Virus record (IMG/VR): IMGVR_UViG_3300035698_006641
Span: 32,846 to 96,845 of that record
Direction: 5' to 3' (one strand)
DNA length: 64,000 nt
Source of the DNA: a virus
The translations under genes were made by a program, and so were the position numbers. How positions within the stretch are numbered: position 1 is the stretch's first letter; each line of letters opens with the position of its first letter. Below, piece after piece: positions 1 through 64,000 of this stretch. The notes under the pieces were generated by a model. The model saw nothing but the letters and a program-made list of their open reading frames with translations. It was not told the origin of the DNA and did no database searches.

Positions 1-53
1 ACTTTTCTCTGACCCATCGGTTTCATACGTATCCTAACAATTCAACGTGATTA

Positions 54-242
54 CTATACAACACGTCTGCCTTCGCCAAACTGAAGTTTACTTCCTTCGG
101 TGGCCTCGTGTGCGGATTCAACTTTCTTTATGAACTCCGAAGTTTCTGAGCTTACCTCCTCGGCGGTTGGAGGTGTCGGACATTCTCCGGTGTGACATCG
201 TCCGCATTTGTCGCATAATCTTGCCATGGTTTCTCCTTTCAA
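54..242 (-). CDS. small hypothetical protein (CxxC/CxxH cluster)
   Basis: ORF with CDKCGRCHTGEC; AGGAG precedes the internal ATG. Confidence 0.5.
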   Translation of the reverse strand: MKGETMARLCDKCGRCHTGECPTPPTAEEVSSETSEFIKKVESAHEATEGSKLQFGEGRRVV

Positions 243-405
243 AAAGACTCATTTTCTGTTTTTCTCCTCATAGGTTGTTTTTTGTTTCTTTCTATGTAAG
301 CGGTATCTTTTACATTTGTTATGCAAGTCACATGACCAGCACAATGAGAACTTTTCCTCGCACTGCTTCATGTAGATCCGCTGACCGACTTCCGATAATA
401 ACCAA

Positions 406-669
406 TCAAATAACTTCATAGATAATTCTATCCAGTATCGCTCTGTTTCTCCAAAAGAAGCGCAGCCCAAATGGTCGCCAAAGCGATAGGTTGATAGCCC
501 ATCTCTTGCGTTCGTTTTCAGATGCAACAAGCCTACCGTACATCCATCGCCACCATTTCACGGGTACGTTTTTAGGCACACATTCATGATCTCCAATGTA
601 CGTCGATGGTGGTGTTGGGGTCATCAAAATCCGAGCCGCCAACTTAATTAACCTATCTCTTTGTTCCAT
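406..669 (-). CDS. hypothetical protein
   Basis: ORF with GGAGG RBS; preceded by GTTAGAT core-like site. Confidence 0.5.
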   Translation of the reverse strand: MEQRDRLIKLAARILMTPTPPSTYIGDHECVPKNVPVKWWRWMYGRLVASENERKRWAINLSLWRPFGLRFFWRNRAILDRIIYEVI

Positions 670-956
670 AATTATTTACCTCCATCTTACATTATCTAAC
701 CAGCAACTCATGATCACGAGGAGCTGACCCGTCTTTTTTCGTGGTGACTTCAAATGCTACGTCTTTAACACCGTCCACCTTGAACACATTCCGGTCATTG
801 CTGTGCGGGCATCAGCTCCGCCTACGTTTGGATCATGCGACCCGCGACTCAAACATTCAGACGTTCCACAGTTCAGAATAAGTGCTATGTCTATCTGTGG
901 CTCCATTACCGGCCCTCTCCGATCTTTTTCGTTTGCTTCCATAAACTCCTTAGATG

Positions 957-1190
957 TCATTTGATCTTCCGATATTTTGTAAAAACCTCAATACCATCTT
1001 CTGGATCCTCAAGAAGTGAGAGTGCACAGTTGAGCATGTCGTTCTCTCTATGTTCCCCAACTAAACATAGACCCTCAAAGTAATGTCTGATCTCTTCTAT
1101 TGAAAAATAAACAGGACTAGATGCCTGTACTAGCTTCCTGTTTTTGATGCGGTAAAGTTCTTCGCGTTGATCATAAATTTTATCGCTCAT
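957..1190 (-). CDS. hypothetical protein
   Basis: ORF with RBS, coupled (ATGA) to ORF 757..960. Confidence 0.55.
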   Translation of the reverse strand: MSDKIYDQREELYRIKNRKLVQASSPVYFSIEEIRHYFEGLCLVGEHRENDMLNCALSLLEDPEDGIEVFTKYRKIK

Positions 1191-1235
1191 TTTGAATCCT
1201 TTCTGAGCCGCTGAGGCTCATTATTTTAATCAGAT

Positions 1236-1517
1236 TTACTCCTGAATGCAGAGTTTTCCATAACGAAAAGCGCACCATGGTTGGGTCATGTACCAAAACT
1301 CATCCATGAACCTTTCTGTTTTGAACTTCTGCATTGCCTTAACAGCTCCAACCTTTGTTCTATGGGCAGAGATGGTGTAAAACATTGATTCATGAATCAT
1401 TTCGTTAAACTCGACGGTGTATACAAACGTACCCGCAATACACATAATATCTCCAAAGTAAGGCAGTAAAGCCAGCGTTGATCTTAGTTTCCAATGAAAA
1501 CCCCGAACCACAACCAC
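1236..1517 (-). CDS. hypothetical protein (true start probably internal ATG, MCIAG)
   Basis: ORF track; GGAG before internal ATG. Confidence 0.45.
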   Translation of the reverse strand: MVVVRGFHWKLRSTLALLPYFGDIMCIAGTFVYTVEFNEMIHESMFYTISAHRTKVGAVKAMQKFKTERFMDEFWYMTQPWCAFRYGKLCIQE

Positions 1518-1644
1518 TCAATGGCAATGCCTCGTTTGTTTTCAATTCCATCATTTTCTGTTTTGCCGTATAGAATTGTGAGTCTTGGTAGGAGTTCTAC
1601 TTGAGTAGTGAATGTTGTATAGAATATCATAATCTTCCTATCCA

Positions 1645-1878
1645 TTAATTCTTAATTTTGGTTAGTTTCTCGGGATCCACCGTGATTAACTCAGCCTTTT
1701 GCCAAGATGTACAAGTTGTACCATTGAGTTGCGTCCTTTCGTAGCCATTCTCAAATGCAGCTAGGTTAACGCTATAGAAATAACAAGCCATAACTACTGC
1801 TAATGCAACAGTTCCAGACAACATCGTTATCCAAAAGGCAATCCAGAATTTCTGCGCTTCATTCATAATTTTCTCCAT
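1645..1878 (-). CDS. small membrane protein
   Basis: one hydrophobic segment FWIAFWITMLSGTVALAVVMACYF. Confidence 0.55.
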   Translation of the reverse strand: MEKIMNEAQKFWIAFWITMLSGTVALAVVMACYFYSVNLAAFENGYERTQLNGTTCTSWQKAELITVDPEKLTKIKN

Positions 1879-1953
1879 TAAAGCCCAACCAGTAAATCGA
1901 GCCTATTATTTTAAACGCCCTGTTTTGAATCTAAGCCACAGGGCACAAAGGCT
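1872..1953. repeat. 82-bp direct repeat, copy 1 (attC-like hairpin plus RBS)
   Basis: identical to 2579..2660. Confidence 0.95.
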
Positions 1954-1971
1954 CATTTTAAAACGTTAGAT
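1883..1971 (-). other. attC-like recombination site
   Basis: minus strand ATCTAAC (RYYYAAC, overlapping the TAA stop) ... GAGCCT/AGGCTC and GCCCTGT/ACAGGGC arms ... GTTGGGC (GTTRRRY); 89 bp. Confidence 0.55.
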
Positions 1972-2172
1972 TGTGAAATTGAAATAGGCGGCATCGTAGT
2001 CAATCCCGTCGTCACTCTCCGAGTCGAAGCCCATCGAGAGCGCAAGCATTGCCGCTTTCTCAAGTTGTTCAATATTCACTAGCGTTCCACAGCTCCGGCC
2101 AGCCCTCCAAAGCACGGCCAGTGCGTCATTTAATTCATCCAACTTTTCTTGTTCTTCCATAGTCTTCTTCAT
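1966..2172 (-). CDS. hypothetical protein (cassette-like gene)
   Basis: ORF bounded by GTTAGATG at the start and ATCTAAC at the stop. Confidence 0.55.
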   Translation of the reverse strand: MKKTMEEQEKLDELNDALAVLWRAGRSCGTLVNIEQLEKAAMLALSMGFDSESDDGIDYDAAYFNFTI

Positions 2173-2277
2173 CTAACCATCTTATTTAATCTCTGTTGTT
2201 GTTATTTCCCTAACTCCGATGATCTTCATATTAACTTGTTGGGCAGACGAAGCGGAAGCAACGCCTGCCCGCAAGTT

Positions 2278-2571
2278 TTAACCAACAACGAGTTTGCGAC
2301 CGTTGTTTTCGTCTGGTGCGATTTTGGCATCCGGCACAAAAGTCAACGCTTCAGCGATGGCATAAGTTCCGTCTTCATTTCTTTGCTGAGTCGTAACTTG
2401 AACAACACAGCCCGAGCCTGCTTCCATGGCCTTCGTTGATTTCATCCAACCCTCGGTTTCGCTTGATGCTTTGCAAAGAAGTTGGAATTGGTCTCCATTC
2501 CCAACAACCTTGATGTCTTTGACGTTTTTGCGTGCTCCTGAAACGTCAGAATTGTGCAGTGTTTTCGGCAT
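2278..2571 (-). CDS. phage hypothetical protein (cassette-like gene)
   Basis: GGAG RBS; bounded by GTTGGGC upstream and GCCCAAC downstream. Confidence 0.7.
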   Translation of the reverse strand: MPKTLHNSDVSGARKNVKDIKVVGNGDQFQLLCKASSETEGWMKSTKAMEAGSGCVVQVTTQQRNEDGTYAIAEALTFVPDAKIAPDENNGRKLVVG

Positions 2572-2578
2572 GTCTTAA

Positions 2579-2660
2579 TCTCCATTAAAGCCCAACCAGT
2601 AAATCGAGCCTATTATTTTAAACGCCCTGTTTTGAATCTAAGCCACAGGGCACAAAGGCT
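2579..2660. repeat. 82-bp direct repeat, copy 2
   Basis: identical to 1872..1953. Confidence 0.95.
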
Positions 2661-2718
2661 TATTTGACTAGGTGCTAGACGTACTGCATTTTACCGTAGA
2701 ATAGCGTGTAGTTGACGA

Positions 2719-3003
2719 TCAACTGTTTGTTGTGAACGGGCTTGTACCAAGGCATTTAAAAAACGACCATGTTTTGTACTCAATTGACGAGTACCCATAT
2801 GATTCGTAGGCCCCTTTATCCTTATTACACACCGGAGAATAAGCAACATAAAATTTGCTTATTTTCTCAAGGTGCTCGCCTTCTTTTTTAAACAACGCGA
2901 CTGCTTTTTTGTAGGCACTCTCAATGCTTTTTGCTCGAACATCTCCACCGTATCTTCCGTGTCCCTGACTGCTGTAGTGATAATATATATTAAACACTTT
3001 CAT
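2719..3003 (-). CDS. hypothetical protein
   Basis: ORF with GGAG RBS. Confidence 0.6.
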   Translation of the reverse strand: MKVFNIYYHYSSQGHGRYGGDVRAKSIESAYKKAVALFKKEGEHLEKISKFYVAYSPVCNKDKGAYESYGYSSIEYKTWSFFKCLGTSPFTTNS

Positions 3004-3081
3004 GTGTAATTCTCCATTTTGATTAGGATTGGGCCCAAAGTCTCTTAAGCATAATTTCCAATCACTCCGGATACCTTGAAG

Positions 3082-3348
3082 CTATACACCGCAAACAGTT
3101 ACCCACTTATCTTCGGTCGTACCTCGCTTAAAATCTCCGGACACGAATTCCTCTTCGTCGTATTCGGTAAAGTATCTTTGGGCAGCTTCATCGCATTCTG
3201 GATGCCAAGCGTCGCTCTGGAAGTCTCCATAGTACGACCCGACTCTCCGAACGTACTTTTCTCCTTTTTCAATCTTCTCTCCGCACCAAACGCAACGATG
3301 CTCTTTTCGAGCTTTGGGCTTCGTTATTGATATTTCTTCCCAACCCAT
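3082..3348 (-). CDS. small Zn-binding phage protein
   Basis: KARKEHRCVWCGEKIEKGEKY...HPEC motif. Confidence 0.65.
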   Translation of the reverse strand: MGWEEISITKPKARKEHRCVWCGEKIEKGEKYVRRVGSYYGDFQSDAWHPECDEAAQRYFTEYDEEEFVSGDFKRGTTEDKWVTVCGV

Positions 3349-3370
3349 AGTTTCCTTTCTTGTTTAAAAG

Positions 3371-3453
3371 AGCCCTCGGCCGGACTCGAACCAGCAACGA
3401 GTTTCCTCACTAGATTAGGAATCTAGCGCCTTATCCGATTAGACTACGAGGGC
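3371..3453 (-). tRNA. tRNA-Arg (anticodon CCT) with a 14-nt variable arm; CCA not encoded
   Basis: GCCCTCG/CGAGGGC acceptor, D arm with GGA (A20), CTAGA-TTCCTAA-TCTAG anticodon arm, GCTGG-TTCGAGT-CCGGC T arm. Confidence 0.9.
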
Positions 3454-3476
3454 GTTATTAACTTCAATAGGAGCTA

Positions 3477-3505
3477 TTTAAGGGCCTCGCATTGAGGCCC
3501 CTAAA
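3477..3505. terminator. stem-loop between CDS and tRNA (terminator or processing site)
   Basis: GGGCCTC-GCATT-GAGGCCC inverted repeat with flanking TTTA/TAAA; no clear U tract. Confidence 0.4.
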
Positions 3506-3509
3506 CAGA

Positions 3510-3890
3510 CTAGTCAGATAACTCTTCAATCTTCTTGAGAATCTCCTTCTTCGACAGCCCTCGCGTGTCCTCAGCCTCTTTATCAGCCAAGATCTCCAAC
3601 AAGCTTTCGCGTTCAATTCTACGTTCTGCGGCAGCAGTGCGCTTCTGACGTTCTAGAAGCTTCACCTCAATGATATGAGCCACAACGTTAAACTGATCCT
3701 TAATCTTAGCCTCAGCAGCAGTGGATGTAGAGGTTAGCATACTTTCACCCTTGGTTTCATTAAACTCTTTACGGAGTCGAATCTGAACCGGGTCAAGCTG
3801 CTCTGGGGTCATTGTGAAGAGATCCTCTACTGAGGTCAAACCCTTCCCAGTCAAAACCCGCATTTTACCTCGAATTGCTTTTTCTATCAT
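3510..3890 (-). CDS. conserved phage helical protein
   Basis: KGLTSVEDLF motif; follows the 677-aa gene. Confidence 0.7.
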   Translation of the reverse strand: MIEKAIRGKMRVLTGKGLTSVEDLFTMTPEQLDPVQIRLRKEFNETKGESMLTSTSTAAEAKIKDQFNVVAHIIEVKLLERQKRTAAAERRIERESLLEILADKEAEDTRGLSKKEILKKIEELSD

Positions 3891-3899
3891 GATATTTCC

Positions 3900-5933
3900 T
3901 TATATTTTGATTATGATGTCTCTTGTGAATTTTCCTTTTACTCGTGCTACCACGGTGTTGGACACAGTTGATGAGAACCCCAATCCGTTTAGGGAATTCT
4001 CAGACTCCTGAACCACCATCTTACTTCCAAGTGCTTCGAACACACGTTTATGCTTGGTCAAGTCTTCCTTTAAGAACTCATTAAAGAATCCTCGAGGTGC
4101 TTCATCGCACTGACATCCCTTTAGAAAGAACATGTAATGCTTATTGCCTGCCTGGTTTGCTCCATCCCAGTAATTTGGGCTGAACATTACTGAAGATACT
4201 GGTACGAACGTGTTGGTGTTGAGTCCCCAGACCTTTTTCGAGTTCATGGACATAGACGAGTCAAGGGATGAGATAAACTCCACCCCATTAGCTTCACTGT
4301 ATTCAATCTTAGCAACCACTACGTACTCGTTGCTCTTAAGCGCCTGACCATACGAGAATGACCAGATTTGACCCATGAACTCGATCTCAGCTGTGAACCC
4401 GCTCTTACCACCTCTCTTCGAGTAGCAGTTTACGAGGAAGGTATACGTCCCGTCTTTGATACTCTTCTGAGTAGGCCACGTGATGTTCTCAACTGCAACA
4501 CCCTGTGGATTGATGATGTCTACGTCCAGGTTGCAGCTTGATTTGCTTCCCGGGTGTCCGAAGTAGATCTCTTGCCCTACTAGCTTTGAGCCCGTACAGT
4601 GGGCGTCGAGGTCGTCATGACAGTCGTCGTTATCGTTCCACTGGATTGAGAAGCGCAATGCTCCGTCTACGGAACCGCCAGCTGCCTTCACGTTCTGCTT
4701 CATGCTGTCCGCGACGTCACCGTCGTATGACCACGAGAAGTTGTTGTTCCATTTTAACATAGACGGAGCTTGTGCATTTTCAGGAGCTATTAAGCTGACA
4801 AGATTACCTTGATGTTTTCCCTCCACCAGCAACTCAATTGATTCAGTCGTAGGGAGTATGTCCTCAATGAAGGCCTCCATCGTAACCTCGTCTATTCTGG
4901 TTAGTTTCTTGGGATCCACAGGGATCGACTCCGCTAAACTAGAGAATGCATCTGACTTATTTGCTGTCCCGTCATCTCGATTAAGAAAGAGTACGTTACT
5001 TACATTAATGTCTTCAAGGGTCGCTTGACGACGTGCCAGTGAATCTTCGAATCCAAGATCCCTACACTCCTCCTGAGCTGCTTCCACCATTTTCTTGGTG
5101 AAGATCGCCTTGGGGCGTTTGTAGTTGGCGGGAGCCATAACAGCTTCGAACTTCCGAACTGCTGAATCAAGCTCAACCCCCTCAGAGAGGTCGATAAGCA
5201 ATGTCCCTAGAGCCGTATTACGTATACGTCCCACCTTGCTGACTTTCGATTGTAGCCAACAAAAGTTATCTTGATCCTCTAGTGGAACTAGATCATACCC
5301 TTTCTTAGTCTCGCAGAATAATCTGACTGAAGCCTTATGTTCATCGCCTCGGTATAGAGCCCCTTGTGCGATTAATTCTAGAATCGTTTCTCCTGCCTCT
5401 AAAGTCAGCTCGTCCATGGAGCGCTTAAATACATTCTTTGTATCACGAGCTGTACCGACTATAGATGCAACTGAATCTTTCCCAGAACTAACCACATATG
5501 ATTTTGGCAAAAGAAAATGCAGGTGATTCCACGTGGCAGTAGTTCCGTCCTCCAGCATCTGATGACTCTTGTCAACACCCAAGTGTGCTTCCGTGGACAA
5601 GAAGATGTCGGACACTGGGAGCGAGTGAATATACTCAGAAAGGGCGGTTGCAACTGTACTATACGGGCTATCAAACTCCCCGTCCCACACAGACACAATT
5701 TTGTTATCAACGATACTGACCATTCCACCAGCTCTGCAAATAAATGACTTACATGAATTGCAGTCATGCTCTGTTCTTTCCCTAAAGATCTCGTTAGACC
5801 AGGCAGGGAAACTATTCAAATATAATTCCCAAATTGCTTCTTTGTTAATACTAACTCGAAACAATACCCCGTCTTCAACCATTGAGTCACACTGCCTTTT
5901 AACAGCTTGCTTAAACCTCATAAAATCTGACAT
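3900..5933 (-). CDS. conserved large-phage protein with YfaP/DUF2135-like domain
   Basis: 677 aa; EHDCNSC N-terminal motif; DLDAHC...LDVD...AVENITW. Confidence 0.65.
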   Translation of the reverse strand: MSDFMRFKQAVKRQCDSMVEDGVLFRVSINKEAIWELYLNSFPAWSNEIFRERTEHDCNSCKSFICRAGGMVSIVDNKIVSVWDGEFDSPYSTVATALSEYIHSLPVSDIFLSTEAHLGVDKSHQMLEDGTTATWNHLHFLLPKSYVVSSGKDSVASIVGTARDTKNVFKRSMDELTLEAGETILELIAQGALYRGDEHKASVRLFCETKKGYDLVPLEDQDNFCWLQSKVSKVGRIRNTALGTLLIDLSEGVELDSAVRKFEAVMAPANYKRPKAIFTKKMVEAAQEECRDLGFEDSLARRQATLEDINVSNVLFLNRDDGTANKSDAFSSLAESIPVDPKKLTRIDEVTMEAFIEDILPTTESIELLVEGKHQGNLVSLIAPENAQAPSMLKWNNNFSWSYDGDVADSMKQNVKAAGGSVDGALRFSIQWNDNDDCHDDLDAHCTGSKLVGQEIYFGHPGSKSSCNLDVDIINPQGVAVENITWPTQKSIKDGTYTFLVNCYSKRGGKSGFTAEIEFMGQIWSFSYGQALKSNEYVVVAKIEYSEANGVEFISSLDSSMSMNSKKVWGLNTNTFVPVSSVMFSPNYWDGANQAGNKHYMFFLKGCQCDEAPRGFFNEFLKEDLTKHKRVFEALGSKMVVQESENSLNGLGFSSTVSNTVVARVKGKFTRDIIIKI

Positions 5934-6011
5934 GTCTATTTCCTCTTACTTTAGTTTCTAATTTTTTATCACTCCCATCCAAAGTACTTACGGAACCTTG
6001 GACCTTCTGGG

Positions 6012-6449
6012 TCAATCCTGTCCTGATGCCTTTGTTTCCGGTTCTGCTTCTGCTTCATCCATTTCCGGCCGTGCTTCCCCGGTTTCTTCTCCGGGTTCTG
6101 ATCCATCTCTTCCGGGGTCCCTATCGCCATGTTGACTCTCCATTTTAGCTTTCTCTAGTAGATATTCCATGATACTCCCAGCTAAGGCGTCTACTGGGCG
6201 TTTTGAGAGCATAACTTGCCCCCAGTTAACCTCTAGCCCATCTAAAGACCGTGAGCCCTCTACGAGCTCACACAGAGTCCACGCTGGAATTAGTAAATAC
6301 TCTTGCGGCTTAGTAGGAGTAGCGAGTGGGAGTGAATGCTGGAAATGGGAGATAAGATCAAAACCCAATGTCACCAACTCAAACCCCACTCGGGGAGAAA
6401 TGCACCACTGTTTACTGAACTTATCGTCTCTCTCATGTATGCTTAACAA
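6012..6449 (-). CDS. hypothetical protein, acidic tail
   Basis: ORF overlapping upstream gene; GGAGG RBS. Confidence 0.55.
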   Translation of the reverse strand: MLSIHERDDKFSKQWCISPRVGFELVTLGFDLISHFQHSLPLATPTKPQEYLLIPAWTLCELVEGSRSLDGLEVNWGQVMLSKRPVDALAGSIMEYLLEKAKMESQHGDRDPGRDGSEPGEETGEARPEMDEAEAEPETKASGQD

Positions 6450-6706
6450 TTTTCTGCCTCCAATCTATTATACTCATCAAACTCCGTCCACATCCGGTCT
6501 ATTTCAGCTAAGCTGTTGAACTCAGACTCGAACAGGGCAGATAAAAACTTACGACCACGTCTATTGATCTTTCCGTCCCAACCAACTCTTCTCCATGGCC
6601 AGATCCAGGTAATGTCATCTCCAAACTTATGGAAGGTGATACCTAGACGCATCCCACGCGCTCTTTGTTTTAGCCTTGTTATTGCTCTGCGAATTCTTAT
6701 CATCAT
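6443..6706 (-). CDS. hypothetical protein
   Basis: ATGA-coupled to upstream phosphatase. Confidence 0.55.
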   Translation of the reverse strand: MMIRIRRAITRLKQRARGMRLGITFHKFGDDITWIWPWRRVGWDGKINRRGRKFLSALFESEFNSLAEIDRMWTEFDEYNRLEAENC

Positions 6707-7434
6707 CGTGCCTTTATTCCTGGGTAAAGATCTACTACTGGATCGCTTTGCCAGAACTCTTCAGTTTCCTTGCAAAACACGGTTAAGGCCCCATCGTAAC
6801 TAGCCCCGGTGTCTAGGAGCCACACATTGCTATGTTTCACGGGCTCGGTACCACCACCGATACGTAACTTAGTAGTTGGTGTGTGCCCACAATAAACATT
6901 CCTGTAAAACTCAACAACAGGAGACTCAATAGGGCCAGCCATAACTGCTTTAGCTATCATATTCCGATCCCATATAATATATTCTACATCGTTGTCTTCT
7001 GCTTTACTGTCTACCCGTATACCACCGTGAACTAAAAGATCATCACCTAGTTCGAGGTATGCAGCAGCCTTATCAAGATAATCACATACCAAGGCATGAG
7101 ACGCAGCTGAATCAATAGACTCCCTGGTGACTCGTCCTCCTTGATCATCCCAGTCAATAAAATCCCAAAAGTTTAAACCCCACCCACCTCGACCCAAGTT
7201 CTGTTTCAGCCACGTATGGCACCACGAATCATGGTTTCCTAAAAGGTGTTTGTGATTTGGAAGTTTCTGTAAGTAGTCAACGCACTCAGTTACATCCGGC
7301 CACCCATCGCATACATCCCCTAAGGAGATCAAAAGATCTTCTTCAGGGTTGAATTTTGCGCGTTCCAGAACTTGAGTCAATGCACGAAATGACCCATGTA
7401 TATCTGTTACTAACAGTGTTCTCATTTTTACCAT
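6703..7434 (-). CDS. Ser/Thr protein phosphatase-like metallophosphoesterase (lambda NinI/ApaH-like)
   Basis: TDIHG, LGDVCDG, LGNHD, VHGG, GHTP, LDTGA motifs. Confidence 0.9.
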   Translation of the reverse strand: MVKMRTLLVTDIHGSFRALTQVLERAKFNPEEDLLISLGDVCDGWPDVTECVDYLQKLPNHKHLLGNHDSWCHTWLKQNLGRGGWGLNFWDFIDWDDQGGRVTRESIDSAASHALVCDYLDKAAAYLELGDDLLVHGGIRVDSKAEDNDVEYIIWDRNMIAKAVMAGPIESPVVEFYRNVYCGHTPTTKLRIGGGTEPVKHSNVWLLDTGASYDGALTVFCKETEEFWQSDPVVDLYPGIKAR

Positions 7435-7685
7435 TTGATTTTCAGTCTCCTAATTTCGGCTAGAGCAGAAACTCTAATTAGATACCCAACAGCAAGCCCG
7501 AAGGATATAGCTATTATGAACATTAAAAACGGAGCAATGCAATTAAGCGCGAATGTAATCATAAAAATCAATGATGACATTATAGCTGCTAACTCCCACA
7601 TTTTAGACCTAGAAACCTTAGTGTCGTACTCGTTTAATGCTGCTGTTATTCCGTGACGCTCATATACTTTTTGAATACTAGCCAT
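7428..7685 (-). CDS. small membrane protein
   Basis: two hydrophobic helices. Confidence 0.55.
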   Translation of the reverse strand: MASIQKVYERHGITAALNEYDTKVSRSKMWELAAIMSSLIFMITFALNCIAPFLMFIIAISFGLAVGYLIRVSALAEIRRLKIKW

Positions 7686-7690
7686 AAGAT

Positions 7691-8215
7691 TTATAACTCC
7701 TGTTTTTCTATTTTCTCTACTCGTTCTGCCAAAATCAGGCCCAACTCCACAGGTGTGAAATTAACGGCTTCTGAGCTGACGTTTATGTGATAGTCTGATG
7801 CTGATCGGTTTTGGTGGATATGGGCGTGAACATTAAACTCCCATTTACCGTGTACGGGTATTAGTCTAGGGGCGTGTGAAAGCAGAACGTTTAAGTCTGG
7901 GAACATACGATCACTCGTGATCTTTTGGAATACATTCCAAAGTCTCTTATCCTTCCCGTTGTCATGGTTTCCTAGTACAAGTCGTTTCCTCCCATTAAGT
8001 TGCTCTAGCACATCTGTAGTCCCCGCATACACGTCACCCAAGTGGTAAACTATGTCTTGCTCTGAAACAACAGAGTTCCAGTTGTCTAACAACATTTTAT
8101 CCATCTCTTTGATGCTGGAAAACCCTGGTCGAATCAACTTGCCCGAGCGATCCTTGTACTCCAAAATTCTGGAGTCTCCAAAGTGAGTACACCCAATTAC
8201 GAAGATTTTTCTCAT
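7691..8215 (-). CDS. calcineurin-like phosphoesterase (AQ1575-like)
   Basis: GCTHFG, YHLGDV, LGNHD, LSHAP, VHAHIH. Confidence 0.85.
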   Translation of the reverse strand: MRKIFVIGCTHFGDSRILEYKDRSGKLIRPGFSSIKEMDKMLLDNWNSVVSEQDIVYHLGDVYAGTTDVLEQLNGRKRLVLGNHDNGKDKRLWNVFQKITSDRMFPDLNVLLSHAPRLIPVHGKWEFNVHAHIHQNRSASDYHINVSSEAVNFTPVELGLILAERVEKIEKQEL

Positions 8216-8634
8216 AACATACTTCCTATTCCAAGGAACATAACTGATTCCTTTCCATTAACTCTAACACCGATAACTCTGTCAGCTATGAACGCAACCT
8301 TAGTCACGGTACTCAAGTTTATCTTAGCTTCTTTAAGGCTGGTTATTGAGAGAGCTGCAAGCTTTTCCATGAATGCATCAGATGTAGTTTTAGTTGGCCC
8401 GAAGATATCAATACCTTCAGAGTTAATCTGACCGCCAAGACTACACAGTGTTTTATTGGAGAGATTCCTCTTCTTTACAACTTTCTTCTCAACCTTTACT
8501 GTAGCCTTAGCCCTCTTAACTTTAGGCTTAACAGGAGGACTTGTTTCAGCTATCTTTGTCTTTGGCGTGACTTTTCGTTTTTGCCTTTTCTGTATCGCCT
8601 TCGCCTTCTCCTCAGGGAGGTATCTTCTCGCCAT
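8212..8634 (-). CDS. Lys-rich basic hypothetical protein
   Basis: histone H1-like basic N-terminal half. Confidence 0.55.
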   Translation of the reverse strand: MARRYLPEEKAKAIQKRQKRKVTPKTKIAETSPPVKPKVKRAKATVKVEKKVVKKRNLSNKTLCSLGGQINSEGIDIFGPTKTTSDAFMEKLAALSITSLKEAKINLSTVTKVAFIADRVIGVRVNGKESVMFLGIGSML

Positions 8635-8645
8635 ATCCGCACTCC

Positions 8646-9227
8646 TTATAGTACCTCTAGATCTCTGTGTTTTATGTAATCTAGTATGTCGGGCAGAGGA
8701 ACAATAGGTCGATCAAAGACCCGCATCAATTCGTCTGCGCTGCAATCCATACGTCCGTCAGAGATCACATCTAGGTTTCCGTGGCAGTGACCATGTAAAT
8801 GCACCGCTCCATAAAATTTACTTGGCCATTCAAGAAGTGGATAGTGGCTGATAATAACAACCTGATTACCCTCTTGCAGCATCGCCATATCTCCGATTCT
8901 GTTTACACGTTGCAGCTTTTCCCTATTCAGGAACTTCATATCGTGGTTCCCGTCTATACACCAGAAGGTATTAACTTTAGCTACTCGCTCCATCGATTCC
9001 CGTAATAGTGCACAGCGCTTTTGATCACCACGGAACATGATGTCCCCGAGGCTTATGATGGTACGATTGTGATGAACCAATTCATTCTCTAGCTGATTGA
9101 TCATATACTCATGGTGCATCTCTGGGCTATCAAATCCGCGCTTCTCCCAAATAAACTCTGCATCATGTCCGTAATGAAGATCTGAGAATATAACTGTATC
9201 GCTGAACTTAGGTCTAATTTTTATCAC
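8646..9227 (-). CDS. calcineurin-like phosphoesterase (AQ1575-like)
   Basis: SDLHYGH, LGD, GNHD, SHYP, HLHGHCHG. Confidence 0.88.
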   Translation of the reverse strand: MIKIRPKFSDTVIFSDLHYGHDAEFIWEKRGFDSPEMHHEYMINQLENELVHHNRTIISLGDIMFRGDQKRCALLRESMERVAKVNTFWCIDGNHDMKFLNREKLQRVNRIGDMAMLQEGNQVVIISHYPLLEWPSKFYGAVHLHGHCHGNLDVISDGRMDCSADELMRVFDRPIVPLPDILDYIKHRDLEVL

Positions 9228-9253
9228 GGTTAAAACCTTTGTTGCTTTCTTTT

Positions 9254-9610
9254 CTAGTAATCATTCCGAAAATCCTCCAAAAGATCGTGTACGAATACTC
9301 CCATAGTGTAGGACCTCGCACGTAACTTTAGTTGAGTTAACGGCAGTTTGTCTGGTGATTTTTTACCAGACCCAATAAAATCATTAGTCGTTCTGTTTTC
9401 GTTCTTCTTGTATTCGACATCTAGTCGATCTTTGTAGAGCGTTTTATATCTATTAGTAGTTACGATCTTGTGAGAAATATTTCTCCAAAAGATCTTTACA
9501 CCAGGGGCTACCCCGGGACTACCAAACAATCCAGCTTGCTCAATAAAGTCACTAGTGTCTGTAGCGTTCGACGCTAGAGCTAATGCACAATATTTTTGGA
9601 TTGGAGACAA
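9254..9610 (-). CDS. hypothetical protein (frame open upstream to an ATA at 9718 with GAGGAG RBS)
   Basis: ORF track plus manual extension. Confidence 0.5.
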   Translation of the reverse strand: MSPIQKYCALALASNATDTSDFIEQAGLFGSPGVAPGVKIFWRNISHKIVTTNRYKTLYKDRLDVEYKKNENRTTNDFIGSGKKSPDKLPLTQLKLRARSYTMGVFVHDLLEDFRNDY

Positions 9611-9806
9611 CTTTAGTTGTTTGTTATTTACAAAGTCCCATCCAGGACTATTTACGAGTATATGAAAGTCTTCCCACTCACTTTCATTATTAATTACTCG
9701 TAATGCTTTTTCTAGTATATCTACTTCTCCTCGTCAGTATTAAACATAAAAAATGGGAACCCAAAAGAGGTTCCCTACATATGTTATTCCAATATATGAG
9801 CGGTAG

Positions 9807-10292
9807 TTAAGTAGAGGTGACTCCAGGTTGGTCCCACGTATTGAAAAGGTTTTTCTTAAGGTAGTTATAACTCGTGTTCTGTAGTTTACTATTAGGAGCG
9901 TTCCATTGTTGTCTAAAGCTGGTTTTAGCATCTTCCATGTTATCACCCCATCCTTTAGTATCAATAGCCCCTAGGATCTTTCTGTGTTTCTTATAGTCTG
10001 GACTAAACCATGCGGCTATATCAGATGCCAGATTGGTACCATCTCCTAGAATCCCGCCTTGCATCCTAACTTTATTATAAGTCCCTTGATTACCAAATAG
10101 CCTCTGCTCAGCCTGACTTCGAGCCACTCTATTTATTATACCACGCATCCAGCTCGTGTCTTGAAACTTAGTAACGAGATTCCTAAGGATTTCCCATTGA
10201 CCACCAGATGCACCTTCAGATAGTCCAGTTTTGACGCTATCTTTTACATCCTGGACCACCCCAGATTCTTTAGTGATAGAGCTTTGGTACAT
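9807..10292 (-). CDS. hypothetical protein, putative virion block
   Basis: coupled (TAATG) to upstream gene. Confidence 0.55.
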   Translation of the reverse strand: MYQSSITKESGVVQDVKDSVKTGLSEGASGGQWEILRNLVTKFQDTSWMRGIINRVARSQAEQRLFGNQGTYNKVRMQGGILGDGTNLASDIAAWFSPDYKKHRKILGAIDTKGWGDNMEDAKTSFRQQWNAPNSKLQNTSYNYLKKNLFNTWDQPGVTST

Positions 10293-11431
10293 TAGAATAT
10301 TTCGCTTAGAGCAGAAGAGGCTCTACCTTTATCAGGAACAGGTAGAATAACATTCCGTGAACCCAAGAATTTACCTGGTTTTTGTTCTATAACAGAATCT
10401 TTATTTCCAGTTTGGAACTTAGTTGACTTAGGAGACTCACGCTCGAAAGAATTAAAAGCATTAATTAGCTTCTCATACTGGGCGTTCTCGGAGGTATCCT
10501 CGCCCATCTTTTTACCAAACCCGTAGAATGGCGGGATTAGACCGGCCCATATAGCCATAAGTATCGGGAGCAAAACCTTAGATGCCGAGTTACCATGGTT
10601 ATCCTTCTCTGCGGCGAACTTCTTAATCTCGCCATCTTCCTGAGACCTATTGTCTGCTACCATTAAGCGGGAAAGCTGTCGTCTCAGATCCTGGTCTCTT
10701 TCATCCATCTTACGGTCTGATATTTTATCGGTAATATTGGTTATCCCGTGTTTGGTACCTTTGTACGCTAGCATAGCTGCGATCACAGCACCCGGTACGG
10801 CTAGCTCTCCACGTTTCCACGGGGAGTACTGATTGTTAGTTAAATCTACGGGGCTATTAGACTCTAGATAGCTACCGATACTCTCTAGGAACCCAGGACC
10901 ATCAGACGATGCTGCCTTGTCGAGGTCCCTGTGTTGCTTACGGCGCTTATTTGCGTAGGGTAGTGTCAGTGCAGCGGCAGTAACTCCACCAGCCTGAAGG
11001 GCGTGTCCAAGCATTCTAGAATAAGACATCCCCATACCTGCCTTACCGTCAGATGGATCGGAGAAATGAGATGCCCCAATCATATTACGGATCTTCTCAA
11101 TAATAGCTAATTTTTTATTAGGATCCAGTTTGCTCAAAGCTCTCTTAAGTCCGCCTTCATCACTGATAAGACCTCTAATGGATTCACTGACATCACTACC
11201 AACAGTTTTATCTACTAAACCCTTTGATACTCCGCCTAACCATTTAGCTACTTGATGAGGAAGGTATTTATCGCCTGATCCAAAAATATCTGCGTTGTTC
11301 ATCCTGCTCTTAAACCAGTCGCGGGTTTCCTCTCCTCCAGGTTTGAAGAAAGCTGAACCTACTAAATCTTCAAACTTCGAAGGTAGATAGTTTATTACCG
11401 GATTATCTAGAACTCCTGAATCTTTTTCCAT
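10292..11431 (-). CDS. putative virion/membrane-associated protein
   Basis: three Gly/Ala-rich hydrophobic segments, two followed by a basic helix and KAA/KFA. Confidence 0.55.
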   Translation of the reverse strand: MEKDSGVLDNPVINYLPSKFEDLVGSAFFKPGGEETRDWFKSRMNNADIFGSGDKYLPHQVAKWLGGVSKGLVDKTVGSDVSESIRGLISDEGGLKRALSKLDPNKKLAIIEKIRNMIGASHFSDPSDGKAGMGMSYSRMLGHALQAGGVTAAALTLPYANKRRKQHRDLDKAASSDGPGFLESIGSYLESNSPVDLTNNQYSPWKRGELAVPGAVIAAMLAYKGTKHGITNITDKISDRKMDERDQDLRRQLSRLMVADNRSQEDGEIKKFAAEKDNHGNSASKVLLPILMAIWAGLIPPFYGFGKKMGEDTSENAQYEKLINAFNSFERESPKSTKFQTGNKDSVIEQKPGKFLGSRNVILPVPDKGRASSALSEIF

Positions 11432-11745
11432 TACTTTTCCTCTTGAACTAAAGCGTATTTACGCCATTCTGCGTAAGCTCTCATCGATAGACTAGCCTCA
11501 TCCCAGTGTCTGGAAAGGAAAACTATTTCGAGCTTCTTGTTTGCGGCACCATCCAACAATTTGGTGTAATCTTTTAAATCTTCTTCGTCACTTAGATCGA
11601 AGGTACGTACTGTTACCCCCGTACTAGTTAAAACTAAAGCACTCTCATCTTTACGCAAAAGAGGATTAGAGACACTCTGTTCTTCGAGTTGGACGCTGGA
11701 CATAAAAGTTTGAGGCTTTATATATTTATCTTTAGCGACCGTCAT
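11431..11745 (-). CDS. hypothetical protein
   Basis: coupled ORF in portal block. Confidence 0.6.
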   Translation of the reverse strand: MTVAKDKYIKPQTFMSSVQLEEQSVSNPLLRKDESALVLTSTGVTVRTFDLSDEEDLKDYTKLLDGAANKKLEIVFLSRHWDEASLSMRAYAEWRKYALVQEEK

Positions 11746-11746
11746 T

Positions 11747-11965
11747 TTATACTGCCTGTATTGAATCTATTGCTTCTTGTATCATTGCTAGTTTCTTTTC
11801 TCTTGCAGCAAAATCCTTATCCTTGGATAGCTTGCTTTTAGCTTGAGCTTGTAGATGACCTACGTATGCAGCTAGAGCTGGAACGCCAATAAACGTACCT
11901 CCTACTACTAGCGGAAGTAGCCCCTTTGGAAGTATCCCCTGTACACCTGCTGATTTTATTTCCAT
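11747..11965 (-). CDS. small membrane-type protein
   Basis: MEIKSAG start, one hydrophobic helix. Confidence 0.55.
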   Translation of the reverse strand: MEIKSAGVQGILPKGLLPLVVGGTFIGVPALAAYVGHLQAQAKSKLSKDKDFAAREKKLAMIQEAIDSIQAV

Positions 11966-12336
11966 ATTCCAGATCCTCTTAACATTCCTGCTAGTGCTCC
12001 AACATTCTGCACTTTATTCATAGTACTCTTACTTAATCCGCCGAACACTCCACCCAAGACTGTGCCTAAATACTTAGCTGTTACTCCGCCTAACCCGGCA
12101 CCAACGGCACCCCTAACAATATCATTGGTAGTAATAGACCCTCTCAATGAATTAGTAGAAGAAGAAGCACCACCATACAACATACGAATAGTATCGCTTT
12201 TCTGCAAAGGGGTCAAGAATGGATCACCCATTATGCGACTTGTAGAGTCTCCAATATTAACAAATTGTCCATAACGAGATACCTTAAACATACCCACCTC
12301 CGCTATGAGCCAAAGCCTTTTCATCTGCTTTAGCAT
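11956..12336 (-). CDS. Gly-rich hydrophobic protein
   Basis: GAVGAGLGG, GTVLGGVFGG GxxxG repeats. Confidence 0.55.
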   Translation of the reverse strand: MLKQMKRLWLIAEVGMFKVSRYGQFVNIGDSTSRIMGDPFLTPLQKSDTIRMLYGGASSSTNSLRGSITTNDIVRGAVGAGLGGVTAKYLGTVLGGVFGGLSKSTMNKVQNVGALAGMLRGSGIWK

Positions 12337-12790
12337 TATCCATTTTTTTAATCAATGGATGGCGTGCTTTGTTTTGAAAGTAATTAATTGGAGCAAGGTC
12401 ACTGTAGTCTAGACTATCAGGCTTCTTATAACCTGATGGGAGTGTTCCAGCCCCCTGTACAGATCGTAGATACTTTTTAATATACCCTGGGCTATTCTCT
12501 TGATATTTAAGTTGGCTTGTTGGTAACAAAAGTCCCTTTGAAAAACCGTACCGTCCAATATTTTTAGCTACTCCGGTATTAGACAAAGCTCCGAATATGA
12601 AAGGAGAAGCAGCACCAACCAAACCCATGAGTGCCGGATTAACTCCGTACCCTTGTTTCTTAGCCATCCCTCCGGCCAAAGCCAATCCTCCACCGGCTAA
12701 GAGACTTATCCCTAGCTCTTTCAAGATAGGGTACTCTCTAAGGAGAGACTGCATTTTACTCATTGTAGATTCAGTGACTGGTTGATTCAT
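12284..12790 (-). CDS. Gly-rich membrane-type protein
   Basis: two hydrophobic GxxxG helices; coupled to putative portal. Confidence 0.55.
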   Translation of the reverse strand: MNQPVTESTMSKMQSLLREYPILKELGISLLAGGGLALAGGMAKKQGYGVNPALMGLVGAASPFIFGALSNTGVAKNIGRYGFSKGLLLPTSQLKYQENSPGYIKKYLRSVQGAGTLPSGYKKPDSLDYSDLAPINYFQNKARHPLIKKMDNAKADEKALAHSGGGYV

Positions 12791-14598
12791 TAAACGGGTC
12801 CTCCTCCTGCAAGCTGCTGTGTGGCTTGACTTTTAACTTGTCCTCTAATTTGTTCCATTTTAGCTTTAACCAATGCATGAAGTTCTTGATCGCTTTCACG
12901 TAGATTCTTCATTTCAGTCATTCTCGGACCATGTGGCATAGATACCAATTGCTGGGCCAGCTGATCAACTTGTTGAGCACGCTCAGTAACAGATCCAGAC
13001 GGGCCTATATTCAGGGCTGACTGGGGTCCTGCAACAGGCCCACCAGCTGCTCCAGCAGCCATACTAGGATCACCTACAGCTCCCGCAGGCATCATACCTT
13101 GTCCGGCCAGCATACCTTGTACCTGCATTTGCTCATCAGTTTCCTTTTGAAAATCAGCTTGTGCTTCTTGTTCGGCCCGCATTTCATTAATAATCTGCTC
13201 CTGTTCTTCTTGAGGATCGATTCCCCAAGTACCAAAAGCAGTTCTCTTTGATACCATGTTCGATGAGGCTAATTGTAATAGAAGCTGTCTTCGTTCCAAG
13301 TCATCCGCTAGTGTTACTTTTTTAAATCCAATTGAGGTCGGCGTTTCCCAGTTCATGTACTTCGTAGTGGACTGAACTACAAACTTTAGCCACCCATTAA
13401 GAAAACTGGTTATCTCCGGCCATGACTGTTGCAAAACTCTAAGAGCCATAGGAGCAGCTTGCAAAGATATAGAACCCCTGTATAGCTCTGGAGCGATTCC
13501 AATACCGGATAAGAGTTCATCGATACCTTGCATGATGAGCTCTGGAGTAGCCATTGTACCTTCGCCGCTAATAGCCTGATAGTTCATAGGTATCGGGGAG
13601 AAGTTCCAAGATGTAGGGTTTTCTCTATGCCTGGCAACCATGTTGGCTACGGAGCTATTAACTAACTCGCTATCAACCGATGCCATCCATGGACCCTGGT
13701 TGTCTGTAGGCTGAGATGAAGGAGACAGCAGTCGAAATGGGACCATGTAGTCCTGTGCTAACGAAGAGTTAGCTTTCTTAAGTGTCTGTACATAAAATGC
13801 TTGAGAGAAATTAGACATGATTTTAGGCATACCATATCCCTGTAGATTAACAGAAGCTAGTGTATCCTCGGCAGCATAATGTACGAAATCATTGTTGAAT
13901 AGGAAAAGTTTATCCTCAGCAATAGTAGACAGGAACTCCAACGGTAAGTCCTTCACTATGAATTGGTCTCCTGCCTTAACTTTCTGTCTGAGGTCCACGG
14001 GTATATCCCAGTAGACATCGGCGCGTCCGGAGTACGGGTGATAGCGTACAGATATGTCGTAAGGGGACCAACGTTGCATTGTGATTCGGTCTTTATCAAA
14101 AGACTTGCGGTCAACAACTTTCATCTTTCCTTTAAACCCACACTGACATGCAGCTACAAAATCAGAACCACCTTCGAAGGACCAAGACATATTATCTATG
14201 TATCGTTCTGAGTGGCATTTTGGGCATCTAAGGAATCTATTAAACGGGAATATCATAGAGCTAGCGGTCATCCCACAGGAAATCAAATCATCACCAACAG
14301 CAGCAGCATTGCGTGTTACATTGAATGTTGATGTTAGATACTCCTGTAAGTCCTTACGTTGCTCTTCAGCTTGAGTAAACTCAGGCTCGGTTATGAAGTA
14401 CCTAATGATACGTTCAGCCGCGGAACGATAGACTCCGTGCTTTAACCAGAACATGGTGCATAAATCCAAGGTCTCTTTTAGAGAATTTGGCAGCATAGCA
14501 CTTCCAATATCTAAAAAAGGGGACGGGTATTCCCCCTCCTTATTGGAGAGGCCCGCAGAAATTCCATTCTTAAAAATCGTATCAGTTACTGCGGCCAT
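12790..14598 (-). CDS. putative portal protein
   Basis: 602 aa; overall organisation of phage portals (GxP motif GYGMPKI, helical core, low-complexity Q/G/A tail); CPKC..CQC insertion; not confirmed by search. Confidence 0.5.
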   Translation of the reverse strand: MAAVTDTIFKNGISAGLSNKEGEYPSPFLDIGSAMLPNSLKETLDLCTMFWLKHGVYRSAAERIIRYFITEPEFTQAEEQRKDLQEYLTSTFNVTRNAAAVGDDLISCGMTASSMIFPFNRFLRCPKCHSERYIDNMSWSFEGGSDFVAACQCGFKGKMKVVDRKSFDKDRITMQRWSPYDISVRYHPYSGRADVYWDIPVDLRQKVKAGDQFIVKDLPLEFLSTIAEDKLFLFNNDFVHYAAEDTLASVNLQGYGMPKIMSNFSQAFYVQTLKKANSSLAQDYMVPFRLLSPSSQPTDNQGPWMASVDSELVNSSVANMVARHRENPTSWNFSPIPMNYQAISGEGTMATPELIMQGIDELLSGIGIAPELYRGSISLQAAPMALRVLQQSWPEITSFLNGWLKFVVQSTTKYMNWETPTSIGFKKVTLADDLERRQLLLQLASSNMVSKRTAFGTWGIDPQEEQEQIINEMRAEQEAQADFQKETDEQMQVQGMLAGQGMMPAGAVGDPSMAAGAAGGPVAGPQSALNIGPSGSVTERAQQVDQLAQQLVSMPHGPRMTEMKNLRESDQELHALVKAKMEQIRGQVKSQATQQLAGGGPV

Positions 14599-14728
14599 TA
14601 GAATCCTTTTTTTCTTTTAGTTTCAAGCAGTCGCCACATAGGGCTTCCTTGTTCCTAATCTTAACAGAAGCTGCTCCGCATATTACACACGGAGTCAGCC
14701 CTGGTTTAATTTTTCCTATTTTTATCAC
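14582..14728 (-). CDS. 48-aa Zn-finger protein (not in ORF track)
   Basis: GTG start, MIKIGKIKPGLTPCVICG...LCGDC; overlaps portal start. Confidence 0.45.
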   Translation of the reverse strand: MIKIGKIKPGLTPCVICGAASVKIRNKEALCGDCLKLKEKKDSNGRSN

Positions 14729-14770
14729 AGAATCAATAATAGCGTCTGTTCAATAATAAGGCAACCTATT

Positions 14771-15391
14771 TTAGCCTTCGCTATCATCGGTTAAAATGAA
14801 CACGTAGTACTGTAGCTCAGACTTAAAGCTTTGATTACCGTAAAAAGCATTATACGAGTCGCCTTCGATAACTATCTCGTACATACCTCCTGGTAGGATC
14901 ATTGGGTTCTCATTAGAGGTTCCGATAGCCAGTGTAGATACAGTGTTAACGGGCGGTGAGACTATCGCAGTATCCCAGCCTGCAGAAAACAAGAACCCGG
15001 AGTCATGCTTGAGAGAGACATTAACTAACTCAGAAGCATTGTTTGAGGGTTTCTGTACAGGGGGTTGAGCGGACCTAGGACGGCCAATTGAGGCCCCTAC
15101 GCTATCAACCTCTTCAGCTTCCTCTGGGCTTAACTGTTGTTGAGGAATAACAGGAGTAGGCGTAACAGCAGGAGTCGAAGCCTCCAAGTCAACATGGACA
15201 ATTGACTCATTAGGTCCAGCTGTCACTGTGTTGACTGTCATTTTATGTTGTTCACCATCTTGTCTAGGTGACTCCCTGGACCCTGAAACACTTGGAAGAG
15301 TCAACATACTACCGTCTTCCTCATACCCCCCACGTACTACTTTTACACCCCCGCCTACATCAACAGCGCCACTCGGTATTGCCTCACTCAT
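14771..15391 (-). CDS. hypothetical protein, Pro-rich linker
   Basis: ORF, ATGA-coupled. Confidence 0.6.
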   Translation of the reverse strand: MSEAIPSGAVDVGGGVKVVRGGYEEDGSMLTLPSVSGSRESPRQDGEQHKMTVNTVTAGPNESIVHVDLEASTPAVTPTPVIPQQQLSPEEAEEVDSVGASIGRPRSAQPPVQKPSNNASELVNVSLKHDSGFLFSAGWDTAIVSPPVNTVSTLAIGTSNENPMILPGGMYEIVIEGDSYNAFYGNQSFKSELQYYVFILTDDSEG

Positions 15392-15699
15392 TTTACATCT
15401 TTCTGGTTGTAACGACGCTTTCTATACTTTGGGGTTTTGTGCATAACAGTGGCGTCGTTAAACTCTTTGTCGCATTCTTCTGATCCGGAGATAGTCAGTA
15501 TCGATAAAGGACATTCTTCTCCGTCCTGCACCTCACCGAAGGAGTCTGACGTTGGAACTTCCACTACGACCTCCCCATCGGCATCCTCGAACGTCTTTGA
15601 TCCTCCACGGACCACAAACGTATCGTCTCCAATATCTTCTGCATCTTTTGGTATATCATCTTTATTCATTTTGATTGTCCCTCTTTGTAAGTAACTCAT
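15388..15699 (-). CDS. acidic hypothetical protein
   Basis: ORF. Confidence 0.5.
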   Translation of the reverse strand: MSYLQRGTIKMNKDDIPKDAEDIGDDTFVVRGGSKTFEDADGEVVVEVPTSDSFGEVQDGEECPLSILTISGSEECDKEFNDATVMHKTPKYRKRRYNQKDVK

Positions 15700-16330
15700 C
15701 CACGAGTTCTCGGTATGCTACAGCCTCCTCATAGGATTTATAGCACTCTTTTGTAAACTCTTTTATTGGTTGTTTTCGTACCGGAGTTAGCTTACATTCC
15801 TCAGGTACCCATGTTTTCTTGAATAGGTCTTTAGGTTTCACCTTTTGAATAAACACACCTTGAGTGTTAAACACCCATGCGGATTTTATTCCAAAAGTGA
15901 TACCAGACGTATTATTCTTTCCACTGTTAAAGTCCCCCTTAACGTCAATGTACAGTGGATTATCACCATCAATAAGAAATACGTCAGGGTAATAATGTAG
16001 CATCTCTGGTGCGAACTGTATCACGTAGTCTGGGGTGTATACGTACCGCCCAACCTTATTCACCTCACGGCTGGTTAGTGTTATAAATGGATAACGTTTT
16101 AAGAACTTATACTTTTTACGGATCATTGGAACGGCTTCACACAGTTCAAATGTTCTCGGTTGGTAATAAAATTCCTCAACTAGACCAGCGTTAATGGCTT
16201 CAATAAGCCACTTATAAACCGAGATCTCTTCGTTCGAGTCGAACTCAATTCCGTTATATTCCTTTATTTGCTTTTTCTTCAATTTAGTTATTGCTTTTCC
16301 TTTTCTGGCATGATAACGTGCCGACTTCAA
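15662..16330 (-). CDS. PD-(D/E)XK endonuclease (DUF1064-like)
   Basis: YNGIEFDSNEE, YTPDYVI, YIDVKG motifs. Confidence 0.7.
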   Translation of the reverse strand: MKSARYHARKGKAITKLKKKQIKEYNGIEFDSNEEISVYKWLIEAINAGLVEEFYYQPRTFELCEAVPMIRKKYKFLKRYPFITLTSREVNKVGRYVYTPDYVIQFAPEMLHYYPDVFLIDGDNPLYIDVKGDFNSGKNNTSGITFGIKSAWVFNTQGVFIQKVKPKDLFKKTWVPEECKLTPVRKQPIKEFTKECYKSYEEAVAYRELVDELLTKRDNQNE

Positions 16331-16353
16331 TCACATTAACGAAAGAGAAAATA

Positions 16354-16608
16354 ATGAATGAAGAAACCATACTACCATTGTTAATCCAAGAACTATCTGC
16401 TGAATCAGAGATTCCAATTCAAGAGATACACCGACAATCAAATCTTGAGAAAGATCTTGGGTTATCGGATGAATCTCTTGAGTTTATGTTAGTCTCGCTT
16501 CAAGATATTATCCCTGGAGATTTTGATCTCAGTTCAATCCACCTCGTCGAGGAGTGCGGGACCGTTGAGGGGATCTTGGATGCCATCGTAGACCTCATAC
16601 TCTCTTAG
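16354..16608 (+). CDS. acyl-carrier-protein-like acidic protein
   Basis: 84 aa from ATG 16354; SNLEKDLGLSDES resembles ACP DLGxDSL; TVEGILDAI resembles ACP TVxDxxDYI. Confidence 0.55.
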   Translation: MNEETILPLLIQELSAESEIPIQEIHRQSNLEKDLGLSDESLEFMLVSLQDIIPGDFDLSSIHLVEECGTVEGILDAIVDLILS

Positions 16609-16785
16609 TCCTGGAGGCATACCGGCATAAAGGCCGTAACCTACTACAGCAACGGCTGTCTTAACTGCACCTAGGGTCGTAACTATGCGGCCCTCTTTTG
16701 CGTCATAGGCCTGTTTTAACTTAGCCTTCCGATTAATGCATGTACCCGTTATGGCATCAATGCACTTTTTAATGTGATTACTCAT
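16534..16785 (-). CDS. hypothetical protein
   Basis: ATGA-coupled ORF; 3' end overlaps the ACP-like gene. Confidence 0.4.
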   Translation of the reverse strand: MSNHIKKCIDAITGTCINRKAKLKQAYDAKEGRIVTTLGAVKTAVAVVGYGLYAGMPPGLREYEVYDGIQDPLNGPALLDEVD

Positions 16786-17147
16786 ACTATAGTCTTTCTA
16801 TTAGCTTTGTGGATCTCTAGTCTTCTTTTATTAACTTCTTTCATTCTAAAGTCAACGAACTCACCGTTACGGCGCATAATCTCCTGTTGAGATCTTGCCT
16901 CAGCAGCAGCGCCCATAAGCATATCGTAAAGCTCTTTTACTTGACGGTGACTTATAATGTTTTCTAGTCTCAAATGGCCAATAGCCTCGGCCCTATCAAG
17001 AGCTTCATCTACAGTCATTGAATTTGCTCTAGTAACATTGTTTTCTCTCAACGTTATGAGTACTTCTCCGTTATAAGCCTCAACGGAGTGTATCAAAGAG
17101 AAGAAATCAACTGACACTTTCTTGTATCTCCGATTGAGCTTTAACAA
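16782..17147 (-). CDS. hypothetical protein
   Basis: ORF. Confidence 0.55.
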   Translation of the reverse strand: MLKLNRRYKKVSVDFFSLIHSVEAYNGEVLITLRENNVTRANSMTVDEALDRAEAIGHLRLENIISHRQVKELYDMLMGAAAEARSQQEIMRRNGEFVDFRMKEVNKRRLEIHKANRKTIV

Positions 17148-17796
17148 CCGCCCTCAATCTACTTTTTAGAGCAATGGATGTCGGTTTAGTAACAAACCCT
17201 AACTCCCCTGTCTTAAAGTTGATTTGTGGTTGGAGTTCACCGCGTAACGTGAAAGGAAGAAAAATGCGTACACGCATTAAGTTATCATCACTCTCACCGA
17301 TCTTTAGTTTTCGAACTGGATCCTGGATCATTGCATCTTGATAAGTAATACCAAAAAGTTTTCCATCTCTGCTTAGAGCCTGAGAGCACATAAAGTCTGT
17401 TAGGTTCTCAAGGTACTCTTTTCCGACTGCATGAAATGAATCATTCCATGTACCCACAACTGTATTACCATGTAGTACATCAAGACCCTTGGCAAACTGT
17501 GGAGTTTTAATCGTAAGGAACTGTATGTCTTCTACTTCACCAGCGTACTGGTCAAGGAAGGAGTAGGGGACCTGTATGGTTACATACACAGGACCCATCA
17601 TGAAGAAAGCTACGTCAGGGATGTCCTTGACGCAACTAACTTCAAATACCTCGTCTGTATCTGCGGCTTTAAGTTGGAGATCTTCCGTTTGGAAAATTCT
17701 ACCCTCCCTATAGTCCTTGCAAAGTTTTAAGGTATCCTTCTCAAAAGACAGCATCTCGGCAACAAACTGCTCGGGGTTAACTGTCTCCTTAGACAT
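17107..17796 (-). CDS. hypothetical protein
   Basis: ORF, TAATG-coupled. Confidence 0.6.
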   Translation of the reverse strand: MSKETVNPEQFVAEMLSFEKDTLKLCKDYREGRIFQTEDLQLKAADTDEVFEVSCVKDIPDVAFFMMGPVYVTIQVPYSFLDQYAGEVEDIQFLTIKTPQFAKGLDVLHGNTVVGTWNDSFHAVGKEYLENLTDFMCSQALSRDGKLFGITYQDAMIQDPVRKLKIGESDDNLMRVRIFLPFTLRGELQPQINFKTGELGFVTKPTSIALKSRLRAVVKAQSEIQESVS

Positions 17797-18227
17797 TACA
17801 CGCTCTCCGGGTCTGTTCCGTCTTCGGGAGTATCTTCACCAGGCTGTTCGTTGTCTTCAGGATTTCTGTCCTTAGACTCTTCTTTGCTTGTGACGGAAGC
17901 AGCTGCTTCGAGTCCCAATTTTGCGAAGTGAGTCATGATAATCTGGAGTACATTAAAGATACGATATTTTATGTTTTCCAGGTTGAACTGTCCTTGAGCC
18001 TCTAGCATGTCACCAACGGTCTTCTGAGCTTCCTCTAAAGAATCCGGTGCCTCTAGGGCAATATGCTGCAAAGCATAACTACGAAGCATCTCAGACGTCA
18101 TAAGAGTATCCAGCATAGCCATCCCGAAGGGGGACAGCTCAATACCATCTATTTTGTTAAGATCAGCGATTACTTCTTTTTTTGCACCCACAGTATTTCC
18201 TTGTGAGTCTACTAATTGTTGTACCAT
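17796..18227 (-). CDS. hypothetical protein
   Basis: ORF with GAGG RBS. Confidence 0.6.
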   Translation of the reverse strand: MVQQLVDSQGNTVGAKKEVIADLNKIDGIELSPFGMAMLDTLMTSEMLRSYALQHIALEAPDSLEEAQKTVGDMLEAQGQFNLENIKYRIFNVLQIIMTHFAKLGLEAAASVTSKEESKDRNPEDNEQPGEDTPEDGTDPESV

Positions 18228-18230
18228 ATG

Positions 18231-18503
18231 TTATTTTTCCTCTTGTTGTTGTTGTTCAATTTTGTTTTCTTGTTCTTCTGTCGGCCAGTATGAAATCCAT
18301 CTAGCACTACGGTGAGCGAAATCACCTGTGTTGCAAAAGTCGATCACCCAACATGACTCCATCCACCTTGTTTGATGGGTTTTAGAGTACGGACCGCCTA
18401 GCGGCAGACGTATTGGGAATATAGCAAATAGTTTCCTATACTTTTCGTCACCGCGAACCGCTGGAACTTCAGCAGGTGGAGATTTTCTCACTTTTCCTCT
18501 CAT
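18231..18503 (-). CDS. hypothetical protein
   Basis: ORF. Confidence 0.5.
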   Translation of the reverse strand: MRGKVRKSPPAEVPAVRGDEKYRKLFAIFPIRLPLGGPYSKTHQTRWMESCWVIDFCNTGDFAHRSARWISYWPTEEQENKIEQQQQEEK

Positions 18504-18508
18504 ACACT

Positions 18509-21500
18509 TTACTCACTTTCTATATTCTTAATACTGTCAGACTCGTGATACAGCCGAATAGCGGCCTCTTCCTGGCGAGGAGCACTAAAGCTTTTGATCT
18601 TCTTTAGGTACCCAATTATACGAGTAGCGTGGCTAATATCTTCAGATCCACATTTGAGACATTTAGTCTGCTTGGAGAACTCAACGTGGCCACAGTCAGG
18701 ATTTTCACAACATGTTCGTAGTACGTTGGTTGTAAAGTATTCACACCCTGAATGAATAGCCAAATTAATAAGAGCTATATACCCTTCTTTAGTGGGATGC
18801 TCATCTAAGTTTAAATGCAGAGCCTGTCCACCATCGAAGTTTTTAATAAACTCTGACCCATGAAGCATAAATTTGTCCACAATAGAGATCTTTGGATCCT
18901 CGACCGGGAACATATATGAGTTATAGCAATCACGAGGAACTCGAAGCCCATCCTGTTTATCCCATCTGGCATTCTTTTTAGCGAGACTTTCAGCTGGAAC
19001 TTGCTCAGTATTAAATTTGTATCCATACTCTTTTTTGGCTGCTTTATTAGCCTCGGAGATGGTCACCAATACTTTGTTAACGAACTCTAGATACTCTCCG
19101 TCCGGGGTAATAGGGATCCCTTGAGACTCTGCGGCCTCTACAATACCATTTACTCCAATAGTGAGAAACTGCTTATCCATATCAACGAACCCTGCATCGT
19201 AGAATGGGTATAGTCCGGAGTCTCTAAATCTCTCAAAGATATGTCGATGGGCCACTTGGTATTTGTGAACACGATCAACAATGCTTTTAAGATTCTTTCC
19301 CTCTTGGACTATTCTACTTATATTCAGGGTTATCACGTTTAACGACCCAGTGGACACCCCACCAGCACCTAGAGAATATGAGAACTCATTAGGTTCATCT
19401 TCGTCCTCTAACAAAGAGTTTTTAAGACGGCAGCAACTTGAGAGGCTATCTACACTCTTGCTGAGATACATGAACATGAGACTACCCTTACTCAAGTCAT
19501 CAGCAATCATGTCAACAAACTCCGGGTCTTTTGGACTAATACCGTCATGCAGGATTGTAGCGGTCTTGACAGGGAACGTGAGTACTGACTTAGTATTCTC
19601 TTCCCGAATCATATCAAGAGCATACTCTTGAAGTTTGTTGTAGGACTTCCAATTTGGTTTAATCTCCGGGATTGACGGGTAATACATGGCACCATACAGA
19701 GCGTCGAAATAAGACCTATCAAAGATACTGATGTTCGTGAAACAGCTTTGGGCGTTTCTTGATCCAGCAGGCTCATTAATTGTGTACAGAAATGTTTCTA
19801 AGCTTTGTTTAATATCCTCTAGATTAGTCTCTAGATAATTATCACCGTAGTCATGTCTAGCAAAAGCATCGAAATGAATTAAAGCCCCAGGGATTCCTAC
19901 AGCACCAGCTACCTGGCTGCTAACCATAAACACAGTGTTAAGCAATTGCCCGACATATGCTTGAAGGTGCTTCGGTGGTCCACTCTTACCTCCAAGAGCC
20001 TTGGTTCCTTTTTCTAACATTGGAAACAGACTTATAGCCGCACAATTATGAACCCACAACCCGTTACATACAAAGGTACTAGACTCGGTTGTTATATCGT
20101 AAATGTAATCCATGGAATCCACAACATTACCCGACGTAATAGGCTTAACAGAGTCTATTGAGCACCACCCGCTTGTATACTTTATATAAGCATCCTTTTC
20201 AATCATGTGCTTAGCCTTAAAGGAGTGCGGTAACTCTGGGCACCCAGGGCGTTTGTTAAAACATATTCCCCAGATGTCGTAGTTTGTGGTGTACTCGGTG
20301 TTGTTCCCAAAAGGCAACGATTGGTGCTGATTTCCTCCGGTGTATCCAAAGTGGTGCAACAGGGTCGTGAGTTGGGTTATAGCTCCTCTTGAGGAAAGTC
20401 TGATATTACCAGACCCGTTGTTTATGTTTCCATCACTGTCCAGAAGACCGGAGATTACCCCCAGGGCAAACCCTTCGGTGAATTGGGTTATGTTTACGGG
20501 AAGAGTTTTGTTACTGGACCCATGCGATATACCTAAGACTTGACTCATAAACCGAACCAACTCGTGAGAATTGATCCGAAGTCTGGTGCAGTCCGTCACG
20601 TGACTCCCAGACGGCTTTACGTCTAACACCGAATGCAGTCCGAATTCCCTGTATGCGATATCTGCCAATTCCTTCAAAGGCTGGGTATCTTTCTGGGTAA
20701 AACATAATTCAGAGGATAAGCCCTCTCCGTCCGGGGACATGTGGTAATTTCCGTCTCCAATAAAGAATCCAACAAAATATCCTACACTAGAGTTAAGATT
20801 AATGTGTTTCCTAAACGGCTTAAAGCTACCGCCCTCTATTGTCTGCGTTAAGTAATAAGAATCAAACTCTTGGATCGGGTTTGACGCAGACTGATACATA
20901 TTGATAGATTCTTGTCCATTAAACTCCAACTCCGAACCAACCCTTAATTGATTCCCCTCAGCGCAATCAGCCGCTACCGTAGTGTCCTCCTTATCCTCAC
21001 TCATTATCATAGGGTGATTATCTGTGACAATTATATCCTCACCGAATGTTGTCTTGACTCGCACCATGTCACGGTGACGGCGCTTCCTTACAAGCCTAGT
21101 TATATTAGTAGTACCGTCCTTATCTTTTATACTCATATCAATTGGATACTTACAATACACCTCATCGTCGATATTGTCTAATTCCTCGAACTCGGAGCAC
21201 AAGGAATAAAGGCTTTCAAATGGACACAGATAATTCACTCCTTTATAAGAGACTGAAATAGTCTCAAACGGACTGTAGGTATATGACGTAGCAAGACTTG
21301 TTTCATCATTGATATAGATCGCATGATCCTCAATGTCTCGTATGTATTGTTTAGCCAGTCTACGACCCTGATCTGGACCAAAGGACTTAACTAATTGTTC
21401 TTGTAGTAAAGCTCGGTTTATCTGAATATCTTCACTTTTATGGGCCTCACCTTTCAATGACGCAATAGTCTTTTGTTCTTGGTTAGCGTTTGGATCCACT

Positions 21501-21610
21501 AAAGCACCAGTTGCCGCATTGTCTGCATCGACATAATTGTCTATTGCATCCAAGTGAAAGCAAGTTTGATCCTTCGTTAGTTCCATCATAGTAATCGATT
21601 TTTTACGCAT
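18509..21610 (-). CDS. nrdD: anaerobic (class III) ribonucleotide reductase, intein-containing (about 621 aa after splicing)
   Basis: SSCCRL finger loop, TGSLNVITLN, EQVPAESLA, C-terminal Zn motif and TRIIGYL glycyl-radical motif. Confidence 0.95.
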   Translation of the reverse strand: MRKKSITMMELTKDQTCFHLDAIDNYVDADNAATGALVDPNANQEQKTIASLKGEAHKSEDIQINRALLQEQLVKSFGPDQGRRLAKQYIRDIEDHAIYINDETSLATSYTYSPFETISVSYKGVNYLCPFESLYSLCSEFEELDNIDDEVYCKYPIDMSIKDKDGTTNITRLVRKRRHRDMVRVKTTFGEDIIVTDNHPMIMSEDKEDTTVAADCAEGNQLRVGSELEFNGQESINMYQSASNPIQEFDSYYLTQTIEGGSFKPFRKHINLNSSVGYFVGFFIGDGNYHMSPDGEGLSSELCFTQKDTQPLKELADIAYREFGLHSVLDVKPSGSHVTDCTRLRINSHELVRFMSQVLGISHGSSNKTLPVNITQFTEGFALGVISGLLDSDGNINNGSGNIRLSSRGAITQLTTLLHHFGYTGGNQHQSLPFGNNTEYTTNYDIWGICFNKRPGCPELPHSFKAKHMIEKDAYIKYTSGWCSIDSVKPITSGNVVDSMDYIYDITTESSTFVCNGLWVHNCAAISLFPMLEKGTKALGGKSGPPKHLQAYVGQLLNTVFMVSSQVAGAVGIPGALIHFDAFARHDYGDNYLETNLEDIKQSLETFLYTINEPAGSRNAQSCFTNISIFDRSYFDALYGAMYYPSIPEIKPNWKSYNKLQEYALDMIREENTKSVLTFPVKTATILHDGISPKDPEFVDMIADDLSKGSLMFMYLSKSVDSLSSCCRLKNSLLEDEDEPNEFSYSLGAGGVSTGSLNVITLNISRIVQEGKNLKSIVDRVHKYQVAHRHIFERFRDSGLYPFYDAGFVDMDKQFLTIGVNGIVEAAESQGIPITPDGEYLEFVNKVLVTISEANKAAKKEYGYKFNTEQVPAESLAKKNARWDKQDGLRVPRDCYNSYMFPVEDPKISIVDKFMLHGSEFIKNFDGGQALHLNLDEHPTKEGYIALINLAIHSGCEYFTTNVLRTCCENPDCGHVEFSKQTKCLKCGSEDISHATRIIGYLKKIKSFSAPRQEEAAIRLYHESDSIKNIESE
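20045..21280 (-). mobile_element. intein in NrdD (412 aa) with LAGLIDADG endonuclease; first residue Thr
   Basis: extein NDETSLATSY|CAAISL; block B VTDNHP; FVGFFIGDG and ISGLLDSDG; terminal YDITT...WVHN|C. Confidence 0.9.
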
Positions 21611-21679
21611 TGTGCTCCTGTTAGTTGCTGTCTTTTAGTAATACGGATCTAGCGTGAGTACCAAACTCGCCTTTTGGCT

Positions 21680-22123
21680 TTATTTCCGTTGTGACTTTCT
21701 AAATAGGTGATTCAGGTTCTCACCTGTATTCACATTAATAAATATTTGGTTGGTTTTTTCAGAGTCCAACGCGCCGAGCTCTTCTCGGTAATCTCCCGTT
21801 TTTAAATAATCAAGCTGTCCTTTGCAATCACAGGTATCAAGTCCAGTATAGAGGCAAGTTTTAAAACCTTTAGCTATAGCAACACTTAAAAAGTCCGTTA
21901 GGTCAGAACACCAGTCCCCACCAAGAAAAGTTACACAAGTAACCATCCCGACTAAAGGGCTTAATATATCATCAAACTGTTGAAGGCTCATCTCTGGTCC
22001 TTCGGTGTCCAATTTTGCCCAAGAACATCCTGGGCAGTTATTAGGGCACCCAGATACGCCTAATGTTAACGATACCTCTCCGGGTACCTCAATTAGCGTA
22101 ATCTGTTTCTCAAAAATCCTCAT
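21680..22123 (-). CDS. nrdG: anaerobic RNR activating enzyme (radical SAM)
   Basis: GCPNNCPGC, FLGGD, LYTG, KTGDY, TNQ; adjacent to nrdD; ATG 22123 with GGAG. Confidence 0.92.
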   Translation of the reverse strand: MRIFEKQITLIEVPGEVSLTLGVSGCPNNCPGCSWAKLDTEGPEMSLQQFDDILSPLVGMVTCVTFLGGDWCSDLTDFLSVAIAKGFKTCLYTGLDTCDCKGQLDYLKTGDYREELGALDSEKTNQIFINVNTGENLNHLFRKSQRK

Positions 22124-22267
22124 TAAATCTCCAAAATGCAAGTGTTAAATATTACATTTTGTGTTTTCCATTTCAAGGATAATTTTTAGTACAAATTACA
22201 TAACAGCCGTAAAATACTGCTGGGGAGTACGTTACGGCTGAAACGAATTTTTGTATTCAGTGTAGCA

Positions 22268-23158
22268 TTATTGCCACATAATTTTCTGGTATTCTAGTGA
22301 AGAAGTCTCTAAACGTAGAGGATTTATCCATCTATCGTGTTCTTTAGTGACACAACAGTCCCCAAGAGATAGGGTAAAAGGGCGTACAGCCCTGCTACAT
22401 GTTCTTTGTCCTTCAACCCCAAATGGGCAAAAGGCGCAATCATCAGTTGACCCACAGAACTCTTCAATCTCACGAGGTTTTCTTGTGTCTTCTAATTTTT
22501 TATTTCTACTCTTAAGGGTTCCGCTCGTACCAATATCCGCCATTTTGGAGTACCCATCTTCCTCAATCATGTTAACAAACATAAAGCATCCAACTAAGTG
22601 AGATGGATGTATTCGTTCATAACTAGGTGCCCAAGTCCCCATTATACCTGCTGTTTTAGCCAGCCTATTTATTTGCTGTAAAGTACGAAGGGAAGTAGCG
22701 TATGTCTTGGTGGAGCTAGATAAAGGACCTGTGAGAAACTGTACTAATAGAGTAAAGCTTTCACAATCATCTTCGTAAGGGTACACTTCTACGGCCTTAG
22801 CTAGACAGTATCCTCCTGTAGTATTATTAAGAGGAAAGTACAGAGGACGTCCTAGTGACATATCATGAATTCCACCAGATAACCTAGCAATAACGTTTAA
22901 GGCCCAGGATTCGCTGCGTCTTCCCCTTCCAACCGTAAGATTCTCTAGAGACCGGTAAAGCGTGTCTCTAAATAACTGAGATTCTATTGCCCTCTTCGGG
23001 AAGAGGCCTAGAGCCCTGCTGAAGAGCATTCTTACCTCTGAGATGGGTCTTGACCCGTCTAAGGATAGAAGTGTCTCCAGGAGGGCCTCAGAGAGCTTAA
23101 CTCGCGTTGAGTATATTTCGCTGATCTTCGCGGGTAATTTTAGTCCCTCTTCGAACAT
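22268..23158 (-). CDS. hypothetical protein, C-terminal Cys cluster
   Basis: ORF. Confidence 0.6.
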   Translation of the reverse strand: MFEEGLKLPAKISEIYSTRVKLSEALLETLLSLDGSRPISEVRMLFSRALGLFPKRAIESQLFRDTLYRSLENLTVGRGRRSESWALNVIARLSGGIHDMSLGRPLYFPLNNTTGGYCLAKAVEVYPYEDDCESFTLLVQFLTGPLSSSTKTYATSLRTLQQINRLAKTAGIMGTWAPSYERIHPSHLVGCFMFVNMIEEDGYSKMADIGTSGTLKSRNKKLEDTRKPREIEEFCGSTDDCAFCPFGVEGQRTCSRAVRPFTLSLGDCCVTKEHDRWINPLRLETSSLEYQKIMWQ

Positions 23159-23437
23159 TTATTCAGTTGGTTCCGTGCTACTGGGAGTAGAGACGCTAAA
23201 TCCACTATCAGCTTTATTCGCATCTTCTGACCCACAAACTTTCTTAACGTTAATCAACGTAGACTTCTTTGCATTACGATCAACTATTGTTGTGGTAGCA
23301 GAAAGTGCCTCCATAGACTCGTCCTCTAGCAGGACGCGCTGCATCTCTTTCGGGATGTTAGGGTCTATTACGGTTACCCCATCGTCACCAAGAACAGGTT
23401 TGCCCCGAGTGTCATTGGTTATTTTAGTCACATTCAT
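23159..23437 (-). CDS. hypothetical protein
   Basis: ORF. Confidence 0.5.
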   Translation of the reverse strand: MNVTKITNDTRGKPVLGDDGVTVIDPNIPKEMQRVLLEDESMEALSATTTIVDRNAKKSTLINVKKVCGSEDANKADSGFSVSTPSSTEPTE

Positions 23438-24116
23438 TGGATTTTCCTTTTACGTTTTCTTTCATGATACCTCTTACCTGATGTGCCACGTCAAGTAACG
23501 CTTCTTCGGTTACTTCTGGAGACAGGTGAACACCGCTAATCCATTTGAACTTTACAGTCTTACCATCATCGGTTTTCTCTTCTTCCTCTTCAGTGCAAAT
23601 AACGTACATAAAGTCTGAAAGGGCAATGGTATCTCTACCAAACCTCTCATCAACCAGCTGTTCGTTTTTTGCATCCGTGATATAGGATAGATACCTATTA
23701 CCGATAGGCAACTTCTCAGATGTCGTACTCCTTACTAGCAGTGTGTCACGGTCAGGATGGATTCGATCCACCGACAACCCCAACATTCTGAACTCCCTAC
23801 GGAGAGGGCAGCTTTCTTCCTCTGCGCTCTTTTTCCTGTACCCATATCCCTCACCTAGGAAATACGTACCCGGAATATTACATCTCATCGTGTACGCGTA
23901 GTCCTCCGGGTCCGGACATTCTTCCAAACTATAGTATACAACAAAGTGTCGTCCTACCGAGTCAGTGTCCCTTAGGGTCAATGTCATCCCAAGGGAATTC
24001 TCCTTCCCAGGGAACACATCATTTGTGGAGAACTCCCATCCGTCTACGTATACTCCTCCTAGGCCCTCTTTTATAAGAACCTTGATCCATTTATCGTGCA
24101 TTCTACTGTCCTGCAA
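23424..24116 (-). CDS. hypothetical protein
   Basis: ORF. Confidence 0.55.
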   Translation of the reverse strand: MQDSRMHDKWIKVLIKEGLGGVYVDGWEFSTNDVFPGKENSLGMTLTLRDTDSVGRHFVVYYSLEECPDPEDYAYTMRCNIPGTYFLGEGYGYRKKSAEEESCPLRREFRMLGLSVDRIHPDRDTLLVRSTTSEKLPIGNRYLSYITDAKNEQLVDERFGRDTIALSDFMYVICTEEEEEKTDDGKTVKFKWISGVHLSPEVTEEALLDVAHQVRGIMKENVKGKSNECD

Positions 24117-25035
24117 TTGGAGCGAGAAGGCTACGACGTTTTTCCTTTGTCACAATATTATTGCGACCACGGGAAAATGCACCACACTTAGTACAACGAT
24201 ACATTGGGAATTTACTCACGTTCGTAGGGAACGTTCTGTCTTCAACCAGTTCTGCACTACCACACTTGCTACAAGCCATTACTTCCTCATCTTGGTAAAT
24301 ACCAACATTTGGATGGTTCTTCATGTAGGGGAGAAGCCTTATGTAAACTTTCTCCAAGAGGACAACATCCTGAGTGTTATACCCTCTCATTTTCTCCCAT
24401 GCTTCTAGATCCCCGGCCATGCAATCCTTCCATAGCTGGAATCCACCGGTATCGGCTTTCTCTCCGAGTCCGAGGTATACTCCCAAGTCGCCAAGGGCGT
24501 TTGACGTAAACATAAAGCTCTTACGGGCCTCAAGCAACGTGTCTACGATCTTGTACGGGGACGGAGGCAGCATTCCATGAATAGCGAATCGTGCGTTAAC
24601 CTTACGGCGGTCAAACTTTTTACAGTTATGCGCGATTAAGATGTCACATTCGTCTAGCAAGGACCACAGCTCCTCTAGGAGAATACGGTCATTCTTAGGA
24701 TTTATTGAGTACTCTTCGTAATCAGTTAGCGTCTTGGTTGTGATATCTTTTTCACCAAACCATTTTGCTGACCAACTCATGATGTACCAGTCATCTTTAA
24801 TAAAGGCCGTGCTGTTCACGTCCTTCCATAGCTGCCAGATATACGCTTCACTAGGGGCATTCTCAATATCGAATAATAGTATTCGAGGTCCGCTTTGTGT
24901 TTTAAATGCAATTCTATCGTGTAGAGCGGCGCTGCGTTTAATGGTATCTGGCTTAACGCCTTCAACCTTTGCAGCCATGTCTACGCCTAAGTCTCTAAGT
25001 AATTTATATCTGCGCTCTTGTGTTTCCATTGTCAT
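24103..25035 (-). CDS. DnaQ/RNase H-like 3'-5' exonuclease with C-terminal Zn ribbon
   Basis: LFDIEN, AHNCKKFD, VDTL, YNTQDV; CSKC...CTKC. Confidence 0.85.
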   Translation of the reverse strand: MTMETQERRYKLLRDLGVDMAAKVEGVKPDTIKRSAALHDRIAFKTQSGPRILLFDIENAPSEAYIWQLWKDVNSTAFIKDDWYIMSWSAKWFGEKDITTKTLTDYEEYSINPKNDRILLEELWSLLDECDILIAHNCKKFDRRKVNARFAIHGMLPPSPYKIVDTLLEARKSFMFTSNALGDLGVYLGLGEKADTGGFQLWKDCMAGDLEAWEKMRGYNTQDVVLLEKVYIRLLPYMKNHPNVGIYQDEEVMACSKCGSAELVEDRTFPTNVSKFPMYRCTKCGAFSRGRNNIVTKEKRRSLLAPIAGQ

Positions 25036-25257
25036 ATGTTCTTTCTATTAACATTTTATGATTTCTCCCGTAGGAGTAACGTGATGATTCCAACCCAATG
25101 AGCCAATAGGCTCTAGGAAACACACGTTTTATTGTTCTTCATTTTACTGCTGAAGCAGGCAGAGTCTTGATGTATGAGTAGACTAATCTATTTTTGTTTA
25201 CTTTTGTTTACTCTGTATTTTTGTCCTTGTTTATAGTTACTAAATGGAGCTTCAGCT

Positions 25258-26013
25258 CTAGTCAGAGGTTTCAGTCTTATGGTCGCCAATCAAATAGGGA
25301 TCACACATATTACCTACCACTCTTTTCAGGGCTTCAACTTTGTTTCTTGAGATTTTCAATTGGTTCAGATAGTCGACTTGGGGTCCTTCATCATCAGCAC
25401 CCATTATAGCAGCAATGTGCAACGTCATGTCACCCTCTACTAAGTCTGTCATTTTGTCTAATGTACTGTTGAGCTTCTTTACCGTCTTAAACGGCCCAGC
25501 TCCACCACGAGACTCTTTTCTATCTTCAACTGGGTGTAGTTCCTTAACCATATCCGGGATCTGTGCAGAGCCTGACGCCCCGGACTCAATCTCATCAATT
25601 ATCTCAGTTCTCTCATCATCACTAACGTCACTGATACACATAGGAAGCGCCTTAGATACAGGGACCCCTAGGGTTTTAAGCTTAGTTAGTTGAGTGGCTG
25701 TGATGGCTTCTCGAAACGTTAACATCTTACGTAAGGTTGAGTCAGAGTAGTCTAGGTATCCACCGGACACACTGAGAACAGCTTCTGAGAGATTAGAAAG
25801 AATCTTAGATAGACTCAGTGTATCATCAACCTCTTGTTGGTCGTTTACAAAGTCGTGCAGCATTTCTCCTACAGTCCAATATGTATCCAACACGTTATTC
25901 TGGGCCTTAGCCAGTCTCTCACACAGATCTTTAATAGCATCCAGATAATTTTGGTCATCTGTGGGTGCTAGAGTCAGATCAAAAACAGGTACTTCAATAG
26001 CTTCTTTTTTCAT
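25258..26013 (-). CDS. putative DNA-binding protein, YhcG-N (DUF1016_N)-like
   Basis: YWTVGEML and YSDSTLRKMLTF resemble YWxIG / FSxRNLxxMxxF. Confidence 0.45.
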   Translation of the reverse strand: MKKEAIEVPVFDLTLAPTDDQNYLDAIKDLCERLAKAQNNVLDTYWTVGEMLHDFVNDQQEVDDTLSLSKILSNLSEAVLSVSGGYLDYSDSTLRKMLTFREAITATQLTKLKTLGVPVSKALPMCISDVSDDERTEIIDEIESGASGSAQIPDMVKELHPVEDRKESRGGAGPFKTVKKLNSTLDKMTDLVEGDMTLHIAAIMGADDEGPQVDYLNQLKISRNKVEALKRVVGNMCDPYLIGDHKTETSD

Positions 26014-26140
26014 AAATAATTCTCCAAATTTACATTTTTACTACAGGGTTCTAAAACAAGCATGACACCATACAAGACAGACAATGCTTAAAATTATATA
26101 CATCCCTACTCGTATAACGTGATAAAAGTTTAAAGCAAAC

Positions 26141-26599
26141 TCAATCATCGAACTCGTGCCACATACTGTCTAAGAAGTCATCAAGCCGCATAATAGTTAG
26201 TCCAGAACAATCTTTATTTTGAACTCGCGCAGTAAATCGTCCTGCGCTGAAATACCCGTCATTTGATTCTTCTGGCAGTATTATATACAGGGCGGTTGTG
26301 GACGGAATAGAGAAAATAAACATCCAGTCATCAGATTGGTCTCCGGCTAGGAATTTATTAAATGCAGTACACACCGAAGTTTTTTTAAACGCGTTGAGTA
26401 ATGACCCTAACTGCATAGGCCGTGTCTCTTTATACCCACCAATTCGAGTCCCAATATATTCTAGGTTACCTAGCTGCTCCAATGTCTCTACATGCTTAGT
26501 CTTATTAAAGTCCTCGTTAAAGGCCTTCTTGTACTTAGGGAGTACAAACTTAATGACTTTTCTTTCAAACAACTCTTGATCAGCATTTTGAACTGCCAT
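26141..26599 (-). CDS. hypothetical protein
   Basis: ORF. Confidence 0.55.
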   Translation of the reverse strand: MAVQNADQELFERKVIKFVLPKYKKAFNEDFNKTKHVETLEQLGNLEYIGTRIGGYKETRPMQLGSLLNAFKKTSVCTAFNKFLAGDQSDDWMFIFSIPSTTALYIILPEESNDGYFSAGRFTARVQNKDCSGLTIMRLDDFLDSMWHEFDD

Positions 26600-26600
26600 A

Positions 26601-27251
26601 TCACATCATATCCTCTCGTCGGTCACCGACAATACACTTTACCATTTCGTCCACCTTCCAAGCCAACTCATCTAATGATCCACTGTTATCAATCGTGTAG
26701 TCCCAGTTACCTACTGATACTAACTCATTTTCACTTATATGTGTATCAGAGGAGTTCTCTGGCCCTCTTAGAACTAGGGCACAAAATCCACCAAGACCTT
26801 TAATCTTGTACATCTCGTTAATGAACCTCATGTCAGAGATCACCAAGCGGTCTGGTATTTCCGAATTAAACATGGCGTTGACCCAGAACTTATTGTCATA
26901 GGCCCTGATTATGTCAGTCCCCAAGTGTTGGAGTAGGTTACGGAATTTACCGTCAGCATCAGTCTCCAAAAGCCACTCCTGAGGAACTCCTAAATCACAG
27001 TATGCCAGATTCCGTTCAATTCCGAATCCCAAATTTCCGTATTTAGTGTACCAGTCCTGTAGACTGTGTGCGTGTACTGGTAACGTTGATATAGACGACA
27101 TTCGTGTTACGAGAATCTCAGACAACTCCTTAAGTGGTGCTGCAAAGCTTTTCTTAACAAACCCATGACGAGCCACCAACATATCAGCAACAGTGTCTTT
27201 ACCGGTTCTTTTTCTGAACCCTAAACCTAATACTATTTTTTTATCCATCAT
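26601..27251 (-). CDS. deoxynucleoside monophosphate kinase
   Basis: GFRKRTGKDT P-loop, SFAAPLK, RNLLQHLGT, ISDMRFINE, HISE. Confidence 0.9.
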   Translation of the reverse strand: MMDKKIVLGLGFRKRTGKDTVADMLVARHGFVKKSFAAPLKELSEILVTRMSSISTLPVHAHSLQDWYTKYGNLGFGIERNLAYCDLGVPQEWLLETDADGKFRNLLQHLGTDIIRAYDNKFWVNAMFNSEIPDRLVISDMRFINEMYKIKGLGGFCALVLRGPENSSDTHISENELVSVGNWDYTIDNSGSLDELAWKVDEMVKCIVGDRREDMM

Positions 27252-27835
27252 AGAATTGGACCCCTCAAAGATGTAGCCGTGATTATTAAATTGGCTTGAT
27301 GAAATGCATCAGACAAAGCTGAATGCTTAACTCCAGAGAATGAAACCTCATCCTTTAGTTTACGCCCAGTAGTCTCCTCAAGCTCTCCGAGGAGAGTACG
27401 AAGACACCGATCATTCCAAAACTTCCAAGGTAGCACTATACCGACCTGGTCAAAAGCATCCGCCAGCATTGCATTATCAAAACTAGCACCGTTACCCCAT
27501 ACCCTAACCTGATTCAGATTACAGTTGGACTGTATAAAGTCCCTAAGTTTTGTGAGAGCAGTATAGAGACAAATAGACTCCTTTGCTCCTTCAGTAAGTG
27601 CTTTTCTAGCATCTTGACTCTGAGACAACCACCACCTTAAAGTGGATCCATTCATTTCTCTACCGGATTTTACTTGATCATCAAAGTCTATGAAAACCTC
27701 AAATGTCTCACAGCCGCCACCCTCTAGGTTACACCTATTGAATGCTACGGCACCAATTGAGGCTATAACCGATCTAGGGATCTTTCCGAACGTTTCTAGG
27801 TCCAAACTAATGTCTGTGTAATTTTTATTAATCAT
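27248..27835 (-). CDS. 3'-5' exonuclease (exonuclease VIII/DUF5051-like DEDDh)
   Basis: LDLETFG, TLRWW, WGNGASFD, HSALSDA. Confidence 0.88.
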   Translation of the reverse strand: MINKNYTDISLDLETFGKIPRSVIASIGAVAFNRCNLEGGGCETFEVFIDFDDQVKSGREMNGSTLRWWLSQSQDARKALTEGAKESICLYTALTKLRDFIQSNCNLNQVRVWGNGASFDNAMLADAFDQVGIVLPWKFWNDRCLRTLLGELEETTGRKLKDEVSFSGVKHSALSDAFHQANLIITATSLRGPIL

Positions 27836-28142
27836 TCCTTACCCTATTTATAAGCTCAGCTACTTGTGTTTTGGAGATACTTCTTTCGGTACCGTCATTC
27901 GCGTAGATTTCAGCGATGTCTATTAAGGGTAGGAGAGCATGGTAACAAATATCCAGTGCCTCAATTGCCTCTATAGGGAAAACAGTTCTATTCCACCATC
28001 TGGAAGCGTCTTCAACAGAACCAAAGTCACACACTTTTAACCCACAATCATCACACTCAATCCAAACCCATCCTTGACTATCACGGTGAACTGATGCCTG
28101 CCCACCACAAGAGCATGAGTTTAGTTTAATATCCTCATTCAT
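27828..28142 (-). CDS. Lar-like Zn-ribbon protein
   Basis: LNSCSCGG...CDDCG...A..WWNR. Confidence 0.55.
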   Translation of the reverse strand: MNEDIKLNSCSCGGQASVHRDSQGWVWIECDDCGLKVCDFGSVEDASRWWNRTVFPIEAIEALDICYHALLPLIDIAEIYANDGTERSISKTQVAELINRVRND

Positions 28143-29319
28143 AAGATTCTCTGTCCCAGTCTTTAACTACACCGAACCTTAACTTCCCAGCTGGAGTAAG
28201 TCCTTGGTACGAAACGGTTACTGTCTTTCCTATATAGTTCTCTCGGTTTTTAAACTTATCCCTGCAGAACCCTTCAGACCCTTTAACCCCAGCCCCACTT
28301 ATAATTCCTCCAGGAAGTCTTACTAGAACCTGCTTAGCTTTTCCGGCCCAAGCACCAACTCCATCAGACACTTCTAATAGTTCAAATTCCGCATCGCTGA
28401 ATGGTTTGACCTTCAGAAGGTTCCAGGTTCGTTTGTCCTCCTCGTATCCAAGGTTGTACCTGAGCATAGCGCCCTCATAACCTTGATCTAAGAGCTCTTC
28501 ATAAACAGACTCAACTTCTTGATGGTTCCTTACCGAGATTGAAGAGACTAATTGTATCACTCCTATCACTTCCGGGAATTCATAAGTAATCACCTGAACG
28601 AATCGAGACATGCGATCAAGGAACGGAGCATCCAATCCCAGACCGTCAATTGATGGAACATCATAAATATGGTATTGTACAACCGCCTTGATAGCCTCTC
28701 TTTTTTCGTCATCCATATGCTCTTCTGACTTTTTAATCAGAGAGACAAGGGAATTGAAGTCATCCTTTAGAGACTCATTGTAAAGTTCTCCATCGAGCCT
28801 TAAGTCCGGGTATTTCTCGAAGACGGGCTTTAGGGTTTCAAGTACATGAAATCCACCACCGAATGGCTTACCTTTGCGGGAAAGGCCCTTATCCTTATCA
28901 ACCTCAAATCTCAGACCATCTAGTTTACTTTGACATATTGCAGGAAACTTCACCTTATCGGGCTTCGTGTAGGCCTTGAGATCCTTGTCCCAACCACATA
29001 GAGTGAAGTATTCTTTAGCCAACATTGGTTTGAAGAATGCTGCCCGTGCCTCTGACACATTGTTAATATCCTCTGTGTATCCTGAGTCCAGCTTCTTCTG
29101 GTACTTAGATGCTGCTTCGGACTCTGCCTGTTCATCAGGGGTTGTCGCATTAGAGCGTCCAACGTTCTTAGCTACAGCTACTGTGGGTTTATTCACCTTG
29201 ATCTTCCCGCCTACCTGTCCAGACTCGGACCAGTATTTGGAACCATCTGTGAATACGGCCCACTGCTGCAATTTTCCTGTGCTTGACTCTTTAAATAGAG
29301 TCTCTTTAATTTGATTCAT
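28135..29319 (-). CDS. ATP-dependent DNA ligase with N-terminal WGR-like domain
   Basis: SKLDGLR, LDGELY, YDV, EGAMLR, LLKVK, OB-fold tail. Confidence 0.93.
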   Translation of the reverse strand: MNQIKETLFKESSTGKLQQWAVFTDGSKYWSESGQVGGKIKVNKPTVAVAKNVGRSNATTPDEQAESEAASKYQKKLDSGYTEDINNVSEARAAFFKPMLAKEYFTLCGWDKDLKAYTKPDKVKFPAICQSKLDGLRFEVDKDKGLSRKGKPFGGGFHVLETLKPVFEKYPDLRLDGELYNESLKDDFNSLVSLIKKSEEHMDDEKREAIKAVVQYHIYDVPSIDGLGLDAPFLDRMSRFVQVITYEFPEVIGVIQLVSSISVRNHQEVESVYEELLDQGYEGAMLRYNLGYEEDKRTWNLLKVKPFSDAEFELLEVSDGVGAWAGKAKQVLVRLPGGIISGAGVKGSEGFCRDKFKNRENYIGKTVTVSYQGLTPAGKLRFGVVKDWDRESYE

Positions 29320-29436
29320 AATCTATCACTCTCCGTTTTCTTCGTTAAATACTTCAACGACACAGCCAAACGTGGCCGCGGTGTTACGTCCTTCTTTGAT
29401 ACTATAGACCCTATAATTAGAATTACGTTTCGCTCT

Positions 29437-30654
29437 CTATTGACTTGGAGGTGCAAACTCTCTAATCGGGTGTATAGCTATACATAACTCGTTCTGCAGC
29501 AACGCCATAACTTCCGGAGTGTTCTGAAGCTTCAGACCAAACTCAGTAGCTCTGATGAAGTCATCAACGCCAAGAGTGCTGCTCTTCGCAAACATTCCGT
29601 GGCCCTGAACGTACTTCGTTTCCATATCAAACACCTTCTTAATTTTGTTGTAGTGTTGTGACAGGAAGTGAGTATCTGCTGCACCCCAGTCATACGCAAC
29701 TTCACGATGCTTCATTCCATCCTCGTCAGTCGAGTAATTAACGATCACTGGTACGGAAATGGTTTGATCAGGTCCATCAGGGCCGATTGCGCTGAATCGA
29801 ACACCCATCGTAATGATGCGGCCTTCTTTTCCTGCACCGGGCTTGTTAGCCTTCGCCTTATTGTAGGCAGAGGTTCCACCTTTCTTGAATGTCAGGTCAA
29901 GGGATGTATAGTAGTCCTGAGACACTCCACCAGCTCTAACCCTTCCAGCGAACCCGTCTTGACGTGCCTGCTCCTGATTCACGTAATGGAATACAGAGGG
30001 CCATCGCTCAGACATACCACCACAAGTTAGGCGACGTCCACTATCCCTAAAGAACTGATAAAGAGACTTGGCGTTCTGCTGGCCTACTCGGCTCATAGCA
30101 ACTCCGCCCTCGTTCTCTACAAGCTCATCGGTTCCAGCTTTACAGTTTGCACCTGTCAGCGTGTCTAGGATTGTGATGGACGGGATGAGGCACTCTTTTG
30201 GTGTCGCATACGTCTTCATGATATCCGCAGACTGCTTCAGTACAATAGACTGCCACTGCTCATTGGTAGTGGCCACAGTAAGTGTACACCGCTGTCGAAG
30301 GATCTCTGGGTCGATTCCAGTCGCGTCAATCATGTCACGGAGGGTATCAGCCGCTGCCTTGGTCTCGGTGTCGATTACGTTTGCCATCCCACCAGCCATA
30401 ATGAACCACTGCATCAATTGGTATCCGAATGTAGACTTAAAAGTCTTCGGCTCACCAGCTGAACTGGTCATACGTCCCAAAGGCCATCCGTTAGAGTTGA
30501 TAAGCCACTGAAGAGCAATCGTTGGGACTGCCACAACCTCAAGGGTCTTAGATGGATCGCTATATGGGACAGCCATTGTTCCACTGTCCGCAGCCGCGGA
30601 AACCATGATGTCCATCATTGCTGCGTACGGATCTTTAGATTTAACAGCAGCCAT
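29437..30654 (-). CDS. UvsX/RecA-like recombinase
   Basis: GWPLGR, AGEPKTFKST (T4 UvsX-type Walker A with FKS), IDTE, ILDTL, VNQ, GG. Confidence 0.8.
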   Translation of the reverse strand: MAAVKSKDPYAAMMDIMVSAAADSGTMAVPYSDPSKTLEVVAVPTIALQWLINSNGWPLGRMTSSAGEPKTFKSTFGYQLMQWFIMAGGMANVIDTETKAAADTLRDMIDATGIDPEILRQRCTLTVATTNEQWQSIVLKQSADIMKTYATPKECLIPSITILDTLTGANCKAGTDELVENEGGVAMSRVGQQNAKSLYQFFRDSGRRLTCGGMSERWPSVFHYVNQEQARQDGFAGRVRAGGVSQDYYTSLDLTFKKGGTSAYNKAKANKPGAGKEGRIITMGVRFSAIGPDGPDQTISVPVIVNYSTDEDGMKHREVAYDWGAADTHFLSQHYNKIKKVFDMETKYVQGHGMFAKSSTLGVDDFIRATEFGLKLQNTPEVMALLQNELCIAIHPIREFAPPSQ

Positions 30655-31073
30655 TAAACGGAACCCTTAATGGACGCAATGAACTTAGAGAGGTCTTCAG
30701 CAGCGGCCTCACCCAGATTAATAGCATCGAGTAGTGGCTGGGCTTTTAGATCCAGTTCTAGGCGTTTAGCCGCCCAAACTTCTTTAGCTGCGTCAAACTT
30801 TGCTTCAGATTTAACTAGCTCCTTCGGCACTTCTATAATATCGGAAATATTAATTGTCAGAGACCCATAATACGAGCTTTCGCATACGACTTGTTTAATT
30901 TCTTTAACTATCTCCGCTTTAGTTTTAAGCTTAAGAGTACCATTCTCCACACTATCCCTAATAGCCTGCGGCATAAATAAGGACTTAGCCGGGAATGCGC
31001 CTGAGGCGTTGGCAATTTCACTTTTAATCCGACCTACCATGTAGTCTTTTTCTTGTTTATTTAATTTAGACAT
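30654..31073 (-). CDS. hypothetical protein
   Basis: ORF, TAATG-coupled. Confidence 0.6.
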   Translation of the reverse strand: MSKLNKQEKDYMVGRIKSEIANASGAFPAKSLFMPQAIRDSVENGTLKLKTKAEIVKEIKQVVCESSYYGSLTINISDIIEVPKELVKSEAKFDAAKEVWAAKRLELDLKAQPLLDAINLGEAAAEDLSKFIASIKGSV

Positions 31074-31074
31074 A

Positions 31075-31473
31075 CTACTTTTTCTTTCTTTTTTTCTTTT
31101 TTAACCTAAAATACTTTGCAGCTCCATTCTCTGAAACCAAGCGCCACCACCCTCCATTACGAAAAACGTAATTGTACCCATAAGAAAAATCAACAATGGA
31201 TTTTTCATATTCAGCATAAGAGACATATTGCTCAACAATACAGTCGGCCATTGCCTCCCCGTTAAATACGGCATGATTACACTCAGTCTTGGTAGGGGCT
31301 AAGCACTCAAAATCACCTAGTATTATCAAATCCACCACTACTTGGAGCTTCGTGTAGTTGGTGCAGAGTATAGGGGCTACTTCTGAAGGAGAAACTCCCG
31401 AAGTAAACACAGACACAATTACTGCGCCTGGGTTACCTGGGAGCTCAACGGCTATACTAGCGTTATCCTGCAT
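31075..31473 (-). CDS. phage hypothetical protein
   Basis: ORF with YNYVFRNGGW and a poly-K tail. Confidence 0.5.
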   Translation of the reverse strand: MQDNASIAVELPGNPGAVIVSVFTSGVSPSEVAPILCTNYTKLQVVVDLIILGDFECLAPTKTECNHAVFNGEAMADCIVEQYVSYAEYEKSIVDFSYGYNYVFRNGGWWRLVSENGAAKYFRLKKKKRKKK

Positions 31474-32317
31474 TAGCGTTTAATTTAGCCAATCCCGCTT
31501 CAACAGTCTTCCGATAGGCTTCCGGGACCTGTGATAGATCAACCGGCATTGGAGCCGCTGGAACTGGTACCGCTGGGGCCACTGGGGCCGCTGGTGCTGG
31601 GGCCACTGGGGCCGCTGGTGCTGGGGCCACTAGAACTGGTGCCGCTGGGGCTACTGGTGCCGGTGCTGGGGCGCTTGCCAGAACAGGTGTGGGGAGTGGA
31701 GCAGCAGAGACAGCATTGGTTGCTGCTGAGTTAACCCACTCTACATATTCATCTGAGGAGGTAATCTCATCTTGTACCCACTGTGGAATACTACCAGGAA
31801 CCGCAATATCACCAGATGCATCCGGCTCTAGAGCAAAGAACTCTGGGGCAATAGTTCCAGCAATAGCTGCTACTGTTTCTGGAATCTCTGTATGATTAGT
31901 GATTTTGAACTTTCCTTCTTTGTACTCTTCAATCGTAACCCATACGTTCTTTCCGAGCAGGGTTGACGGATCAATCCCTTCATCTAAAGAGCCCTCATGA
32001 GATGCTCCTAAAATAGCCTTGACCTTCTTGTAAAAGGCAGAGGTTTTACCAGATTTCGGGTTAAACCAGAGATTAAACTCTGATCCATCCAAAATGGTCA
32101 TAGGGAACTCTGTTCCGGTCTTATCTTTATAGGTATGCCCAGCCAACTCATATTTCAACGCGATTTTCTGACGTCTGTCATCAATCGCTTTATCTTTGTT
32201 GAAGAAGTTAGGGTGTGTACCTAAGTTATACACGCCAACTACCACAGCGTGAACTGTTCCAGTTGGGTAAACGAGGGACTTAGATTCTCCCTCTTCTCGT
32301 TTTAGTAAAAATGCCAT
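31463..32317 (-). CDS. putative single-stranded DNA-binding/annealing protein with Pro/Ala-rich tail
   Basis: PTGTVHAVVVGVYNLGTH...LLGK...IPQWVQDEI; lies between polA and uvsX. Confidence 0.6.
   Translation of the reverse strand: MAFLLKREEGESKSLVYPTGTVHAVVVGVYNLGTHPNFFNKDKAIDDRRQKIALKYELAGHTYKDKTGTEFPMTILDGSEFNLWFNPKSGKTSAFYKKVKAILGASHEGSLDEGIDPSTLLGKNVWVTIEEYKEGKFKITNHTEIPETVAAIAGTIAPEFFALEPDASGDIAVPGSIPQWVQDEITSSDEYVEWVNSAATNAVSAAPLPTPVLASAPAPAPVAPAAPVLVAPAPAAPVAPAPAAPVAPAVPVPAAPMPVDLSQVPEAYRKTVEAGLAKLNANAG
31572..31630. repeat. 24-bp tandem repeat encoding PAAPVAPA
   Basis: gctggggccactggggccgctggt x2 plus a partial copy. Confidence 0.8.
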
Positions 32318-32336
32318 ATATTTCTTTCTGTTGTTG

Positions 32337-32834
32337 TTATGCTTCGATTTCGAAAAGACGTTTCCGCATCGGTTTTATCAAAGTATAAGATTTTTCACTC
32401 ACAGCATAAGGATCATCTGCGAATATCGTAAGGTGGTCAATAACCCGGTCTTGAAGGTAAGGGGTATAGCGACGTTGGTCCAGTACCGCAAATAGATCAA
32501 AGAAGTTCGTACGGGCCATTGTCTCATACTTGTGGTCCACAGCCTTAGTTACTCCGTTTTCAAGACACGACCCGATAACGAAACTATGCACGGCGAGAAG
32601 CATCTCAGCGTACACTAGCGGTTTCGGCATATCAAGGATCGAGATCTTGAGAAGTCGGGTGTTGAGGACCATTCCGAGATCTACACGGACGTCATCACAA
32701 ATTTTATTTATTTTCTTATCTCCGATGTTACCCGTATACAAAGACGAACGAATAGTACTGACCGATTCGTCGATAGCTTTAGTGATCCATAAGGCCAGAT
32801 CGCGTTTTCCCCACTGCGTAATTGTTGCTGCCAT
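32337..32834 (-). CDS. hypothetical protein
   Basis: ORF with AGGA RBS. Confidence 0.6.
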   Translation of the reverse strand: MAATITQWGKRDLALWITKAIDESVSTIRSSLYTGNIGDKKINKICDDVRVDLGMVLNTRLLKISILDMPKPLVYAEMLLAVHSFVIGSCLENGVTKAVDHKYETMARTNFFDLFAVLDQRRYTPYLQDRVIDHLTIFADDPYAVSEKSYTLIKPMRKRLFEIEA

Positions 32835-32932
32835 AATTTTATTTCCTAATTGTTTGAATTTTTAACAAAAGACTACACCGAATGTGAGTCTCATTATATT
32901 GTTGTTATTTTGTTTGGAACGCATTCCAAAGT

Positions 32933-33232
32933 TTACATGTCAGCTAAGCTCTCAGCTATAGCTAACTCCATTGTTGTTGAGTGAGACCAATGGTATTCAT
33001 ACTCAATGTCTGTTTTAAGTTTAAGCCCAACAGATGGGATTTGCGCCATTTCCTCCATTGCCCATGGTACAATCTCTTTGGCATACTGCTCTACGAAGCT
33101 ACAATGCACGATAGAGTACACGGCATCGTGGAATGGGCAGATCACAGAGAATGGAGCATTTGGATATAGCCTCTTGTACTTAGCGAGGTTTCCCATTGCT
33201 AGTTGGAGGATTCCGGCCACGGTTGATTGGAT
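32933..33232 (-). CDS. polA: DNA polymerase A exon 4 (IQSTVAG...FHDA motif C)
   Basis: joins exon 3 in frame as AINFP|IQSTVAG. Confidence 0.9.
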   Translation of the reverse strand: MQSTVAGILQLAMGNLAKYKRLYPNAPFSVICPFHDAVYSIVHCSFVEQYAKEIVPWAMEEMAQIPSVGLKLKTDIEYEYHWSHSTTMELAIAESLADM

Positions 33233-34429
33233 CGATTTTGTTACCCAGCAGGCTCTTTATCCTGCTGTTCTAACGCTAGGATGCGTTTGGCATATTCAAC
33301 TTTAAACGTACTGAACTCATGCTCAGTTTTTGTGTGCTTCAGCTGGTTGCAGTTTTTGCAACACGGGGCAATATTACTCGGTTTTATTAGCTCAGCGAAC
33401 CTCTCTAGGTTATCCGCTGAACTAAGCGGGGTCCGGTGGTCAAATGTAGTAACCTCGGTGGTTAGGGTTTCACCACAGTATACACACCTATACCCAACAG
33501 ACTCTAACATCTGAGTAAGATCTTGAGGTTTGATTACACTAGGGAGGTCATCGATCTTTGGATCTACAGTATCGATGAGCATCGATAGCTTCTGAGTTGC
33601 CCTAGAGTTTATTGAGTAAGCCCTCTGACGAAGATAGTTATGTGTAAATGAGTCCGGTCGTTTATTACCGCTGAAGTACTTATCTAAGCACTCATCGCAT
33701 AACTTATGCACGCGACCACCAGAGGTTCCTCGCTTACCAGCTGTATTAGAGAACTCCTTTAGAGACTTTTTTCCGAAGCACTTTGAGCAAATCCTCTGCC
33801 CTGTAGCTTTCAGCTCTTCATTCATCTCATCAATTCCCAGCTCCCTTTCCCCAAATACCCTACTTCTACGAGCATCAACTACCCTAGCAGACTTACACGG
33901 GGTGCACTCTGTATAGGCTGGTTTGCTCAAATCTGAGTTATCTATAGGTACCCCACACGTTTTGCAAGTGGTTCTACGGGTTTCACGCCAGTCAACCTCT
34001 TTAGTAGGGCCCAACATTCTTCGACGTCTTTTAGACTCTCTTATAAAAGATAATTGACACTTCTTACACCTAGGAAAAGACTTCTTGGTCATATCAGAGT
34101 TATCAATATAGGTTCCACAGTCTTTACATGTGGTTCTTCGCGGCCACCCGCCTTGTTGTTTACGTTTTGTTGTTTCCATTGCATCCTTTACAGTCTTACG
34201 TTAGTCCAGGCCATATCATAACCACCATTTGGTGGTCCAGAGCGCTCGTGGACGAATTATAGGCGGTCTGCCCAGTCGTCTGGTCGTTGCACTTTCGACG
34301 GGTTCCCCCGAAACTTAGCTCATGATTACCAAACTACCACACTAGGCTGACTAAGTCAACCAAAAGTAGTAGCACTGTAAAGGCTTCCCATGAATTCACT
34401 CTGTTTTTATTCCCCAATTCCAATATTTT
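33233..34429 (-). mobile_element. group I intron 3 in polA (1197 nt) with HNH ORF
   Basis: exon ends in U (CCT), intron ends in G (AAAATCG); GTGCAACGACCAG and GATATGGCC core elements; 3' GGATAAAGAGCC hairpin. Confidence 0.88.
33241..34179 (-). CDS. intron-encoded HNH homing endonuclease with tandem Zn fingers
   Basis: CVYCG...FDHRTPLS...NIAPCCKNCNQLK; two RRTTCKxCG..IDNSD..C..C repeats. Confidence 0.85.
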   Translation of the reverse strand: METTKRKQQGGWPRRTTCKDCGTYIDNSDMTKKSFPRCKKCQLSFIRESKRRRRMLGPTKEVDWRETRRTTCKTCGVPIDNSDLSKPAYTECTPCKSARVVDARRSRVFGERELGIDEMNEELKATGQRICSKCFGKKSLKEFSNTAGKRGTSGGRVHKLCDECLDKYFSGNKRPDSFTHNYLRQRAYSINSRATQKLSMLIDTVDPKIDDLPSVIKPQDLTQMLESVGYRCVYCGETLTTEVTTFDHRTPLSSADNLERFAELIKPSNIAPCCKNCNQLKHTKTEHEFSTFKVEYAKRILALEQQDKEPAG

Positions 34430-34693
34430 AGGGAAATTGATGGCTGCTCTCTCTTGAGAAGCCATTATACTCCTGCTTGAGCTATGAAAGAAGTACCTTC
34501 TCATCCCAAATGGGTTCTCAGCGTATCCCGGATTATATACCGCGGCACGTTGTCGATCCATGTACTCTTCTAGTTTTGGGTAACTGTTAAAGATACCCTC
34601 AATTACTCGTTCTGCGTAGGCTTTGTCAGCGTCCTTAATCCCAGCAATGGTTAATTGTCGGGCTAGTGAGTAAGCTGAGCGGCCATAGATTAA
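34430..34693 (-). CDS. polA: DNA polymerase A exon 3
   Basis: LIYGRSAYSLA...GYAENPFGMRR...ERAAINFP. Confidence 0.9.
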
Positions 34694-35061
34694 CGGTTTT
34701 GTTATCCTACTGGCTTTTTATCCAATAGTTCTGCACCTTCATTTTAGGTTATAGATGCAGCCCAGCATATCTTTTAACCCAGTAACGGGTCTCCCGGCCT
34801 CGTGGTAGCTGATAGGCGGTCTGCCCCTGCTACTATGCGTTGCCCCTGGATCCCATTCCTGGGAGCCTTCGGTTCTGGTTACCCTCCTCAGGGCTTTCCA
34901 GCTTCATTCCGGGATTTTAATTTGGCTATGAATTCGTTAAAATGTAATAAGTATTTTTGGGTGTCATCCCCAAAACTACTTATTACATTTTAACTTAATC
35001 GGCATTTAGTAACTCCTAATCTCTTTAGTCGTTATCATATAATACCGTCCTTCATTTATCA
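34694..35061 (-). mobile_element. group I intron 2 in polA (368 nt, no ORF)
   Basis: splits motif B LFG|LIYG; U at exon end, terminal G; TCCCGG/CCGGGA P3; GCATA/TATGC P7. Confidence 0.88.
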
Positions 35062-35274
35062 ACCAAATAGTACAATCTTACTTGCACTTCTAAGAGGGTT
35101 CATTTCCCTCTTAACGTACTTCTTTCTGTTCTCCCCATCAGGCACCTTTATTCCAAATGCCCGTATTGCAGTCTCACAGTGAATACACCTGTCATCATCC
35201 TCTGAGATTGATATTAGGTTTTCGTCCCCTGAGACTCTTGCTACTGCTGATATTTCTGCGGCTTGGTAATCTGC
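35062..35274 (-). CDS. polA: DNA polymerase A exon 2
   Basis: ADYQAAEI (motif A), IHCETA, RSASKIVLFG (motif B). Confidence 0.9.
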
Positions 35275-35565
35275 CTTGCATGTTCCCGTGTGGCTCTTTA
35301 TCCACACCTCTCGCTTTTCTTTTGTCATATAGCGAGATTAGACTATTTTTTGACCTCGTAGAGGTCTCCCGGACTCTTGGATTTATTATATTCTACATAC
35401 TGTAGTTTCAAAACCTAGTCGTTGCACGTGTCAGAGGTGTTACCCAAGGACTTCCGTTCGAGTTGCCCTCTTCAGGGGTTCCTCGTTTTTTCCGGGATCA
35501 TAATCCAAGTGATCGCTCACTTGGACGGCGCTAATCTAGTTGATTATACAACTAGACTGTTATTC
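35275..35565 (-). mobile_element. group I intron 1 in polA (291 nt, no ORF)
   Basis: splits motif A VIIG|ADY; U at exon end, terminal G; GTGCAACGACTAG and ATAGTCT (R/S, P7); TCCCGG/CCGGGA P3. Confidence 0.9.
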
Positions 35566-37785
35566 ACCAATAATTACATAGCCAGGAGGTGCTTTAATGC
35601 AACTCCTAATAACGTCGTACCTCGGGTCTAGTAGACCCTTATCCACCAACTCTCTACTATCTGCACCCTCCCATTTGTGCTCGTCAGAGAACATCTCATC
35701 ACTTAACGCGAACTGTTTTCTGATACTAGGTTCGGCGGAGGCACCGGGTAGGTTATTAAGGTTAGGCTTTAAACTTCTAAACCTTTGTGTCTCGGTAGTA
35801 GCTAAGTACGTCCCTCTGATCATTCCATCGTTATCTACACACCCTATCAATCCTGAGTCATATACCTCCTCTACGGATCCATCCTCGTCCTCAATGACAG
35901 ATGGTGGTCTCAAGAAGTTTGTTACAACTTGGTTAATAGCTTTATAGTTGATCACGGCATCCAGAAGATGCTCGTATCCTGGGTTAGCTTGAGATACTAG
36001 GGTTAACGCGTCTCCACTTGTTCCAGGACTTTCACTCATTTTGTCCTCCTCGTCTAGGGAGGCCCATTCCTTAGGGTATTTTCCGGTAGTCTGCGACGGT
36101 TCAAGTCCCAAGGTCTCTATGCCTTCAGGGAGCTTCTTAGTGCAATACCTTTGACCAAATAGATAACCCCTCAATAACTGACTGCCCGGATCAAATCCTT
36201 TCCAGGTCATATCCTCTAGAACACGTAGCAACTCCTCTTGCTTCTCTAAGAATAAAGATTGTAACTTTTTCATTAACGTGAGATCTACAGGCATACCAAC
36301 GTACTCAGGTTCAAAGATCCCAACGTCAGCCTTGCGTACCACGTTTAGGTAAGCGTCCAGCTGCGTCCAATTCTCTTTACCTTCGATTAAGTATCCAGCG
36401 TACCGAGGATCAATAGGGTTATTCCTAAGAGCCTCTTCTAGTTGTGGCCAGATCTGGATAACAGAATCTACATCTTTAGATGAGTATAAGAACATAATGT
36501 TATCCGGTATCTTGGAGTATCCATGTTTCTCTGTGTGAGACTTAAGTCCAGGAGTAGCTTTGATGTATTCTGTTAACCTGTTCTCATACATACCTAGGTC
36601 CGTATACTCTAATGCGCAATATGTTAGACCTACTGACTCAGTCTGTGGCTTAAGTGCATGGTATGCAGTCATTGTGTCAAATGCAAAGTTCTCTCTACAA
36701 TCAATACCAAGTCTCATCAAATGAATTAAGTCAACTTTAAAGTTATGACCTCCCAACTCTACACCGACCATCTCGAATAGAGCTTTCAGATACTCAACTT
36801 TTTCTGCGTGGTCTGGATACGGGACTAAATCAGGGTCAGTCATAGCCACAGTGAACGCCGTGTGTTCCTTAACAGAGAACTGTATATAACGCACTATGTC
36901 ATGCATAACGCCTTCTCTACCGTTCGGGTTGCCCCACTCGGTGTCTACGGCAATCCTTAACGGGTTACCGCGGATATATGCGTCCTGTAAGTATTCCATA
37001 AGAATATCCGTTACTACGGACTTAAGCTCTTTTGCATCTTCAATGAACCTGTAATCTTTATATTCCTGTGGTACGTCCCAAGGCATCTCTTCACCACCCA
37101 AGAGGGCAACTATCCTGATAAGATCAAGTTCTAGAGACATCTCTGAGCTGGGATTAGAGATAAGCTTGTACGGGTCCACTGTGTAGTAGACCGGGATACC
37201 TTCGTACGTCTCATGGGACTGCCCTTGGAAGTTTCCTACAAGCCCTTTAGACCCGTAAAGACCTTTTAATGAACCGGACCCAAGAACCAATATGGCCTCA
37301 GGGTTAATACGGCTTATAGACTCTCTTAGCACAGGTTGAAAAGCTGTGATAAACGGAACAAGTAGTTTCCCACCTTTCGGATAGAATGGAACTGCGTATG
37401 TGCAGTATATATCTTCCGGTTCCAATTCTGGAACTCTTCCGACAAGGGTGTCAACTATGAGCTCTAATTCAGGTACTGGCAGTCTGTTCTGCTGTGTACC
37501 TTCAATAGACGGGTGTGGGCAGACTATTAACAGCTTAGTTTGCCTAGACGGGTGTGGCTTTAGGTACTTTCCTCTAAGAGCATCATCCGATACTTGGTTG
37601 TTAATCTCTTTTGGCCAACCCCACAGTCCACTAGGAATTGTAGTGCACTCGATTTGTTTTAGTTTTTTAGTAAAGTCGGCTGTAAACGACTGTTTCTCGA
37701 TTAAGACTTTCTGAATAAACTGATCATCAGTTAAATCTAACTCTTGCGCTATACTGTGCAATGATGGTTTTAATAAATCAGCCAT
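35566..37785 (-). CDS. polA: DNA polymerase A exon 1: UDG-like domain, 3'-5' exonuclease and start of polymerase domain (spliced product about 998 aa)
   Basis: AVDTE, GHNFKVD, FDTM, YSSKDV; TETQRFRSLKPNLNNLP; IRSCIKAPPG. Confidence 0.92.
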
Positions 37786-37822
37786 ACTCCTCCCTCTGTG
37801 TTAATGCTTAGACCTATGTCTA

Positions 37823-38107
37823 TTAATCTTCAGCCTCTAATGAGGCAGAGACATCAGAGTCATACATAATAACGTAATCAACCCCATCCCTCTTGATGTC
37901 TACTCCTCCGTACTCCGGCAAGAGGACAACGTCATCTACATTAAGAAGATTAGGTACAAGTATTCCGTTGATTACCCTTCCTGGGCCAACGGCTACTACA
38001 GTGCCTTGATTCTTCTTAATTCCGCTAGAGACAAAAATGCCTCCAATCTCCTCTTCAACTGGGTCCTTTTTAATTAAGACCCGATTCTGTGTTGGTTTAA
38101 TATTAAT
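37823..38107 (-). CDS. groES: co-chaperonin GroES (probable ATT start)
   Basis: NIKPTQNRVLIKK, GGIFV, GTVVAVGPG, VLLPEYGG; GGAG 7 nt before ATT gives 94 aa. Confidence 0.88.
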   Translation of the reverse strand: MNIKPTQNRVLIKKDPVEEEIGGIFVSSGIKKNQGTVVAVGPGRVINGILVPNLLNVDDVVLLPEYGGVDIKRDGVDYVIMYDSDVSASLEAED

Positions 38108-38123
38108 ACTTAATCTCCACTTT

Positions 38124-38489
38124 TTAGTACATAACCCTATCTCGCATCCGTCTCCCGATCTCTGCGGACTCATTTCTGCATAAAAGATAAATCCAGAACG
38201 GCCCATACTGGTAGACATCTAGAAGTCTTTCCATTACTACCATGATACCTGGGATGAATCTCCTATTGCCGATAAGCTCAGACACTATATTGACATCGAT
38301 ACCTTTGACAGCATCGTCAATAACATATCTACTGAGTCTCATTTCCGGGTGATCTTTCGTAGGAACGAATTCACAGATCGCTGCATCAACTAAATCTTTA
38401 GCCTTTTCTCCATTTTCAGTATGAGGCTCGGTGCAGCTTATAATCTGAGGGAACATTTTGATTACAAGATTATAGACTTTTTCATACAT
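38124..38489 (-). CDS. hypothetical protein following the E2-like gene
   Basis: overlaps the E2-like stop codon. Confidence 0.55.
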   Translation of the reverse strand: MYEKVYNLVIKMFPQIISCTEPHTENGEKAKDLVDAAICEFVPTKDHPEMRLSRYVIDDAVKGIDVNIVSELIGNRRFIPGIMVVMERLLDVYQYGPFWIYLLCRNESAEIGRRMRDRVMY

Positions 38490-39234
38490 GAGTAAGGTCC
38501 CAAGCTTTATTTAAAACAGCTGCTGGGATAGAAGGAGCTATTACATCAAACATAGGCAATACATCCGCCTCGGTATCTACACAGGGCATGAGTTGTTCCC
38601 CAGACTCCGGATCGAATCGAACCAGTTTATTACATTTCATGGAATTATCCAGATTCCATAGATCTGAATTCCAACGATTAGCCTCCCATGCTGTGAAAGT
38701 GGCTTCAGAGACGTCATAAAGACTGTGACAATTCTCTAGTTCTCCGGTACACAACCTACCATCACCGTGAATATTGGCCAGTGGATAGTTTAGGAATTTT
38801 TTAATACCGGTTGCGCCACAGTCATGAGTCATACCAAAAAGGAATACCATCAAATGCTCCTCACTGCGAGATAGAGGGAACTTTATTGAACTAGGGACCT
38901 CTATGATCATTACAGTGGGTACGGGTACTTTGAACTGACGACTGACGCTAGCTATACCATCTGAGAAGCACGGGGTCTCAAAGATCCCGGTTTCTCCGTT
39001 TCCCTCTGAAAGAGTCCATCTTGCCTTGATGCTAAACTCAGAAACAGCTCTGATACAAAACATTCTATCATTACTTAAAACAAACTGAGTATCTTTACAC
39101 ATCGGTATACTAAAATCAGGAACAGATGTAATTAGTCTCACAACAGCTTCTGTGTTCAAAACTGGAGACTCTACGGTATCACGTATGAAAGCAACCCCAT
39201 TTGGCTTTATAATTAACTCTTGATTATCTGTCAT
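38482..39234 (-). CDS. prokaryotic E2-like protein (Prok-E2_D / PRTRC protein B-like)
   Basis: YPLANIHGDGRLCTG with candidate catalytic Cys, then W.N.DL. Confidence 0.72.
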   Translation of the reverse strand: MTDNQELIIKPNGVAFIRDTVESPVLNTEAVVRLITSVPDFSIPMCKDTQFVLSNDRMFCIRAVSEFSIKARWTLSEGNGETGIFETPCFSDGIASVSRQFKVPVPTVMIIEVPSSIKFPLSRSEEHLMVFLFGMTHDCGATGIKKFLNYPLANIHGDGRLCTGELENCHSLYDVSEATFTAWEANRWNSDLWNLDNSMKCNKLVRFDPESGEQLMPCVDTEADVLPMFDVIAPSIPAAVLNKAWDLTHV

Positions 39235-39235
39235 T

Positions 39236-39922
39236 TTACTTAATCTCCATTTTACTTTGATTGATACAATCTTGGATTGTTACTGTTTGTACCGCGGATG
39301 GAACCCATCGATACTCTATTGGTGACTTATTAAATACTGGAGTATCTCGCACAAACGAGGACTTTTGAGACCAGAACCACAATAACCCTAACGCGTAGGT
39401 TGCTGCAAACTGATTAGCAATAGCCAACTGTGGGTCGGATACCTGGGCCTCTCCGGTACAGGATCTTGTTGGATCCCCGGAAATATTGTCCATAGACCCT
39501 GCGTAACGAACCCTATAATCCATAGGGCTTCCATACAACGTAGGCTCATAGTACGAAGCGGATGCTGATTCATACGTATTTCCACAAATAAATGCCGGCA
39601 CCCCGAAAATATCAGAGGACTGCAGTGCTACTTTTCTTGCTGGCATGTTATCCGGACAGGCAAAAATCATGTCTGTTCCTTCTAAGTCAGTAGGAGTCAC
39701 AACGTATGAGTTGTGCGGTATAATACCTGGGTACATGATAGACATAGCTTCTGCCTTGCATTTACCTATAAACCTTTTCGGGAATAACTGACGATCTAAA
39801 TTCCCTTTTTCTAGGATGTCCTCGTCCCATACATGAACCTCTGGACATTCTAATACATTCTTCATTAGAACTGGGATTAGGTAAGACCCAATTCCCCCAG
39901 CTCCGATTACATCAATTCTCAA
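39236..39922 (-). CDS. E1/ThiF-family ubiquitin-like activating enzyme
   Basis: VIGAGGIGS, DEDILEKGNLDRQ, GKCKA, CPDN..AR, SCTGEA...QLAIAN. Confidence 0.92.
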   Translation of the reverse strand: MRIDVIGAGGIGSYLIPVLMKNVLECPEVHVWDEDILEKGNLDRQLFPKRFIGKCKAEAMSIMYPGIIPHNSYVVTPTDLEGTDMIFACPDNMPARKVALQSSDIFGVPAFICGNTYESASASYYEPTLYGSPMDYRVRYAGSMDNISGDPTRSCTGEAQVSDPQLAIANQFAATYALGLLWFWSQKSSFVRDTPVFNKSPIEYRWVPSAVQTVTIQDCINQSKMEIK

Positions 39923-41056
39923 TTAAGCTCCTTCTTTCTTTTCTGATTGCATATAAAAGTCTATCAGTGCCTCACGGTAGTCCGAGGCATAATCAGCCAA
40001 GGCTTGAAACACTGACGGATCAATAGTGGACAATGTTACGCTCCAATCTAGAGCAGTAATCACTTCATCAAACTGTTCACGTGCTAATTTAGACAGGCCC
40101 CATACGTCCATAGCGGATTCCATTAGGCCGAGAACTATCTCTGGTCCAAGCTCCGTATCTTCGAGTGAGTCCATGTAGTCATTATAGTCATACTCACTAT
40201 CCTCGTCCTCTTTCTGCCATCGTGCAGCTTGAGCACTTGACGGGTTGTAGGAGTTCGCTGGGGATGGAGGAAATGAACCATAAGCCTGATTAGGGTTGTA
40301 AGTACTGCGGTTACCCGGAGACCATGTAGAAAATCCGAACTTCTTAGAGGCAACCATTCCAAATGTTCCGTATCTAACGGGAGCAACAACCTTTTTAGTC
40401 ATTTGGTCTTTCCACTCTTTTGGTGGCTCTGGAAGATTCTTAATAGCTAGGACTCCGTTGTCAACGTACGGAACAAACCCAAGAATATCTGGTTCATAAC
40501 ATATCTTGCGTACAACACACCTTCCATGGAATGATGCCTCCGTTGTATCTAAATCTCCAATGGTGTAATGAAACCCTTCAGTTTCAATTTCATCTTTGTA
40601 GTCTGTGGATGATTGAAAGGCACTCATTGTGCAGTGGTGGTGCGCTGATCCTACGTGTCCGAATCCATCTTTAGCCAATGCGGCCTTCATAACCTCAAAG
40701 TTAGGATCCTTGTCATTCTCAGTAGAAGACGCCCCTGAGATGATAAACTGGGGCATGACTACAGCTTTCCACTGTTTGTCACTTTTCCGGTAGTAAAGCC
40801 TTAGTTGAGACTCACATGCATATTCATCAAATGACCACTTGAAGAACCCAAGAATCTCTCTAAACAAAGTAGGAGGGAGTATAGATCCGGTCCATTCTAG
40901 ATATAGGTCTTCTGTATTAGATTCAGGTATAACCGCAGCTATATCCCCAAACCACTGTCCCCAAGTTACGTTAGGAAGAACAGCATGACCATCAACTGAT
41001 AAAATACTCCCGTCAGCAATGATTCCATGTGGTGGTGCTTCTTTAGGTTCTGGCAT
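39923..41056 (-). CDS. JAB/MPN+ metallopeptidase (Prok-JAB / PRTRC protein A-like)
   Basis: E...PQ...GSAHHHCTMSAFQSSTDYKDE JAMM motif; ATG 41056 with GGAG. Confidence 0.85.
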   Translation of the reverse strand: MPEPKEAPPHGIIADGSILSVDGHAVLPNVTWGQWFGDIAAVIPESNTEDLYLEWTGSILPPTLFREILGFFKWSFDEYACESQLRLYYRKSDKQWKAVVMPQFIISGASSTENDKDPNFEVMKAALAKDGFGHVGSAHHHCTMSAFQSSTDYKDEIETEGFHYTIGDLDTTEASFHGRCVVRKICYEPDILGFVPYVDNGVLAIKNLPEPPKEWKDQMTKKVVAPVRYGTFGMVASKKFGFSTWSPGNRSTYNPNQAYGSFPPSPANSYNPSSAQAARWQKEDEDSEYDYNDYMDSLEDTELGPEIVLGLMESAMDVWGLSKLAREQFDEVITALDWSVTLSTIDPSVFQALADYASDYREALIDFYMQSEKKEGA

Positions 41057-41774
41057 CCATAATCTCCTGTACATTCCAGTCACTAATCTCTCCGTGATCA
41101 GAAATAAATTGTTCAATCTCGTATATGATTTCATCTATCAGTGATAAATCATTTCCGTCAGCAGCTTCACTAACGTCATAGCTATTTCCTAGTGTGTCTG
41201 TATAGCTAACTGAGGTGACGCCGCCATCGTAGTCTTCAGAGTTGCATATCTCACAATTATCATCGTAGTACTCCATATCACTTGATGATTCTCCATAATA
41301 CCCATTATCCTCTAAACACCCCCATAAACTACAACCGTCTTCATCTCCGAGCTCTCCAGGCATAAAAGTAATTTCACCAGAGACAGTCTCATCTTGATAA
41401 GCGTAAATACCGCAATACTCATTAGTCCTCTTAATTTCAGCTGCGACTACTACTCTCCCACGAGGTTGACCACCGTCAGCATCAGTTGGAAGAGTTGGAC
41501 CACCACGATCGCCAGGATACCAACGGAAAGCAGAGTTTCTATAGTTCTCGTAGTCTGGTACTAGTGATAACAATTTATCAATGTCACCCAGCTCTGAGAC
41601 CTTAGCCCCTTTTTTCCGCCAGAACATCGAGGCTATTGATTGTGGATTCCTTAGGGAACCTTCGTCTAACGTGAAATATAATTCTCCACCCCAATACGGC
41701 GTTAATGCCCGTACCAACTCAGAATTTGATTCTCCTAGTTGTTCACACTTTTCGTGTATTTCATCTCTTGTCAT
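41043..41774 (-). CDS. acidic hypothetical protein inside the Ubl operon
   Basis: ORF between Ubl and JAB, overlapping the JAB start. Confidence 0.65.
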   Translation of the reverse strand: MTRDEIHEKCEQLGESNSELVRALTPYWGGELYFTLDEGSLRNPQSIASMFWRKKGAKVSELGDIDKLLSLVPDYENYRNSAFRWYPGDRGGPTLPTDADGGQPRGRVVVAAEIKRTNEYCGIYAYQDETVSGEITFMPGELGDEDGCSLWGCLEDNGYYGESSSDMEYYDDNCEICNSEDYDGGVTSVSYTDTLGNSYDVSEAADGNDLSLIDEIIYEIEQFISDHGEISDWNVQEIMDART

Positions 41775-41799
41775 ACTTTATCCCTTATCTTTAATCCAT

Positions 41800-41836
41800 A
41801 AAATAATAGACCCCACTACCCTTAGGTAGCGGGGCC
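41800..41836 (-). terminator. intrinsic terminator after Ubl gene
   Basis: GGCCCCGCTACC-TAAG-GGTAGTGGGGTC followed by TATTATTTT. Confidence 0.7.
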
Positions 41837-41857
41837 ATTTAGCGCTTAATTAATCAA

Positions 41858-42313
41858 TTATCCAAGCAGGCCTTTGTCATGTGCTTTGGTGCTCAGGACA
41901 ATGTCATCTCCGTCAGCGATCTCTACGTCCCCAAGAACAGGGGAACCGTTAAGACTCAAGCTCATGTCATCACCGGTACCAAAAGTCATCTGGACCAGCT
42001 GAGAAGCTAGGATTTCAGCCGCTGTACTACCGATGGATTCAAGGTCAAACTGAACCTCGTTTACACCGTTGCGAATAGTAACTACAGCATCTGCACCTTT
42101 GTCATGTGCTTTGGTGCTCAGGACAATTTCATCTCCGTCCTCGATAAGGAAGGAAGAGGACTCGAAGGTTCCGTTAACCTCAGCGGCCATGTCGTCCCCG
42201 ATACCGAACATCTGCTGGATTACAGAGGATCCCAGGAGGGACTTAACATCGGTGATGTTGAGGTTGGCTTCGTCAATGGTGACATCACTAGCGGCGCAAT
42301 AAATAGTAATCAT
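41858..42313 (-). CDS. tandem di-ubiquitin-like (beta-grasp) protein
   Basis: two ~75-aa repeats with MoaD/ThiS-like (V/L)NG...I.DGD(E/D)IVL, each ending STKAHDKG. Confidence 0.85.
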   Translation of the reverse strand: MITIYCAASDVTIDEANLNITDVKSLLGSSVIQQMFGIGDDMAAEVNGTFESSSFLIEDGDEIVLSTKAHDKGADAVVTIRNGVNEVQFDLESIGSTAAEILASQLVQMTFGTGDDMSLSLNGSPVLGDVEIADGDDIVLSTKAHDKGLLG

Positions 42314-42394
42314 AATTTATGTTTCTTTCTTGTATTAATTCTTTTTTGTTTAACTCTAATTTGTAAAGGCAGAGCTAGTTAATCCCTTTTGAGG

Positions 42395-43429
42395 TCATGC
42401 CTCGATACTAAGTACTAAGTCGTCAACTTGCTCCTGTGTATAATCAGCAATATCAACTCCTTTTGGAAATTGTAAGAACTTTGTATTTGGCCAATTCTCG
42501 GTGCGTGTGAGTATCTTAGACCAATTTTTCGAACTTACGTCAGGATCGAAAGCGAATACTACAAAACCATTATTGGCTATTATTGTATCCTCTATCAGTT
42601 CCGCTTGTTTTTGTGTTAGATGCTTCCCGAAGGTACACACCCCATGTTCCCTACCCACTCTTGCCATGTCAAAGAATCCCTCACAGAGTACTATGAAGTC
42701 CTTCTTTACATTGTGGATGTTATACGCCACGGTCCTCGTTGGGCCCTGGATTAAATACTTCGGAGTCTTTTTACTAGGAGGGGTAGAATTTCCTGTATGA
42801 TAGTTGAAGTATCTTGTTTGCCACGCCACCATTTGTTCTTGACCATTTACAATTGAGTAAATAGGTATAAGAAGTCTATTGGAGTCATGGATGTTTTCAC
42901 TATTTGATTCTGTAACCCACCTAAGCCCCCATATATCACTAAGGTCTTGAACACAAAACCCGCGTTGGGTCTCTAAGTATCCTCTTAATAAGTGGTCTTG
43001 TGGTAGTTCAGAAATAGGTATTGATTCACCTGGAATTTCAGTTATATACCTTGTCTTGGTAATGGTGGGTCTCTTGACCACTGAATGAATTGAGTCTGGA
43101 TGAATCAAATCACTAAATACCTCATTAAAGTCATCTAGCTCATTGCACCCCTCATTATAGCAACATATAAGGTACTTAAGTGTAAACCCTTCATACGTTT
43201 GGTTCCACATGTGGTTAACCCACAGTCTGTTACGTGTGTCGCCACAGACAGGGCAACAGACGGCATAATATTCACCTGAGTCAATAATGTCTAGGTAGTT
43301 TGGATACTTAGTGGGTGAGGTAAAGGCTCTTCGTCTTTTAACCGCGATAAACGGCTCACCTTCGCTGCAAATCCTAACATCTCCGAATACTGACTCGAGT
43401 CTATCATAGAGACTTTGGTTAAGGGCCAT
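42395..43429 (-). CDS. DNA primase (Zn finger plus TOPRIM)
   Basis: CPVC...CYNEGC; VLCEGFFD; FDPD. Confidence 0.85.
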   Translation of the reverse strand: MALNQSLYDRLESVFGDVRICSEGEPFIAVKRRRAFTSPTKYPNYLDIIDSGEYYAVCCPVCGDTRNRLWVNHMWNQTYEGFTLKYLICCYNEGCNELDDFNEVFSDLIHPDSIHSVVKRPTITKTRYITEIPGESIPISELPQDHLLRGYLETQRGFCVQDLSDIWGLRWVTESNSENIHDSNRLLIPIYSIVNGQEQMVAWQTRYFNYHTGNSTPPSKKTPKYLIQGPTRTVAYNIHNVKKDFIVLCEGFFDMARVGREHGVCTFGKHLTQKQAELIEDTIIANNGFVVFAFDPDVSSKNWSKILTRTENWPNTKFLQFPKGVDIADYTQEQVDDLVLSIEA

Positions 43430-44861
43430 TACTCGCCCTTCTGTGCTCTTCTGCGAGTTCTTCTCTTCTTGAGGGTCCTGTTACAGCTTTATTTTTGAAA
43501 TTAGGTTTAAGTTTGAATTCAATCCCGTCATGGTATCCACTCATTTTGTGAGTCACGTCCTCCACTCTGTAATTGTCCCCATATAACTTTAAAACCCCGT
43601 CAACCTGGGCTGATACATGCCTAGATTTAGTTTTATTAATCCAAAAGCAATCATCTACCCCTCTGTTACCTAGCCCTACACAGTATGGAAGCCAGTTATC
43701 AAAAGCCTTGTCTTCTTGGGCCTGACCTTTTTCTACTCGTTTAGCTGGACTAGTTTGACCTTCAGCCGCAGTCTTCTGGTGTAGTAGGACAACTGCTGTT
43801 CTGGCTTCAGCGGCAACACGCACTATCTCCATAGTCATCATCTGCGAATCATCCTTGACAGTTTGTCTGCTTCCAGTAGCTGCTCTCCACTGCTTTAGTA
43901 ATTGAAAATACTGATCAACGATCACCAGATCAATGTGTATTCCTCTAGACTCATAGTCCGCAAGAATAGATTCTAACCCCGGTACGCCTGTTCCGTCCCC
44001 TAGCATCTCAGTGACATGAAAACGAGGCTGTGTCTGCTCAGTCCACTTGGTTTGAACTATTGCCTGTAACTCTTCAGACATTTCCGAGATATTATTAAAT
44101 TGATTCATAATGGGGCTAGGTATCCTACACGCACACCCTATAAATCTTCTCCAATATTCAGGACGAATAGCACTCTCATAGGGTAGGTACAATACGTGCT
44201 GCCATTGTAACTGAGCGTAATCAATTCCCAGTTGAATTGCTAAGGTCGTTTTTCCTCCACCTGACCCGCCAACTAAACCGAAAACATCTCCGGGACTGAA
44301 ACCTCCATTGGTTATTAGGTCAATAGTCGGGATAAGAGTGGATACCTTGGTCCCGAGAGTCATCTCTACTGTGTCGTTCAAGTTCACCTCAACGGACGAA
44401 GAGACTCTAGTTCTTTTGAACGTTTTTATAAGACCGCCCATAGATGACGTAACATTATCCCAATCCCCACGGGCCTCTGGGATAACAACGCTAGTATCAA
44501 TTAAGGCCTGAATCCCACTAGTTATGTGACGAACTACACCTGAAGATGATAGCATACTCACATCAAATTCTTTGATGAAGTTCAATGTCCTCAATAACGA
44601 CGCGTATATCGGGGCGCTGTTAAGTTCCGGATCCATAGTTAGGGCTGTCACACACTCTGAGAACAGAAAGTTTTTTGGAATAAGAGCTTTATACCTTGTG
44701 TACCACTCTTCCGTAACTCCCCATATAATCGCTAAGTGACGTTGCCCAGGGACGTCAAATACATACGGGAGTAATTTTCCCGAAGCTTTCCGTGTAAGGT
44801 CCAGGCTGCTCACGCAACAAGCTATCAGTAGTTCGTTTGCAACACTCGATGATTGATTCAT
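43419..44861 (-). CDS. DnaB-like replicative helicase
   Basis: GGSGGGKTT, YLPYE, VIVDQ, LLHQ, KSR. Confidence 0.85.
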   Translation of the reverse strand: MNQSSSVANELLIACCVSSLDLTRKASGKLLPYVFDVPGQRHLAIIWGVTEEWYTRYKALIPKNFLFSECVTALTMDPELNSAPIYASLLRTLNFIKEFDVSMLSSSGVVRHITSGIQALIDTSVVIPEARGDWDNVTSSMGGLIKTFKRTRVSSSVEVNLNDTVEMTLGTKVSTLIPTIDLITNGGFSPGDVFGLVGGSGGGKTTLAIQLGIDYAQLQWQHVLYLPYESAIRPEYWRRFIGCACRIPSPIMNQFNNISEMSEELQAIVQTKWTEQTQPRFHVTEMLGDGTGVPGLESILADYESRGIHIDLVIVDQYFQLLKQWRAATGSRQTVKDDSQMMTMEIVRVAAEARTAVVLLHQKTAAEGQTSPAKRVEKGQAQEDKAFDNWLPYCVGLGNRGVDDCFWINKTKSRHVSAQVDGVLKLYGDNYRVEDVTHKMSGYHDGIEFKLKPNFKNKAVTGPSRREELAEEHRRASNGP

Positions 44862-45492
44862 CTTCCCTCCCCCTTTCTTGATTGTGGCAGTATATATTCA
44901 ACAATAGCGCCGATGTAAATAACGCTGGGTAGTTACGTATAACTCCAGAGTGATCCACTTTGATAATTTCAGATAACTCATCCGTTGGGCTACCTATAGC
45001 ATAAAAGGTTGACGCTAGGAATGTCTCTAGGTAAGTTGACTCTAACGGAAATTCAATTAAGTCTGCTGTTCCGTTAGCCATCCCTTCAATGTGACGAGCG
45101 AGTCGATCATAAAACGTAACGTAAATCTCTTCTCCGGCAGACTTTATATCGTCATCTAGCGTTGACCACTTCAGCGGTGACAAAAGACAACTAGTTACCA
45201 TAAAGTCATATTTTTCATGTAACATCAGTAACATAAATAACTGGAATTTATCCTCTTGACCTATGAAGTGCTGTATGGTCATTGACCTCCAACACCACTT
45301 GTTAAACGACTGAGTACACTTTACATTGAACCTTTCCTTTCCTGGAATCAATCTGACTACACGTTGGAAGGCTATTTGTGCCCTCAGTACGTGATCATCA
45401 TCAAGGTCCTCAGGGAGTATTTCATTCTCCAAACACCACGCGTCAACAAACGAGAAATGCTTTGATTTATGTTTAGCCATTATCGACCTCAA
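44755..45492 (-). CDS. hypothetical protein
   Basis: ORF; real start probably MAKHK. Confidence 0.55.
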   Translation of the reverse strand: MRSIMAKHKSKHFSFVDAWCLENEILPEDLDDDHVLRAQIAFQRVVRLIPGKERFNVKCTQSFNKWCWRSMTIQHFIGQEDKFQLFMLLMLHEKYDFMVTSCLLSPLKWSTLDDDIKSAGEEIYVTFYDRLARHIEGMANGTADLIEFPLESTYLETFLASTFYAIGSPTDELSEIIKVDHSGVIRNYPALFTSALLLNIYCHNQERGREDESIIECCKRTTDSLLREQPGPYTESFGKITPVCI

Positions 45493-46174
45493 AGCAGTAT
45501 GGCGTATAAACAGGCGTGTACTGTTCGTTCCTTAGACTAACGTTAGTCACTAAGGAGTCCCCAAGAAGAGTAGGGGAGTGTGACCCAGTATGGATGTGTC
45601 CGCATATCACATGACGGGGGGACTTTTTAAGTATTGCATTCATAACGGACAGTGATCCAAGATGGTCACCACAGTTCCTACAATCTGTATCAGACACTGC
45701 GTCGCAAGTTCCATGCGGTGGAGTATGCGTAATAAACACATCAACATCATAATCCATGTTGCTGATGTACTCTTCTATCTCAAGCTCTGAAGCGTTATAA
45801 TTCCAATCACAAAATGTAGGACTCCAAGGGCTTCCGTAGAATTTAACCCCGTGTAAAGTAACGCTTTCGTTAATTAGAACGCTTACTTGGTTCAGAATAC
45901 CAGCTCTTCCTAGGATCTTATTTATAGCATCTGGAGTTATATAGTCATGGTTACCGAGTGTTAATACTACAGGAATACCTATGGATTTAACCCAAGGGAT
46001 AAAAGCATCACACAAATCACCTACCTGACCACGAGGACCCTTTTCTATAGTTGGGAAAATATCCCCGGCTATAACTATCACATCTACGTCATCCGGGATA
46101 CACATGTTTTTGTATAACTCGGGTACCGTTAGTTTGGATAATCCATGCAAGTCTGACGTTGCAGCAATTTTCAT
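45473..46174 (-). CDS. metallophosphoesterase (MPPED/239FB-like)
   Basis: SDLHG, IAGD, GNHD, GSPW, THTPP, GHIH. Confidence 0.9.
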   Translation of the reverse strand: MKIAATSDLHGLSKLTVPELYKNMCIPDDVDVIVIAGDIFPTIEKGPRGQVGDLCDAFIPWVKSIGIPVVLTLGNHDYITPDAINKILGRAGILNQVSVLINESVTLHGVKFYGSPWSPTFCDWNYNASELEIEEYISNMDYDVDVFITHTPPHGTCDAVSDTDCRNCGDHLGSLSVMNAILKKSPRHVICGHIHTGSHSPTLLGDSLVTNVSLRNEQYTPVYTPYCFEVDNG

Positions 46175-46446
46175 AGTTCCTCTGCCTGTTTGAGAATGTA
46201 TTTCGCTTCTGACTGTAACTCAGCGCAAAGATCCCCACTATTCTCGATCTTTACCAAGATCTTCACCAAAGGATCGTGCAACTCTAGTGCGATGGCTGCT
46301 TCCCTCAGTACCTCTTTTTCAAAAATCCCTCTAGCTATGGTGACCTCTTCACGGTCAAATACCGCCGCACGGAGACTTATAACCATTTGATTAATTTCAC
46401 TTATGTTACTCATAAATTTCCCATCCCATCTCTTTATACAAAGCAA
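46171..46446 (-). CDS. hypothetical protein
   Basis: ORF. Confidence 0.45.
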   Translation of the reverse strand: MLCIKRWDGKFMSNISEINQMVISLRAAVFDREEVTIARGIFEKEVLREAAIALELHDPLVKILVKIENSGDLCAELQSEAKYILKQAEEL

Positions 46447-47842
46447 TACGCTTATTCGCCTTACATTTTGCCCAATAGCTCCACTGATCTTTAAAATCTA
46501 AGACATATCCAAACTCCTTGTCTCCAGTCCCTCGTCTAGTGCACCTTCCAGTGAACTGTATGACATCAATAGGGCCAGATTTACCGGAAGCCATAACTAC
46601 AAGATCAAGGTCTGGAAAGTCTACTCCAATACCCCAACACCCGGTAGCTATCACTTTCTTTAGCTCTCTGCGCTGAAAACGATCAAACCTATCATCAATC
46701 TCTTTTTGATTTAACTTAGGGAGGTCAGTTGAGCCAACACTTTTGTAAATCAACTCGAAGTCAGGTAAGAGTTTACTTAGGTTTTCTAAATGGCAACTGG
46801 TACCCACCAAGATCAATACTTGCGGGTCATCAAGACCTAAAACATTTCCACTTTTAGTATACTCAATTACAGAATTTGCTATTACCTTATTCCGTAACTG
46901 ATTCTTCCACAGGAGGTTACGTTGTCTAGTTATATACGTTTTGAAATTCTTCTCATTAGGGCCAGACTTAATGTCTACCAACATTACCCTCATTGGAGCA
47001 ACTACACCCTGAGCCATAGCTTCCGTGTAATCAACTTTAAATCTCACAGGGCCTAACAACGATTCGGTAACCAATTCAGCTCCATCTGATCTACCCTCTG
47101 GGGATGCAGTGAATCCAAACATTTTCTCTACTTTAGTAAAACTCGAAAGAGCCTCAGCTAATTGCGGTCCTGGAGCTCGATGACACTCGTCGACGAATAC
47201 GACCTGTGCTTTGTTCGGCGGGTACTTCTTAAGACTATGGTAGGTCGAGACGGTTATTCTCTCGAACGTTTTTCCACCAGCTCCCAAGAGTCCTATATTC
47301 TCATCAACGAAAACTTCTTGTATTCTGTTATGTGTGTCTCTGGCTAATTGAGCTCCAGGAGTCACGATCACAATAGACTTAGAGGGGTAGAGAGCGCATA
47401 GTACAGTAAGTATCTGTGTTTTTCCAAAAGCTGCTGGGGCAACTATTTGACCGCAGTTAAGGGCGATCACGATACTAACTGCTACGTCCTGATTAGGCCT
47501 GAACTCAAATTCAGGCATGACACGCTTAAGGTTATCATAGTCAGGTGTACAATCTACTTCTCCCATATCCTCGAAAGTATACTCCATCTTTAACTGGCCT
47601 AAATGGTACATCAGTCTGTCGACCAGTCCATGTTGAAACAAAATCAATCCGTCCTCTAAGACCGTGTAAAGATTTCTAGTCTCAAAGTCCTGTTTCTCCA
47701 CCATCCTAGTTCGGCCCGTTTTTGGGTCTGGAACCCACTCACGGCTCATAAACTTATATTGATAAGACAGCACCAGGGCAATTATTTTTTCATCAACCCC
47801 GGACACTGAGACAACAAGACGATCTTGTTTTATTTCAATCAC
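46406..47842 (-). CDS. SF2 DNA helicase (UvsW/SSL2-like)
   Basis: APAAFGKT, VDECH, FTASP, GVDFP, QFTGRCTR. Confidence 0.9.
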   Translation of the reverse strand: MIEIKQDRLVVSVSGVDEKIIALVLSYQYKFMSREWVPDPKTGRTRMVEKQDFETRNLYTVLEDGLILFQHGLVDRLMYHLGQLKMEYTFEDMGEVDCTPDYDNLKRVMPEFEFRPNQDVAVSIVIALNCGQIVAPAAFGKTQILTVLCALYPSKSIVIVTPGAQLARDTHNRIQEVFVDENIGLLGAGGKTFERITVSTYHSLKKYPPNKAQVVFVDECHRAPGPQLAEALSSFTKVEKMFGFTASPEGRSDGAELVTESLLGPVRFKVDYTEAMAQGVVAPMRVMLVDIKSGPNEKNFKTYITRQRNLLWKNQLRNKVIANSVIEYTKSGNVLGLDDPQVLILVGTSCHLENLSKLLPDFELIYKSVGSTDLPKLNQKEIDDRFDRFQRRELKKVIATGCWGIGVDFPDLDLVVMASGKSGPIDVIQFTGRCTRRGTGDKEFGYVLDFKDQWSYWAKCKANKRIALYKEMGWEIYE

Positions 47843-48105
47843 CGAAGGTCATCACCAATCAGATCTTGAATAGCCTTAATAACACGACGCATATCAGAGA
47901 TAGGCATACAGATAAACTCATCAACGCCTAGTTCATTATCATCAGTGCACTTCAGCTCTACATAACTGTCATCTTCGTCATCCCCACCTCGGTATGATAC
48001 TTCGTACTGATAGCTGGGGTATTGTAGTGTGATTTTTTCTCCTGCTTGGCTTCCATGCCCACATGCTTCGATTAGTTCACGCGTTTCTACTGCTTTCTCA
48101 TTCAT
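47839..48105 (-). CDS. hypothetical protein
   Basis: ORF. Confidence 0.55.
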   Translation of the reverse strand: MNEKAVETRELIEACGHGSQAGEKITLQYPSYQYEVSYRGGDDEDDSYVELKCTDDNELGVDEFICMPISDMRRVIKAIQDLIGDDLR

Positions 48106-48116
48106 AATTTTTCTTT

Positions 48117-50246
48117 CTACTCGTCATCGAGTTCAATAATTTCGTCAAATACTCCTTTTAAGGAAGAAGCTTGGTGTGTTACTACTACTAACTGTCGGTC
48201 TCCTCCTAGGAGTCCAGATGCTAATGTCTCTACAATTCGTGCGAACTGGTTCAAATACTCTTCGTCCATATTTGATGTAGGCTCGTCTAAGACAAGAAGA
48301 CCCAGTTCATGCCCGAACATTTCACTAATACTCAAGTGCAGCGATATACTAGAGACTGTTTTCTCTCCACCGCTGAACCTGTTAATACCACGTTCCTCTC
48401 CCCCATCCTTTACGAAAAAGAGATTAAAATCATCATCGATCCTAACAGTGAACGGTGCCCCGAATGCATTAAGGTATTCAGAGAACTCTTTTCTTAAAGA
48501 ATCTAGATAGAATTGAAGTACAATTTTTGGTAACTGGTCTCTGTGCAACAAATCGCGTACCATGAGGACACTATCACGGTAGTCATCCACTCCGGCCTTA
48601 GCGTCTATTGCGTCCTCAATTTCCTGAAGCATATCTTTAAACTTCAAGAACTCTTCGTTACTGGATTCCATCTGCAATAGTAGTTTATCTCTGGTATGTT
48701 CCAAAGATGACTTCTCTTCAAGATGGGATCTAGCATTAGTTATTTGCTCCTCTGTAGCCTCTGAGAAATTATTCTCAACCGTTACACTTTTAAGCAGGTC
48801 CAACTCAGATTGCTTAGTCTGAATTTTAGCCCTGCATGTCTCTAACTTTATCGATAAGGATTCTTTGTCCTCATAGTATTTAACCAGTAACCTAAAGGCT
48901 TCTATTTCTTCGATACTACTCTCAGGGAACACTACGGACGCGAAGTACAAATCTGCTTTTGTCAGGATCAACTCACTATTCGTAATGGAGGCTGTGTCTG
49001 CCAAAATTAGATCTTCTATACTCTGCACTGCTGTTCGTGCTGCGGATAGGTCCACCTCAACTAACTCAAACTCATTCTCAGCCTGAGTTACTAACGCTAA
49101 GTCCTTCTCCTTACTAATACGCATTTCGTCTGCGGATAGATCTGTTCCGCAGATTGGACATAGGGCTTGATCCTCATTGATACCTTCCCATCTGGAGTAT
49201 GAGTGCTTAGCAATGGCTAGATCGTTAGCCTTTACAGAGACTTTGTCTATAACCACGTGTAGATCAGTTTTGCTGTCCTCTAGGTGCGACCTTAACGACG
49301 TAAGATTAACTCTAGTAGAATCAATCAATGTCTCTGATGCTGCCTTATCAGACTCCCAGGTAGAATACCTACCAAAGTCAAACTCATCATATTGGAGTAT
49401 TTTACCGCTAACAAAAGCTAGATCAAACCCATCAGGGATAACAGGCAGCGGGACGAGTTCTACCTCGTGTAGCTCGGACGTAAGCACAGTTAATTCAGCC
49501 TCTCTGTTAGAGATATTAACGCTTTGCTCTTCCGCCTGGTTCTTAACTGATAGAAACAACTCCTGCTCATTAAGCAGACCTCGGTCATACTCACAGTCTC
49601 CTATATTAAATAGGTCGATAGCGGACTTTGCAAAGTCTACGGATAATGTATCCCCGAGATCTGAATACTCTTGGAGCTTACCAAGAACGTGATCCTTATC
49701 ATACGGTAGGGAAATTTCAGGTATGGTTTTCAAAAACTCTTCTACCCTACCCCGGTATAGTCGCGTATAAGCGATAGCGGGGATCATGGAGATTAGTTGT
49801 TCTACTCTCTTGCTGGGGGTATCGAATAATACGGCCCTAAGAGAATCCTGTCCCACGAATGAAAACTTTTCAATCATATCTGTACTAGATTGCGTCATTG
49901 AGGCAATCATAGCATTCGTGTCAGTTATCCCATCAGCATTTGAGTCGCCCCACTCAATAGAGGCTCTGTTTGTACTGGCACGGTAGAACCTTCGACTGAT
50001 TACACCGGGTGTGCCTTGGTGAACAAAGTTAAGCTCAATTTTAGTTGAGAGTTGTCCCTCTCGTATCTCATCCTCTAGGTTACTCCCTTTATCGGTTCGC
50101 CCAGTTAAGGCCACTCGAATAGCTCTTGTAAGATTTGTCTTACCGCATCCATTCTTTCCGAATATTCCTGTAGACTTAGGTGAGAAGTTTACCTTGAGGT
50201 GTTCATGTTGACACCAATCTGTAAGTTCAATACTTGTAATTGTCAT
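48117..50246 (-). CDS. SbcC/Rad50 (gp46-like) ATPase
   Basis: GKNGCGKT, coiled coil with CPIC hook, FSGGE, LDEPT, VTH. Confidence 0.92.
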   Translation of the reverse strand: MTITSIELTDWCQHEHLKVNFSPKSTGIFGKNGCGKTNLTRAIRVALTGRTDKGSNLEDEIREGQLSTKIELNFVHQGTPGVISRRFYRASTNRASIEWGDSNADGITDTNAMIASMTQSSTDMIEKFSFVGQDSLRAVLFDTPSKRVEQLISMIPAIAYTRLYRGRVEEFLKTIPEISLPYDKDHVLGKLQEYSDLGDTLSVDFAKSAIDLFNIGDCEYDRGLLNEQELFLSVKNQAEEQSVNISNREAELTVLTSELHEVELVPLPVIPDGFDLAFVSGKILQYDEFDFGRYSTWESDKAASETLIDSTRVNLTSLRSHLEDSKTDLHVVIDKVSVKANDLAIAKHSYSRWEGINEDQALCPICGTDLSADEMRISKEKDLALVTQAENEFELVEVDLSAARTAVQSIEDLILADTASITNSELILTKADLYFASVVFPESSIEEIEAFRLLVKYYEDKESLSIKLETCRAKIQTKQSELDLLKSVTVENNFSEATEEQITNARSHLEEKSSLEHTRDKLLLQMESSNEEFLKFKDMLQEIEDAIDAKAGVDDYRDSVLMVRDLLHRDQLPKIVLQFYLDSLRKEFSEYLNAFGAPFTVRIDDDFNLFFVKDGGEERGINRFSGGEKTVSSISLHLSISEMFGHELGLLVLDEPTSNMDEEYLNQFARIVETLASGLLGGDRQLVVVTHQASSLKGVFDEIIELDDE

Positions 50247-50257
50247 AAGTGTACCTC

Positions 50258-50554
50258 CTACATTTTACTAACGGGTTCAGGGTCTATTTCACTTTCTATC
50301 TCTTGTCTTGATAAATGAGCACTCCACACTTCACTTGTAACCCATGGTGGTTTGTTGCGGTAACGTATAGCTTTGTCATCGTCTAGTGGGTTACACTGTG
50401 GCAATATCCAGTCTATCGCTTTTATGGATAGATGCAGTATCGAAACGAGGAGTGTGCAGTCCGTAGAAAACCCACCGTAGTAAGTGACTCTAGGGATTTC
50501 AATAGATATCGCGTCCCTTAGAGCTGAGAGGCTTTTTTCTAATTCTAACATCAT
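50258..50554 (-). CDS. hypothetical protein
   Basis: ORF between sbcD- and sbcC-like genes. Confidence 0.45.
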   Translation of the reverse strand: MMLELEKSLSALRDAISIEIPRVTYYGGFSTDCTLLVSILHLSIKAIDWILPQCNPLDDDKAIRYRNKPPWVTSEVWSAHLSRQEIESEIDPEPVSKM

Positions 50555-51633
50555 AGGACCTCCTCAAGTCCAGAACGTAAAACATCACCTGTGTCATTTC
50601 CGCCGTAGATCTGCAGAAGCAGCTCTCGTGGGACAGGTTGATCTACATACCTACCTATAATCTCAGACATATTAACGTCACTTACCGTAGTCTCCGCCCT
50701 TCCTCCGAGAGATACATCGTCCTCTACAGCTCCGTCTGAACTTAACCAAGTGTACACGTCTAAAGGACCTCGTAAGGCCAAGAGGCGTTGGTGTGCCAGT
50801 GAAGCAAGGTGTGGTGGGTAGCTTACTTGAATAACCGGAATTAAATTATCAACTCTAGCATCGTCTCCAGCAATCTCACGTACCATTTCTTCTACTTCAT
50901 CTAGCTCATCAGGTGCGGCTCCGGTCATTACGATCTTATAAAAGCCACGACCAGGAATCACCTCTCTGGATATACTCGTCTCCCCGTTTAAAACTTTCTC
51001 TACTAGAAACCCTTTAGGCCCTATTCCATCTATTCCAGTAACATGAGGACTTCCAGGATACCACAGCGTTGTGTGAGTATTGCTATAGTCCTGCGGGGAA
51101 TGAATATGTCCAATCAAGACATTCTTAATTTGTGGAGGAACGTCATCAAGAGTGAACTCCGGGGAGAAAGGCAAGGCTCGAACTTCTGCTTGATGAAGAA
51201 GTAAAGTATCAACCCCTTCAGGTATGGACCCAAATACGCACATCAATTCATCGTGGTTTGTACTCTGCTGGCCTAACACAGTCATCCCACACTCAGGGAG
51301 CTCTACGGTCACTCGGTTTAAGTTAATAGGCCATGGATGTAATGAAAGCCATGGAACTAAATTAAGGTCATGGTTTCCTTGAATGTAATACACAGGCAAT
51401 CCTGCATCTTGCATTTCCGTGATTTTATCGAACAAGGGCTTCACGAACTCAGGCCTAGGGGTTAATGTATGAAACATATCCCCTAGAAGCTTTGCGCTGC
51501 TACACGTTTCTAAACAATAGTCAAAAAAGTGCTTCATGGCTAAGATGGAATCGTTATGTAGCTGCGGACGATTTGCCCATGTATGAGTTACTAAGTGAAG
51601 ATCTGCCAATGAGGCTGATTGTTTTGGTTCCAT
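50551..51633 (-). CDS. SbcD/Mre11 (gp47-like) nuclease
   Basis: ADLH, GDMF, GNHD, LHQ, GHIH, YPGS. Confidence 0.88.
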   Translation of the reverse strand: MEPKQSASLADLHLVTHTWANRPQLHNDSILAMKHFFDYCLETCSSAKLLGDMFHTLTPRPEFVKPLFDKITEMQDAGLPVYYIQGNHDLNLVPWLSLHPWPINLNRVTVELPECGMTVLGQQSTNHDELMCVFGSIPEGVDTLLLHQAEVRALPFSPEFTLDDVPPQIKNVLIGHIHSPQDYSNTHTTLWYPGSPHVTGIDGIGPKGFLVEKVLNGETSISREVIPGRGFYKIVMTGAAPDELDEVEEMVREIAGDDARVDNLIPVIQVSYPPHLASLAHQRLLALRGPLDVYTWLSSDGAVEDDVSLGGRAETTVSDVNMSEIIGRYVDQPVPRELLLQIYGGNDTGDVLRSGLEEVL

Positions 51634-51637
51634 AATT

Positions 51638-52549
51638 TTAACCAAAGATCTTTTCAATAATTGAAATAACGTATGTTGAGTCCAGTTCATCTGGTGCGTC
51701 TGGTTTTTCCATAGCATTTTTAAGCTCAGCCAAGAACCATGCGAAATAAGCGCTATCTACTCCGATCAATTGGTCTTCTAGAACTTTAGGGTTCATAAGG
51801 TCTAGCTCATGCAGCTGTAATACCATTTTCATGTACTGACCCGCGTTAATTGTCCACCCACGAGCAATAAACTTTCTTGTACGGATAACACTGGCCAATG
51901 GATACTTAGATCCGCGGTATACTATCTCCTTGCCAATAACAGCAGACAAAGACTCAACGTTAAGAACGAGTCCCTCTTTGGGTGTCCAATAATTGAACGC
52001 ATGCACAAAGTCAAAATTGGAATGAATTGTAGCAGCATCTCCGGTGAACCTCGTTATAACCTGCACCTTGTCCGTGAGCGTAATGGCATTTTGGGAGATA
52101 AACACTGGTGTATACTCTCCAGAAACTTCTTCTTCCTCAGTAAGCTCTGGAGCATCACCTTCTTCAATATCCGCATCCTCGGTATCGGGGTCTCCTACAG
52201 CCCCAGAGCTTTTTATGACTATCTTGACCTGCCCAGGGGAAAGAGAAATATCTAACGCTCCAGCAGTTTCTTGATCAGACTCGTCCCCACTCCGAAGAAC
52301 TTGGCAAGCTTCACCCTTCACTAAACCTGAAGAGTCAACATAATACTGTGCAAGACGTTTTGTTATTGATTCACTTGTTAGGTACACATCGTAATCGTTA
52401 ACCTTCTCCCCTAAGAGCATGGATGTGATACACCCGCCAGTTACAATTAGGCATTTTCTGACGTCATCGCGCAATGCCTTGTCCGTGATAGAGTTAGAGA
52501 ACTTTATCATTTTTCTTGATATAATCTTGTCAATTGTTTTTGTTTTAAT
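51638..52549 (-). CDS. nucleotidyltransferase (poly(A) polymerase/CCA-enzyme head-like); probable ATT start at 52549
   Basis: VTGGCI...NDYDVY catalytic motif, NFDFVH, R..KF..RGW. Confidence 0.65.
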   Translation of the reverse strand: MKTKTIDKIISRKMIKFSNSITDKALRDDVRKCLIVTGGCITSMLLGEKVNDYDVYLTSESITKRLAQYYVDSSGLVKGEACQVLRSGDESDQETAGALDISLSPGQVKIVIKSSGAVGDPDTEDADIEEGDAPELTEEEEVSGEYTPVFISQNAITLTDKVQVITRFTGDAATIHSNFDFVHAFNYWTPKEGLVLNVESLSAVIGKEIVYRGSKYPLASVIRTRKFIARGWTINAGQYMKMVLQLHELDLMNPKVLEDQLIGVDSAYFAWFLAELKNAMEKPDAPDELDSTYVISIIEKIFG

Positions 52550-52551
52550 CT

Positions 52552-52830
52552 CTACTCTCCTTTGTATATTCTAATTTTTACAGCTCGTGCTGGTTTTAGC
52601 AGTTGAGGTTGCAATGGGTTGTCCGGATTATCACAGTCGTGTAAGTTACCGTAGTAATCCGTTTGGTAATGGATGTTAGTAAACCAACTATTGTGACCAT
52701 AAAACTGAACCCCTCCGAATCTTGGAGCAATAATAGAAATAAATGCAACCAAGGCTACAGGACCATACACGGTTACTACATTCCCATTAGAATCTATTTC
52801 TAACTCATCCCACAGTTCTTCATTTTCCAT
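52552..52830 (-). CDS. hypothetical protein
   Basis: ORF with AGGAG RBS. Confidence 0.55.
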   Translation of the reverse strand: MENEELWDELEIDSNGNVVTVYGPVALVAFISIIAPRFGGVQFYGHNSWFTNIHYQTDYYGNLHDCDNPDNPLQPQLLKPARAVKIRIYKGE

Positions 52831-53713
52831 TTCGTCTCCTCTTTTCTCTCCGGATACGGTTCTTAGTATCTGCTATAGCTTGTCTGTCCAATTTTTCTTG
52901 ATTGAGATTTATTCTAAACTTAGCGGCTTTAGAGTACTCGGTGATCTGCTTTAGTGCTGCCGTATTGCTTGGTAACAAAATACTGGCAGGAAACCTGAAA
53001 CACTCAAAAAGACTACCATCAGCCCTGTCATAGACCAACGGCATAGCCAAGTCATTGCGCTTACCCTTCTCAACAAGGTTAAGGTATGTATCTACTTTAT
53101 CGTCCGGAACAACTGAAATCAGGGTCATAGCAATTATAAGCTGCCCATTAGATTCATAGATGTGCGGAACTTTGATGTCAACTCTACTCAGTCTAGAGAC
53201 TTTAGAGGACACATCAGATATAGTTACCCTCGAGGCCAGAGCATACTCCTGCTCAAACTTGTCTAAGACAGCCACGTTGGATACCGTGGTTGTCAACACT
53301 TTAGTTCCAGGTATAGTCCATTTTTGAAGAACTTCCTGTATCGTGAATAAACGTAGTAAGAAGCACGTTGGACACCCACGTGCCCAGCAGTTCCTCTTTA
53401 ACGAAGGTTTCCTTAAATACCCCTTACAGTCTCTGCGATGTTTGGTTTTTCCAAATGCTGCTTCGAGAGCCCGGCTATACACAGATAAAAAGTTCCTCTC
53501 CATAGAGATAAACTTATCACAAAATGTATCAGTAGGAATTGGAGAAAGCCTTTTCTCTGCTATGTTATGAAAATCCCTCCATAGGGATGCGTCTTCAAAA
53601 AGATCACCCATAAACACTTGGTAGATCGACCGGGTTATCTTATTGTCCTCAAAGTGTTTAAGGTTTACTGGTATAGCCTTTGGTCCAGGCTTCTTTATTT
53701 TTCTTTTTTGCAT
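52820..53713 (-). CDS. hypothetical protein with Cys cluster
   Basis: C...CWARGCPTC. Confidence 0.6.
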   Translation of the reverse strand: MQKRKIKKPGPKAIPVNLKHFEDNKITRSIYQVFMGDLFEDASLWRDFHNIAEKRLSPIPTDTFCDKFISMERNFLSVYSRALEAAFGKTKHRRDCKGYLRKPSLKRNCWARGCPTCFLLRLFTIQEVLQKWTIPGTKVLTTTVSNVAVLDKFEQEYALASRVTISDVSSKVSRLSRVDIKVPHIYESNGQLIIAMTLISVVPDDKVDTYLNLVEKGKRNDLAMPLVYDRADGSLFECFRFPASILLPSNTAALKQITEYSKAAKFRINLNQEKLDRQAIADTKNRIRREKRRRNGK

Positions 53714-54000
53714 TCTCTGTTCGCCTCTCCCATGTGCTCTACAACGAGTACAGAATCATCATATGGTCCTCGGTAATCATCAGTGAATATAACAACCGCC
53801 GGAGTTTTGTCAACCCCGTGATCAAAACAGAAATCTAAGTTATCTCCAACTGCCTCGACCTCAATGAATTGAAGCTCAGAACAATTTACAGAGTTAGCTT
53901 CTATTAAGGCTCTAAGCGGTCCACAGGCTGGACAAGATTTTTTAAATATGAAAAATACAGTGGGGCCTGTAACTGCTTCACCGGGATTAAATTTCTTCAC
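53695..54000 (-). CDS. thioredoxin-like protein
   Basis: SCPAC active site, GVDKTPAV cis-Pro loop. Confidence 0.75.
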   Translation of the reverse strand: MKKFNPGEAVTGPTVFFIFKKSCPACGPLRALIEANSVNCSELQFIEVEAVGDNLDFCFDHGVDKTPAVVIFTDDYRGPYDDSVLVVEHMGEANRECKKEK

Positions 54001-54006
54001 TGGCTC

Positions 54007-54315
54007 TCATCCTCCTAAGATCATCTCTCCACCGGCTCTCATACTCCTAAAATCATCTCTCCACCCAGCCTCTGCCGGATCATAGCGACCAGGAGTATCC
54101 CACATAGCAAAATCTAGAATGTCATGTTCGCAACATAGAGGGTCTTCACCTGGATACATATACTTCCACTCTGCAACATCAATTTGGGCGATGTCATTTA
54201 AATAGGACTCTTCCTGATCTTCTGGAATCTTTGGGTCGCATCCATCCTCATCAAATGATATCTGTCCATTAGAACTAAATAACGTAATCCGAGGCTCTTC
54301 GATTACCTCATCCAT
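54007..54315 (-). CDS. acidic hypothetical protein
   Basis: ORF. Confidence 0.5.
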   Translation of the reverse strand: MDEVIEEPRITLFSSNGQISFDEDGCDPKIPEDQEESYLNDIAQIDVAEWKYMYPGEDPLCCEHDILDFAMWDTPGRYDPAEAGWRDDFRSMRAGGEMILGG

Positions 54316-54391
54316 TGGATAAAGCTCAGTATCACATGAGACATTAGATAAATCATAAGAATCACACGTTCCTATAGTATCAAAAAATCCT

Positions 54392-54610
54392 TCAATACAT
54401 TCTGTACTTAGTTTTGACTCTACCAGTTCCCCGAGAAAAGAGAAAAGAGAAAAGATTACCGTACCTGCGACGCAATTTAGCGTTTTCTTTCATCAATTCT
54501 TGTCGTTGAGCTTCTAGTTTTTTAAATGTGTTTTCGTGACATTCATAGCAGCTGATTTTTAGGTTACATTGTCCCTTTTCACCGAATGTGCAATATGGGT
54601 CTATTATCAT
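54392..54610 (-). CDS. hypothetical protein
   Basis: ATGA-coupled ORF. Confidence 0.4.
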   Translation of the reverse strand: MIIDPYCTFGEKGQCNLKISCYECHENTFKKLEAQRQELMKENAKLRRRYGNLFSFLFSRGTGRVKTKYRMY

Positions 54611-54942
54611 CTTTTATCCTTTTCTTCTTTTTCTCGTTTTTGACTATTAAAGCCCAGTTCGCGGCTGTTCGTTTTGGGTTCGGATCTTTGATCCTCTTTT
54701 CTTCTAAACTCATGAATACTCCTACTGACACAATATATTTTTAGGGGTGTCTGAGGCTGGTAATGAAATATATACGGCTCGTTAATATCGGGCTGTGGTG
54801 GGTAATAGCATTGATCCGGAAAAATAGCTCTAAGCTCTTCCTGTAATCTTTTGGCTTCAGTCACTGTAACTTCGATAACCCTGCCTTCAATATGGAGTTC
54901 TATTTTTTCAGTAACTTTAACTGTGCTTACTGATTCATTCAT
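54607..54942 (-). CDS. hypothetical protein
   Basis: ORF with AAGGA RBS. Confidence 0.5.
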   Translation of the reverse strand: MNESVSTVKVTEKIELHIEGRVIEVTVTEAKRLQEELRAIFPDQCYYPPQPDINEPYIFHYQPQTPLKIYCVSRSIHEFRRKEDQRSEPKTNSRELGFNSQKREKEEKDKR

Positions 54943-55282
54943 AAATAATCCTTTGTTTTATTAATTTCCGACAAGATTCTCTGTGTACTTAATGTTTCAT
55001 TACAAGCTTTTTCAGCTTGGAGTTTGATCTACTGAGCCTAAAGGCATACATAGCTTTTATTGCTAACAGCTCTACCGAAAATCCTATATCTCTCAATACA
55101 GCCCTCGGTGGAACATAGTCCTCAATAAAATATCGATCAGTTGATGATACGGCGAATGCCATACACCCTCCCTCTTTTGTGCGGAGGTTATTCTTAGTTA
55201 CGAATAATTTGTATGGTTTTTTGTGTAATTTTGTTATATGGTTCTTGTGTGTTTGACCCAAAAGAGTCTGAGAAAGAATACT

Positions 55283-58200
55283 ATGTCGGAAATTGAAAAT
55301 GTTTTAGCCAAGTACGTGGCCATGATTAAAAACGGGGAACTTACTAATTTGTCACCCCTTCTACCTTTACTGTTTACATTAAGAGGCAAGCCGTTCTCTT
55401 TGAAGGATCACTTTTTGTGGGAGCCTTTGTTTAACGTGCAGGTCCCCAAGAAGCGTACGATTGTTTGCGGAAGACAGGTAGCAAAATGTATCCTAAGTAC
55501 CTCTAAGGTAACTACTTACACCGGAGAACATATAGCTGCTGCTGACGTAGCTGTTGGCGACAAGTTGTTGTGCCTGAACGAGAACGCCCCAGGGTGGGAG
55601 TCCACCTCCGGATTGGTTACTAATGTCTTCAATAACCTAAGCAAACCAATGAGGGTTATCACAACCCGTATGGGCTCTGAGGTGACGGTGTCTAATGATC
55701 ATCGCCTTAGGACTGCTGGTGGGTATGTGCGATCTGAAGAGCTATCTGTAGGGGACAGGATCTGCAGGATACGTAGGGGCGGTGAGTTTGAAAATAAGAA
55801 AGTGGACCGTAAAAGGTTAGTTAAGTGGTTATCAGAGGACGGGCTTATTGGGTGTAGATCTCATGAAAAGTTTATTCCAGAGTGGGTTTTTTCATTGTCC
55901 AAAGCGGATACAATTACTTTCATATCTAGGCTGTATGCCACGGATGGTTGCATTAAATCCATTAATGGGAGCCCGTCAATAACCTATTGTAGTAACTCAA
56001 GGGCTTTGATAGATGGGTTGCAGTCACTTCTCACTAAACTTGGCCTACCATCCTCTATTCGTTTCTGGGACCCAGAGGTTGGTAGAAGAGCCTACAGCCT
56101 CAGGATCGAGACCAGATCCTCACAGGACTGGTTCTTAAATAACATTAAGGTGCCAGGCAAGCCAATCCCAACCGGACTCATTAAGAAGAAGTCTAGCAAC
56201 AACAGGGACACTTGGCCTAAAGATCACGTAACATCTATCATAGAGAGACACACCAGAGACACTATTTACCAGAGGGGTGAAAGTCTACGTAAACACGGAT
56301 TGAGAAAAACCCTAAAATACCAACCAAGTATAGAAAAAATACACCAATACATCGAGTACTTCGATCTCATAGGCAATCATGATGCTGTGAGTGACCTATC
56401 TATATTAGTTGATACTGATGTGTATTGGGACACTATTGAGTCAATTAAGGAGGTTGGTGAGTGTGACGCAATAGACTTTGAGATCGAAACACACCACAAC
56501 TTCGTACTAGCTGGGGGGATTGTGACCCACAACTCGGAGACTTCTGCTGTGCAAATGCTTTCTTGGCAACTACTTAGAGATTATATGAACATTCTCTATG
56601 TAGCCCCAAGGGACAACCAAACAAAGATCTTTTCAAATGACAAGGTGGGTCCGTACATAAAGAGCTCACCTGTTTTCAAGGATGTAGATAAGAGTCTCCC
56701 GAATGGGGTGTATACTCGGTCAATTAAAGATGGAAGTAACATGTACTTCTCCTATGCCTTCCTTGATGCCGAGAGGATAAGATCAATTACGGCAGGGGCT
56801 GTATTCTATGACGAAAGTCTTGTCGGAGATACTCTAATTCCGACATACGACTTGTCCGGAGTAAGAACAGTTAAAAACATTTCTGACATTAAAGCCGGAG
56901 ATATAGTTGACAGCTTCACTGATAAGGGTTGTAAACTATCAAGTGTAGTAGTCTGCGACGCTTCCTTTCATGGAAATCAGCCGTGCTACCGTGTTACCAC
57001 AAGTAGTGATAAATCGGTTGTCGGGACCTCTACACATCCGTTGTGGACTAATGAGGGGCCTCTTCGGATCGGAGAGATGATAAGAAATGTATACAGACCT
57101 GCAATCACAGATAAAGAGAACTTTCTCATAGATCCAGATCCAGATGTTGTTAGGGACTCTTCTCGGAGATGGGAACCTATCAACACCGAAGCACAAGAAG
57201 ACGGCGAGTTACCGGTCCAGACACGGGGAACATCAACATACATACAATCAAGACAAATACATGATATTGTCAGAGTACGTAATAGAGCCTCCTTCACTAA
57301 AGAAGAACGGGAACTTCAAGGCCTCATCTTGGACAACCCACCGACACAAGGACTTTCACTGTGTGTCCTTGATGACATACAGCAAAACCACCGAAAAAGG
57401 GAACCCGAAGTCTCTGAGATAGGAATCAAAGCAGTACATGGGGATGAACCCGGAGAAGCTGGCAGAGACGGAGGCCCTGAGAGCCTATCAGTCCCTACGA
57501 GATGTAAGGAGACAGATGACCCAATTGTAAAAATAGAATATGTTGGTATGATCGACGTATGGGACATAGAGGTAGAAGGGACACACAACTACATACTAGA
57601 TAACGGCTTTAAAAGTCTTAACTGCCAAGATATCAACCCTGCATTCCGTGTACCTATCCAGCAGGTCATGGCCGCATCCCTCGACTTCGGTGTGACTCAG
57701 AGTACAGGAACACCCAAGACCTTCGATAATAACTTAGAGACCCAGTGGGCTCAAAGTAGTCAAGCTGAATGGTGTATACCGTGCAACAAATGCAACAAAT
57801 TGAATGTTGCTGGTGTGGAGTTTGACTTGCTCAAAATGATTCAGCCACACGGCCTAGCTTGCGCCAAGTGTGGTGCCCTCATCAATACCAGAGAAGGTTG
57901 GTGGGAACATAGGTATCCCAACAGACGAGAACGCCATGAGGGATACCACGGTCCACAGCCAGTCTTCCCGATGCATTGTGAGAAACAGCCAGATGAGATA
58001 AATACCAAGGTAGGCCGGAAATGGACGGATCTCCTTTATAACCAAGAAGATATGCCAACCTACGGCTTCTACAACGAAATCCTAGGTACTTCTTACGACA
58101 ATGCTGATGAGCTTATTAGTAAAACATCCTTAGTGGAGAACTCTACACTAGATCATGATAATACCTTAGATGCGGCTATTAAACTTGCACACAACAGAGT

Positions 58201-58864
58201 TAAGTATACTTTCGTATCAATGGGGGTTGACTGGGGCGGAGGCGGAGAGAGCGGAGTAAGCCGTACAGCTATTACCGTATTAGGGTGGAAGGCAACAGGA
58301 AAACCAGATGTCATTTACATGCATCGCATAACCAACCCAATGGCCACTGACCAGGAATCTCTGTACATTAAGCAACTAGCCGCAAGATTCAATGTTGACC
58401 TACTAGCTGACGACTATTGCGGAGCTGGTGAGGCCAAAGAGATCATACTGTTGCAGACTGGATTCCCTTATAGCAAATTAATGCCCGTTGCCTACGTACC
58501 ATCTACTGTAGGTAAGATGATGGAGTACGTTCCAGCAGAAGATAAGGTTAGCCGTCCATACATCAAGGCTGCTAGAACCAAGAGCCTGTCAATAATGGCG
58601 GCACTAATCAACAACGGATATTATACCTTTCCAAAATTCGAGTCTTGGGACTCCCACGACTATCCGAATAATCTATTGTCATTGGTACAAGAGAAGCGCG
58701 ATAGGTCTGGTGGTTCTGCTCGTTACTTCATCACTCACAAAGCTGGTAGAGCTGATGATTTGGCTCATGCGCTCATGTACGCTTCTATTGGGTACTGGTT
58801 TGTCACCAAGAATACTCCGGACTTCACTAAGCTACTCGGAAGAGAGTTTTCTGAAGAAGTCTAG
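55283..58864 (+). CDS. terL: terminase large subunit (GpA-like) with two inteins; about 575 aa after splicing
   Basis: Walker A GRQVAK|SET, Walker B FYDE|CQD, TGTPK, CNKC/CAKC, NEILG, MGVDWG nuclease, DDLAHA. Confidence 0.88.
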   Translation: MSEIENVLAKYVAMIKNGELTNLSPLLPLLFTLRGKPFSLKDHFLWEPLFNVQVPKKRTIVCGRQVAKCILSTSKVTTYTGEHIAAADVAVGDKLLCLNENAPGWESTSGLVTNVFNNLSKPMRVITTRMGSEVTVSNDHRLRTAGGYVRSEELSVGDRICRIRRGGEFENKKVDRKRLVKWLSEDGLIGCRSHEKFIPEWVFSLSKADTITFISRLYATDGCIKSINGSPSITYCSNSRALIDGLQSLLTKLGLPSSIRFWDPEVGRRAYSLRIETRSSQDWFLNNIKVPGKPIPTGLIKKKSSNNRDTWPKDHVTSIIERHTRDTIYQRGESLRKHGLRKTLKYQPSIEKIHQYIEYFDLIGNHDAVSDLSILVDTDVYWDTIESIKEVGECDAIDFEIETHHNFVLAGGIVTHNSETSAVQMLSWQLLRDYMNILYVAPRDNQTKIFSNDKVGPYIKSSPVFKDVDKSLPNGVYTRSIKDGSNMYFSYAFLDAERIRSITAGAVFYDESLVGDTLIPTYDLSGVRTVKNISDIKAGDIVDSFTDKGCKLSSVVVCDASFHGNQPCYRVTTSSDKSVVGTSTHPLWTNEGPLRIGEMIRNVYRPAITDKENFLIDPDPDVVRDSSRRWEPINTEAQEDGELPVQTRGTSTYIQSRQIHDIVRVRNRASFTKEERELQGLILDNPPTQGLSLCVLDDIQQNHRKREPEVSEIGIKAVHGDEPGEAGRDGGPESLSVPTRCKETDDPIVKIEYVGMIDVWDIEVEGTHNYILDNGFKSLNCQDINPAFRVPIQQVMAASLDFGVTQSTGTPKTFDNNLETQWAQSSQAEWCIPCNKCNKLNVAGVEFDLLKMIQPHGLACAKCGALINTREGWWEHRYPNRRERHEGYHGPQPVFPMHCEKQPDEINTKVGRKWTDLLYNQEDMPTYGFYNEILGTSYDNADELISKTSLVENSTLDHDNTLDAAIKLAHNRVKYTFVSMGVDWGGGGESGVSRTAITVLGWKATGKPDVIYMHRITNPMATDQESLYIKQLAARFNVDLLADDYCGAGEAKEIILLQTGFPYSKLMPVAYVPSTVGKMMEYVPAEDKVSRPYIKAARTKSLSIMAALINNGYYTFPKFESWDSHDYPNNLLSLVQEKRDRSGGSARYFITHKAGRADDLAHALMYASIGYWFVTKNTPDFTKLLGREFSEEV
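55487..56533 (+). mobile_element. intein 1 in terminase Walker A (349 aa), partial LAGLIDADG
   Basis: C1 CILSTS; SNDHR block B; only one LAGLIDADG-like motif (ISRLYATDG); HNFV...VTHN|S. Confidence 0.9.
56816..57622 (+). mobile_element. intein 2 in terminase Walker B (269 aa); Ser1, penultimate Leu
   Basis: SLVGDT; GTSTHP block B; VWDIEVEGTHNYI...KSLN|C. Confidence 0.88.
57087..57530 (+). pseudogene. LAGLIDADG endonuclease remnant in an overlapping (+1) frame inside intein 2
   Basis: ATG after GGAG; QMLLGTLLGDG...H...Q..Y...K motif; in-frame TAG at 57129 and 57420. Confidence 0.75.
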
Positions 58865-58902
58865 ATGGGTCGCTATATAACCTTGTTATTTTTCTACTTC
58901 CA

Positions 58903-59076
58903 TCATATCAAATCTTTCAGTTTTTTTATTCTTTTACGTAGTCGTTCGCCTTTTTCGTACCTCGTGGATTCCCATCCATGACCTACAGCATAGTGAGCCA
59001 TCTCACAACACTCCTCGACGAGTAGATTAATATAGTCCTCGTATGTTTCAATTAGTTCTTTTTTACGAGTAGTCAT
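58903..59076 (-). CDS. 57-aa hypothetical protein (not in ORF track)
   Basis: ATG with GAGGG RBS directly after the upstream stop. Confidence 0.4.
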   Translation of the reverse strand: MTTRKKELIETYEDYINLLVEECCEMAHYAVGHGWESTRYEKGERLRKRIKKLKDLI

Positions 59077-59078
59077 AT

Positions 59079-61370
59079 TTATCCCTCTTTCTTAATTTCT
59101 TCTTCACAACTATAGACACGTTTCACAAACTGATTTAACTCAATCCCTTTAGCCTCACACCTCTGTATGCATTCTTCTTGGGTTAATACCCCATGTTCCA
59201 AAGACATCATAGGATCTTCAGAGGGTCCAGAATAGCTTGTTAAAAAGGTCCTCATTTCACTACGAATGTCCTCTAGAGTTTGTGAGTCCATTGAAAGACC
59301 TTTTCTTAAAGACCTCATAATGAACGATGTCGTGGTTGACTCCATGGTGACACTCCCAGCATCGCTGTTAAATGTTACTTGTGGAATTTTCTCTGATAGT
59401 ACAAAGCCGTACCCCTCTGCCCCTAACACCTCAGTGTCACTTACCTCCATGATGGTAAAGGTTCCAGCATACTTCTGTTTGTCCTCTAGGGTAAGCTCCC
59501 TTAGGAACACACGATCTACCCCGCCTATCTTACGGGGTAACATTCTAGAGATTATATTGTTCTTTCTTCCACTACGCTCAACAAGCAAGGGCCTAGCCTC
59601 GATACTGCTATTTCTCTGGGCCAGTAATGCATAAGCTACATAGGATATTATCTCCATGACGATAGGTGTTGTTGATTTAGTGAATCTGGTGATCCTCTCG
59701 GCGTCTACCCATTTTTTCCTAAGGTGTAGTCCTACATTCTCAGCCTCGGTTGTGACTAATCCTTGATGAACCATGCCTCCCTCACCATCCATAATAAGAC
59801 CGGGGAAATAGTATTTATCAAGTTTTTCATTAAACGTATTGATACTCTCACAGACTATCTCAGCCTGTACATCTGAGTTAAATAACTTTATCACATCAGC
59901 AATCTTTTTAGACCACCCGTAACTTAGGAATGGAACCATACCAACCCCCGCGTCAACAGTGGCCTTTTGAAACACGCTCTCTACTCTTGGGCTAGAACTG
60001 GATATATCCTTGTGATCAAAGATTACCGGAACCATCTTGTCATCTATTCTGATTGTTCCCGTGTAAACCAAGTTATCGGCCTCTTGCAGCCGAAATAGTC
60101 CGTGTAGGTCAACCGTGAAATTAGATATTTCCTCTAAGCCATAATCGTTTACTACGGCATAGCCATTAGGAGTCTCCTCGATAACTTCTCCCCTATACGT
60201 AATCCTATTCCCCGGATCCACAGTCCACCCTAAATCTAAGGAATCTAAGCATGATGCACTCTTCTCAGACAAAATGAACTCAAAGAAATTACTCAAATCT
60301 AAACTTCTTAAAAATACCTTGTCGCAGTAGGCACGAGCTTTACCAGTAGAAATTGAACGGGATCGGCACACTTCGTACGGGCTCTTACCGCTCATAAGGG
60401 CCGCATTCATCTTAGAGTAATTATTATCCCCTCTTAGTGAAGAGGAGTGTACTGCTGACAGCCTGCTTTCTTTATAGTCGAATGCTGGTTGATAAACCGT
60501 TTTGTCAATTGGTGAGACCAGAGCATCAAGGAATACAACCTTACGATCCCCTAGCATCTCCCACTCCTCACGGGAAGTCCTTTTGTTATACAGAATTAGT
60601 GGAGCATGAAATTTAAACTTGTTATAGTGAAGGGCTTGGGCTTCTAGGGCTATACCTGAGTTCTGTGTAGCTAGTACTACTTTATATCTCTCAGTCTCCC
60701 GTAAGTAAGCTATTCCGCCTGTGTCTGATCCTATCGTATGGAATAGATTAGTTTGCTCAGCTGAAAACAGCCAATAAGCCGCGGGTCCGGATAATCCCCA
60801 ACTAGGAACAACAATTACTTTCTTCCCAACCTTCATGTCAATGAGTGGGTTCTTTCTTTGTATTCCAACCTCTTTTTTAGTACCTATGTCATCACAGGAC
60901 CAGAATTGAAGAACAGCTCTAAGAGAAGCGACGTTCGTCTTTTTTGACCCGGTATAGAACCCACGCGCTGTGAGTATGTGCCCGTACTCAGACATCCAAT
61001 CGTTTCCATTGAATATCCTGTCAGTATACTCAACGATCTTATTATACCCCTCGAATGGTGCACAGGTATCGGAGAGGATTTTCTCGATGTTGGTCTTATT
61101 GACCTTGCCAATTAGCCCTTTGTTCTGTACTATTTCCTTAATGGACGTTTCTAAACTATCCGTGCCGGTTATGGACATATGAAGGCTCACTGAGTCAAAC
61201 GCATGCTGGCAGTACTTGCAGACGAAGTATCGTGGGTGTTTTATGGGACGTAAGAATAACTTCTGGCCACAATGAGGGCAGTTAATGGTCGTTTTATCGG
61301 TCACTACACGCTCAATACTTGGATCTAGAAGTCGTATTGTATTTAAAATATTGGGGGTCAGAATCGACAT
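59079..61370 (-). CDS. large hypothetical protein with N-terminal primase-type Zn finger
   Basis: CPHC...CKYC; GGAGG before MSILTP. Confidence 0.6.
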   Translation of the reverse strand: MSILTPNILNTIRLLDPSIERVVTDKTTINCPHCGQKLFLRPIKHPRYFVCKYCQHAFDSVSLHMSITGTDSLETSIKEIVQNKGLIGKVNKTNIEKILSDTCAPFEGYNKIVEYTDRIFNGNDWMSEYGHILTARGFYTGSKKTNVASLRAVLQFWSCDDIGTKKEVGIQRKNPLIDMKVGKKVIVVPSWGLSGPAAYWLFSAEQTNLFHTIGSDTGGIAYLRETERYKVVLATQNSGIALEAQALHYNKFKFHAPLILYNKRTSREEWEMLGDRKVVFLDALVSPIDKTVYQPAFDYKESRLSAVHSSSLRGDNNYSKMNAALMSGKSPYEVCRSRSISTGKARAYCDKVFLRSLDLSNFFEFILSEKSASCLDSLDLGWTVDPGNRITYRGEVIEETPNGYAVVNDYGLEEISNFTVDLHGLFRLQEADNLVYTGTIRIDDKMVPVIFDHKDISSSSPRVESVFQKATVDAGVGMVPFLSYGWSKKIADVIKLFNSDVQAEIVCESINTFNEKLDKYYFPGLIMDGEGGMVHQGLVTTEAENVGLHLRKKWVDAERITRFTKSTTPIVMEIISYVAYALLAQRNSSIEARPLLVERSGRKNNIISRMLPRKIGGVDRVFLRELTLEDKQKYAGTFTIMEVSDTEVLGAEGYGFVLSEKIPQVTFNSDAGSVTMESTTTSFIMRSLRKGLSMDSQTLEDIRSEMRTFLTSYSGPSEDPMMSLEHGVLTQEECIQRCEAKGIELNQFVKRVYSCEEEIKKEG

Positions 61371-61391
61371 AGTCCTCCGAAAGGTTATAAC

Positions 61392-62396
61392 ATGAATAAC
61401 AACAAAAAAGACCTGAATGGTCAAGCTCTTCATACATTGAAATTAGAATTGGGTCTAGATTTAGACCTAGTAAAAGCAGCATCGGAACAGGAACTCGAAG
61501 AAGAGTCCACAGTATCATCTAGGCATTTTGCTAACCCAGCAGAACGTTTATTCCCAACACACACGAAAGAAGCCACAGAACGATCTGTTGTATACTTCTT
61601 TGGAGGGGACAAGGATTTCACATACCCCGCTAAAGAGGTCCAGGAGCGCCTCTATAAGGCCGCTAGGTTCTGGGATGTATCTGACCATTACTACACGGTT
61701 AAAAATGCCTCAGAGAGCGTCACAGAGGCCCCTGTGGCGATAACCAAGTATGCCTTCGGAGATAAGCTACCCATCTCTACTAAAGATCAGGTATCAAAGA
61801 GCGCTAGCACTCTAGTCTCTCAACGTGACGCGCTGACCCATGATAATAGGTCAGAAATCTCAATGAACATTCTAAAGGCCGCTGCGGTATTGGATATGGA
61901 CATGAGCAACATGGGCGAACTTGAGATCATGTCAGGCGTCAATGTTCTACCTCGCGTTAAAATTGCAAAGGCTCTCAACCAAAGGGCAGCGAGCTTCGAA
62001 CGTCTTGGGGTTGGGGGGGATGTATACAAGGCCGCATCGGAAGCAGTACTTGACTGTGACTTGGACGGACTAGATGAAATTTGTGGAATCCTGGATGGGT
62101 TTGAACACAGCAAGGAAGCTTCACGGGTAAGACGTACTCTTGAGCCTATTGAGAACTCCTTCTTTGATACAGTCCCTAATGAGACCATTCTTTCTCTCAA
62201 CAATGGTCATACAGTTTTAATGAGCCGAGTCAAGTCTGCTAAACTAGCTCCTTTCTACGCACTAGGTACGACAGTTCCTCTACAGGTAACTGATGAAGAT
62301 GGTAACCTTGACGTTACTAAGACCGCTGAGTTTTTGGAACGCATTCCAAAGTCAGATTGTGACCTATTCGAAAAGGCGCTTAAACAATGTCGCTAG
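61392..62396 (+). CDS. K-x-A motif-rich protein (putative head/scaffold-associated)
   Basis: 13 K-x-A motifs among 24 lysines. Confidence 0.7.
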   Translation: MNNNKKDLNGQALHTLKLELGLDLDLVKAASEQELEEESTVSSRHFANPAERLFPTHTKEATERSVVYFFGGDKDFTYPAKEVQERLYKAARFWDVSDHYYTVKNASESVTEAPVAITKYAFGDKLPISTKDQVSKSASTLVSQRDALTHDNRSEISMNILKAAAVLDMDMSNMGELEIMSGVNVLPRVKIAKALNQRAASFERLGVGGDVYKAASEAVLDCDLDGLDEICGILDGFEHSKEASRVRRTLEPIENSFFDTVPNETILSLNNGHTVLMSRVKSAKLAPFYALGTTVPLQVTDEDGNLDVTKTAEFLERIPKSDCDLFEKALKQCR

Positions 62397-63043
62397 CCCA
62401 GGACTATATGCAGGACCCTGCCATTACGGCATCGGTCCTTGCTGTGATCTGTAATGACCTTCTTAGTGGGGATTTTCTAGGCTATGAGATTGAGACTGTA
62501 ATAGATTCTATTCAATCTATTCTCGGGGTTACTATCCCAGAAGAGAATGTTGATAAGATTCAAGCCATCCAAACGATCTATACGTCCAACCTGTTTTATA
62601 TGCAGATTCCAGCATTCCTAGCTGTAGTGGATGCCTTTAGTGGTGACGGAGTTGACTTTGATTACGCAGACATGCCTCATGTAGAGGATGTAGCCTGGGC
62701 AGTCGTAGAGACTCTAATCAATGTACCAGACGAGGACATGGAGAACTTATTTGCTCCAGACGTTGCTGAGTTCATAAAGGTACTTCTTAAGGAAGAAGGT
62801 TTTCATACCGCCCCTCCGTCTCTACGGTTTGTAGGAGAGCTTGATAGTCCTGATATTCGAGATACTGTTTTAGACGACCCGGTAATTAACGAGTCCTATT
62901 ACGGAATTCAGAAACAGAAAATGGCTGATGTTGAAGAGTATGTTGCCACTAATATAAGATCAACAATGATGGCTATCAATACGCTCCCTCTGTCTCACAG
63001 AGACCACAAAAGCTGGAATAAGTTTATCGACTCAGTGTCTTAA
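62387..63043 (+). CDS. acidic hypothetical protein
   Basis: ORF overlapping upstream gene. Confidence 0.65.
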   Translation: MSLAQDYMQDPAITASVLAVICNDLLSGDFLGYEIETVIDSIQSILGVTIPEENVDKIQAIQTIYTSNLFYMQIPAFLAVVDAFSGDGVDFDYADMPHVEDVAWAVVETLINVPDEDMENLFAPDVAEFIKVLLKEEGFHTAPPSLRFVGELDSPDIRDTVLDDPVINESYYGIQKQKMADVEEYVATNIRSTMMAINTLPLSHRDHKSWNKFIDSVS

Positions 63044-63118
63044 ACTGCTGTCATTCCCTATGAGCAATCGTTTCTAGCATCTCTGTATGCTAATGAAAAT
63101 GGCGAACTCACCCTTAAC

Positions 63119-63311
63119 CACAGTTCCTATATGCTATTTGGCGTTAGGATACTTGTCGGTTCTTTCTAAAATACAAGAAAACCCAAGGCTGTTAGGCTTT
63201 GGGTTTCGACCATATTGGCCGGACTTGTATTAGCACCTAAGTGCAACCCCGTAAACGAGGCTAGAAACAACCAACAAGTATCCTAACGCTAAATAGCATA
63301 TAGGAACCGTG
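63119..63311 (-). ncRNA. structured RNA: 50-bp closing stem around a multibranch domain
   Basis: 63119..63168 pairs with 63262..63311 (46/50); five internal helices. Confidence 0.6.
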
Positions 63312-63327
63312 ATATAATATATGATAA

Positions 63328-63400
63328 TGGGGCCCGTGGTTGGGCTTGCACCAACAACCTCCCGTAAGGGGGCTCTCTTTCGTAGTTGAGCTACACGGAC
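63328..63400 (-). ncRNA. tRNA-like RNA with encoded CCA and truncated anticodon arm
   Basis: GTCCGTG/CACGGGC acceptor, TAGCTCA D arm, GTTGG-TGCAAGC-CCAAC T arm, C-CCA end; 4-nt loop in place of the anticodon loop. Confidence 0.75.
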
Positions 63401-63666
63401 ATAAAATAATCAGCCCAACAGACCCAAGTAACTCTGAGTGTACTGCTCAGTAGTTCTATCGTGCTCCTTGGTAGCGAACCAGGTATAAGCGTTATCTGCA
63501 CTACTCCACTGCCTGACCGGCTTGGTGGTAGATCACCATTTAACAGGCGTGGACTAAAGTAAAAGTGTTATAGAGCCTAAAATACAGTGATTCTAAAGGT
63601 ATTAGATCTCTACATCTATTATTCCGATATAATGGCACTAATTAAGCACCAATATATCAATTATAA

Positions 63667-63828
63667 TTAGTCTGTAGATTGTTCCTCTTGATACTGTTCT
63701 ATTTGCTTCCCTCTTAAGAACTTAGCTATCTGATCTGCTAAAATAGCCTCTGGACAGTTCATATCTTTTTTCTTACGGGGCTCTTCTACTAACTCTAGTT
63801 CAATTTGCTCTAATTTATTTAAGTTCAT
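63667..63828 (-). CDS. 53-aa hypothetical protein (not in ORF track)
   Basis: MNLNKLEQIELELVEEP... Confidence 0.35.
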   Translation of the reverse strand: MNLNKLEQIELELVEEPRKKKDMNCPEAILADQIAKFLRGKQIEQYQEEQSTD

Positions 63829-64000
63829 AATCAAGTTGCTCTTATTAGTTAATTAGCTCTTTTGTTTCCGGCATCATGGGATTCTCCTTATTCTGCTGGA
63901 AGCGTAGCTTCCGACGTGAGTGTCCCGCCGCCTTCAAATCCAGTAGCCGCGTCAACATCGTTTGTTCCGCACGGATTAATTTGAGGACTTCGGCTGTTGA

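Follow-up and report, generated by a model that had tools for sequence, protein, structure and literature searches.

The 64-kb stretch of viral DNA that we analyzed, referred to below as the window, carries on its minus strand a polA gene whose reading frame is interrupted three times. From the 5' to the 3' end of the gene, the features are as follows.

polA exon 1, 35566..37785, minus strand: 740 aa, ending ...VIIG
Intron 1, 35275..35565, minus strand: 291 nt, without an ORF, ending in G
Intron 1 P9.1 hairpin, 35288..35307, minus strand: GUGUGG / CCACAC with loop AUAAAGAG
polA exon 2, 35062..35274, minus strand: 71 aa, Pfam DNA_pol_A profile positions 157-205
Intron 2, 34694..35061, minus strand: 368 nt, without an ORF, starting with UGA and ending in G
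Intron 2 P9.1 hairpin, 34707..34728, minus strand: CUAUUGG / CCAGUAG with loop AUAAAAAG
polA exon 3, 34430..34693, minus strand: 88 aa, Pfam DNA_pol_A 2.6e-13, profile positions 217-300
Intron 3, 33233..34429, minus strand: 1197 nt, ending in G (...AAUCG)
Intron 3 ORF, 33241..34179, minus strand: 312 aa, predicted zinc-ribbon/HNH endonuclease
Intron 3 P9.1 hairpin, 33246..33267, minus strand: CAGCAGG / CCUGCUG with loop AUAAAGAG
polA exon 4, 32933..33232, minus strand: 99 aa and the stop codon, phrog_17 positions 1153-1236

The same window also contains intein matches in its terminase and NrdD genes.

The coordinates given for the introns in a preliminary description of this DNA (35275-35565, 34694-35061 and 33233-34429) proved exact: once they are removed, the four exons total 2997 nt and form an uninterrupted frame for 998 aa that closes with the stop codon. 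The junctions proposed there, VIIG|ADYQAAE, KIVLFG|LIYG and AINFP|IQSTVA, were confirmed as well and are all in phase 0. The predicted product after intron removal is a 998-aa family A DNA polymerase with a 3'-5' exonuclease domain, and motifs A (DYxxxE), B (RxxxKxxxFGxxYG) and C (HD) appear in order only after splicing. Exon 1 holds a weak UDG-like N terminus, the 3'-5' exonuclease and the N-terminal portion of the polymerase domain (Pfam DNA_pol_A_exo1 5.9e-10, with weak matches to UDG and DNA_pol_A; PHROG phrog_17 DNA polymerase, 4.6e-40). Exon 2 starts with motif A (ADYQAAE) and breaks off halfway through motif B (RSASKIVLFG), exon 3 runs from the LIYG of motif B to AINFP, and exon 4 contains IQSTVAG... 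and motif C (PFHDAV), the Pfam profile segments being correctly ordered across the exons. In an alignment with the Klenow fragment made through the homologue P0002 (E 1e-26), the insertion sites map to S703|A704, G763|L764 and P847|M848 of Escherichia coli Pol I. The first lies in motif A, a single codon ahead of the catalytic Asp, the second in motif B, and the third in the INxP|xQ helix.

The spliced product is colinear with uninterrupted homologues, showing 76% identity to P0002 (997 aa) and 48% to P0004 (1006 aa) with no gaps at the junctions in either case. Identity to P0002 is 76% in exon 1, 66% in exon 2, 77% in exon 3 and 82% in exon 4, and exons 2-4 are free of stops, frameshifts and gaps; to judge from these alignments, the downstream exons are not decaying and are conserved to the same degree as exon 1. 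In protein-level comparisons, P0003, P0005 and P0013 terminate at ...VIVGE, which is the intron 1 site, P0007 starts at the intron 3 site, and P0008, P0002 and P0004 are uninterrupted at those sites. This apparent presence and absence among relatives is as expected of mobile introns. We found no close DNA relative among GenBank phages, and the polymerase hosting the introns is only ~24% identical to any GenBank phage polymerase; queries of IMG/VR and the JGI metagenomes with exon 1, a five-protein alignment, P0005 or the HNH protein gave no relatives. Automated annotation had been expected to fail on this gene, and the protein collection indeed has only a truncated 741-aa exon-1 product (P0001).

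The helices of all three introns were checked base by base. Intron 1 begins GAAUAA, so that its second codon is an in-frame stop, and its 3' end reads ...GCAAG. Its P1 pairs exon UGGU with the guide GCCG (intron nt 37-40), and P1a, P2 with a GCGA tetraloop, P3-P9 and P9.1 follow; the folding z-score is -6.1. An ATG at 35328 in the L9 loop is in frame into exon 2 and produces an 89-aa ORF call (35059..35328), which has no ribosome-binding site and which we take to be due to chance. Intron 2 has two candidate guides for one and the same exon end. GCCGA (nt 59-63) pairs with UUGGU, and the 27-bp hairpin behind it (nt 68-126) would then serve as P2; GCCAAAU (nt 136-142) pairs with AUUUGGU. The core has P3-P9 and P9.1, the 3' end reads ...AACCG, and the folding z-score is -8.5. 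The last 35-37 nt match 20 GenBank phage records with 84-95% identity. The earlier statement that two introns lack an ORF stands, as intron 1 has only the L9 ATG running into exon 2 and intron 2 has no sense-strand ORF of at least 40 aa.

Intron 3 pairs exon UUCCCU with the guide GGGGAA (nt 15-20) in P1 and is without P2, while its P3-P8 core carries a P5a/P5b extension. The exon 3 frame continues for 32 codons into the intron until it meets a stop, and the endonuclease ORF lies in the loop closed by P9 (nt 226-231 with 1155-1160). This ORF has an AAGGA 6 nt upstream of its ATG, passes through the 3' strand of P9 and P9.1 and stops 8 nt short of the 3' splice site, so the P9.1 hairpin doubles as coding sequence for the last residues of the HNH protein. 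The protein consists of three N-terminal CxxC...CxxC zinc-ribbon-like modules and a C-terminal HNH nuclease with an intact HNH motif; it scores 23.1 bits with Pfam HNH against a cut-off of 21.4 and matches PHROG HNH endonuclease families down to 7.9e-14. By its motif and its location in a peripheral loop, it is predicted to be an HNH homing endonuclease.

Several features are common to the three introns. All three 5' exons end in U, forming a U.G wobble with the guide, and each guide matches its own exon; all introns have a terminal G, and their P7 helices contain a bulged C and open with a G-C pair, in agreement with the U and G boundaries noted before. P10 pairings are weak in introns 1 and 2. 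The preliminary description had also seen shared P3/P7 cores, which holds for introns 1 and 2 in P3 (UCCCGG/CCGGGA) but not for intron 3, whose P3 is different and compensated, nor for the P7 helices, which differ among the three introns through compensatory changes. The common 3' hairpin was borne out: GGATAAARAGCC occurs exactly three times in the window, once near each intron 3' end, whereas 0.52 copies are expected by chance. Visual inspection revealed no pairing partner for the conserved L9.1 loop that held in all three introns. Between P7 and P3', introns 2 and 3 carry a P7.1 insert (GGGCAGACCGCCUAU) that diverges from that of the wider family described below; in both of them and in that family the insert forms one stem around an inner hairpin (nested P7.1/P7.1a). 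The presence of an insert at this position makes the introns IA-type; subgroup IA2 has two adjacent hairpins there, P7.1 and P7.2 (PMC3428280). The pairwise core identity is ~65-67%, so the three resemble one another no more than they resemble family members of other phages, and we rejected a recent duplication of introns within the gene.

A search with group I models, the check proposed at the outset, succeeded in part. Intron 3 gave a full-length match to Rfam RF00028 (Intron_gpI) at 44.7 bits (E 3e-9), the best of the three, and intron 1 matched at 18.3 bits (E 0.26), but none of the three introns reached the gathering threshold of 50 bits, and intron 2 had no match in Rfam even with E up to 10. 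At gathering thresholds Rfam reported no intron in the whole window, the matches coming from the permissive search only. We compared this with a covariance model, R1, built from the three polA introns. In nine GenBank phage loci, RF00028 at E 0.01 recovered none of the cores found by R1, its sole match (L064) being a different intron, and because of this we read the subthreshold Rfam scores as a limit of model coverage.

R1 scores intron 1 at 139.5 bits, but this intron is one of its training sequences. Beyond the locus, it matched relatives in GenBank phages, which sit inside visibly split genes and adjoin annotated intron endonucleases, and gave 54 matches in 80 IMG/VR loci. Among 42 sequences, 83.3% of cells were paired against 55.6% in shuffled data, a level that none of 500 shuffles reached. 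Changes on both sides were seen in 36 of 38 pairs, although these pair counts lean toward the modeled structure because the alignments were fitted to a model from these three introns. The covariation score was 0.60, and sliding the partners gave no more than 0.11. P3 was 96% paired with all seven pairs covarying, and the P7 variants GCAUA/UAUGC, GACUA/UAGUC and GCGUA/UACGC covary. MAFFT alignments of the cores misregistered several helices; in the model-based alignment, P6-P7 of intron 1 is misplaced, so intron 1 cells in those helices are undercounted. The 3' element of the family reads CUAUNGG-AUAAARAG-CCNAUAG-GAUAACAA and is carried by more than 108 IMG/VR loci; the 3' hairpin common to our three introns (loop AUAAARAG) marks a wider phage intron family. 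The 15-mer GGGCAGACCGCCTAT, common to introns 2 and 3, was found in 52 IMG/VR loci, all chance matches without intron context, and was discarded.

The colinearity, the helices found in each insert, the partial Rfam matches and the 42-member covariation support the initial identification of the three polA interruptions as group I introns at motif A, motif B and the INxP|xQ helix. The anatomy, the colinearity and the family-level covariation were observed; catalysis, endonuclease activity and mobility we infer. The locus is very probably best explained as one polA pre-mRNA with three IA-type introns that would be removed by splicing and spread by homing. The polA of this uncultured phage would be transcribed as a single pre-mRNA containing all three. 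In each P1, the last 4-7 exon nucleotides would pair with the intron's own guide, with the splice site falling at a U.G wobble. An external guanosine held in P7 would attack after the exon-final U, and the terminal G of the intron would then take the same P7 site as the exons are ligated, restoring motif A, motif B and the INxP|xQ helix in the 998-aa polymerase. The in-frame stops with which introns 1 and 2 open may prevent ribosomes from entering their ribozyme cores. Intron 3 would express its zinc-ribbon/HNH endonuclease from the P9 loop, and the enzyme would nick or cut the intronless polA of co-infecting relatives near site 3 and so initiate homing. Introns 2 and 1 lie 264 bp and 845 bp upstream of intron 3, and these ORF-less introns could spread by co-conversion with it or by an endonuclease acting in trans. 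Points against this reading are the weak P10 pairings of introns 1 and 2, the 32 codons by which the exon 3 frame extends into intron 3, the subthreshold Rfam scores and the P7 mismatch of intron 3 described next.

We consider it improbable that ribozyme activity has been lost from one or more of the introns, with intron 3 the likeliest, which would leave polA a decaying pseudogene in the genome as assembled or make the splicing of that intron dependent on a protein cofactor. The P7 of intron 3 has an A.C mismatch at its second pair, adjoining the guanosine-binding pair, which is seen in only 1 of the 42 family members, yet all its other core helices are intact, its Rfam score is the highest of the three and its HNH ORF is intact. 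Its core has a minimum-free-energy z-score of only -2.1, which says little because such folding cannot model the P3/P7 pseudoknot. The Rfam scores below the gathering score and the origin of the record, a metagenomic contig estimated to be 66% complete, also point toward ribozyme loss, whereas exons 2-4 are intact, are 66-82% identical to an intronless homologue and are conserved like exon 1. That the inserts are not ribozymes (an intein, group II intron, transposon or assembly chimera) or that the polymerase is made as separate subunits is extremely improbable and already contradicted by the present data: although automated gene calling gives four fragments and the same genome has inteins, in TerL and NrdD, the exon frames meet stops within 0 to 32 codons and the inserts therefore cannot be inteins, no Rfam group II match was found, the group I cores show family-wide covariation, the boundaries conform to the U|...G rule and bring back an alignment free of gaps, and the exon 2 and exon 3 fragments (71 and 88 aa) each hold half a motif.

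Read as group I introns, the three elements are further cases of an already published kind, and multi-intron phage genes are known. Introns of this group have been described in polA of SPO1/SP82/Bastille/Pf-WMP3, phiL7 and PhiI/W31 (PMC3428280), and Bastillevirinae polA genes can have two or three introns (PMC11878797). The latter paper cites Landthaler and Shub (1999) for three group I introns in Twort orf142, which encodes the tail tube protein. In the light of these reports, the description of the intron load as unusually heavy was overstated. Like the Bastillevirinae/SPO1-type introns, ours are IA-type group I and reside in a phage family A polymerase of the same PHROG, phrog_17; many of the known polA introns encode HNH endonucleases. 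As here, they are inserted in strongly conserved coding sequence and have a stop codon at the intron start. The sites differ, however, being 674, 676 and 881 on E. coli Pol I in PMC3428280 and 703|704, 763|764 and 847|848 here, and the HNH protein is unlike those of known polA-intron systems in having its C-terminal HNH behind three zinc-ribbon modules. By the description of Twort orf142 in the citing paper, both cases comprise one phage gene with three related group I introns and short exons between, but the host gene here is a polymerase instead of a tail tube protein.

Members of the R1 family occur in the helicase gene of Bacillus phage PJN02, the tape-measure genes of Clostridium phage phiCD211 and Staphylococcus phage 6ec, the helicase gene of crAss-like cr6_1 and the capsid gene of bajarodcaudo virus 1; one IMG/VR member (L077) lies in polA near the SPO1-type site. 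They share with the polA introns the core (R1 E 1e-14 to 1e-5), the P9-P9.1 architecture and the terminal motif, directly precede the downstream exon and adjoin intron endonuclease ORFs. In most of them, however, the ORF is 5' of the core, in the P1 loop, whereas that of intron 3 is in the P9 loop, and their endonucleases are unrelated to the intron 3 HNH protein. More tentatively, and at somewhat less than even odds in our judgment, the three introns may belong to a large phage group I lineage, perhaps not yet delimited and largely undetected by RF00028, with the nested P7.1 insert, the near-invariant AUAAARAG L9.1 loop, the GAUAACAA tail and a frequently conserved GCCG guide aimed at ...GGU| sites as its markers.

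Though well supported, the locus exemplifies an ordinary type of selfish RNA element that standard tools largely overlook, and it leaves existing knowledge of group I introns unchanged. Its practical cost is visible, with an essential polymerase annotated only as a 741-aa fragment while Rfam misses one intron and scores two below threshold. It is a clear example of selfish elements at the most constrained codons of an essential gene, those of motif A, motif B and the template-contacting helix, and a natural system for the co-conversion of ORF-less introns with an endonuclease-bearing neighbor. If the lineage proposed above is real, many phage replication and structural genes regarded as split or as pseudogenes would in fact be spliced, and the invariant loop would be an unrecognized tertiary-contact or protein-binding element. 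The R1 family is widespread in phages, with members in helicase, tape-measure, capsid, tail and polymerase genes, and its recognition could mend many fragmented annotations.

The polA gene on the minus strand of the window is divided into four exons, which we joined by script:

37785..35566 (−), polA exon 1
35275..35565 (−), intron 1, 291 nt
35274..35062 (−), polA exon 2
34694..35061 (−), intron 2, 368 nt
34693..34430 (−), polA exon 3
33233..34429 (−), intron 3, 1197 nt
33232..32933 (−), polA exon 4

The joined exons measure 2997 nt (998 codons plus stop) without an internal stop, and the junctions, all in phase 0, read VIIG/ADYQAAE, KIVLFG/LIYG and AINFP/IQSTVA. In the ORF table the gene appears as four polymerase fragments, the third and fourth separated by an ORF of 312 aa; segments of the Pfam DNA_pol_A profile follow the exon order (89–149, 157–205 and 217–300), and exon 4 continues downstream with a match to the same PHROG polymerase family. 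U is the last base of each 5' exon and G the last of each intron, and the boundaries, junctions, end bases and phase proposed in the preliminary description proved exact. In-frame stops lie at the very start of intron 1 (GAA UAA) and intron 2 (UGA), and the frame of exon 3 stays open for 32 codons into intron 3 and then closes.

Searching the protein collection with exon 1 as query retrieved uninterrupted homologues, P0002 (997 aa, 76% identity) and P0004 (1006 aa, 48%), to which the spliced product aligned without a gap at any junction. Identity to P0002 is 76% in exon 1 and 66%, 77% and 82% in exons 2 to 4, and thus the gene is not decaying downstream of the first interruption. The three-intron polA is real and had been delimited and interpreted correctly, with splicing itself predicted from the sequence. 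Aligning P0002 with the Klenow fragment (E 1.4e-26) gave the insertion sites in E. coli Pol I numbering: intron 1 at S703/A704, one codon ahead of the catalytic D705 of motif A; intron 2 at G763/L764 within motif B (K758...F762 G763/L764 I765 Y766 G767); and intron 3 at P847/M848 in the segment AINAP/MQG. Near the N terminus of the polymerase, preceding the 3'-5' exonuclease domain, residues 118–212 (window 37150–37435, −) weakly resemble the uracil-DNA glycosylase superfamily (match to Pfam UDG at E 1e-3, under the cut-off).

All three introns can be folded around a group I core. In intron 1, P1 pairs exon UGGU and intron G1 with CGCCG (guide GCCG, nt 37–40) and is followed by a 10-bp P1a hairpin, a P2 of 9 bp capped by a GCGA loop, P3 (UCCCGGA/UCCGGGA), P4, P5 and P6/P6a; an A and a bulged C stand before P7 (GACUA/UAGUC), and a hairpin between P7 and P3' leads to P8, P9 and P9.1. 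Intron 2 shares this core, with P7 GCAUA/UAUGC and nested P7.1/P7.1a, and has two candidate guides pairing to one exon end. GCCGA (nt 59–63) precedes a 27-bp hairpin, which would then serve as P2, a layout matching intron 1 and family members that read UGCCGU, hairpin, UUAUAA, P3; GCCAAAU (nt 136–142, 7 bp) lies immediately 5' of P3, as the guide does in intron 3. The near-perfect hairpin itself (nt 68–126; window 34936–34994, −) is either a P2 of unusual length or sequence inserted into the P1 loop, and its plus strand gives a chance microRNA-like Rfam match. Intron 3 has the guide GGGGAA (nt 15–20), no P2, P3 CAGAGUG/CGCUCUG and a P5a/P5b extension. Its P7 (GACCA/UGGCC) carries a single A·C mismatch, its P7.1 (GACGA/UCGUC) differs from the GUAGC/GCUAC of intron 2 by changes that are fully compensated, and its P9 (CUAACG, nt 226–231, with CGUUAG, nt 1155–1160) encloses the ORF. 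At the 3' end of every intron, P9 and two nucleotides are followed by a P9.1 stem with the loop AUAAARAG and a short G-ending tail, which accounts for the shared hairpin motif GGATAAARAGCC noted earlier and present in exactly three copies in the window.

At gathering thresholds Rfam matched no intron in the window; a permissive search gave a full-length Intron_gpI match to intron 3 (44.7 bits, E 3e-9) and a weak one to intron 1 (18.3 bits), both under the cut-off of 50, and none to intron 2. Minimum-free-energy z-scores were −6.1, −8.5 and −2.1 for introns 1, 2 and 3, in a fold that cannot represent the P3/P7 pseudoknot. R1, a covariance model made from the three cores and the structure derived here, matched only these introns in the entire 96.8-kb record, where Rfam finds no further ones.

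The record (96,845 bp, estimated 66% complete), of which the window spans bases 32846–96845, has no close DNA-level relative among GenBank phages, whose nearest polymerases are ~24% identical to this polA. The gene belongs to a minus-strand replication module with helicases, ligase, UvsX-like and SbcC-like genes, NrdD and, directly upstream of polA, a GroES-like co-chaperonin gene (phrog_3188, 3e-13; 37823–38218, −). The NrdD (anaerobic ribonucleotide reductase) ORF (18509–21610, −, 1033 aa) has Intein_splicing (aa 158–522, 33.1 bits, slightly below the Pfam cut-off of 35.8) and LAGLIDADG_3 (aa 277–357) matches, both preceding the NRDD domain, a pattern suggestive of an intein that carries a homing endonuclease. 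The terminase large-subunit ORF (55238–58864, +, 1208 aa) matches Intein_splicing (aa 108–432) and LAGLIDADG_3 (aa 228–303), and its ATPase match starts only near aa 808, so that it holds at least one intein, possibly two. The record also carries two tRNA genes, one of 83 nt whose variable arm is long (window 3371–3453, −) and one at ~32309–32381 of the record (16309–16381 of locus L056, −).

The 3' half of intron 2 matched 20 GenBank phage records by blastn (84–95% identity across 33–45 nt). The annotated regions always show one order, an intron-type endonuclease ORF, this 3' element and, just after it, the second part of an interrupted gene:

RecD-like helicase, Bacillus phage PJN02
tape-measure gene, phiCD211 and Staphylococcus phage 6ec
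capsid gene, Dulem virus 41 and bajarodcaudo virus 1
helicase, crAss-like phage cr6_1

A further match, to the core of intron 1, lies in an interrupted tail gene of Staphylococcus phage vB-SscS-F1. R1 found cores in these GenBank loci at E 1e-14 to 1e-5; across the nine loci RF00028, the Rfam model, gave one match at E 0.01, in L064, overlapping only one weaker R1 match there, and detected none of the others. The aligned 3' ends show an invariant loop in a covarying stem, then a GAUAACAA tail. Scanning IMG/VR for the element returned more than 108 loci, with ~1 expected by chance by our own estimate, and R1 matched 54 places in 80 of these; the match in L077 sits immediately 5' of a polA exon starting near the SPO1-type site. 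An alignment of 42 sequences, fitted to the model derived from the three polA introns themselves, had 83.3% of cells paired versus 55.6% when shuffled (0 of 500 shuffles as high), double-sided changes in 36 of 38 pairs and a covariation score of 0.60 versus at most 0.11 with slid partners, P3 and P7 covarying plainly. Seven IMG/VR loci (L070, L120, L138, L141, L097, L081 and L072) have two or three R1 matches within a few kilobases, and multi-intron clusters of this family are thus common. Upstream of the tape-measure gene of phiCD211 (L058), a family intron (2279–2535) and a separately annotated Intron_gpI (2562–2827) are ~25 nt apart and look like tandem introns with a very short exon between them.

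Intron content varies among polA relatives. P0003 (749 aa), P0005 and P0013 (744 aa, from a 64-kb contig) all end in VIVGE, at the intron 1 site, and glutamate followed by a stop is what the first six bases of intron 1 (GAAUAA) give in this phage; P0007 starts where exon 4 does, at IQSTVAG, and P0008 is unbroken across INFPIQS. A recent duplication of the three introns is rejected, as their cores are ~65–67% identical, no closer than to introns of other phages; by this comparison they are old family members. The intron 3 ORF encodes three CxxC...CxxC modules followed by an HNH domain at the C terminus, which has CxxC pairs of its own; the endonucleases of other family members include no close relative of it. 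This HNH enzyme would drive homing, and introns 1 and 2 may have spread by co-conversion.

Phage polA introns have been described at sites 674 (SPO1, SP82, Bastille and Pf-WMP3), 676 (phiL7) and 881 (PhiI and W31), in a paper that also notes nicking by HNH enzymes and stop codons where introns begin (PMC3428280). The sites found here (703/704, 763/764 and 847/848) differ from those of that 2012 list, to which the comparison is limited. Two or three introns per polA gene are on record for Bastillevirinae phages (PMC11878797), and three introns in one gene, orf142, for bacteriophage Twort (Landthaler and Shub 1999, cited there); three introns in one phage polA are therefore not new in kind. Phage introns are under-detected by Rfam and GISSD models, and the IA2 subgroup is heterogeneous (PMC11878797). 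The introns of the window, with predicted splicing and endonuclease activity, add new members to a known kind, and a useful by-product is evidence that phages harbour a large intron family poorly covered by the public model.

What the first reader, a model, noticed from the sequence alone, without database searches (positions are those of the whole stretch)
38482..42313. Phage-encoded ubiquitin-like conjugation operon (di-Ubl, unknown, JAB, E1, E2)
Seen: five co-oriented genes, the last four abutting or overlapping. They encode a tandem beta-grasp protein whose units end in K-G, an acidic unknown, a JAMM peptidase (E...HxH...S..D), a ThiF/E1 (GxGGxG, D.D....NL.RQ, SC candidate catalytic Cys, no Zn CxxC pairs) and an E2-like protein (PLxNIxxxGxLCxG). 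Established: this family set matches the PRTRC-type prokaryotic Ub-like cassettes, and bacterial E1-E2-JAB-Ubl systems (Bil, CBASS Cap2/Cap3) conjugate proteins in phage defence. No ThiS/MoaD sulfur-pathway genes and no ParB gene are nearby. Inference: the phage carries its own protein-tagging pathway inside its replication module, perhaps to tag host defence proteins, regulate replisome or virion proteins, or counter host Ubl defence. I know of no functional characterisation of such a phage pathway.
Basis: partly seen in the sequence, partly recalled or inferred. Interest (0 to 1): 0.92.

Follow-up and report, generated by a model that had tools for sequence, protein, structure and literature searches.

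The report
Phage-encoded ubiquitin-like tagging gene cassette
An uncultured phage carries, inside its DNA-replication genes, a full set of ubiquitin-like tagging genes (a two-unit tag precursor, a trimming protease, an activating enzyme and a conjugating enzyme), and the same set recurs in at least 17 other uncultured phage genomes, so phages seem to own a protein-tagging pathway so far studied only as a bacterial anti-phage defence.

Summary

- **Ubl:** the model matches ISG15 and linear di-ubiquitin (Foldseek E 7e-8).
- **E1:** it passes the Pfam ThiF cut-off and has an invariant Cys155.
- **JAB:** it keeps every JAMM residue, but scores below the Pfam cut-off.
- **E2:** a confident model (pLDDT 89.5) resembles UBC/UEV folds only weakly (Z 4.0-4.8). 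It carries an invariant P-x-x-N-x7-C-x-G motif, and 10 of 26 homologues hit Prok-E2_D.

The same families (Ubl, E2, E1, JAB) co-occur in 17 IMG/VR phage contigs and one MAG scaffold. No GenBank phage matched JAB or E2. Scores against PRTRC models fall far below their cut-offs, and no ParB is present.

In this family the Ubl ends in Lys-Ala (114 of 115 members). The window's copy is the single Lys-Gly exception.

I read it as a real phage Ubl conjugation pathway. Activity and targets are untested. The scan had already noted the di-Ubl gene of this same window.

The parts
41858..42313 (-). di-Ubl precursor (151 aa): two ThiS/ubiquitin-like beta-grasp units (residues 1-73 and 74-148), each ending STKAHDKG, plus a 3-residue tail LLG
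   Evidence: AF2 model pLDDT 71.4 with two beta-grasp units and disordered tails at 69-74 and 145-151. Foldseek: ISG15 E 7e-8, linear di-ubiquitin TM up to 0.53, 82 PDB hits at E<=1e-3. Family of 234 proteins; 5 of 42 di-Ubl relatives hit Pfam ThiS.
41871..41920 (.). DNA of the unit-2 C-terminal tail; direct repeat of 42096-42145 (47 of 50 nt, spacing 225 nt = 75 codons)
   Evidence: Last 17 codons are 47/51 nt identical, against 75/165 nt for the rest of the units.
42096..42145 (.). DNA of the unit-1 C-terminal tail; second copy of the repeat
41809..41836 (-). terminator-like hairpin (12 pairs, 8 G-C, then a T-rich run) between the di-Ubl gene and the enzyme genes
   Evidence: A consensus scan only; the region's total number of such sites equals that in shuffles.
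41043..41774 (-). acidic protein of unknown function (243 aa), coupled to JAB; sits where relatives have the conserved 'var' protein before JAB
   Evidence: No Pfam, PHROG, PADLOC or NCBIfam hit. Atlas model pLDDT 0.36. No detectable homology to the var family.
39923..41056 (-). JAMM/JAB metallopeptidase (377 aa from M27; alternative ATG at 41134 gives 403 aa) with a C-terminal extension of about 180 aa
   Evidence: Invariant E82, H139, H141, S149, D152 in 10 homologues. Prok-JAB E 0.005, below cut-off; 6 of 10 homologues hit it. TIGR03735 PRTRC_A weak. Atlas: viral clusters at 0.95-0.96 and a PRTRC protein A cluster by structure, TM 0.72 by that row.
39236..39922 (-). minimal E1-like adenylating enzyme (228 aa, one ThiF domain, TTG start)
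   Evidence: Pfam ThiF 40.1 bits against cut-off 28.1. Profile against PDB: UBA2 5e-11, UBA5 8e-11, BubCD 1e-7, ThiF 4e-7, Cap2 4e-7. Invariant GxGG, D33, D35, N41, R44, Q45, K56, D91, N92, R96, C155.
38482..39234 (-). E2-like protein (250 aa), candidate catalytic Cys162 in PLANIHGDGRLCTG
   Evidence: 26 homologues with invariant P151, N154, C162, G164. 10 of 26 hit Pfam Prok-E2_D, best 9.8e-6. AF2 pLDDT 89.5. VIA-align: E2/UEV chains dominate the top ranks at Z 4.0-4.8, about 115 residues aligned. Foldseek against PDB found nothing.
38124..38489 (-). 121-aa protein of unknown function, start overlapping the E2 stop by 8 nt; sits where relatives have a small gene after E2
   Evidence: Relatives have a 110-190 aa gene directly after E2, overlapping its stop by 4 nt in most loci. 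No sequence similarity among these small proteins.

Best explanation
This is a phage-borne ubiquitin-like protein conjugation pathway. Proposed steps: (1) the di-Ubl gene is transcribed, and a hairpin behind it may lower read-through into the enzyme genes, giving more tag than enzyme. (2) The JAMM peptidase removes the LLG tail, and probably also cuts between the units after Lys-Gly 72-73, yielding one or two modifiers with a free C-terminus. (3) The 228-aa E1, presumably a homodimer like MoeB, ThiF or UBA5, adenylates that C-terminus and takes it onto Cys155. (4) The tag passes to Cys162 of the E2-like protein. (5) The E2 transfers it to lysines of target proteins without a recognisable E3, as in Bil and CBASS; the two orphan partner proteins may act as adaptors or substrates. 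(6) The JAB can also reverse the mark. Shown here: domain identities, conserved catalytic residues, co-occurrence of the families, translational coupling and phage location. Inferred: every chemical step, cleavage between the units, and the targets. My guess for the biological role is tagging of host or phage proteins during the replication phase (host takeover or counter-defence), because the cassette sits in replication/recombination modules in the phage groups examined here.
For: Components. Invariant Cys in both E1 (C155, 10 sequences at 28-50% identity to the window's E1) and E2 (C162, 26 sequences). In all 12 newly scanned IMG/VR loci that reach far enough past the Ubl, E2, E1, the var protein and JAB follow it in one order; with the five loci found earlier that makes 17 contigs, plus a Limisphaerales MAG scaffold. 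A TARA contig has JAB-E1-E2 in the window's order. Ubl C-termini: an invariant Lys, then Ala (114 of 115) or Gly (the window), then a non-conserved tail of 0-16 residues; 20 proteins end exactly at Lys-Ala. This resembles the Bil Ubl, which has a conserved Gly followed by up to nine non-conserved residues (PMC10557695). Both units keep the tail motif (45 of 47 inner units Lys-Ala), and in the window the tail DNA is homogenised. Coupled gene junctions. No rhodanese in the record.
Against: No biochemical data exist. The E2 fold match is weak (best Z 4.8; Foldseek against PDB gave no hit at E<=0.001; the profile found no PDB sequence). JAB and E2 are below Pfam cut-offs. The region around E1 Cys155 does not align to solved E1s, so its catalytic role rests on conservation and approximate position only. 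A C-terminal Ala in nearly all relatives is unusual for an E1 substrate. ThiF-family enzymes also do non-conjugating chemistry (MccB and TcdA rank high). Conservation of the inner tail could reflect structure rather than cleavage. The viral record is only 66% complete, so missing partner genes cannot be excluded.
Confidence: 0.62

Rival explanations
1. The cassette performs adenylation-dependent chemistry without protein conjugation. The Ubl would be a sulfur carrier (thiocarboxylate) or a substrate or scaffold for a small-molecule, tRNA or DNA modification, as with ThiS/MoaD, MccB or TcdA-type ThiF enzymes.
For: The E1 is a bare ThiF domain. Some Ubl relatives hit Pfam ThiS (5 of 42). MccB, TcdA and Uba4 are among the best PDB profile hits. 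GenBank annotates the crAss-like homologue as a thiamine biosynthesis protein.
Against: An E2-like protein with an invariant Cys and a JAMM peptidase are present in every locus examined. The Ubl ends in Lys-Ala or Lys-Gly rather than Gly-Gly. No rhodanese domain is in the record, and none of the cassette proteins matched a sulfur-pathway family other than the E1's weak, sub-threshold ThiF/MoeB-type NCBIfam hits. Poly-Ubl precursors with trimmed tails fit a modifier.
Confidence: 0.12
2. The cassette is mainly a counter-defence device against host Ubl-based immunity (Bil, type II CBASS). The JAB would strip host Ubl or cGAS conjugates, and the phage Ubl/E1/E2 would compete with or mis-tag the host machinery rather than tag dedicated targets.
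For: Host Bil and CBASS use E1/E2/JAB chemistry against phages (PMC11601596, PMC10557695, PMC10097602). The phage genes sit among the replication genes. The E1 gives PADLOC hits to the E1 part of Cap2 models (3e-8).
Against: The phage proteins are not close to Bil or Cap2/Cap3: there are no PADLOC hits for Ubl, JAB or E2. All four core genes plus two partner slots are kept in every locus examined, which suggests a self-contained pathway. Hosts are unknown, so co-occurrence with host Bil or CBASS could not be tested.
Confidence: 0.12
3. It is a PRTRC-like mobile-element module whose role is maintenance or partition of the element (an addiction or plasmid-like function) rather than action on the infection cycle. 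It would be carried passively by these phages.
For: The best NCBIfam hits of E1, E2 and JAB are PRTRC_ThiF, PRTRC_B and PRTRC_A, and a PRTRC protein A cluster appears by structure. PRTRC is annotated on plasmids, genomic islands, ICEs and prophages. Related locus L005 has two ORFs with ParB-like DGxHR motifs a few kb downstream (read from the ORF translations, not tested).
Against: All PRTRC scores are far below the cut-offs and no ParB is in the window's record. The cassette lies inside the replication module of a phage that also carries a large terminase. The function of PRTRC is itself unknown, so this is a classification more than a mechanism.
Confidence: 0.1

Closest known systems
PRTRC (ParB-related, ThiF-related cassette; TIGR03734-03741) and the Prok-E2_D / Prok-JAB cassettes of Iyer, Burroughs and Aravind (PMC1779556)
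   Same: The same three enzyme families (ThiF-type E1, E2 with a conserved Cys, JAB) are encoded together on a mobile element. These are the best-scoring named families for E1, E2 and JAB.
   Different: Scores are 5 to 10 times below the model cut-offs. There is no ParB and no match to PRTRC_C, D or E. The cassette has its own Ubl family with a Lys-Ala/Gly end and poly-Ubl forms, two extra partner genes, a JAB with a 180-aa C-terminal extension, and it sits in phage replication modules.
Bil (BilABCD) bacterial ISG15-like anti-phage system
   Same: Separate Ubl, E2, JAB and E1 genes. The Ubl can have tandem beta-grasp domains and a conserved C-terminal residue followed by a non-conserved tail that a JAB removes. 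No E3 (PMC10557695, PMC11601596). The window's di-Ubl model matches ISG15 best.
   Different: Bil E1 is a large IAD-AAD-CYS protein, whereas this one is a 228-aa single domain. No PADLOC hit for Ubl, E2 or JAB. It is encoded by the phage, not the host. The Ubl end is Lys-Ala in nearly all relatives.
Type II CBASS Cap2/Cap3
   Same: E1 adenylation domain similarity (PADLOC E1-E2 models 3e-8; PDB Cap2 4e-7). JAB partner.
   Different: Cap2 is an E2-E1 fusion that conjugates the cGAS-like enzyme itself. Here E1 and E2 are separate, a dedicated Ubl exists, and I saw no CD-NTase-like gene in the cassette or beside it.
Bub (6E/DUF6527) pathway
   Same: A diverged bacterial Ubl/E1/E2 pathway with 1-3 beta-grasp domains. 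BubCD and BubB appear among sequence and fold hits.
   Different: Bub E1 and E2 lack catalytic Cys and work through oxyesters, and Bub has a DUF6527 serine protease (PMC11601596). Here both Cys are invariant and the peptidase is JAMM.
crAss-like phage gp76-gp79 block (Bacteroides phage crAss001)
   Same: ThiF (Pfam 8e-16) and a Prok-JAB-like metalloprotease (4.9e-4) lie side by side directly after the primase gene, as in the window. gp78 carries a P-x-x-N-x7-C-T-G string like the E2 motif.
   Different: Only the JAMM motif region and the E1 N-terminus align. The E2 and Ubl relationships are not significant. gp76 has a 160-aa N-terminal extension.

Membership tests
Pfam ThiF (PF00899), E1-like adenylation domain | Score above the gathering cut-off; GxGxxG, NLxRQ and DN nucleotide- and Mg-binding motifs | tested here: met
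   40.1 bits against 28.1. The motifs are invariant in 10 homologues. PDB E1 hits down to 5e-11.
E1 enzymes that form a thioester | Catalytic Cys on the crossover loop or Cys domain | tested here: inconclusive
   Cys155 (SCTGEA) is invariant, but this region does not align to solved E1s and no E1 model was made.
JAMM/MPN+ metallopeptidase (Pfam Prok-JAB PF14464) | E...HxH-x7-S-x2-D metal and catalytic motif | tested here: met
   E82, H139, H141, S149 and D152 are invariant in 10 homologues.
JAMM/MPN+ metallopeptidase (Pfam Prok-JAB PF14464) | Score above the Pfam gathering cut-off (25 bits) | tested here: not met
   17 bits, E 0.005. 6 of 10 homologues hit at E<=0.05, all below the cut-off.
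E2/UBC superfamily (Pfam Prok-E2_D PF14460) | Score above the Pfam gathering cut-off | tested here: not met
   Window protein 14.7 bits against 25. 10 of 26 homologues hit at E<=0.01, best 9.8e-6.
E2/UBC superfamily | UBC fold (helix, four-stranded meander, loop with the catalytic Cys, then helices) with a (H)PN motif 7-8 residues before the Cys | tested here: inconclusive
   P151-x-x-N154-x7-C162 is invariant. In the model (pLDDT 89.5) the secondary-structure order fits. VIA-align top ranks are almost all E2/UEV, but Z is only 4.0-4.8. Foldseek against PDB and the profile against PDB found nothing.
Ubiquitin-like beta-grasp modifiers | Beta-grasp fold with a flexible C-terminal tail | tested here: met
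   Foldseek: ISG15 7e-8, linear di-ubiquitin, 82 hits at E<=1e-3. The tails have pLDDT below 50.
ThiS/MoaD sulfur carriers | C-terminal Gly-Gly and a sulfur-transfer partner | tested here: not met
   The ends are Lys-Gly (window) or Lys-Ala (114 of 115). No rhodanese in the record. The window Ubl has no ThiS Pfam hit, though 5 of 42 relatives do.
PRTRC system (TIGR03734-03741) | ThiF, protein A and protein B above the model cut-offs | tested here: not met
   PRTRC_ThiF 29.6 against 144.75; PRTRC_A 14.5 against 101.8; PRTRC_B has no hit for the window E2 and 12.7-13.1 against 131.45 for relatives.
PRTRC system (TIGR03734-03741) | ParB homologue and proteins C, D and E in the cassette | tested here: not met
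   No ParB_N in the 96.8-kb record. No NCBIfam hit to PRTRC_C, D or E for any cassette protein.
Bil (BilABCD) | E1 with IAD-AAD-CYS architecture; matches to defence-system models | tested here: not met
   The E1 is 228 aa with one adenylation domain. PADLOC gives no hit for Ubl, JAB or E2.
Type II CBASS Cap2/Cap3 | E2-E1 fusion next to a CD-NTase | tested here: not met
   E1 and E2 are separate genes. PADLOC hits cover only the first 60-80 residues of the E1. Absence of a CD-NTase rests on the family scans of the cassette and its neighbours, not on a dedicated search.

The most novel reading that the evidence does not exclude
Phages of several unrelated lineages carry their own ubiquitin-like conjugation system, with polyubiquitin-style precursors and an unusual Lys-Ala C-terminus. 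They use it during the replication phase to tag host or phage proteins. This would be a viral counterpart of the bacterial Bil and CBASS conjugation systems, possibly extending to the JAB-ThiF block of crAss-like gut phages.
Probability: 0.5. Interest if true: 0.85.

Novelty: new variant of a known kind. Interest (0 to 1): 0.74.

Why it matters
Ubiquitin-like conjugation in bacteria has so far been shown as a host weapon against phages (Bil, type II CBASS, and probably Bub). A complete E1/E2/JAB/Ubl set that is conserved in phage genomes and nearly absent from bacterial genomes would put the same chemistry on the viral side of the conflict. It would also give a small, separable enzyme set (228-aa E1, 250-aa E2, 75-aa tag) for biochemistry.

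The family has unusual features that test what an E1 can accept: a Lys-Ala C-terminus and di- or tri-Ubl precursors. It may also explain the unannotated JAB-ThiF block next to the primase gene of crAss-like phages, which GenBank labels as thiamine biosynthesis.

No deposited phage genome (INPHARED, 50,697 records) matched JAB or E2, so work would start from synthetic genes.

Tried and rejected
- **Nucleotide search:** blastn of the region against GenBank phages found no match.
- **Word-index protein searches:** for E2 and di-Ubl as single sequences these returned only the query itself. Single-protein scans of IMG/VR for E2, E1 and P0027 found nothing. Several alignments were too divergent to seed scans, and one seeded scan with the E2 alignment confirmed no relative.
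- **Metagenome scan:** it gave only two short TARA contigs.
- **E2 fold and sequence:** Foldseek of the E2 model against PDB gave no hit at E<=0.001. The E2 profile against PDB sequences gave none.
- **JAB profile against PDB:** only a non-significant STAMBP (AMSH) hit, E 0.14.
- **crAss001 comparisons:** window E2, acidic protein and Ubl against gp75, gp78 and gp79 were not significant by BLASTP or hhalign. The E2 profile found nothing in the crAss001 genome. I therefore rejected the idea that crAss001 has a demonstrable homologous E2 or Ubl; the gp78 motif is a lead only.
- **Orphan partner proteins:** the acidic protein against the conserved 'var' family showed no homology. The small post-E2 proteins show no similarity to each other or to the 121-aa ORF. 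The Atlas gave nothing for the acidic protein.
- **Bacterial genomes:** the scan with the JAB profile found nothing.
- **Phage taxonomy:** the strongly conserved phrog_1735 protein is too widespread to place the phage.

Full report
**1. What is there**

The minus strand of 38124-42313 carries six co-oriented ORFs just downstream of the primase gene (42395-43429):
- di-Ubl, 42313-41858, 151 aa
- acidic protein, 41774-41043, 243 aa
- JAB, 41134 or 41056 to 39923
- E1, 39922-39236, 228 aa, TTG start
- E2-like, 39234-38482, 250 aa
- a 121-aa ORF, 38489-38124

A GroES homologue (Cpn10, 4.5e-16) and a PolA fragment follow.

The junctions, read from the sequence:
- The acidic gene's end overlaps the JAB ATG at 41056 by 14 nt, with AGGAG 7-8 nt upstream.
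- The JAB stop TAA is followed directly by the E1 TTG, with GAAGGAG upstream.
- One base separates the E1 stop from the E2 ATG.
- The E2 stop and the 121-aa ORF start overlap (ATGTATGA).

So the last five genes are translationally coupled. The JAB start at M27 is also supported by the alignment with a marine homologue and by the Atlas record, which begins at residue 27.

The record is a 96.8-kb IMG/VR virus contig, estimated 66% complete. The window also encodes a DnaB-type helicase, DNA ligase, UvsX-like recombinase, NrdD, SbcCD and a large terminase.

**2. The Ubl**

The two units (residues 1-73 and 74-148) each end IVLSTKAHDKG; LLG follows the second. No library names the window protein.

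Relatives found through neighbouring genes gave a profile that retrieved 234 proteins. Among the 119 examined there are 69 single, 45 double and 1 triple forms. Five of 42 di-Ubl relatives hit Pfam ThiS, best 2.5e-6.

With a 42-sequence alignment, AlphaFold2 gave a model of pLDDT 71.4. It has two beta-grasp units and low-confidence tails at 69-74 and 145-151. Foldseek matched ISG15 (E 7e-8) and linear di-ubiquitin over both domains, with 82 PDB hits at E<=1e-3.

The family's C-terminal motif is E-T-x-A-N-x-K followed by Ala in 114 of 115 proteins. The only Gly is the window's own. After that residue come 0-16 non-conserved residues, and 20 proteins end exactly at Lys-Ala. Inner units keep the motif too (45 of 47).

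In the window the tail DNA is nearly identical between units: 47 of 50 nt, and 47/51 nt for the last 17 codons against 75/165 for the rest.

A 12-bp hairpin with a T-rich run follows the gene. That scan finds as many such sites in shuffled sequence, so the hairpin is only suggestive.

**3. The E1**

- Pfam ThiF scores above the cut-off (40.1 against 28.1 bits).
- A 10-sequence profile hits SUMO E1 UBA2 (5e-11), UBA5, MccB, UBA3, TcdA, BubCD, ThiF and Cap2 over the adenylation core.
- Invariant residues include GxGG, D33, D35, N41, R44, Q45, K56, D91-N92, R96 and Cys155 in G/S-C-T-G-E-A.
- There are no CxxC zinc pairs.
- The part that holds Cys155 does not align to solved E1s, so its role is inferred.

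**4. The JAB**

E82, H139, H141, S149 and D152 (numbered from M27) are invariant in 10 homologues. This is the full JAMM signature. Pfam Prok-JAB stays below its cut-off (17 bits; 6 of 10 homologues at E<=0.05).

The Atlas places the protein in clusters that are 89-97% viral (score 0.95-0.96). By structure it lies next to a 'PRTRC genetic system protein A' cluster in which 73% of members carry Prok-JAB.

**5. The E2-like protein**

An exhaustive phmmer search found 26 proteins at E<=1e-3. P151, N154, C162 and G164 are invariant within L-P-L-P-N-x-Y-x-D-G-x-L-C-T-G. From my own knowledge, this resembles the HPN...C signature of UBC enzymes.

Ten of the 26 hit Pfam Prok-E2_D, best 9.8e-6. The window protein itself scores E 0.026.

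The AF2 model is confident (pLDDT 89.5, pTM 0.80). Its order of elements is a helix, a long beta-meander, the Cys loop and then helices. Foldseek found nothing in the PDB. VIA-align against 48,161 chains put E2 and UEV proteins in almost all of the top 20 ranks: FTS, Pex4, Ubc8, UbcH5, UBE2G2 and Tsg101, with BubB lower down. However, Z was only 4.0-4.8 over about 115 residues. I count the fold as probable, not proven.

In BFVD the model matches only uncharacterised proteins of uncultured phages, best 9.6e-9.

**6. Conservation of the set**

- A TARA contig has JAB-E1-E2 in the window's order, with E1 50% and JAB about 40% identical.
- In all 12 newly scanned IMG/VR loci that reach far enough past the Ubl, the order is Ubl, E2, room for a small gene, E1, the conserved 'var' protein, then JAB. 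A thirteenth locus (L033) is cut off after E2.
- With the five loci found earlier, that makes 17 complete IMG/VR contigs of 41-113 kb.
- A 125-kb Limisphaerales MAG scaffold also has the cassette.

Compared with these, the window has the blocks [partner + JAB] and [E2 + small partner] exchanged around E1. The var proteins are homologous to each other (1e-8 to 1e-22), but not detectably to the window's acidic protein. The small post-E2 proteins share only position.

Two limited pattern scans of 185,579 species genomes found only that one MAG scaffold. tblastn of JAB and E2 against 50,697 GenBank phage records found nothing.

**7. Relation to known systems**

- *PRTRC.* The best named hits are PRTRC_ThiF, PRTRC_A and PRTRC_B, all far below their cut-offs. 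There is no ParB_N and no rhodanese in the record.
- *CBASS.* PADLOC finds only the E1 part of Cap2 models.
- *Bil.* It shares the gene content and the 'conserved residue plus tail' Ubl end, but its E1 is a multidomain IAD-AAD-CYS protein (PMC11601596, PMC10557695).
- *Bub.* It lacks catalytic cysteines and works through oxyesters. Here both cysteines are invariant.
- *crAss-like phages.* The E1 finds only crAss-like phages in GenBank. In crAss001 a ThiF (gp76) and a Prok-JAB-like protease (gp77) lie right after the primase. Homology of gp78 and gp79 to the E2 and Ubl is not significant, so this is only a lead.
- *Literature.* Searches found no description of a phage Ubl conjugation pathway. 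One preprint notes a phage protein family resembling UBA5. Another notes PRTRC protein B as a mutational hotspot in a Phocaeicola prophage.

**8. Reading**

The most economical explanation is a working Ubl conjugation pathway:
1. JAB trims, and perhaps splits, the precursor.
2. E1 adenylates the Ubl and carries it on Cys155.
3. E2 Cys162 receives it and passes it to targets without an E3.
4. JAB can reverse the mark.

All chemical steps and the targets are inferred. Rivals are non-conjugating adenylation chemistry, a counter-defence device against host Ubl immunity, and a PRTRC-like maintenance module.

**9. Verdict**

This is a new, phage-specific variant of the prokaryotic E1/E2/JAB/Ubl cassettes. 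It is rare, known only from metagenomes, and uncharacterised. Interest 0.74.

Noticed in passing
window 33241-37785: The PolA ORF (741 aa) stops at ...VIIGE just before motif A, and a 312-aa HNH endonuclease ORF (33241-34179) lies downstream. The polymerase seems split by inserted elements.
   Followed up: no
window 37823-38218: A GroES-like co-chaperonin (Pfam Cpn10 4.5e-16; PHROG co-chaperonin GroES 3e-13). Its longest ORF overlaps the end of the 121-aa gene by 95 nt, so its true start is probably further downstream.
   Followed up: partly
L001 (Bacteroides phage crAss001, MH675552.1) 2238-7460: Block gp79-gp75 after the primase: gp77 is Prok-JAB-like (4.9e-4), and gp76 is ThiF (8e-16) with a 160-aa N-terminal extension. 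gp78 has the string IPINNFENFQTPCTG, like the E2 motif. The first ~90 residues of gp79 end in KSG, which I judged by eye to be a possible Ubl-like end. GenBank labels gp76 as a thiamine biosynthesis protein.
   Followed up: partly
L006 8418-9269: A 283-aa HNH endonuclease gene is inserted between E1 and the var gene in this locus. Loci L007/L015 and L032 show a similar-sized extra gap between E1 and var, which I did not inspect.
   Followed up: no
L005 5152-9812: Downstream of the cassette lie four ORFs that I did not test: 5152-6288, 6314-7231, 7501-8661 and 8820-9812. The second and fourth contain ParB-like DGQHRL and DGMHRV strings. By eye the first and third look like a RecT-type recombinase and a PD-(D/E)XK exonuclease.
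   Followed up: no
   Followed up: no
window 18509-21610: A 1033-aa NrdD-like anaerobic ribonucleotide reductase matches its PHROG in four separate stretches. This may mean an insertion inside the gene.
   Followed up: no
window 3900-5933: A 677-aa protein matches phrog_1735 (unknown function) at 1.7e-247. It is 47-48% identical to proteins of Bacillus and Clostridioides phages, and 499 GenBank phage records match it. It is a very widespread phage protein without a known function.
   Followed up: partly

Follow-up and report, generated by a model that had tools for sequence, protein, structure and literature searches.

The window, by which we mean the whole stretch of 64,000 nucleotides of viral DNA that was analyzed, contains a gene for the large terminase subunit (TerL) that is interrupted by two inteins:

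55238..58864, + strand: TerL open reading frame, 1208 aa, with two inteins inside (ORF list, Pfam and TerL alignment)
55487..56533, + strand: intein 1, Cys84 to Asn432 (Pfam Intein_splicing and LAGLIDADG_3)
56816..57622, + strand: intein 2, Ser527 to Asn795, in the terminase frame (frame 0), followed by the +1 residue Cys796 at 57623–57625

Pfam matches within the TerL ORF are GpA_ATPase, Intein_splicing and LAGLIDADG_3, and TerL homologues align with it. In intein 1, the LAGLIDADG_3 endonuclease domain is in-frame and its first LAGLIDADG block is gone; compared with L009, ~58 residues are absent, the first LAGLIDADG motif among them.

Intein 2 is inserted directly after the Walker B Asp-Glu of TerL, a site that is defined because intein-less alleles exist (L014, L070 and L073), which read DE-[IV]QDMD at this point. 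It has the features of a class 1 intein: an N-terminal nucleophile (Ser527, preceded by the Walker B sequence ..FYDE; Ser, Cys or Thr in relatives), block B (..TSTH..), blocks F/G (..VWDIEVEGTHNYILDNG..SLN), a C-terminal Asn and the +1 Cys796. The penultimate residue is Leu, not His, and the inteins of relatives end in N or Q followed by C. Protein splicing of intein 2 is inferred from its position: left in place, it would break up the Walker B region of a terminase that is presumably essential. In an AlphaFold2 (AF2) model of intein 2, residues 1–96 and 228–270 have pLDDT values of ~85–92, and Foldseek matches them to the Ssp/Npu DnaB, DnaE and gp41-1 mini-inteins (E 6e-8 to 1e-5; target-normalised TM-score 0.75–0.84). 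As modelled, frame-0 intein 2 is a HINT fold with low-confidence stretches between the splicing halves. A reading made from the sequence alone (hereafter the sequence-only reading) had called the middle of the intein featureless in the terminase frame; this holds for residues 97–156 and 188–227 (pLDDT <50) but not for residues 157–187, which are predicted to form a helix and a strand at pLDDT ~80. With frame-0 intein 2 as query, no match was obtained either by tblastn against cultured phages or in the search for related loci in IMG/VR. A split intein with an endonuclease gene between its halves (a ‘fractured gene’) was considered and rejected; frame 0 runs without a stop or restart throughout the intein.

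A second coding sequence lies in the +1 frame inside intein 2, where an ATG at 57087 is offset by 1849 nt from the TerL ATG at 55238:

57087..57530, + strand: remnant (pseudogene) of an I-SceI-like LAGLIDADG homing endonuclease, +1 frame, wholly nested in intein 2
57071..57089, + strand: former start region of the endonuclease gene (GGAG at 57071–57074, TGA and TAA at 57078–57083, ATG at 57087)
57129..57131, + strand: first inactivating TAG, between the ancestral ATG and LAGLIDADG motif 1
57144..57188, + strand: LAGLIDADG motif 1 (MLLGTLLGDGNL), +1 frame, lining up with G..GDG columns that do not vary among intact relatives and free-standing homologues
57410..57424, + strand: deletion junction (in-frame, ~247 codons relative to the homologue P0003), holding the second TAG at 57420–57422
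57425..57530, + strand: 3′ part of the endonuclease ORF that has been kept, closed by the TAA at 57528–57530 where intein block F begins

The sequence-only reading had described this frame as having its own ATG, a GGAG upstream and LAGLIDADG motif 1, and as being broken by two TAG codons and devoid of a second motif within an intein frame that stays open. Each of these points was borne out. The translation is as quoted there, and PF03161 (LAGLIDADG_2) matches both the 92-aa ORF 57144..57422 (E=1.6e-8) and a 147-aa read-through, i.e., the +1 translation of 57087..57530 with X at each TAG (E=7.4e-9). The match scores 35–36 bits against a cut-off of 25 bits and covers only profile positions 2–87 of 168. 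Further support comes from tblastn matches to intact relatives, from the alignment and from the endonuclease tree, which places the remnant with L090/L091. At the retained 3′ end, the +1 reading (..RAYQSLRDVRRQ..) is similar to the C-terminal sequence of the endonucleases of L008 and L010 (..RAYQNARNARFR..). The second LAGLIDADG motif (consensus AWWFMDDGS), the Cys-rich element and the basic tail of relatives are all missing, which leaves motif 1 alone in a reading with two TAGs. As judged by its sequence, the window remnant is a pseudogene of the LAGLIDADG_2 family and not a functional member. Across its 147 codons, the TerL frame has 0 stops, against a mean of 4.7 in synonymous shuffles of the +1 reading (fraction of shuffles reaching 0: 0.0005), and the third frame contains 13, where 11.6 would be expected. 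Reassignment or suppression of TAG as a means of rescuing both codons was rejected: TAG terminates 6 of 45 long ORFs and is an ordinary stop, and no suppressor tRNA was found, tRNA-Arg(CCT) being the sole tRNA of the window.

Relatives in which both frames are open were found in IMG/VR. The nested layout occurs in 23 of the best 80 endonuclease loci there (~14 distinct), and the endonuclease is always in the +1 frame of the host ORF. An open terminase ORF is combined with an intact +1 ORF in L006, L007, L008, L010, L012 and L009/L002, and likewise in L088, L091, L093, L096, L104, L115, L118 and L147. The terminase ORFs of relatives are 1030–1469 aa long, and the intact +1 ORFs comprise 299–512 codons and are homologous to free-standing LAGLIDADG endonucleases. 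Pfam LAGLIDADG_2 matches the intact +1 ORFs with E-values of 7e-13 to 3e-24, and Pfam finds no match in their frame-0 readings. A profile of the +1 ORFs run against the PDB retrieves I-WcaI (1e-27) and I-SceI (2e-26), and Foldseek returns the same two enzymes for an AF2 model of the L009 ORF (pLDDT 80.5; E 1e-11 to 1e-10; target-normalised TM-score 0.71). The intact +1 ORFs have kept the catalytic GDG and DDG motifs, and both LAGLIDADG motifs are present in one uninterrupted ORF in L006, L008, L009, L010 and L012. No endonuclease in-frame with the intein was found at this site among the terminase homologues retrieved.

Stop codons and substitution rates distinguish the frames in these relatives. 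In all five nested ORFs tested, the terminase frame is free of stops, against 9–25 expected, and none of 500 synonymous shuffles reaches 0; the third frame has 10–17 stops, as expected. In the free-standing homologues L003 and L004, the frame equivalent to the terminase frame contains 27–30 stops. Over 450 overlapped codons of L007, L008 and L010, dN/dS is 0.08–0.20 in the +1 frame, 1.25–2.2 in the terminase frame and 1.1–1.3 in the third frame, and it is 0.00–0.07 in the exteins. Judged by these ratios, it is the +1 frame of the three relatives that is under selection, and not the intein frame. When divergent loci are compared, 83–203 bits are left in the +1 translations, and frame 0 gives at most 42 bits in 5 of 6 pairs and 120 bits in the pair L006–L009. 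The earlier proposal that this lineage encoded its endonuclease as an overprinted gene is thus upheld by intact +1 ORFs under purifying selection.

The same observations bear on two ways in which the offset could have arisen without such a gene. First, two indels introduced during metagenome assembly could have displaced a normal in-frame endonuclease domain, and the source contig, an IMG/VR record, is indeed a metagenome assembly. We assign a practically negligible probability to such an artefact, since the +1 offset, together with a start and a stop of its own within the intein, is shared by ~14 independent contigs from different samples, the absence of stops from the terminase frame goes well beyond chance, a protein identical over 796 aa including all of intein 2 is on record from a second, 3.5-kb contig (P0002), and frame-specific purifying selection would not arise in this way. 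Second, the sequence-only reading had named two compensating frameshifts as its alternative, in which the in-frame domain was displaced by two indels and the +1 reading was never a functional gene. The window copy is indeed non-functional, and endonucleases of the same clade are in-frame in canonical inteins of other proteins (L121, L136, L145, L157 and L161). The endonuclease tree mixes nested intein endonucleases with in-frame ones (L096 groups with L121, SH-aLRT 97), so frame changes have occurred in the history of the clade, and this history is more complex than one invasion. For the present lineage, compensated frameshifts are nonetheless highly unlikely: besides the offset shared by so many contigs, intact +1 ORFs persist across terminases only ~30–36% identical to each other, their low dN/dS and conserved catalytic motifs speak for function, the nested ORFs mostly have their own ATG and Shine-Dalgarno (SD)-like motif, and an untranslated frame would gather stops, as the third frame has done.

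We then consider how the nested gene would be translated. Start sites were tabulated for 13 other nested loci (L087–L147, including the truncated L109) and the window. An ATG with a GGAG, GAGG or AGGAGG motif at most 16 nt upstream is present in 11 of these 14 loci, i.e., in 10 of the 13 and in the window; no motif of the GGAG/GAGG/AGGA set was found before the ATG in L090, L104 and L115. In the window, the GGAG lies 12 nt from the ATG at 57087 and overlaps conserved intein codons (G-E-M), and for these two reasons we treat its ribosome-binding site as weak evidence. The TGA and TAA at 57078–57083 close the +1 frame just upstream of that ATG, and in the tabulated loci the +1 frame often opens only 1–8 codons before the ATG. 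With such start regions, the endonuclease would probably be initiated internally, at its own ATG with an SD-like motif. Programmed +1 ribosomal frameshifting from the terminase frame would instead yield a fusion of N-extein, N-intein and endonuclease, with no internal initiation. One mRNA carries both frames, a longer open +1 stretch precedes the first good ATG in L091 (26 codons), L093 (90) and L101 (38), and the three loci lacking a motif from the searched set would also suit this mechanism. We see only a slim chance for it, as the upstream +1 stop in most loci and in the window leaves almost no space for a shift site, and as SD-like motifs precede the ATG in most loci. In addition, the first frame-0 codon at the start site in P0003–P0008 is always xAT (Asn/Asp/Tyr) followed by a G-initial codon, which fits a conserved ATG, with the qualification that xAT was deduced from proteins and that Asn, Asp and Tyr also have xAC synonyms.

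That the gene is now decaying, as had been suggested, is documented by the two TAGs and by comparison with P0003, the closest homologue (65% identity). In BLASTP, the window intein aligns with P0003 without gaps over residues 1–198 and resumes at residues 204–270 against P0003 residues 1021–1087. A metagenome scan with P0003 recovered only a 1.7-kb fragment with the terminase N-terminus (L085). The protein of P0003 does not allow its +1 frame to be reconstructed reliably, since every +1 codon has the frame-0 wobble base in the middle. An independent second decayed copy is found in L005, where motif 1 is deleted and an internal stop and a large internal deletion are present, and P0006 is an 811-aa homologue with a mini-intein at the same terminase site. 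The endonuclease gene of the window is dead: a TAG precedes motif 1, the ~247-codon deletion took away motif 2 and the tail, and the second TAG marks the deletion junction. As the terminase is presumably essential, frame 0 stayed open and the splicing blocks stayed intact through every lesion. We therefore regard the window element as a mini-intein that has lost its mobility and holds a relic of 148 codons, at a late stage of the homing cycle.

One segment of the overlap may have been retained for its own sake:

57284..57376, + strand: frame-0 helix-plus-strand element, intein residues 157–187, overlapped by endonuclease codons

These residues form the better-predicted part of the linker noted above. 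R153, R155 and E164 are invariant in frame 0, and the helix-plus-strand motif also occurs in P0006 and is kept in both decayed copies (the window and L005). It is conceivable, though we lean somewhat against it, that the ~30 codons of this segment code twice, for a piece of the HINT fold in frame 0 and for part of the first half-domain of the endonuclease in the +1 frame. Dual coding would explain why the deletions in the window, L005 and P0006 lie around this segment and never run through it. If so, the endonuclease gene would be physically interlocked with the splicing domain, and this interlock would limit how such inteins shrink. A different idea, that the remnant itself was co-opted, either as the 92-codon ORF 57144..57422 or as the frame-0 linker (for example, as a DNA-binding half-domain or splicing regulator), strikes us as very improbable. 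The ORF does retain motif 1 and ~90 residues of the first LAGLIDADG half-domain, and a part of the overlapped region, kept in every decayed copy, has predicted structure in frame 0. However, no SD-like motif lies upstream of the ATG at 57144, a start there falls inside the motif helix, and motif 2 is deleted even though the I-SceI family works as a two-motif monomer; a frame-0 intein element explains the retention of the segment more simply.

With the homology and nesting, the avoidance of stops, the selection on one frame in relatives, the folds and the lesions documented as above, we consider it highly likely that intein 2 belongs to a ‘non-canonical’ lineage in which the intein polypeptide does not include the endonuclease as a domain, and that the window holds a decayed copy. 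In intact relatives, ribosomes in the terminase frame would read through the endonuclease gene, giving a mostly disordered linker that would leave with the spliced-out intein, and the Walker B region would be rejoined by splicing (DE|CQD). Other ribosomes would begin at the internal ATG with its SD-like motif and produce an endonuclease of 300–510 aa, made up of a LAGLIDADG core with both motifs, a Cys-rich element and a basic tail. In co-infecting phages with an empty terminase allele (DE-[IV]QD), this enzyme would presumably cut that allele, which would lead to homing. As to the deep origin, a mini-intein may have been invaded by a free-standing gene, or an in-frame domain may have been shifted anciently.

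The architecture is rare but already described, and the published precedents weaken any claim to novelty. A cyanobacterial DnaX intein with an out-of-frame LAGLIDADG endonuclease goes back to Gorbalenya 1998, as cited in Phillips, DeSimone & Gogarten (bioRxiv 2026, doi 10.64898/2026.09.14.751524), who confirm that endonuclease. The DnaX intein resembles the terminase inteins in having a same-strand overlapping ORF between the splicing blocks (doi 10.64898/2026.09.14.751524), a low-confidence disordered linker as its in-frame region, an endonuclease similar to I-WcaI (PDB 6X1J; also the top match for the terminase-intein endonucleases), SD-like motifs such as those of the relatives, low dN/dS in the endonuclease frame against values >1 in the host frame, and mini-intein alleles alongside full ones. 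It differs in that the host here is a phage terminase at the Walker B site and not bacterial dnaX, in the frame offset (+1 here, +2 in DnaX), and in the Cys-rich element and long basic tail that distinguish the terminase-intein endonucleases; the window copy, moreover, is a pseudogene. Non-canonical inteins of actinobacteriophages, many of them in the large terminase, have the endonuclease in another frame or antisense and an in-frame stretch without recognisable structure; their authors propose that a free-standing endonuclease gene invades an intein, followed by decay to mini-inteins (bioRxiv 2025, doi 10.1101/2025.01.02.630785). By comparison, the endonucleases described here are of the same-strand +1 I-SceI-type LAGLIDADG kind and occur in uncultured phages of roughly 100–210 kb, whose terminase shares only ~23% identity with any terminase found in cultured phages.

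Other known systems share single aspects. The ‘hidden’ HNH endonuclease of ShiLan, in a phage methylase gene (Arsenault, Gosselin & Gogarten, Genes 2025, PMC11855218), is likewise an out-of-frame ORF nested in a stop-free host frame, but that element has no intein splicing domain, remains as a loop in the host protein and is HNH, not LAGLIDADG. I-SceI and I-WcaI, monomeric two-motif LAGLIDADG enzymes of PF03161, resemble the intact relatives in sequence, fold and both motifs (..LLGDG.. and ..WFMDDG..); they are encoded in group I introns, whereas the relatives are nested in an intein and have C-terminal extensions, and the window copy keeps the first half-domain only. Canonical bifunctional inteins (L136, L157 and L163) occur in another terminase family, also directly after a Walker B-like DE, and the RNA-ligase intein of Pseudaeromonas phage KLEP7 is canonical with an in-frame endonuclease of the same clade. 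Such canonical inteins share with terminase intein 2 the endonuclease clade and its place between the splicing blocks, but in them the endonuclease is in-frame and belongs to the intein polypeptide.

The 2025–26 preprints (doi 10.1101/2025.01.02.630785; doi 10.64898/2026.09.14.751524) call it rare for an intein to have an overlapping endonuclease gene that is encoded separately. Such inteins are easily taken for decaying or mini-inteins; for annotation, ‘featureless’ intein interiors deserve a check of the other frames before they are labelled as linkers. The present case adds a same-strand +1 I-SceI-type LAGLIDADG gene at the terminase Walker B site, in ~14 distinct uncultured phage contigs and with frame-specific selection. 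For this one element, several stages of the homing cycle can be seen: empty sites, intact dual-coding copies, two independent decayed copies and a mini-intein. Together they illustrate a rule of decay, namely that lesions may not close the terminase frame.

The large terminase gene, on a 96.8-kb IMG/VR viral contig, carries two inteins, the second of which contains the endonuclease remnant.

Features of the terminase gene in the window:
55238..58864, + strand: large terminase ORF, 1208 aa, two inteins (ORF listing, Pfam)
55487..56533, + strand: intein 1, with an in-frame LAGLIDADG_3 domain (Pfam)
56816..57622, + strand: intein 2, Ser527 to Asn795, followed by Cys796; directly after the Walker B Asp-Glu
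57087..57530, + strand: endonuclease remnant, +1 relative to the terminase frame (frame 0)

The intein 2 site reads DE-[IV]QD in the intein-less homologous loci L014, L070 and L073. The intein 2 C-terminus is Gln, not Asn, in the related loci L006, L009 and L012 (..PQ/C, ..LQ/C), and the first residue of intein 1 is apparently Thr in the database homologue P0003 (..QVAK/TVLSTSS.., residues about 68–75) and Cys in the window.

Translation confirmed the +1 reading of 57087..57530 given in the sequence-only reading: it starts at its own ATG (57087) with GGAG 12 nt before it and TGA and TAA closing the frame just upstream, is interrupted by two TAG codons (57129–57131 and 57420–57422), and ends at TAA 57528–57530. 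TAG is an ordinary stop in the window's genome, where a search for a suppressor tRNA for TAG found none. The LAGLIDADG identity is borne out by PF03161 (LAGLIDADG_2; E about 1e-8, 35–36 bits versus a 25-bit cut-off), and the second motif is indeed missing, the match covering only positions 2–87 of 168. The terminase frame is open as claimed, with no stops over the 147 codons of the remnant; when the +1 reading is shuffled synonymously, 4.7 stops arise on average and a fraction of 0.0005 of the shuffles has none. The third frame holds 13 stops.

Relatives with both frames open were found. A scan with the 92-aa ORF of the remnant (57144..57422) identified L002, a 210-kb viral contig with a homologous two-intein terminase of 1447 aa that is open throughout and an intact 311-aa LAGLIDADG ORF in the +1 frame of its second intein. 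Further relatives came from scans with the terminase and endonuclease alignments: of the best 80 endonuclease loci, 23 (representing about 14 different sequences) lie within a host ORF 1030–1469 aa long, always with a +1 offset. Seven of nine new host ORFs checked have a BLASTP match to the window terminase. The other two are that of L096, which has none and shares the layout (DE, intein, CQD), and the truncated one of L109 (481 aa). At the intein 2 site, P0003, P0004, P0005, P0007 and P0008 have a long uninformative frame-0 interior and P0006 a short mini-intein; none of the terminase homologues found has an in-frame endonuclease there.

We conclude that the nested ORF of the intact relatives is a real gene, as judged by family and fold, selection, stop avoidance and gene-like boundaries. 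First, their +1 ORFs match LAGLIDADG_2 (E 7e-13 to 3e-24), both catalytic motifs are conserved, and their frame-0 reading gives no Pfam match. A profile of the nested ORFs matches I-WcaI and I-SceI at about 1e-27, and an AF2 model (pLDDT 80.5) matches the structures of these enzymes (E about 1e-11). Second, in one trio of closely related loci (L007, L008 and L010; 450 overlapped codons without gaps), dN/dS is 0.08–0.20 in the +1 frame versus 1.25–2.2 in the terminase frame, with 1.1–1.3 in the third frame and 0.00–0.07 in the exteins. In divergent locus pairs, the +1 translations retain 83–203 bits, and frame 0 gives at most 42 bits in five of six. Third, the terminase frame of intact relatives has zero stops versus 9–25 expected (0/500 synonymous shuffles of the endonuclease ORF reach zero); free-standing homologues have 27–30 in the equivalent frame. 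Finally, among 14 loci tabulated (13 nested and the window), the ATG follows GGAG, GAGG or AGGAGG in 11, often with a +1 stop 1–8 codons upstream, and in loci with mapped intein coordinates the ORF terminates within about 30–45 codons of the intein C-terminus, near block F.

Nested endonucleases in L006 (7400–7936), L008 (7450–8134) and L012 (7400–8116) also carry, in the +1 frame, a Cys-rich element (CxxC...CC..C) and a Lys/Arg-rich C-terminal tail of 100–250 residues. Neither is present in the free-standing L003 and L004, and no Pfam domain was found in this region; in L007, L008 and L010 the tail is part of the stretch that shows purifying selection.

In the endonuclease tree, one half is mostly free-standing (exceptions: one in-frame, one nested) and the other is intein-associated; in this second half nested and in-frame forms are interspersed, and the in-frame ones are hosted by other proteins. 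The window remnant clusters with two nested endonucleases, L090 and L091. In-frame members in canonical inteins are L136, L157, L163, L121, L145, L161 and L086, the last being the RNA-ligase intein of Pseudaeromonas phage KLEP7. One in-frame host is a terminase of a different family, with the intein again after a Walker B-like DE.

The description of the window's copy as now decaying agrees with its two TAGs, the first of which falls after the ancestral ATG and before motif 1, and with a deletion of ~247 codons relative to P0003. The window's intein 2 aligns with P0003 (65% identical) without gaps over residues 1–198, and the alignment picks up again over 204–270; the junction (57410–57424) contains the second TAG. 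The deletion took out motif 2, the Cys-rich element and the larger part of the basic tail, and left frame 0 intact. L005 (6718–7189) holds an independent decayed copy of the L008 type, which has lost motif 1, contains one internal stop and has also suffered a large deletion in its interior; its terminase frame is still open. Intein 1 of the window is also missing ~58 residues found in L009 and P0003, the first LAGLIDADG block among them, and therefore both terminase inteins look immobile, their endonucleases apparently disabled. P0002 (796 aa, 3.5-kb contig) is identical to the window terminase, and its last residue is the +1 Cys that follows intein 2; a contig that breaks off at this boundary could mean that intein-containing and intein-free alleles coexist in the sample.

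In frame 0, AF2 models intein 2 confidently for residues 1–96 and 228–270, which match mini-inteins (target-normalised TM-score 0.75–0.84), and residues 97–156 and 188–227 have pLDDT below 50. Residues 157–187 (57284–57376) are predicted as a helix and strand (pLDDT about 80), and this helix-strand segment has three invariant frame-0 columns (R153, R155 and E164) across seven aligned inteins. It is probably a genuine part of the HINT fold over which endonuclease codons run. Since it is present in mini-intein P0006 and survives in both decayed copies, the segment may code in both frames.

Based on homology, stop avoidance and frame-specific selection in relatives, the best reading of the window's element remains the one originally proposed, an intein overprinted by a homing endonuclease gene that is translated separately and has now decayed. 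The endonuclease would be made from an internal start, separately from terminase translation, and would target empty terminase alleles; its terminase-frame read-through would be an expendable linker that leaves by splicing. In the window phage, the endonuclease has decayed under the constraint that frame 0 stays open.

An out-of-frame endonuclease was proposed for the Synechocystis DnaX intein (Gorbalenya 1998) and confirmed by a 2026 preprint (doi 10.64898/2026.09.14.751524) with the same kinds of evidence as for the window's terminase intein. The ShiLan element (PMC11855218) has an out-of-frame HNH gene and no intein, whereas the window has a LAGLIDADG gene within one. Given these precedents, the window's element belongs to a rare kind already known, to which it adds one, from an uncultured phage clade with a terminase about 23% identical to those of the nearest cultured phages; what sets it apart is an I-SceI-type enzyme in the +1 frame that has a basic tail, its position at the Walker B site and its decayed state.
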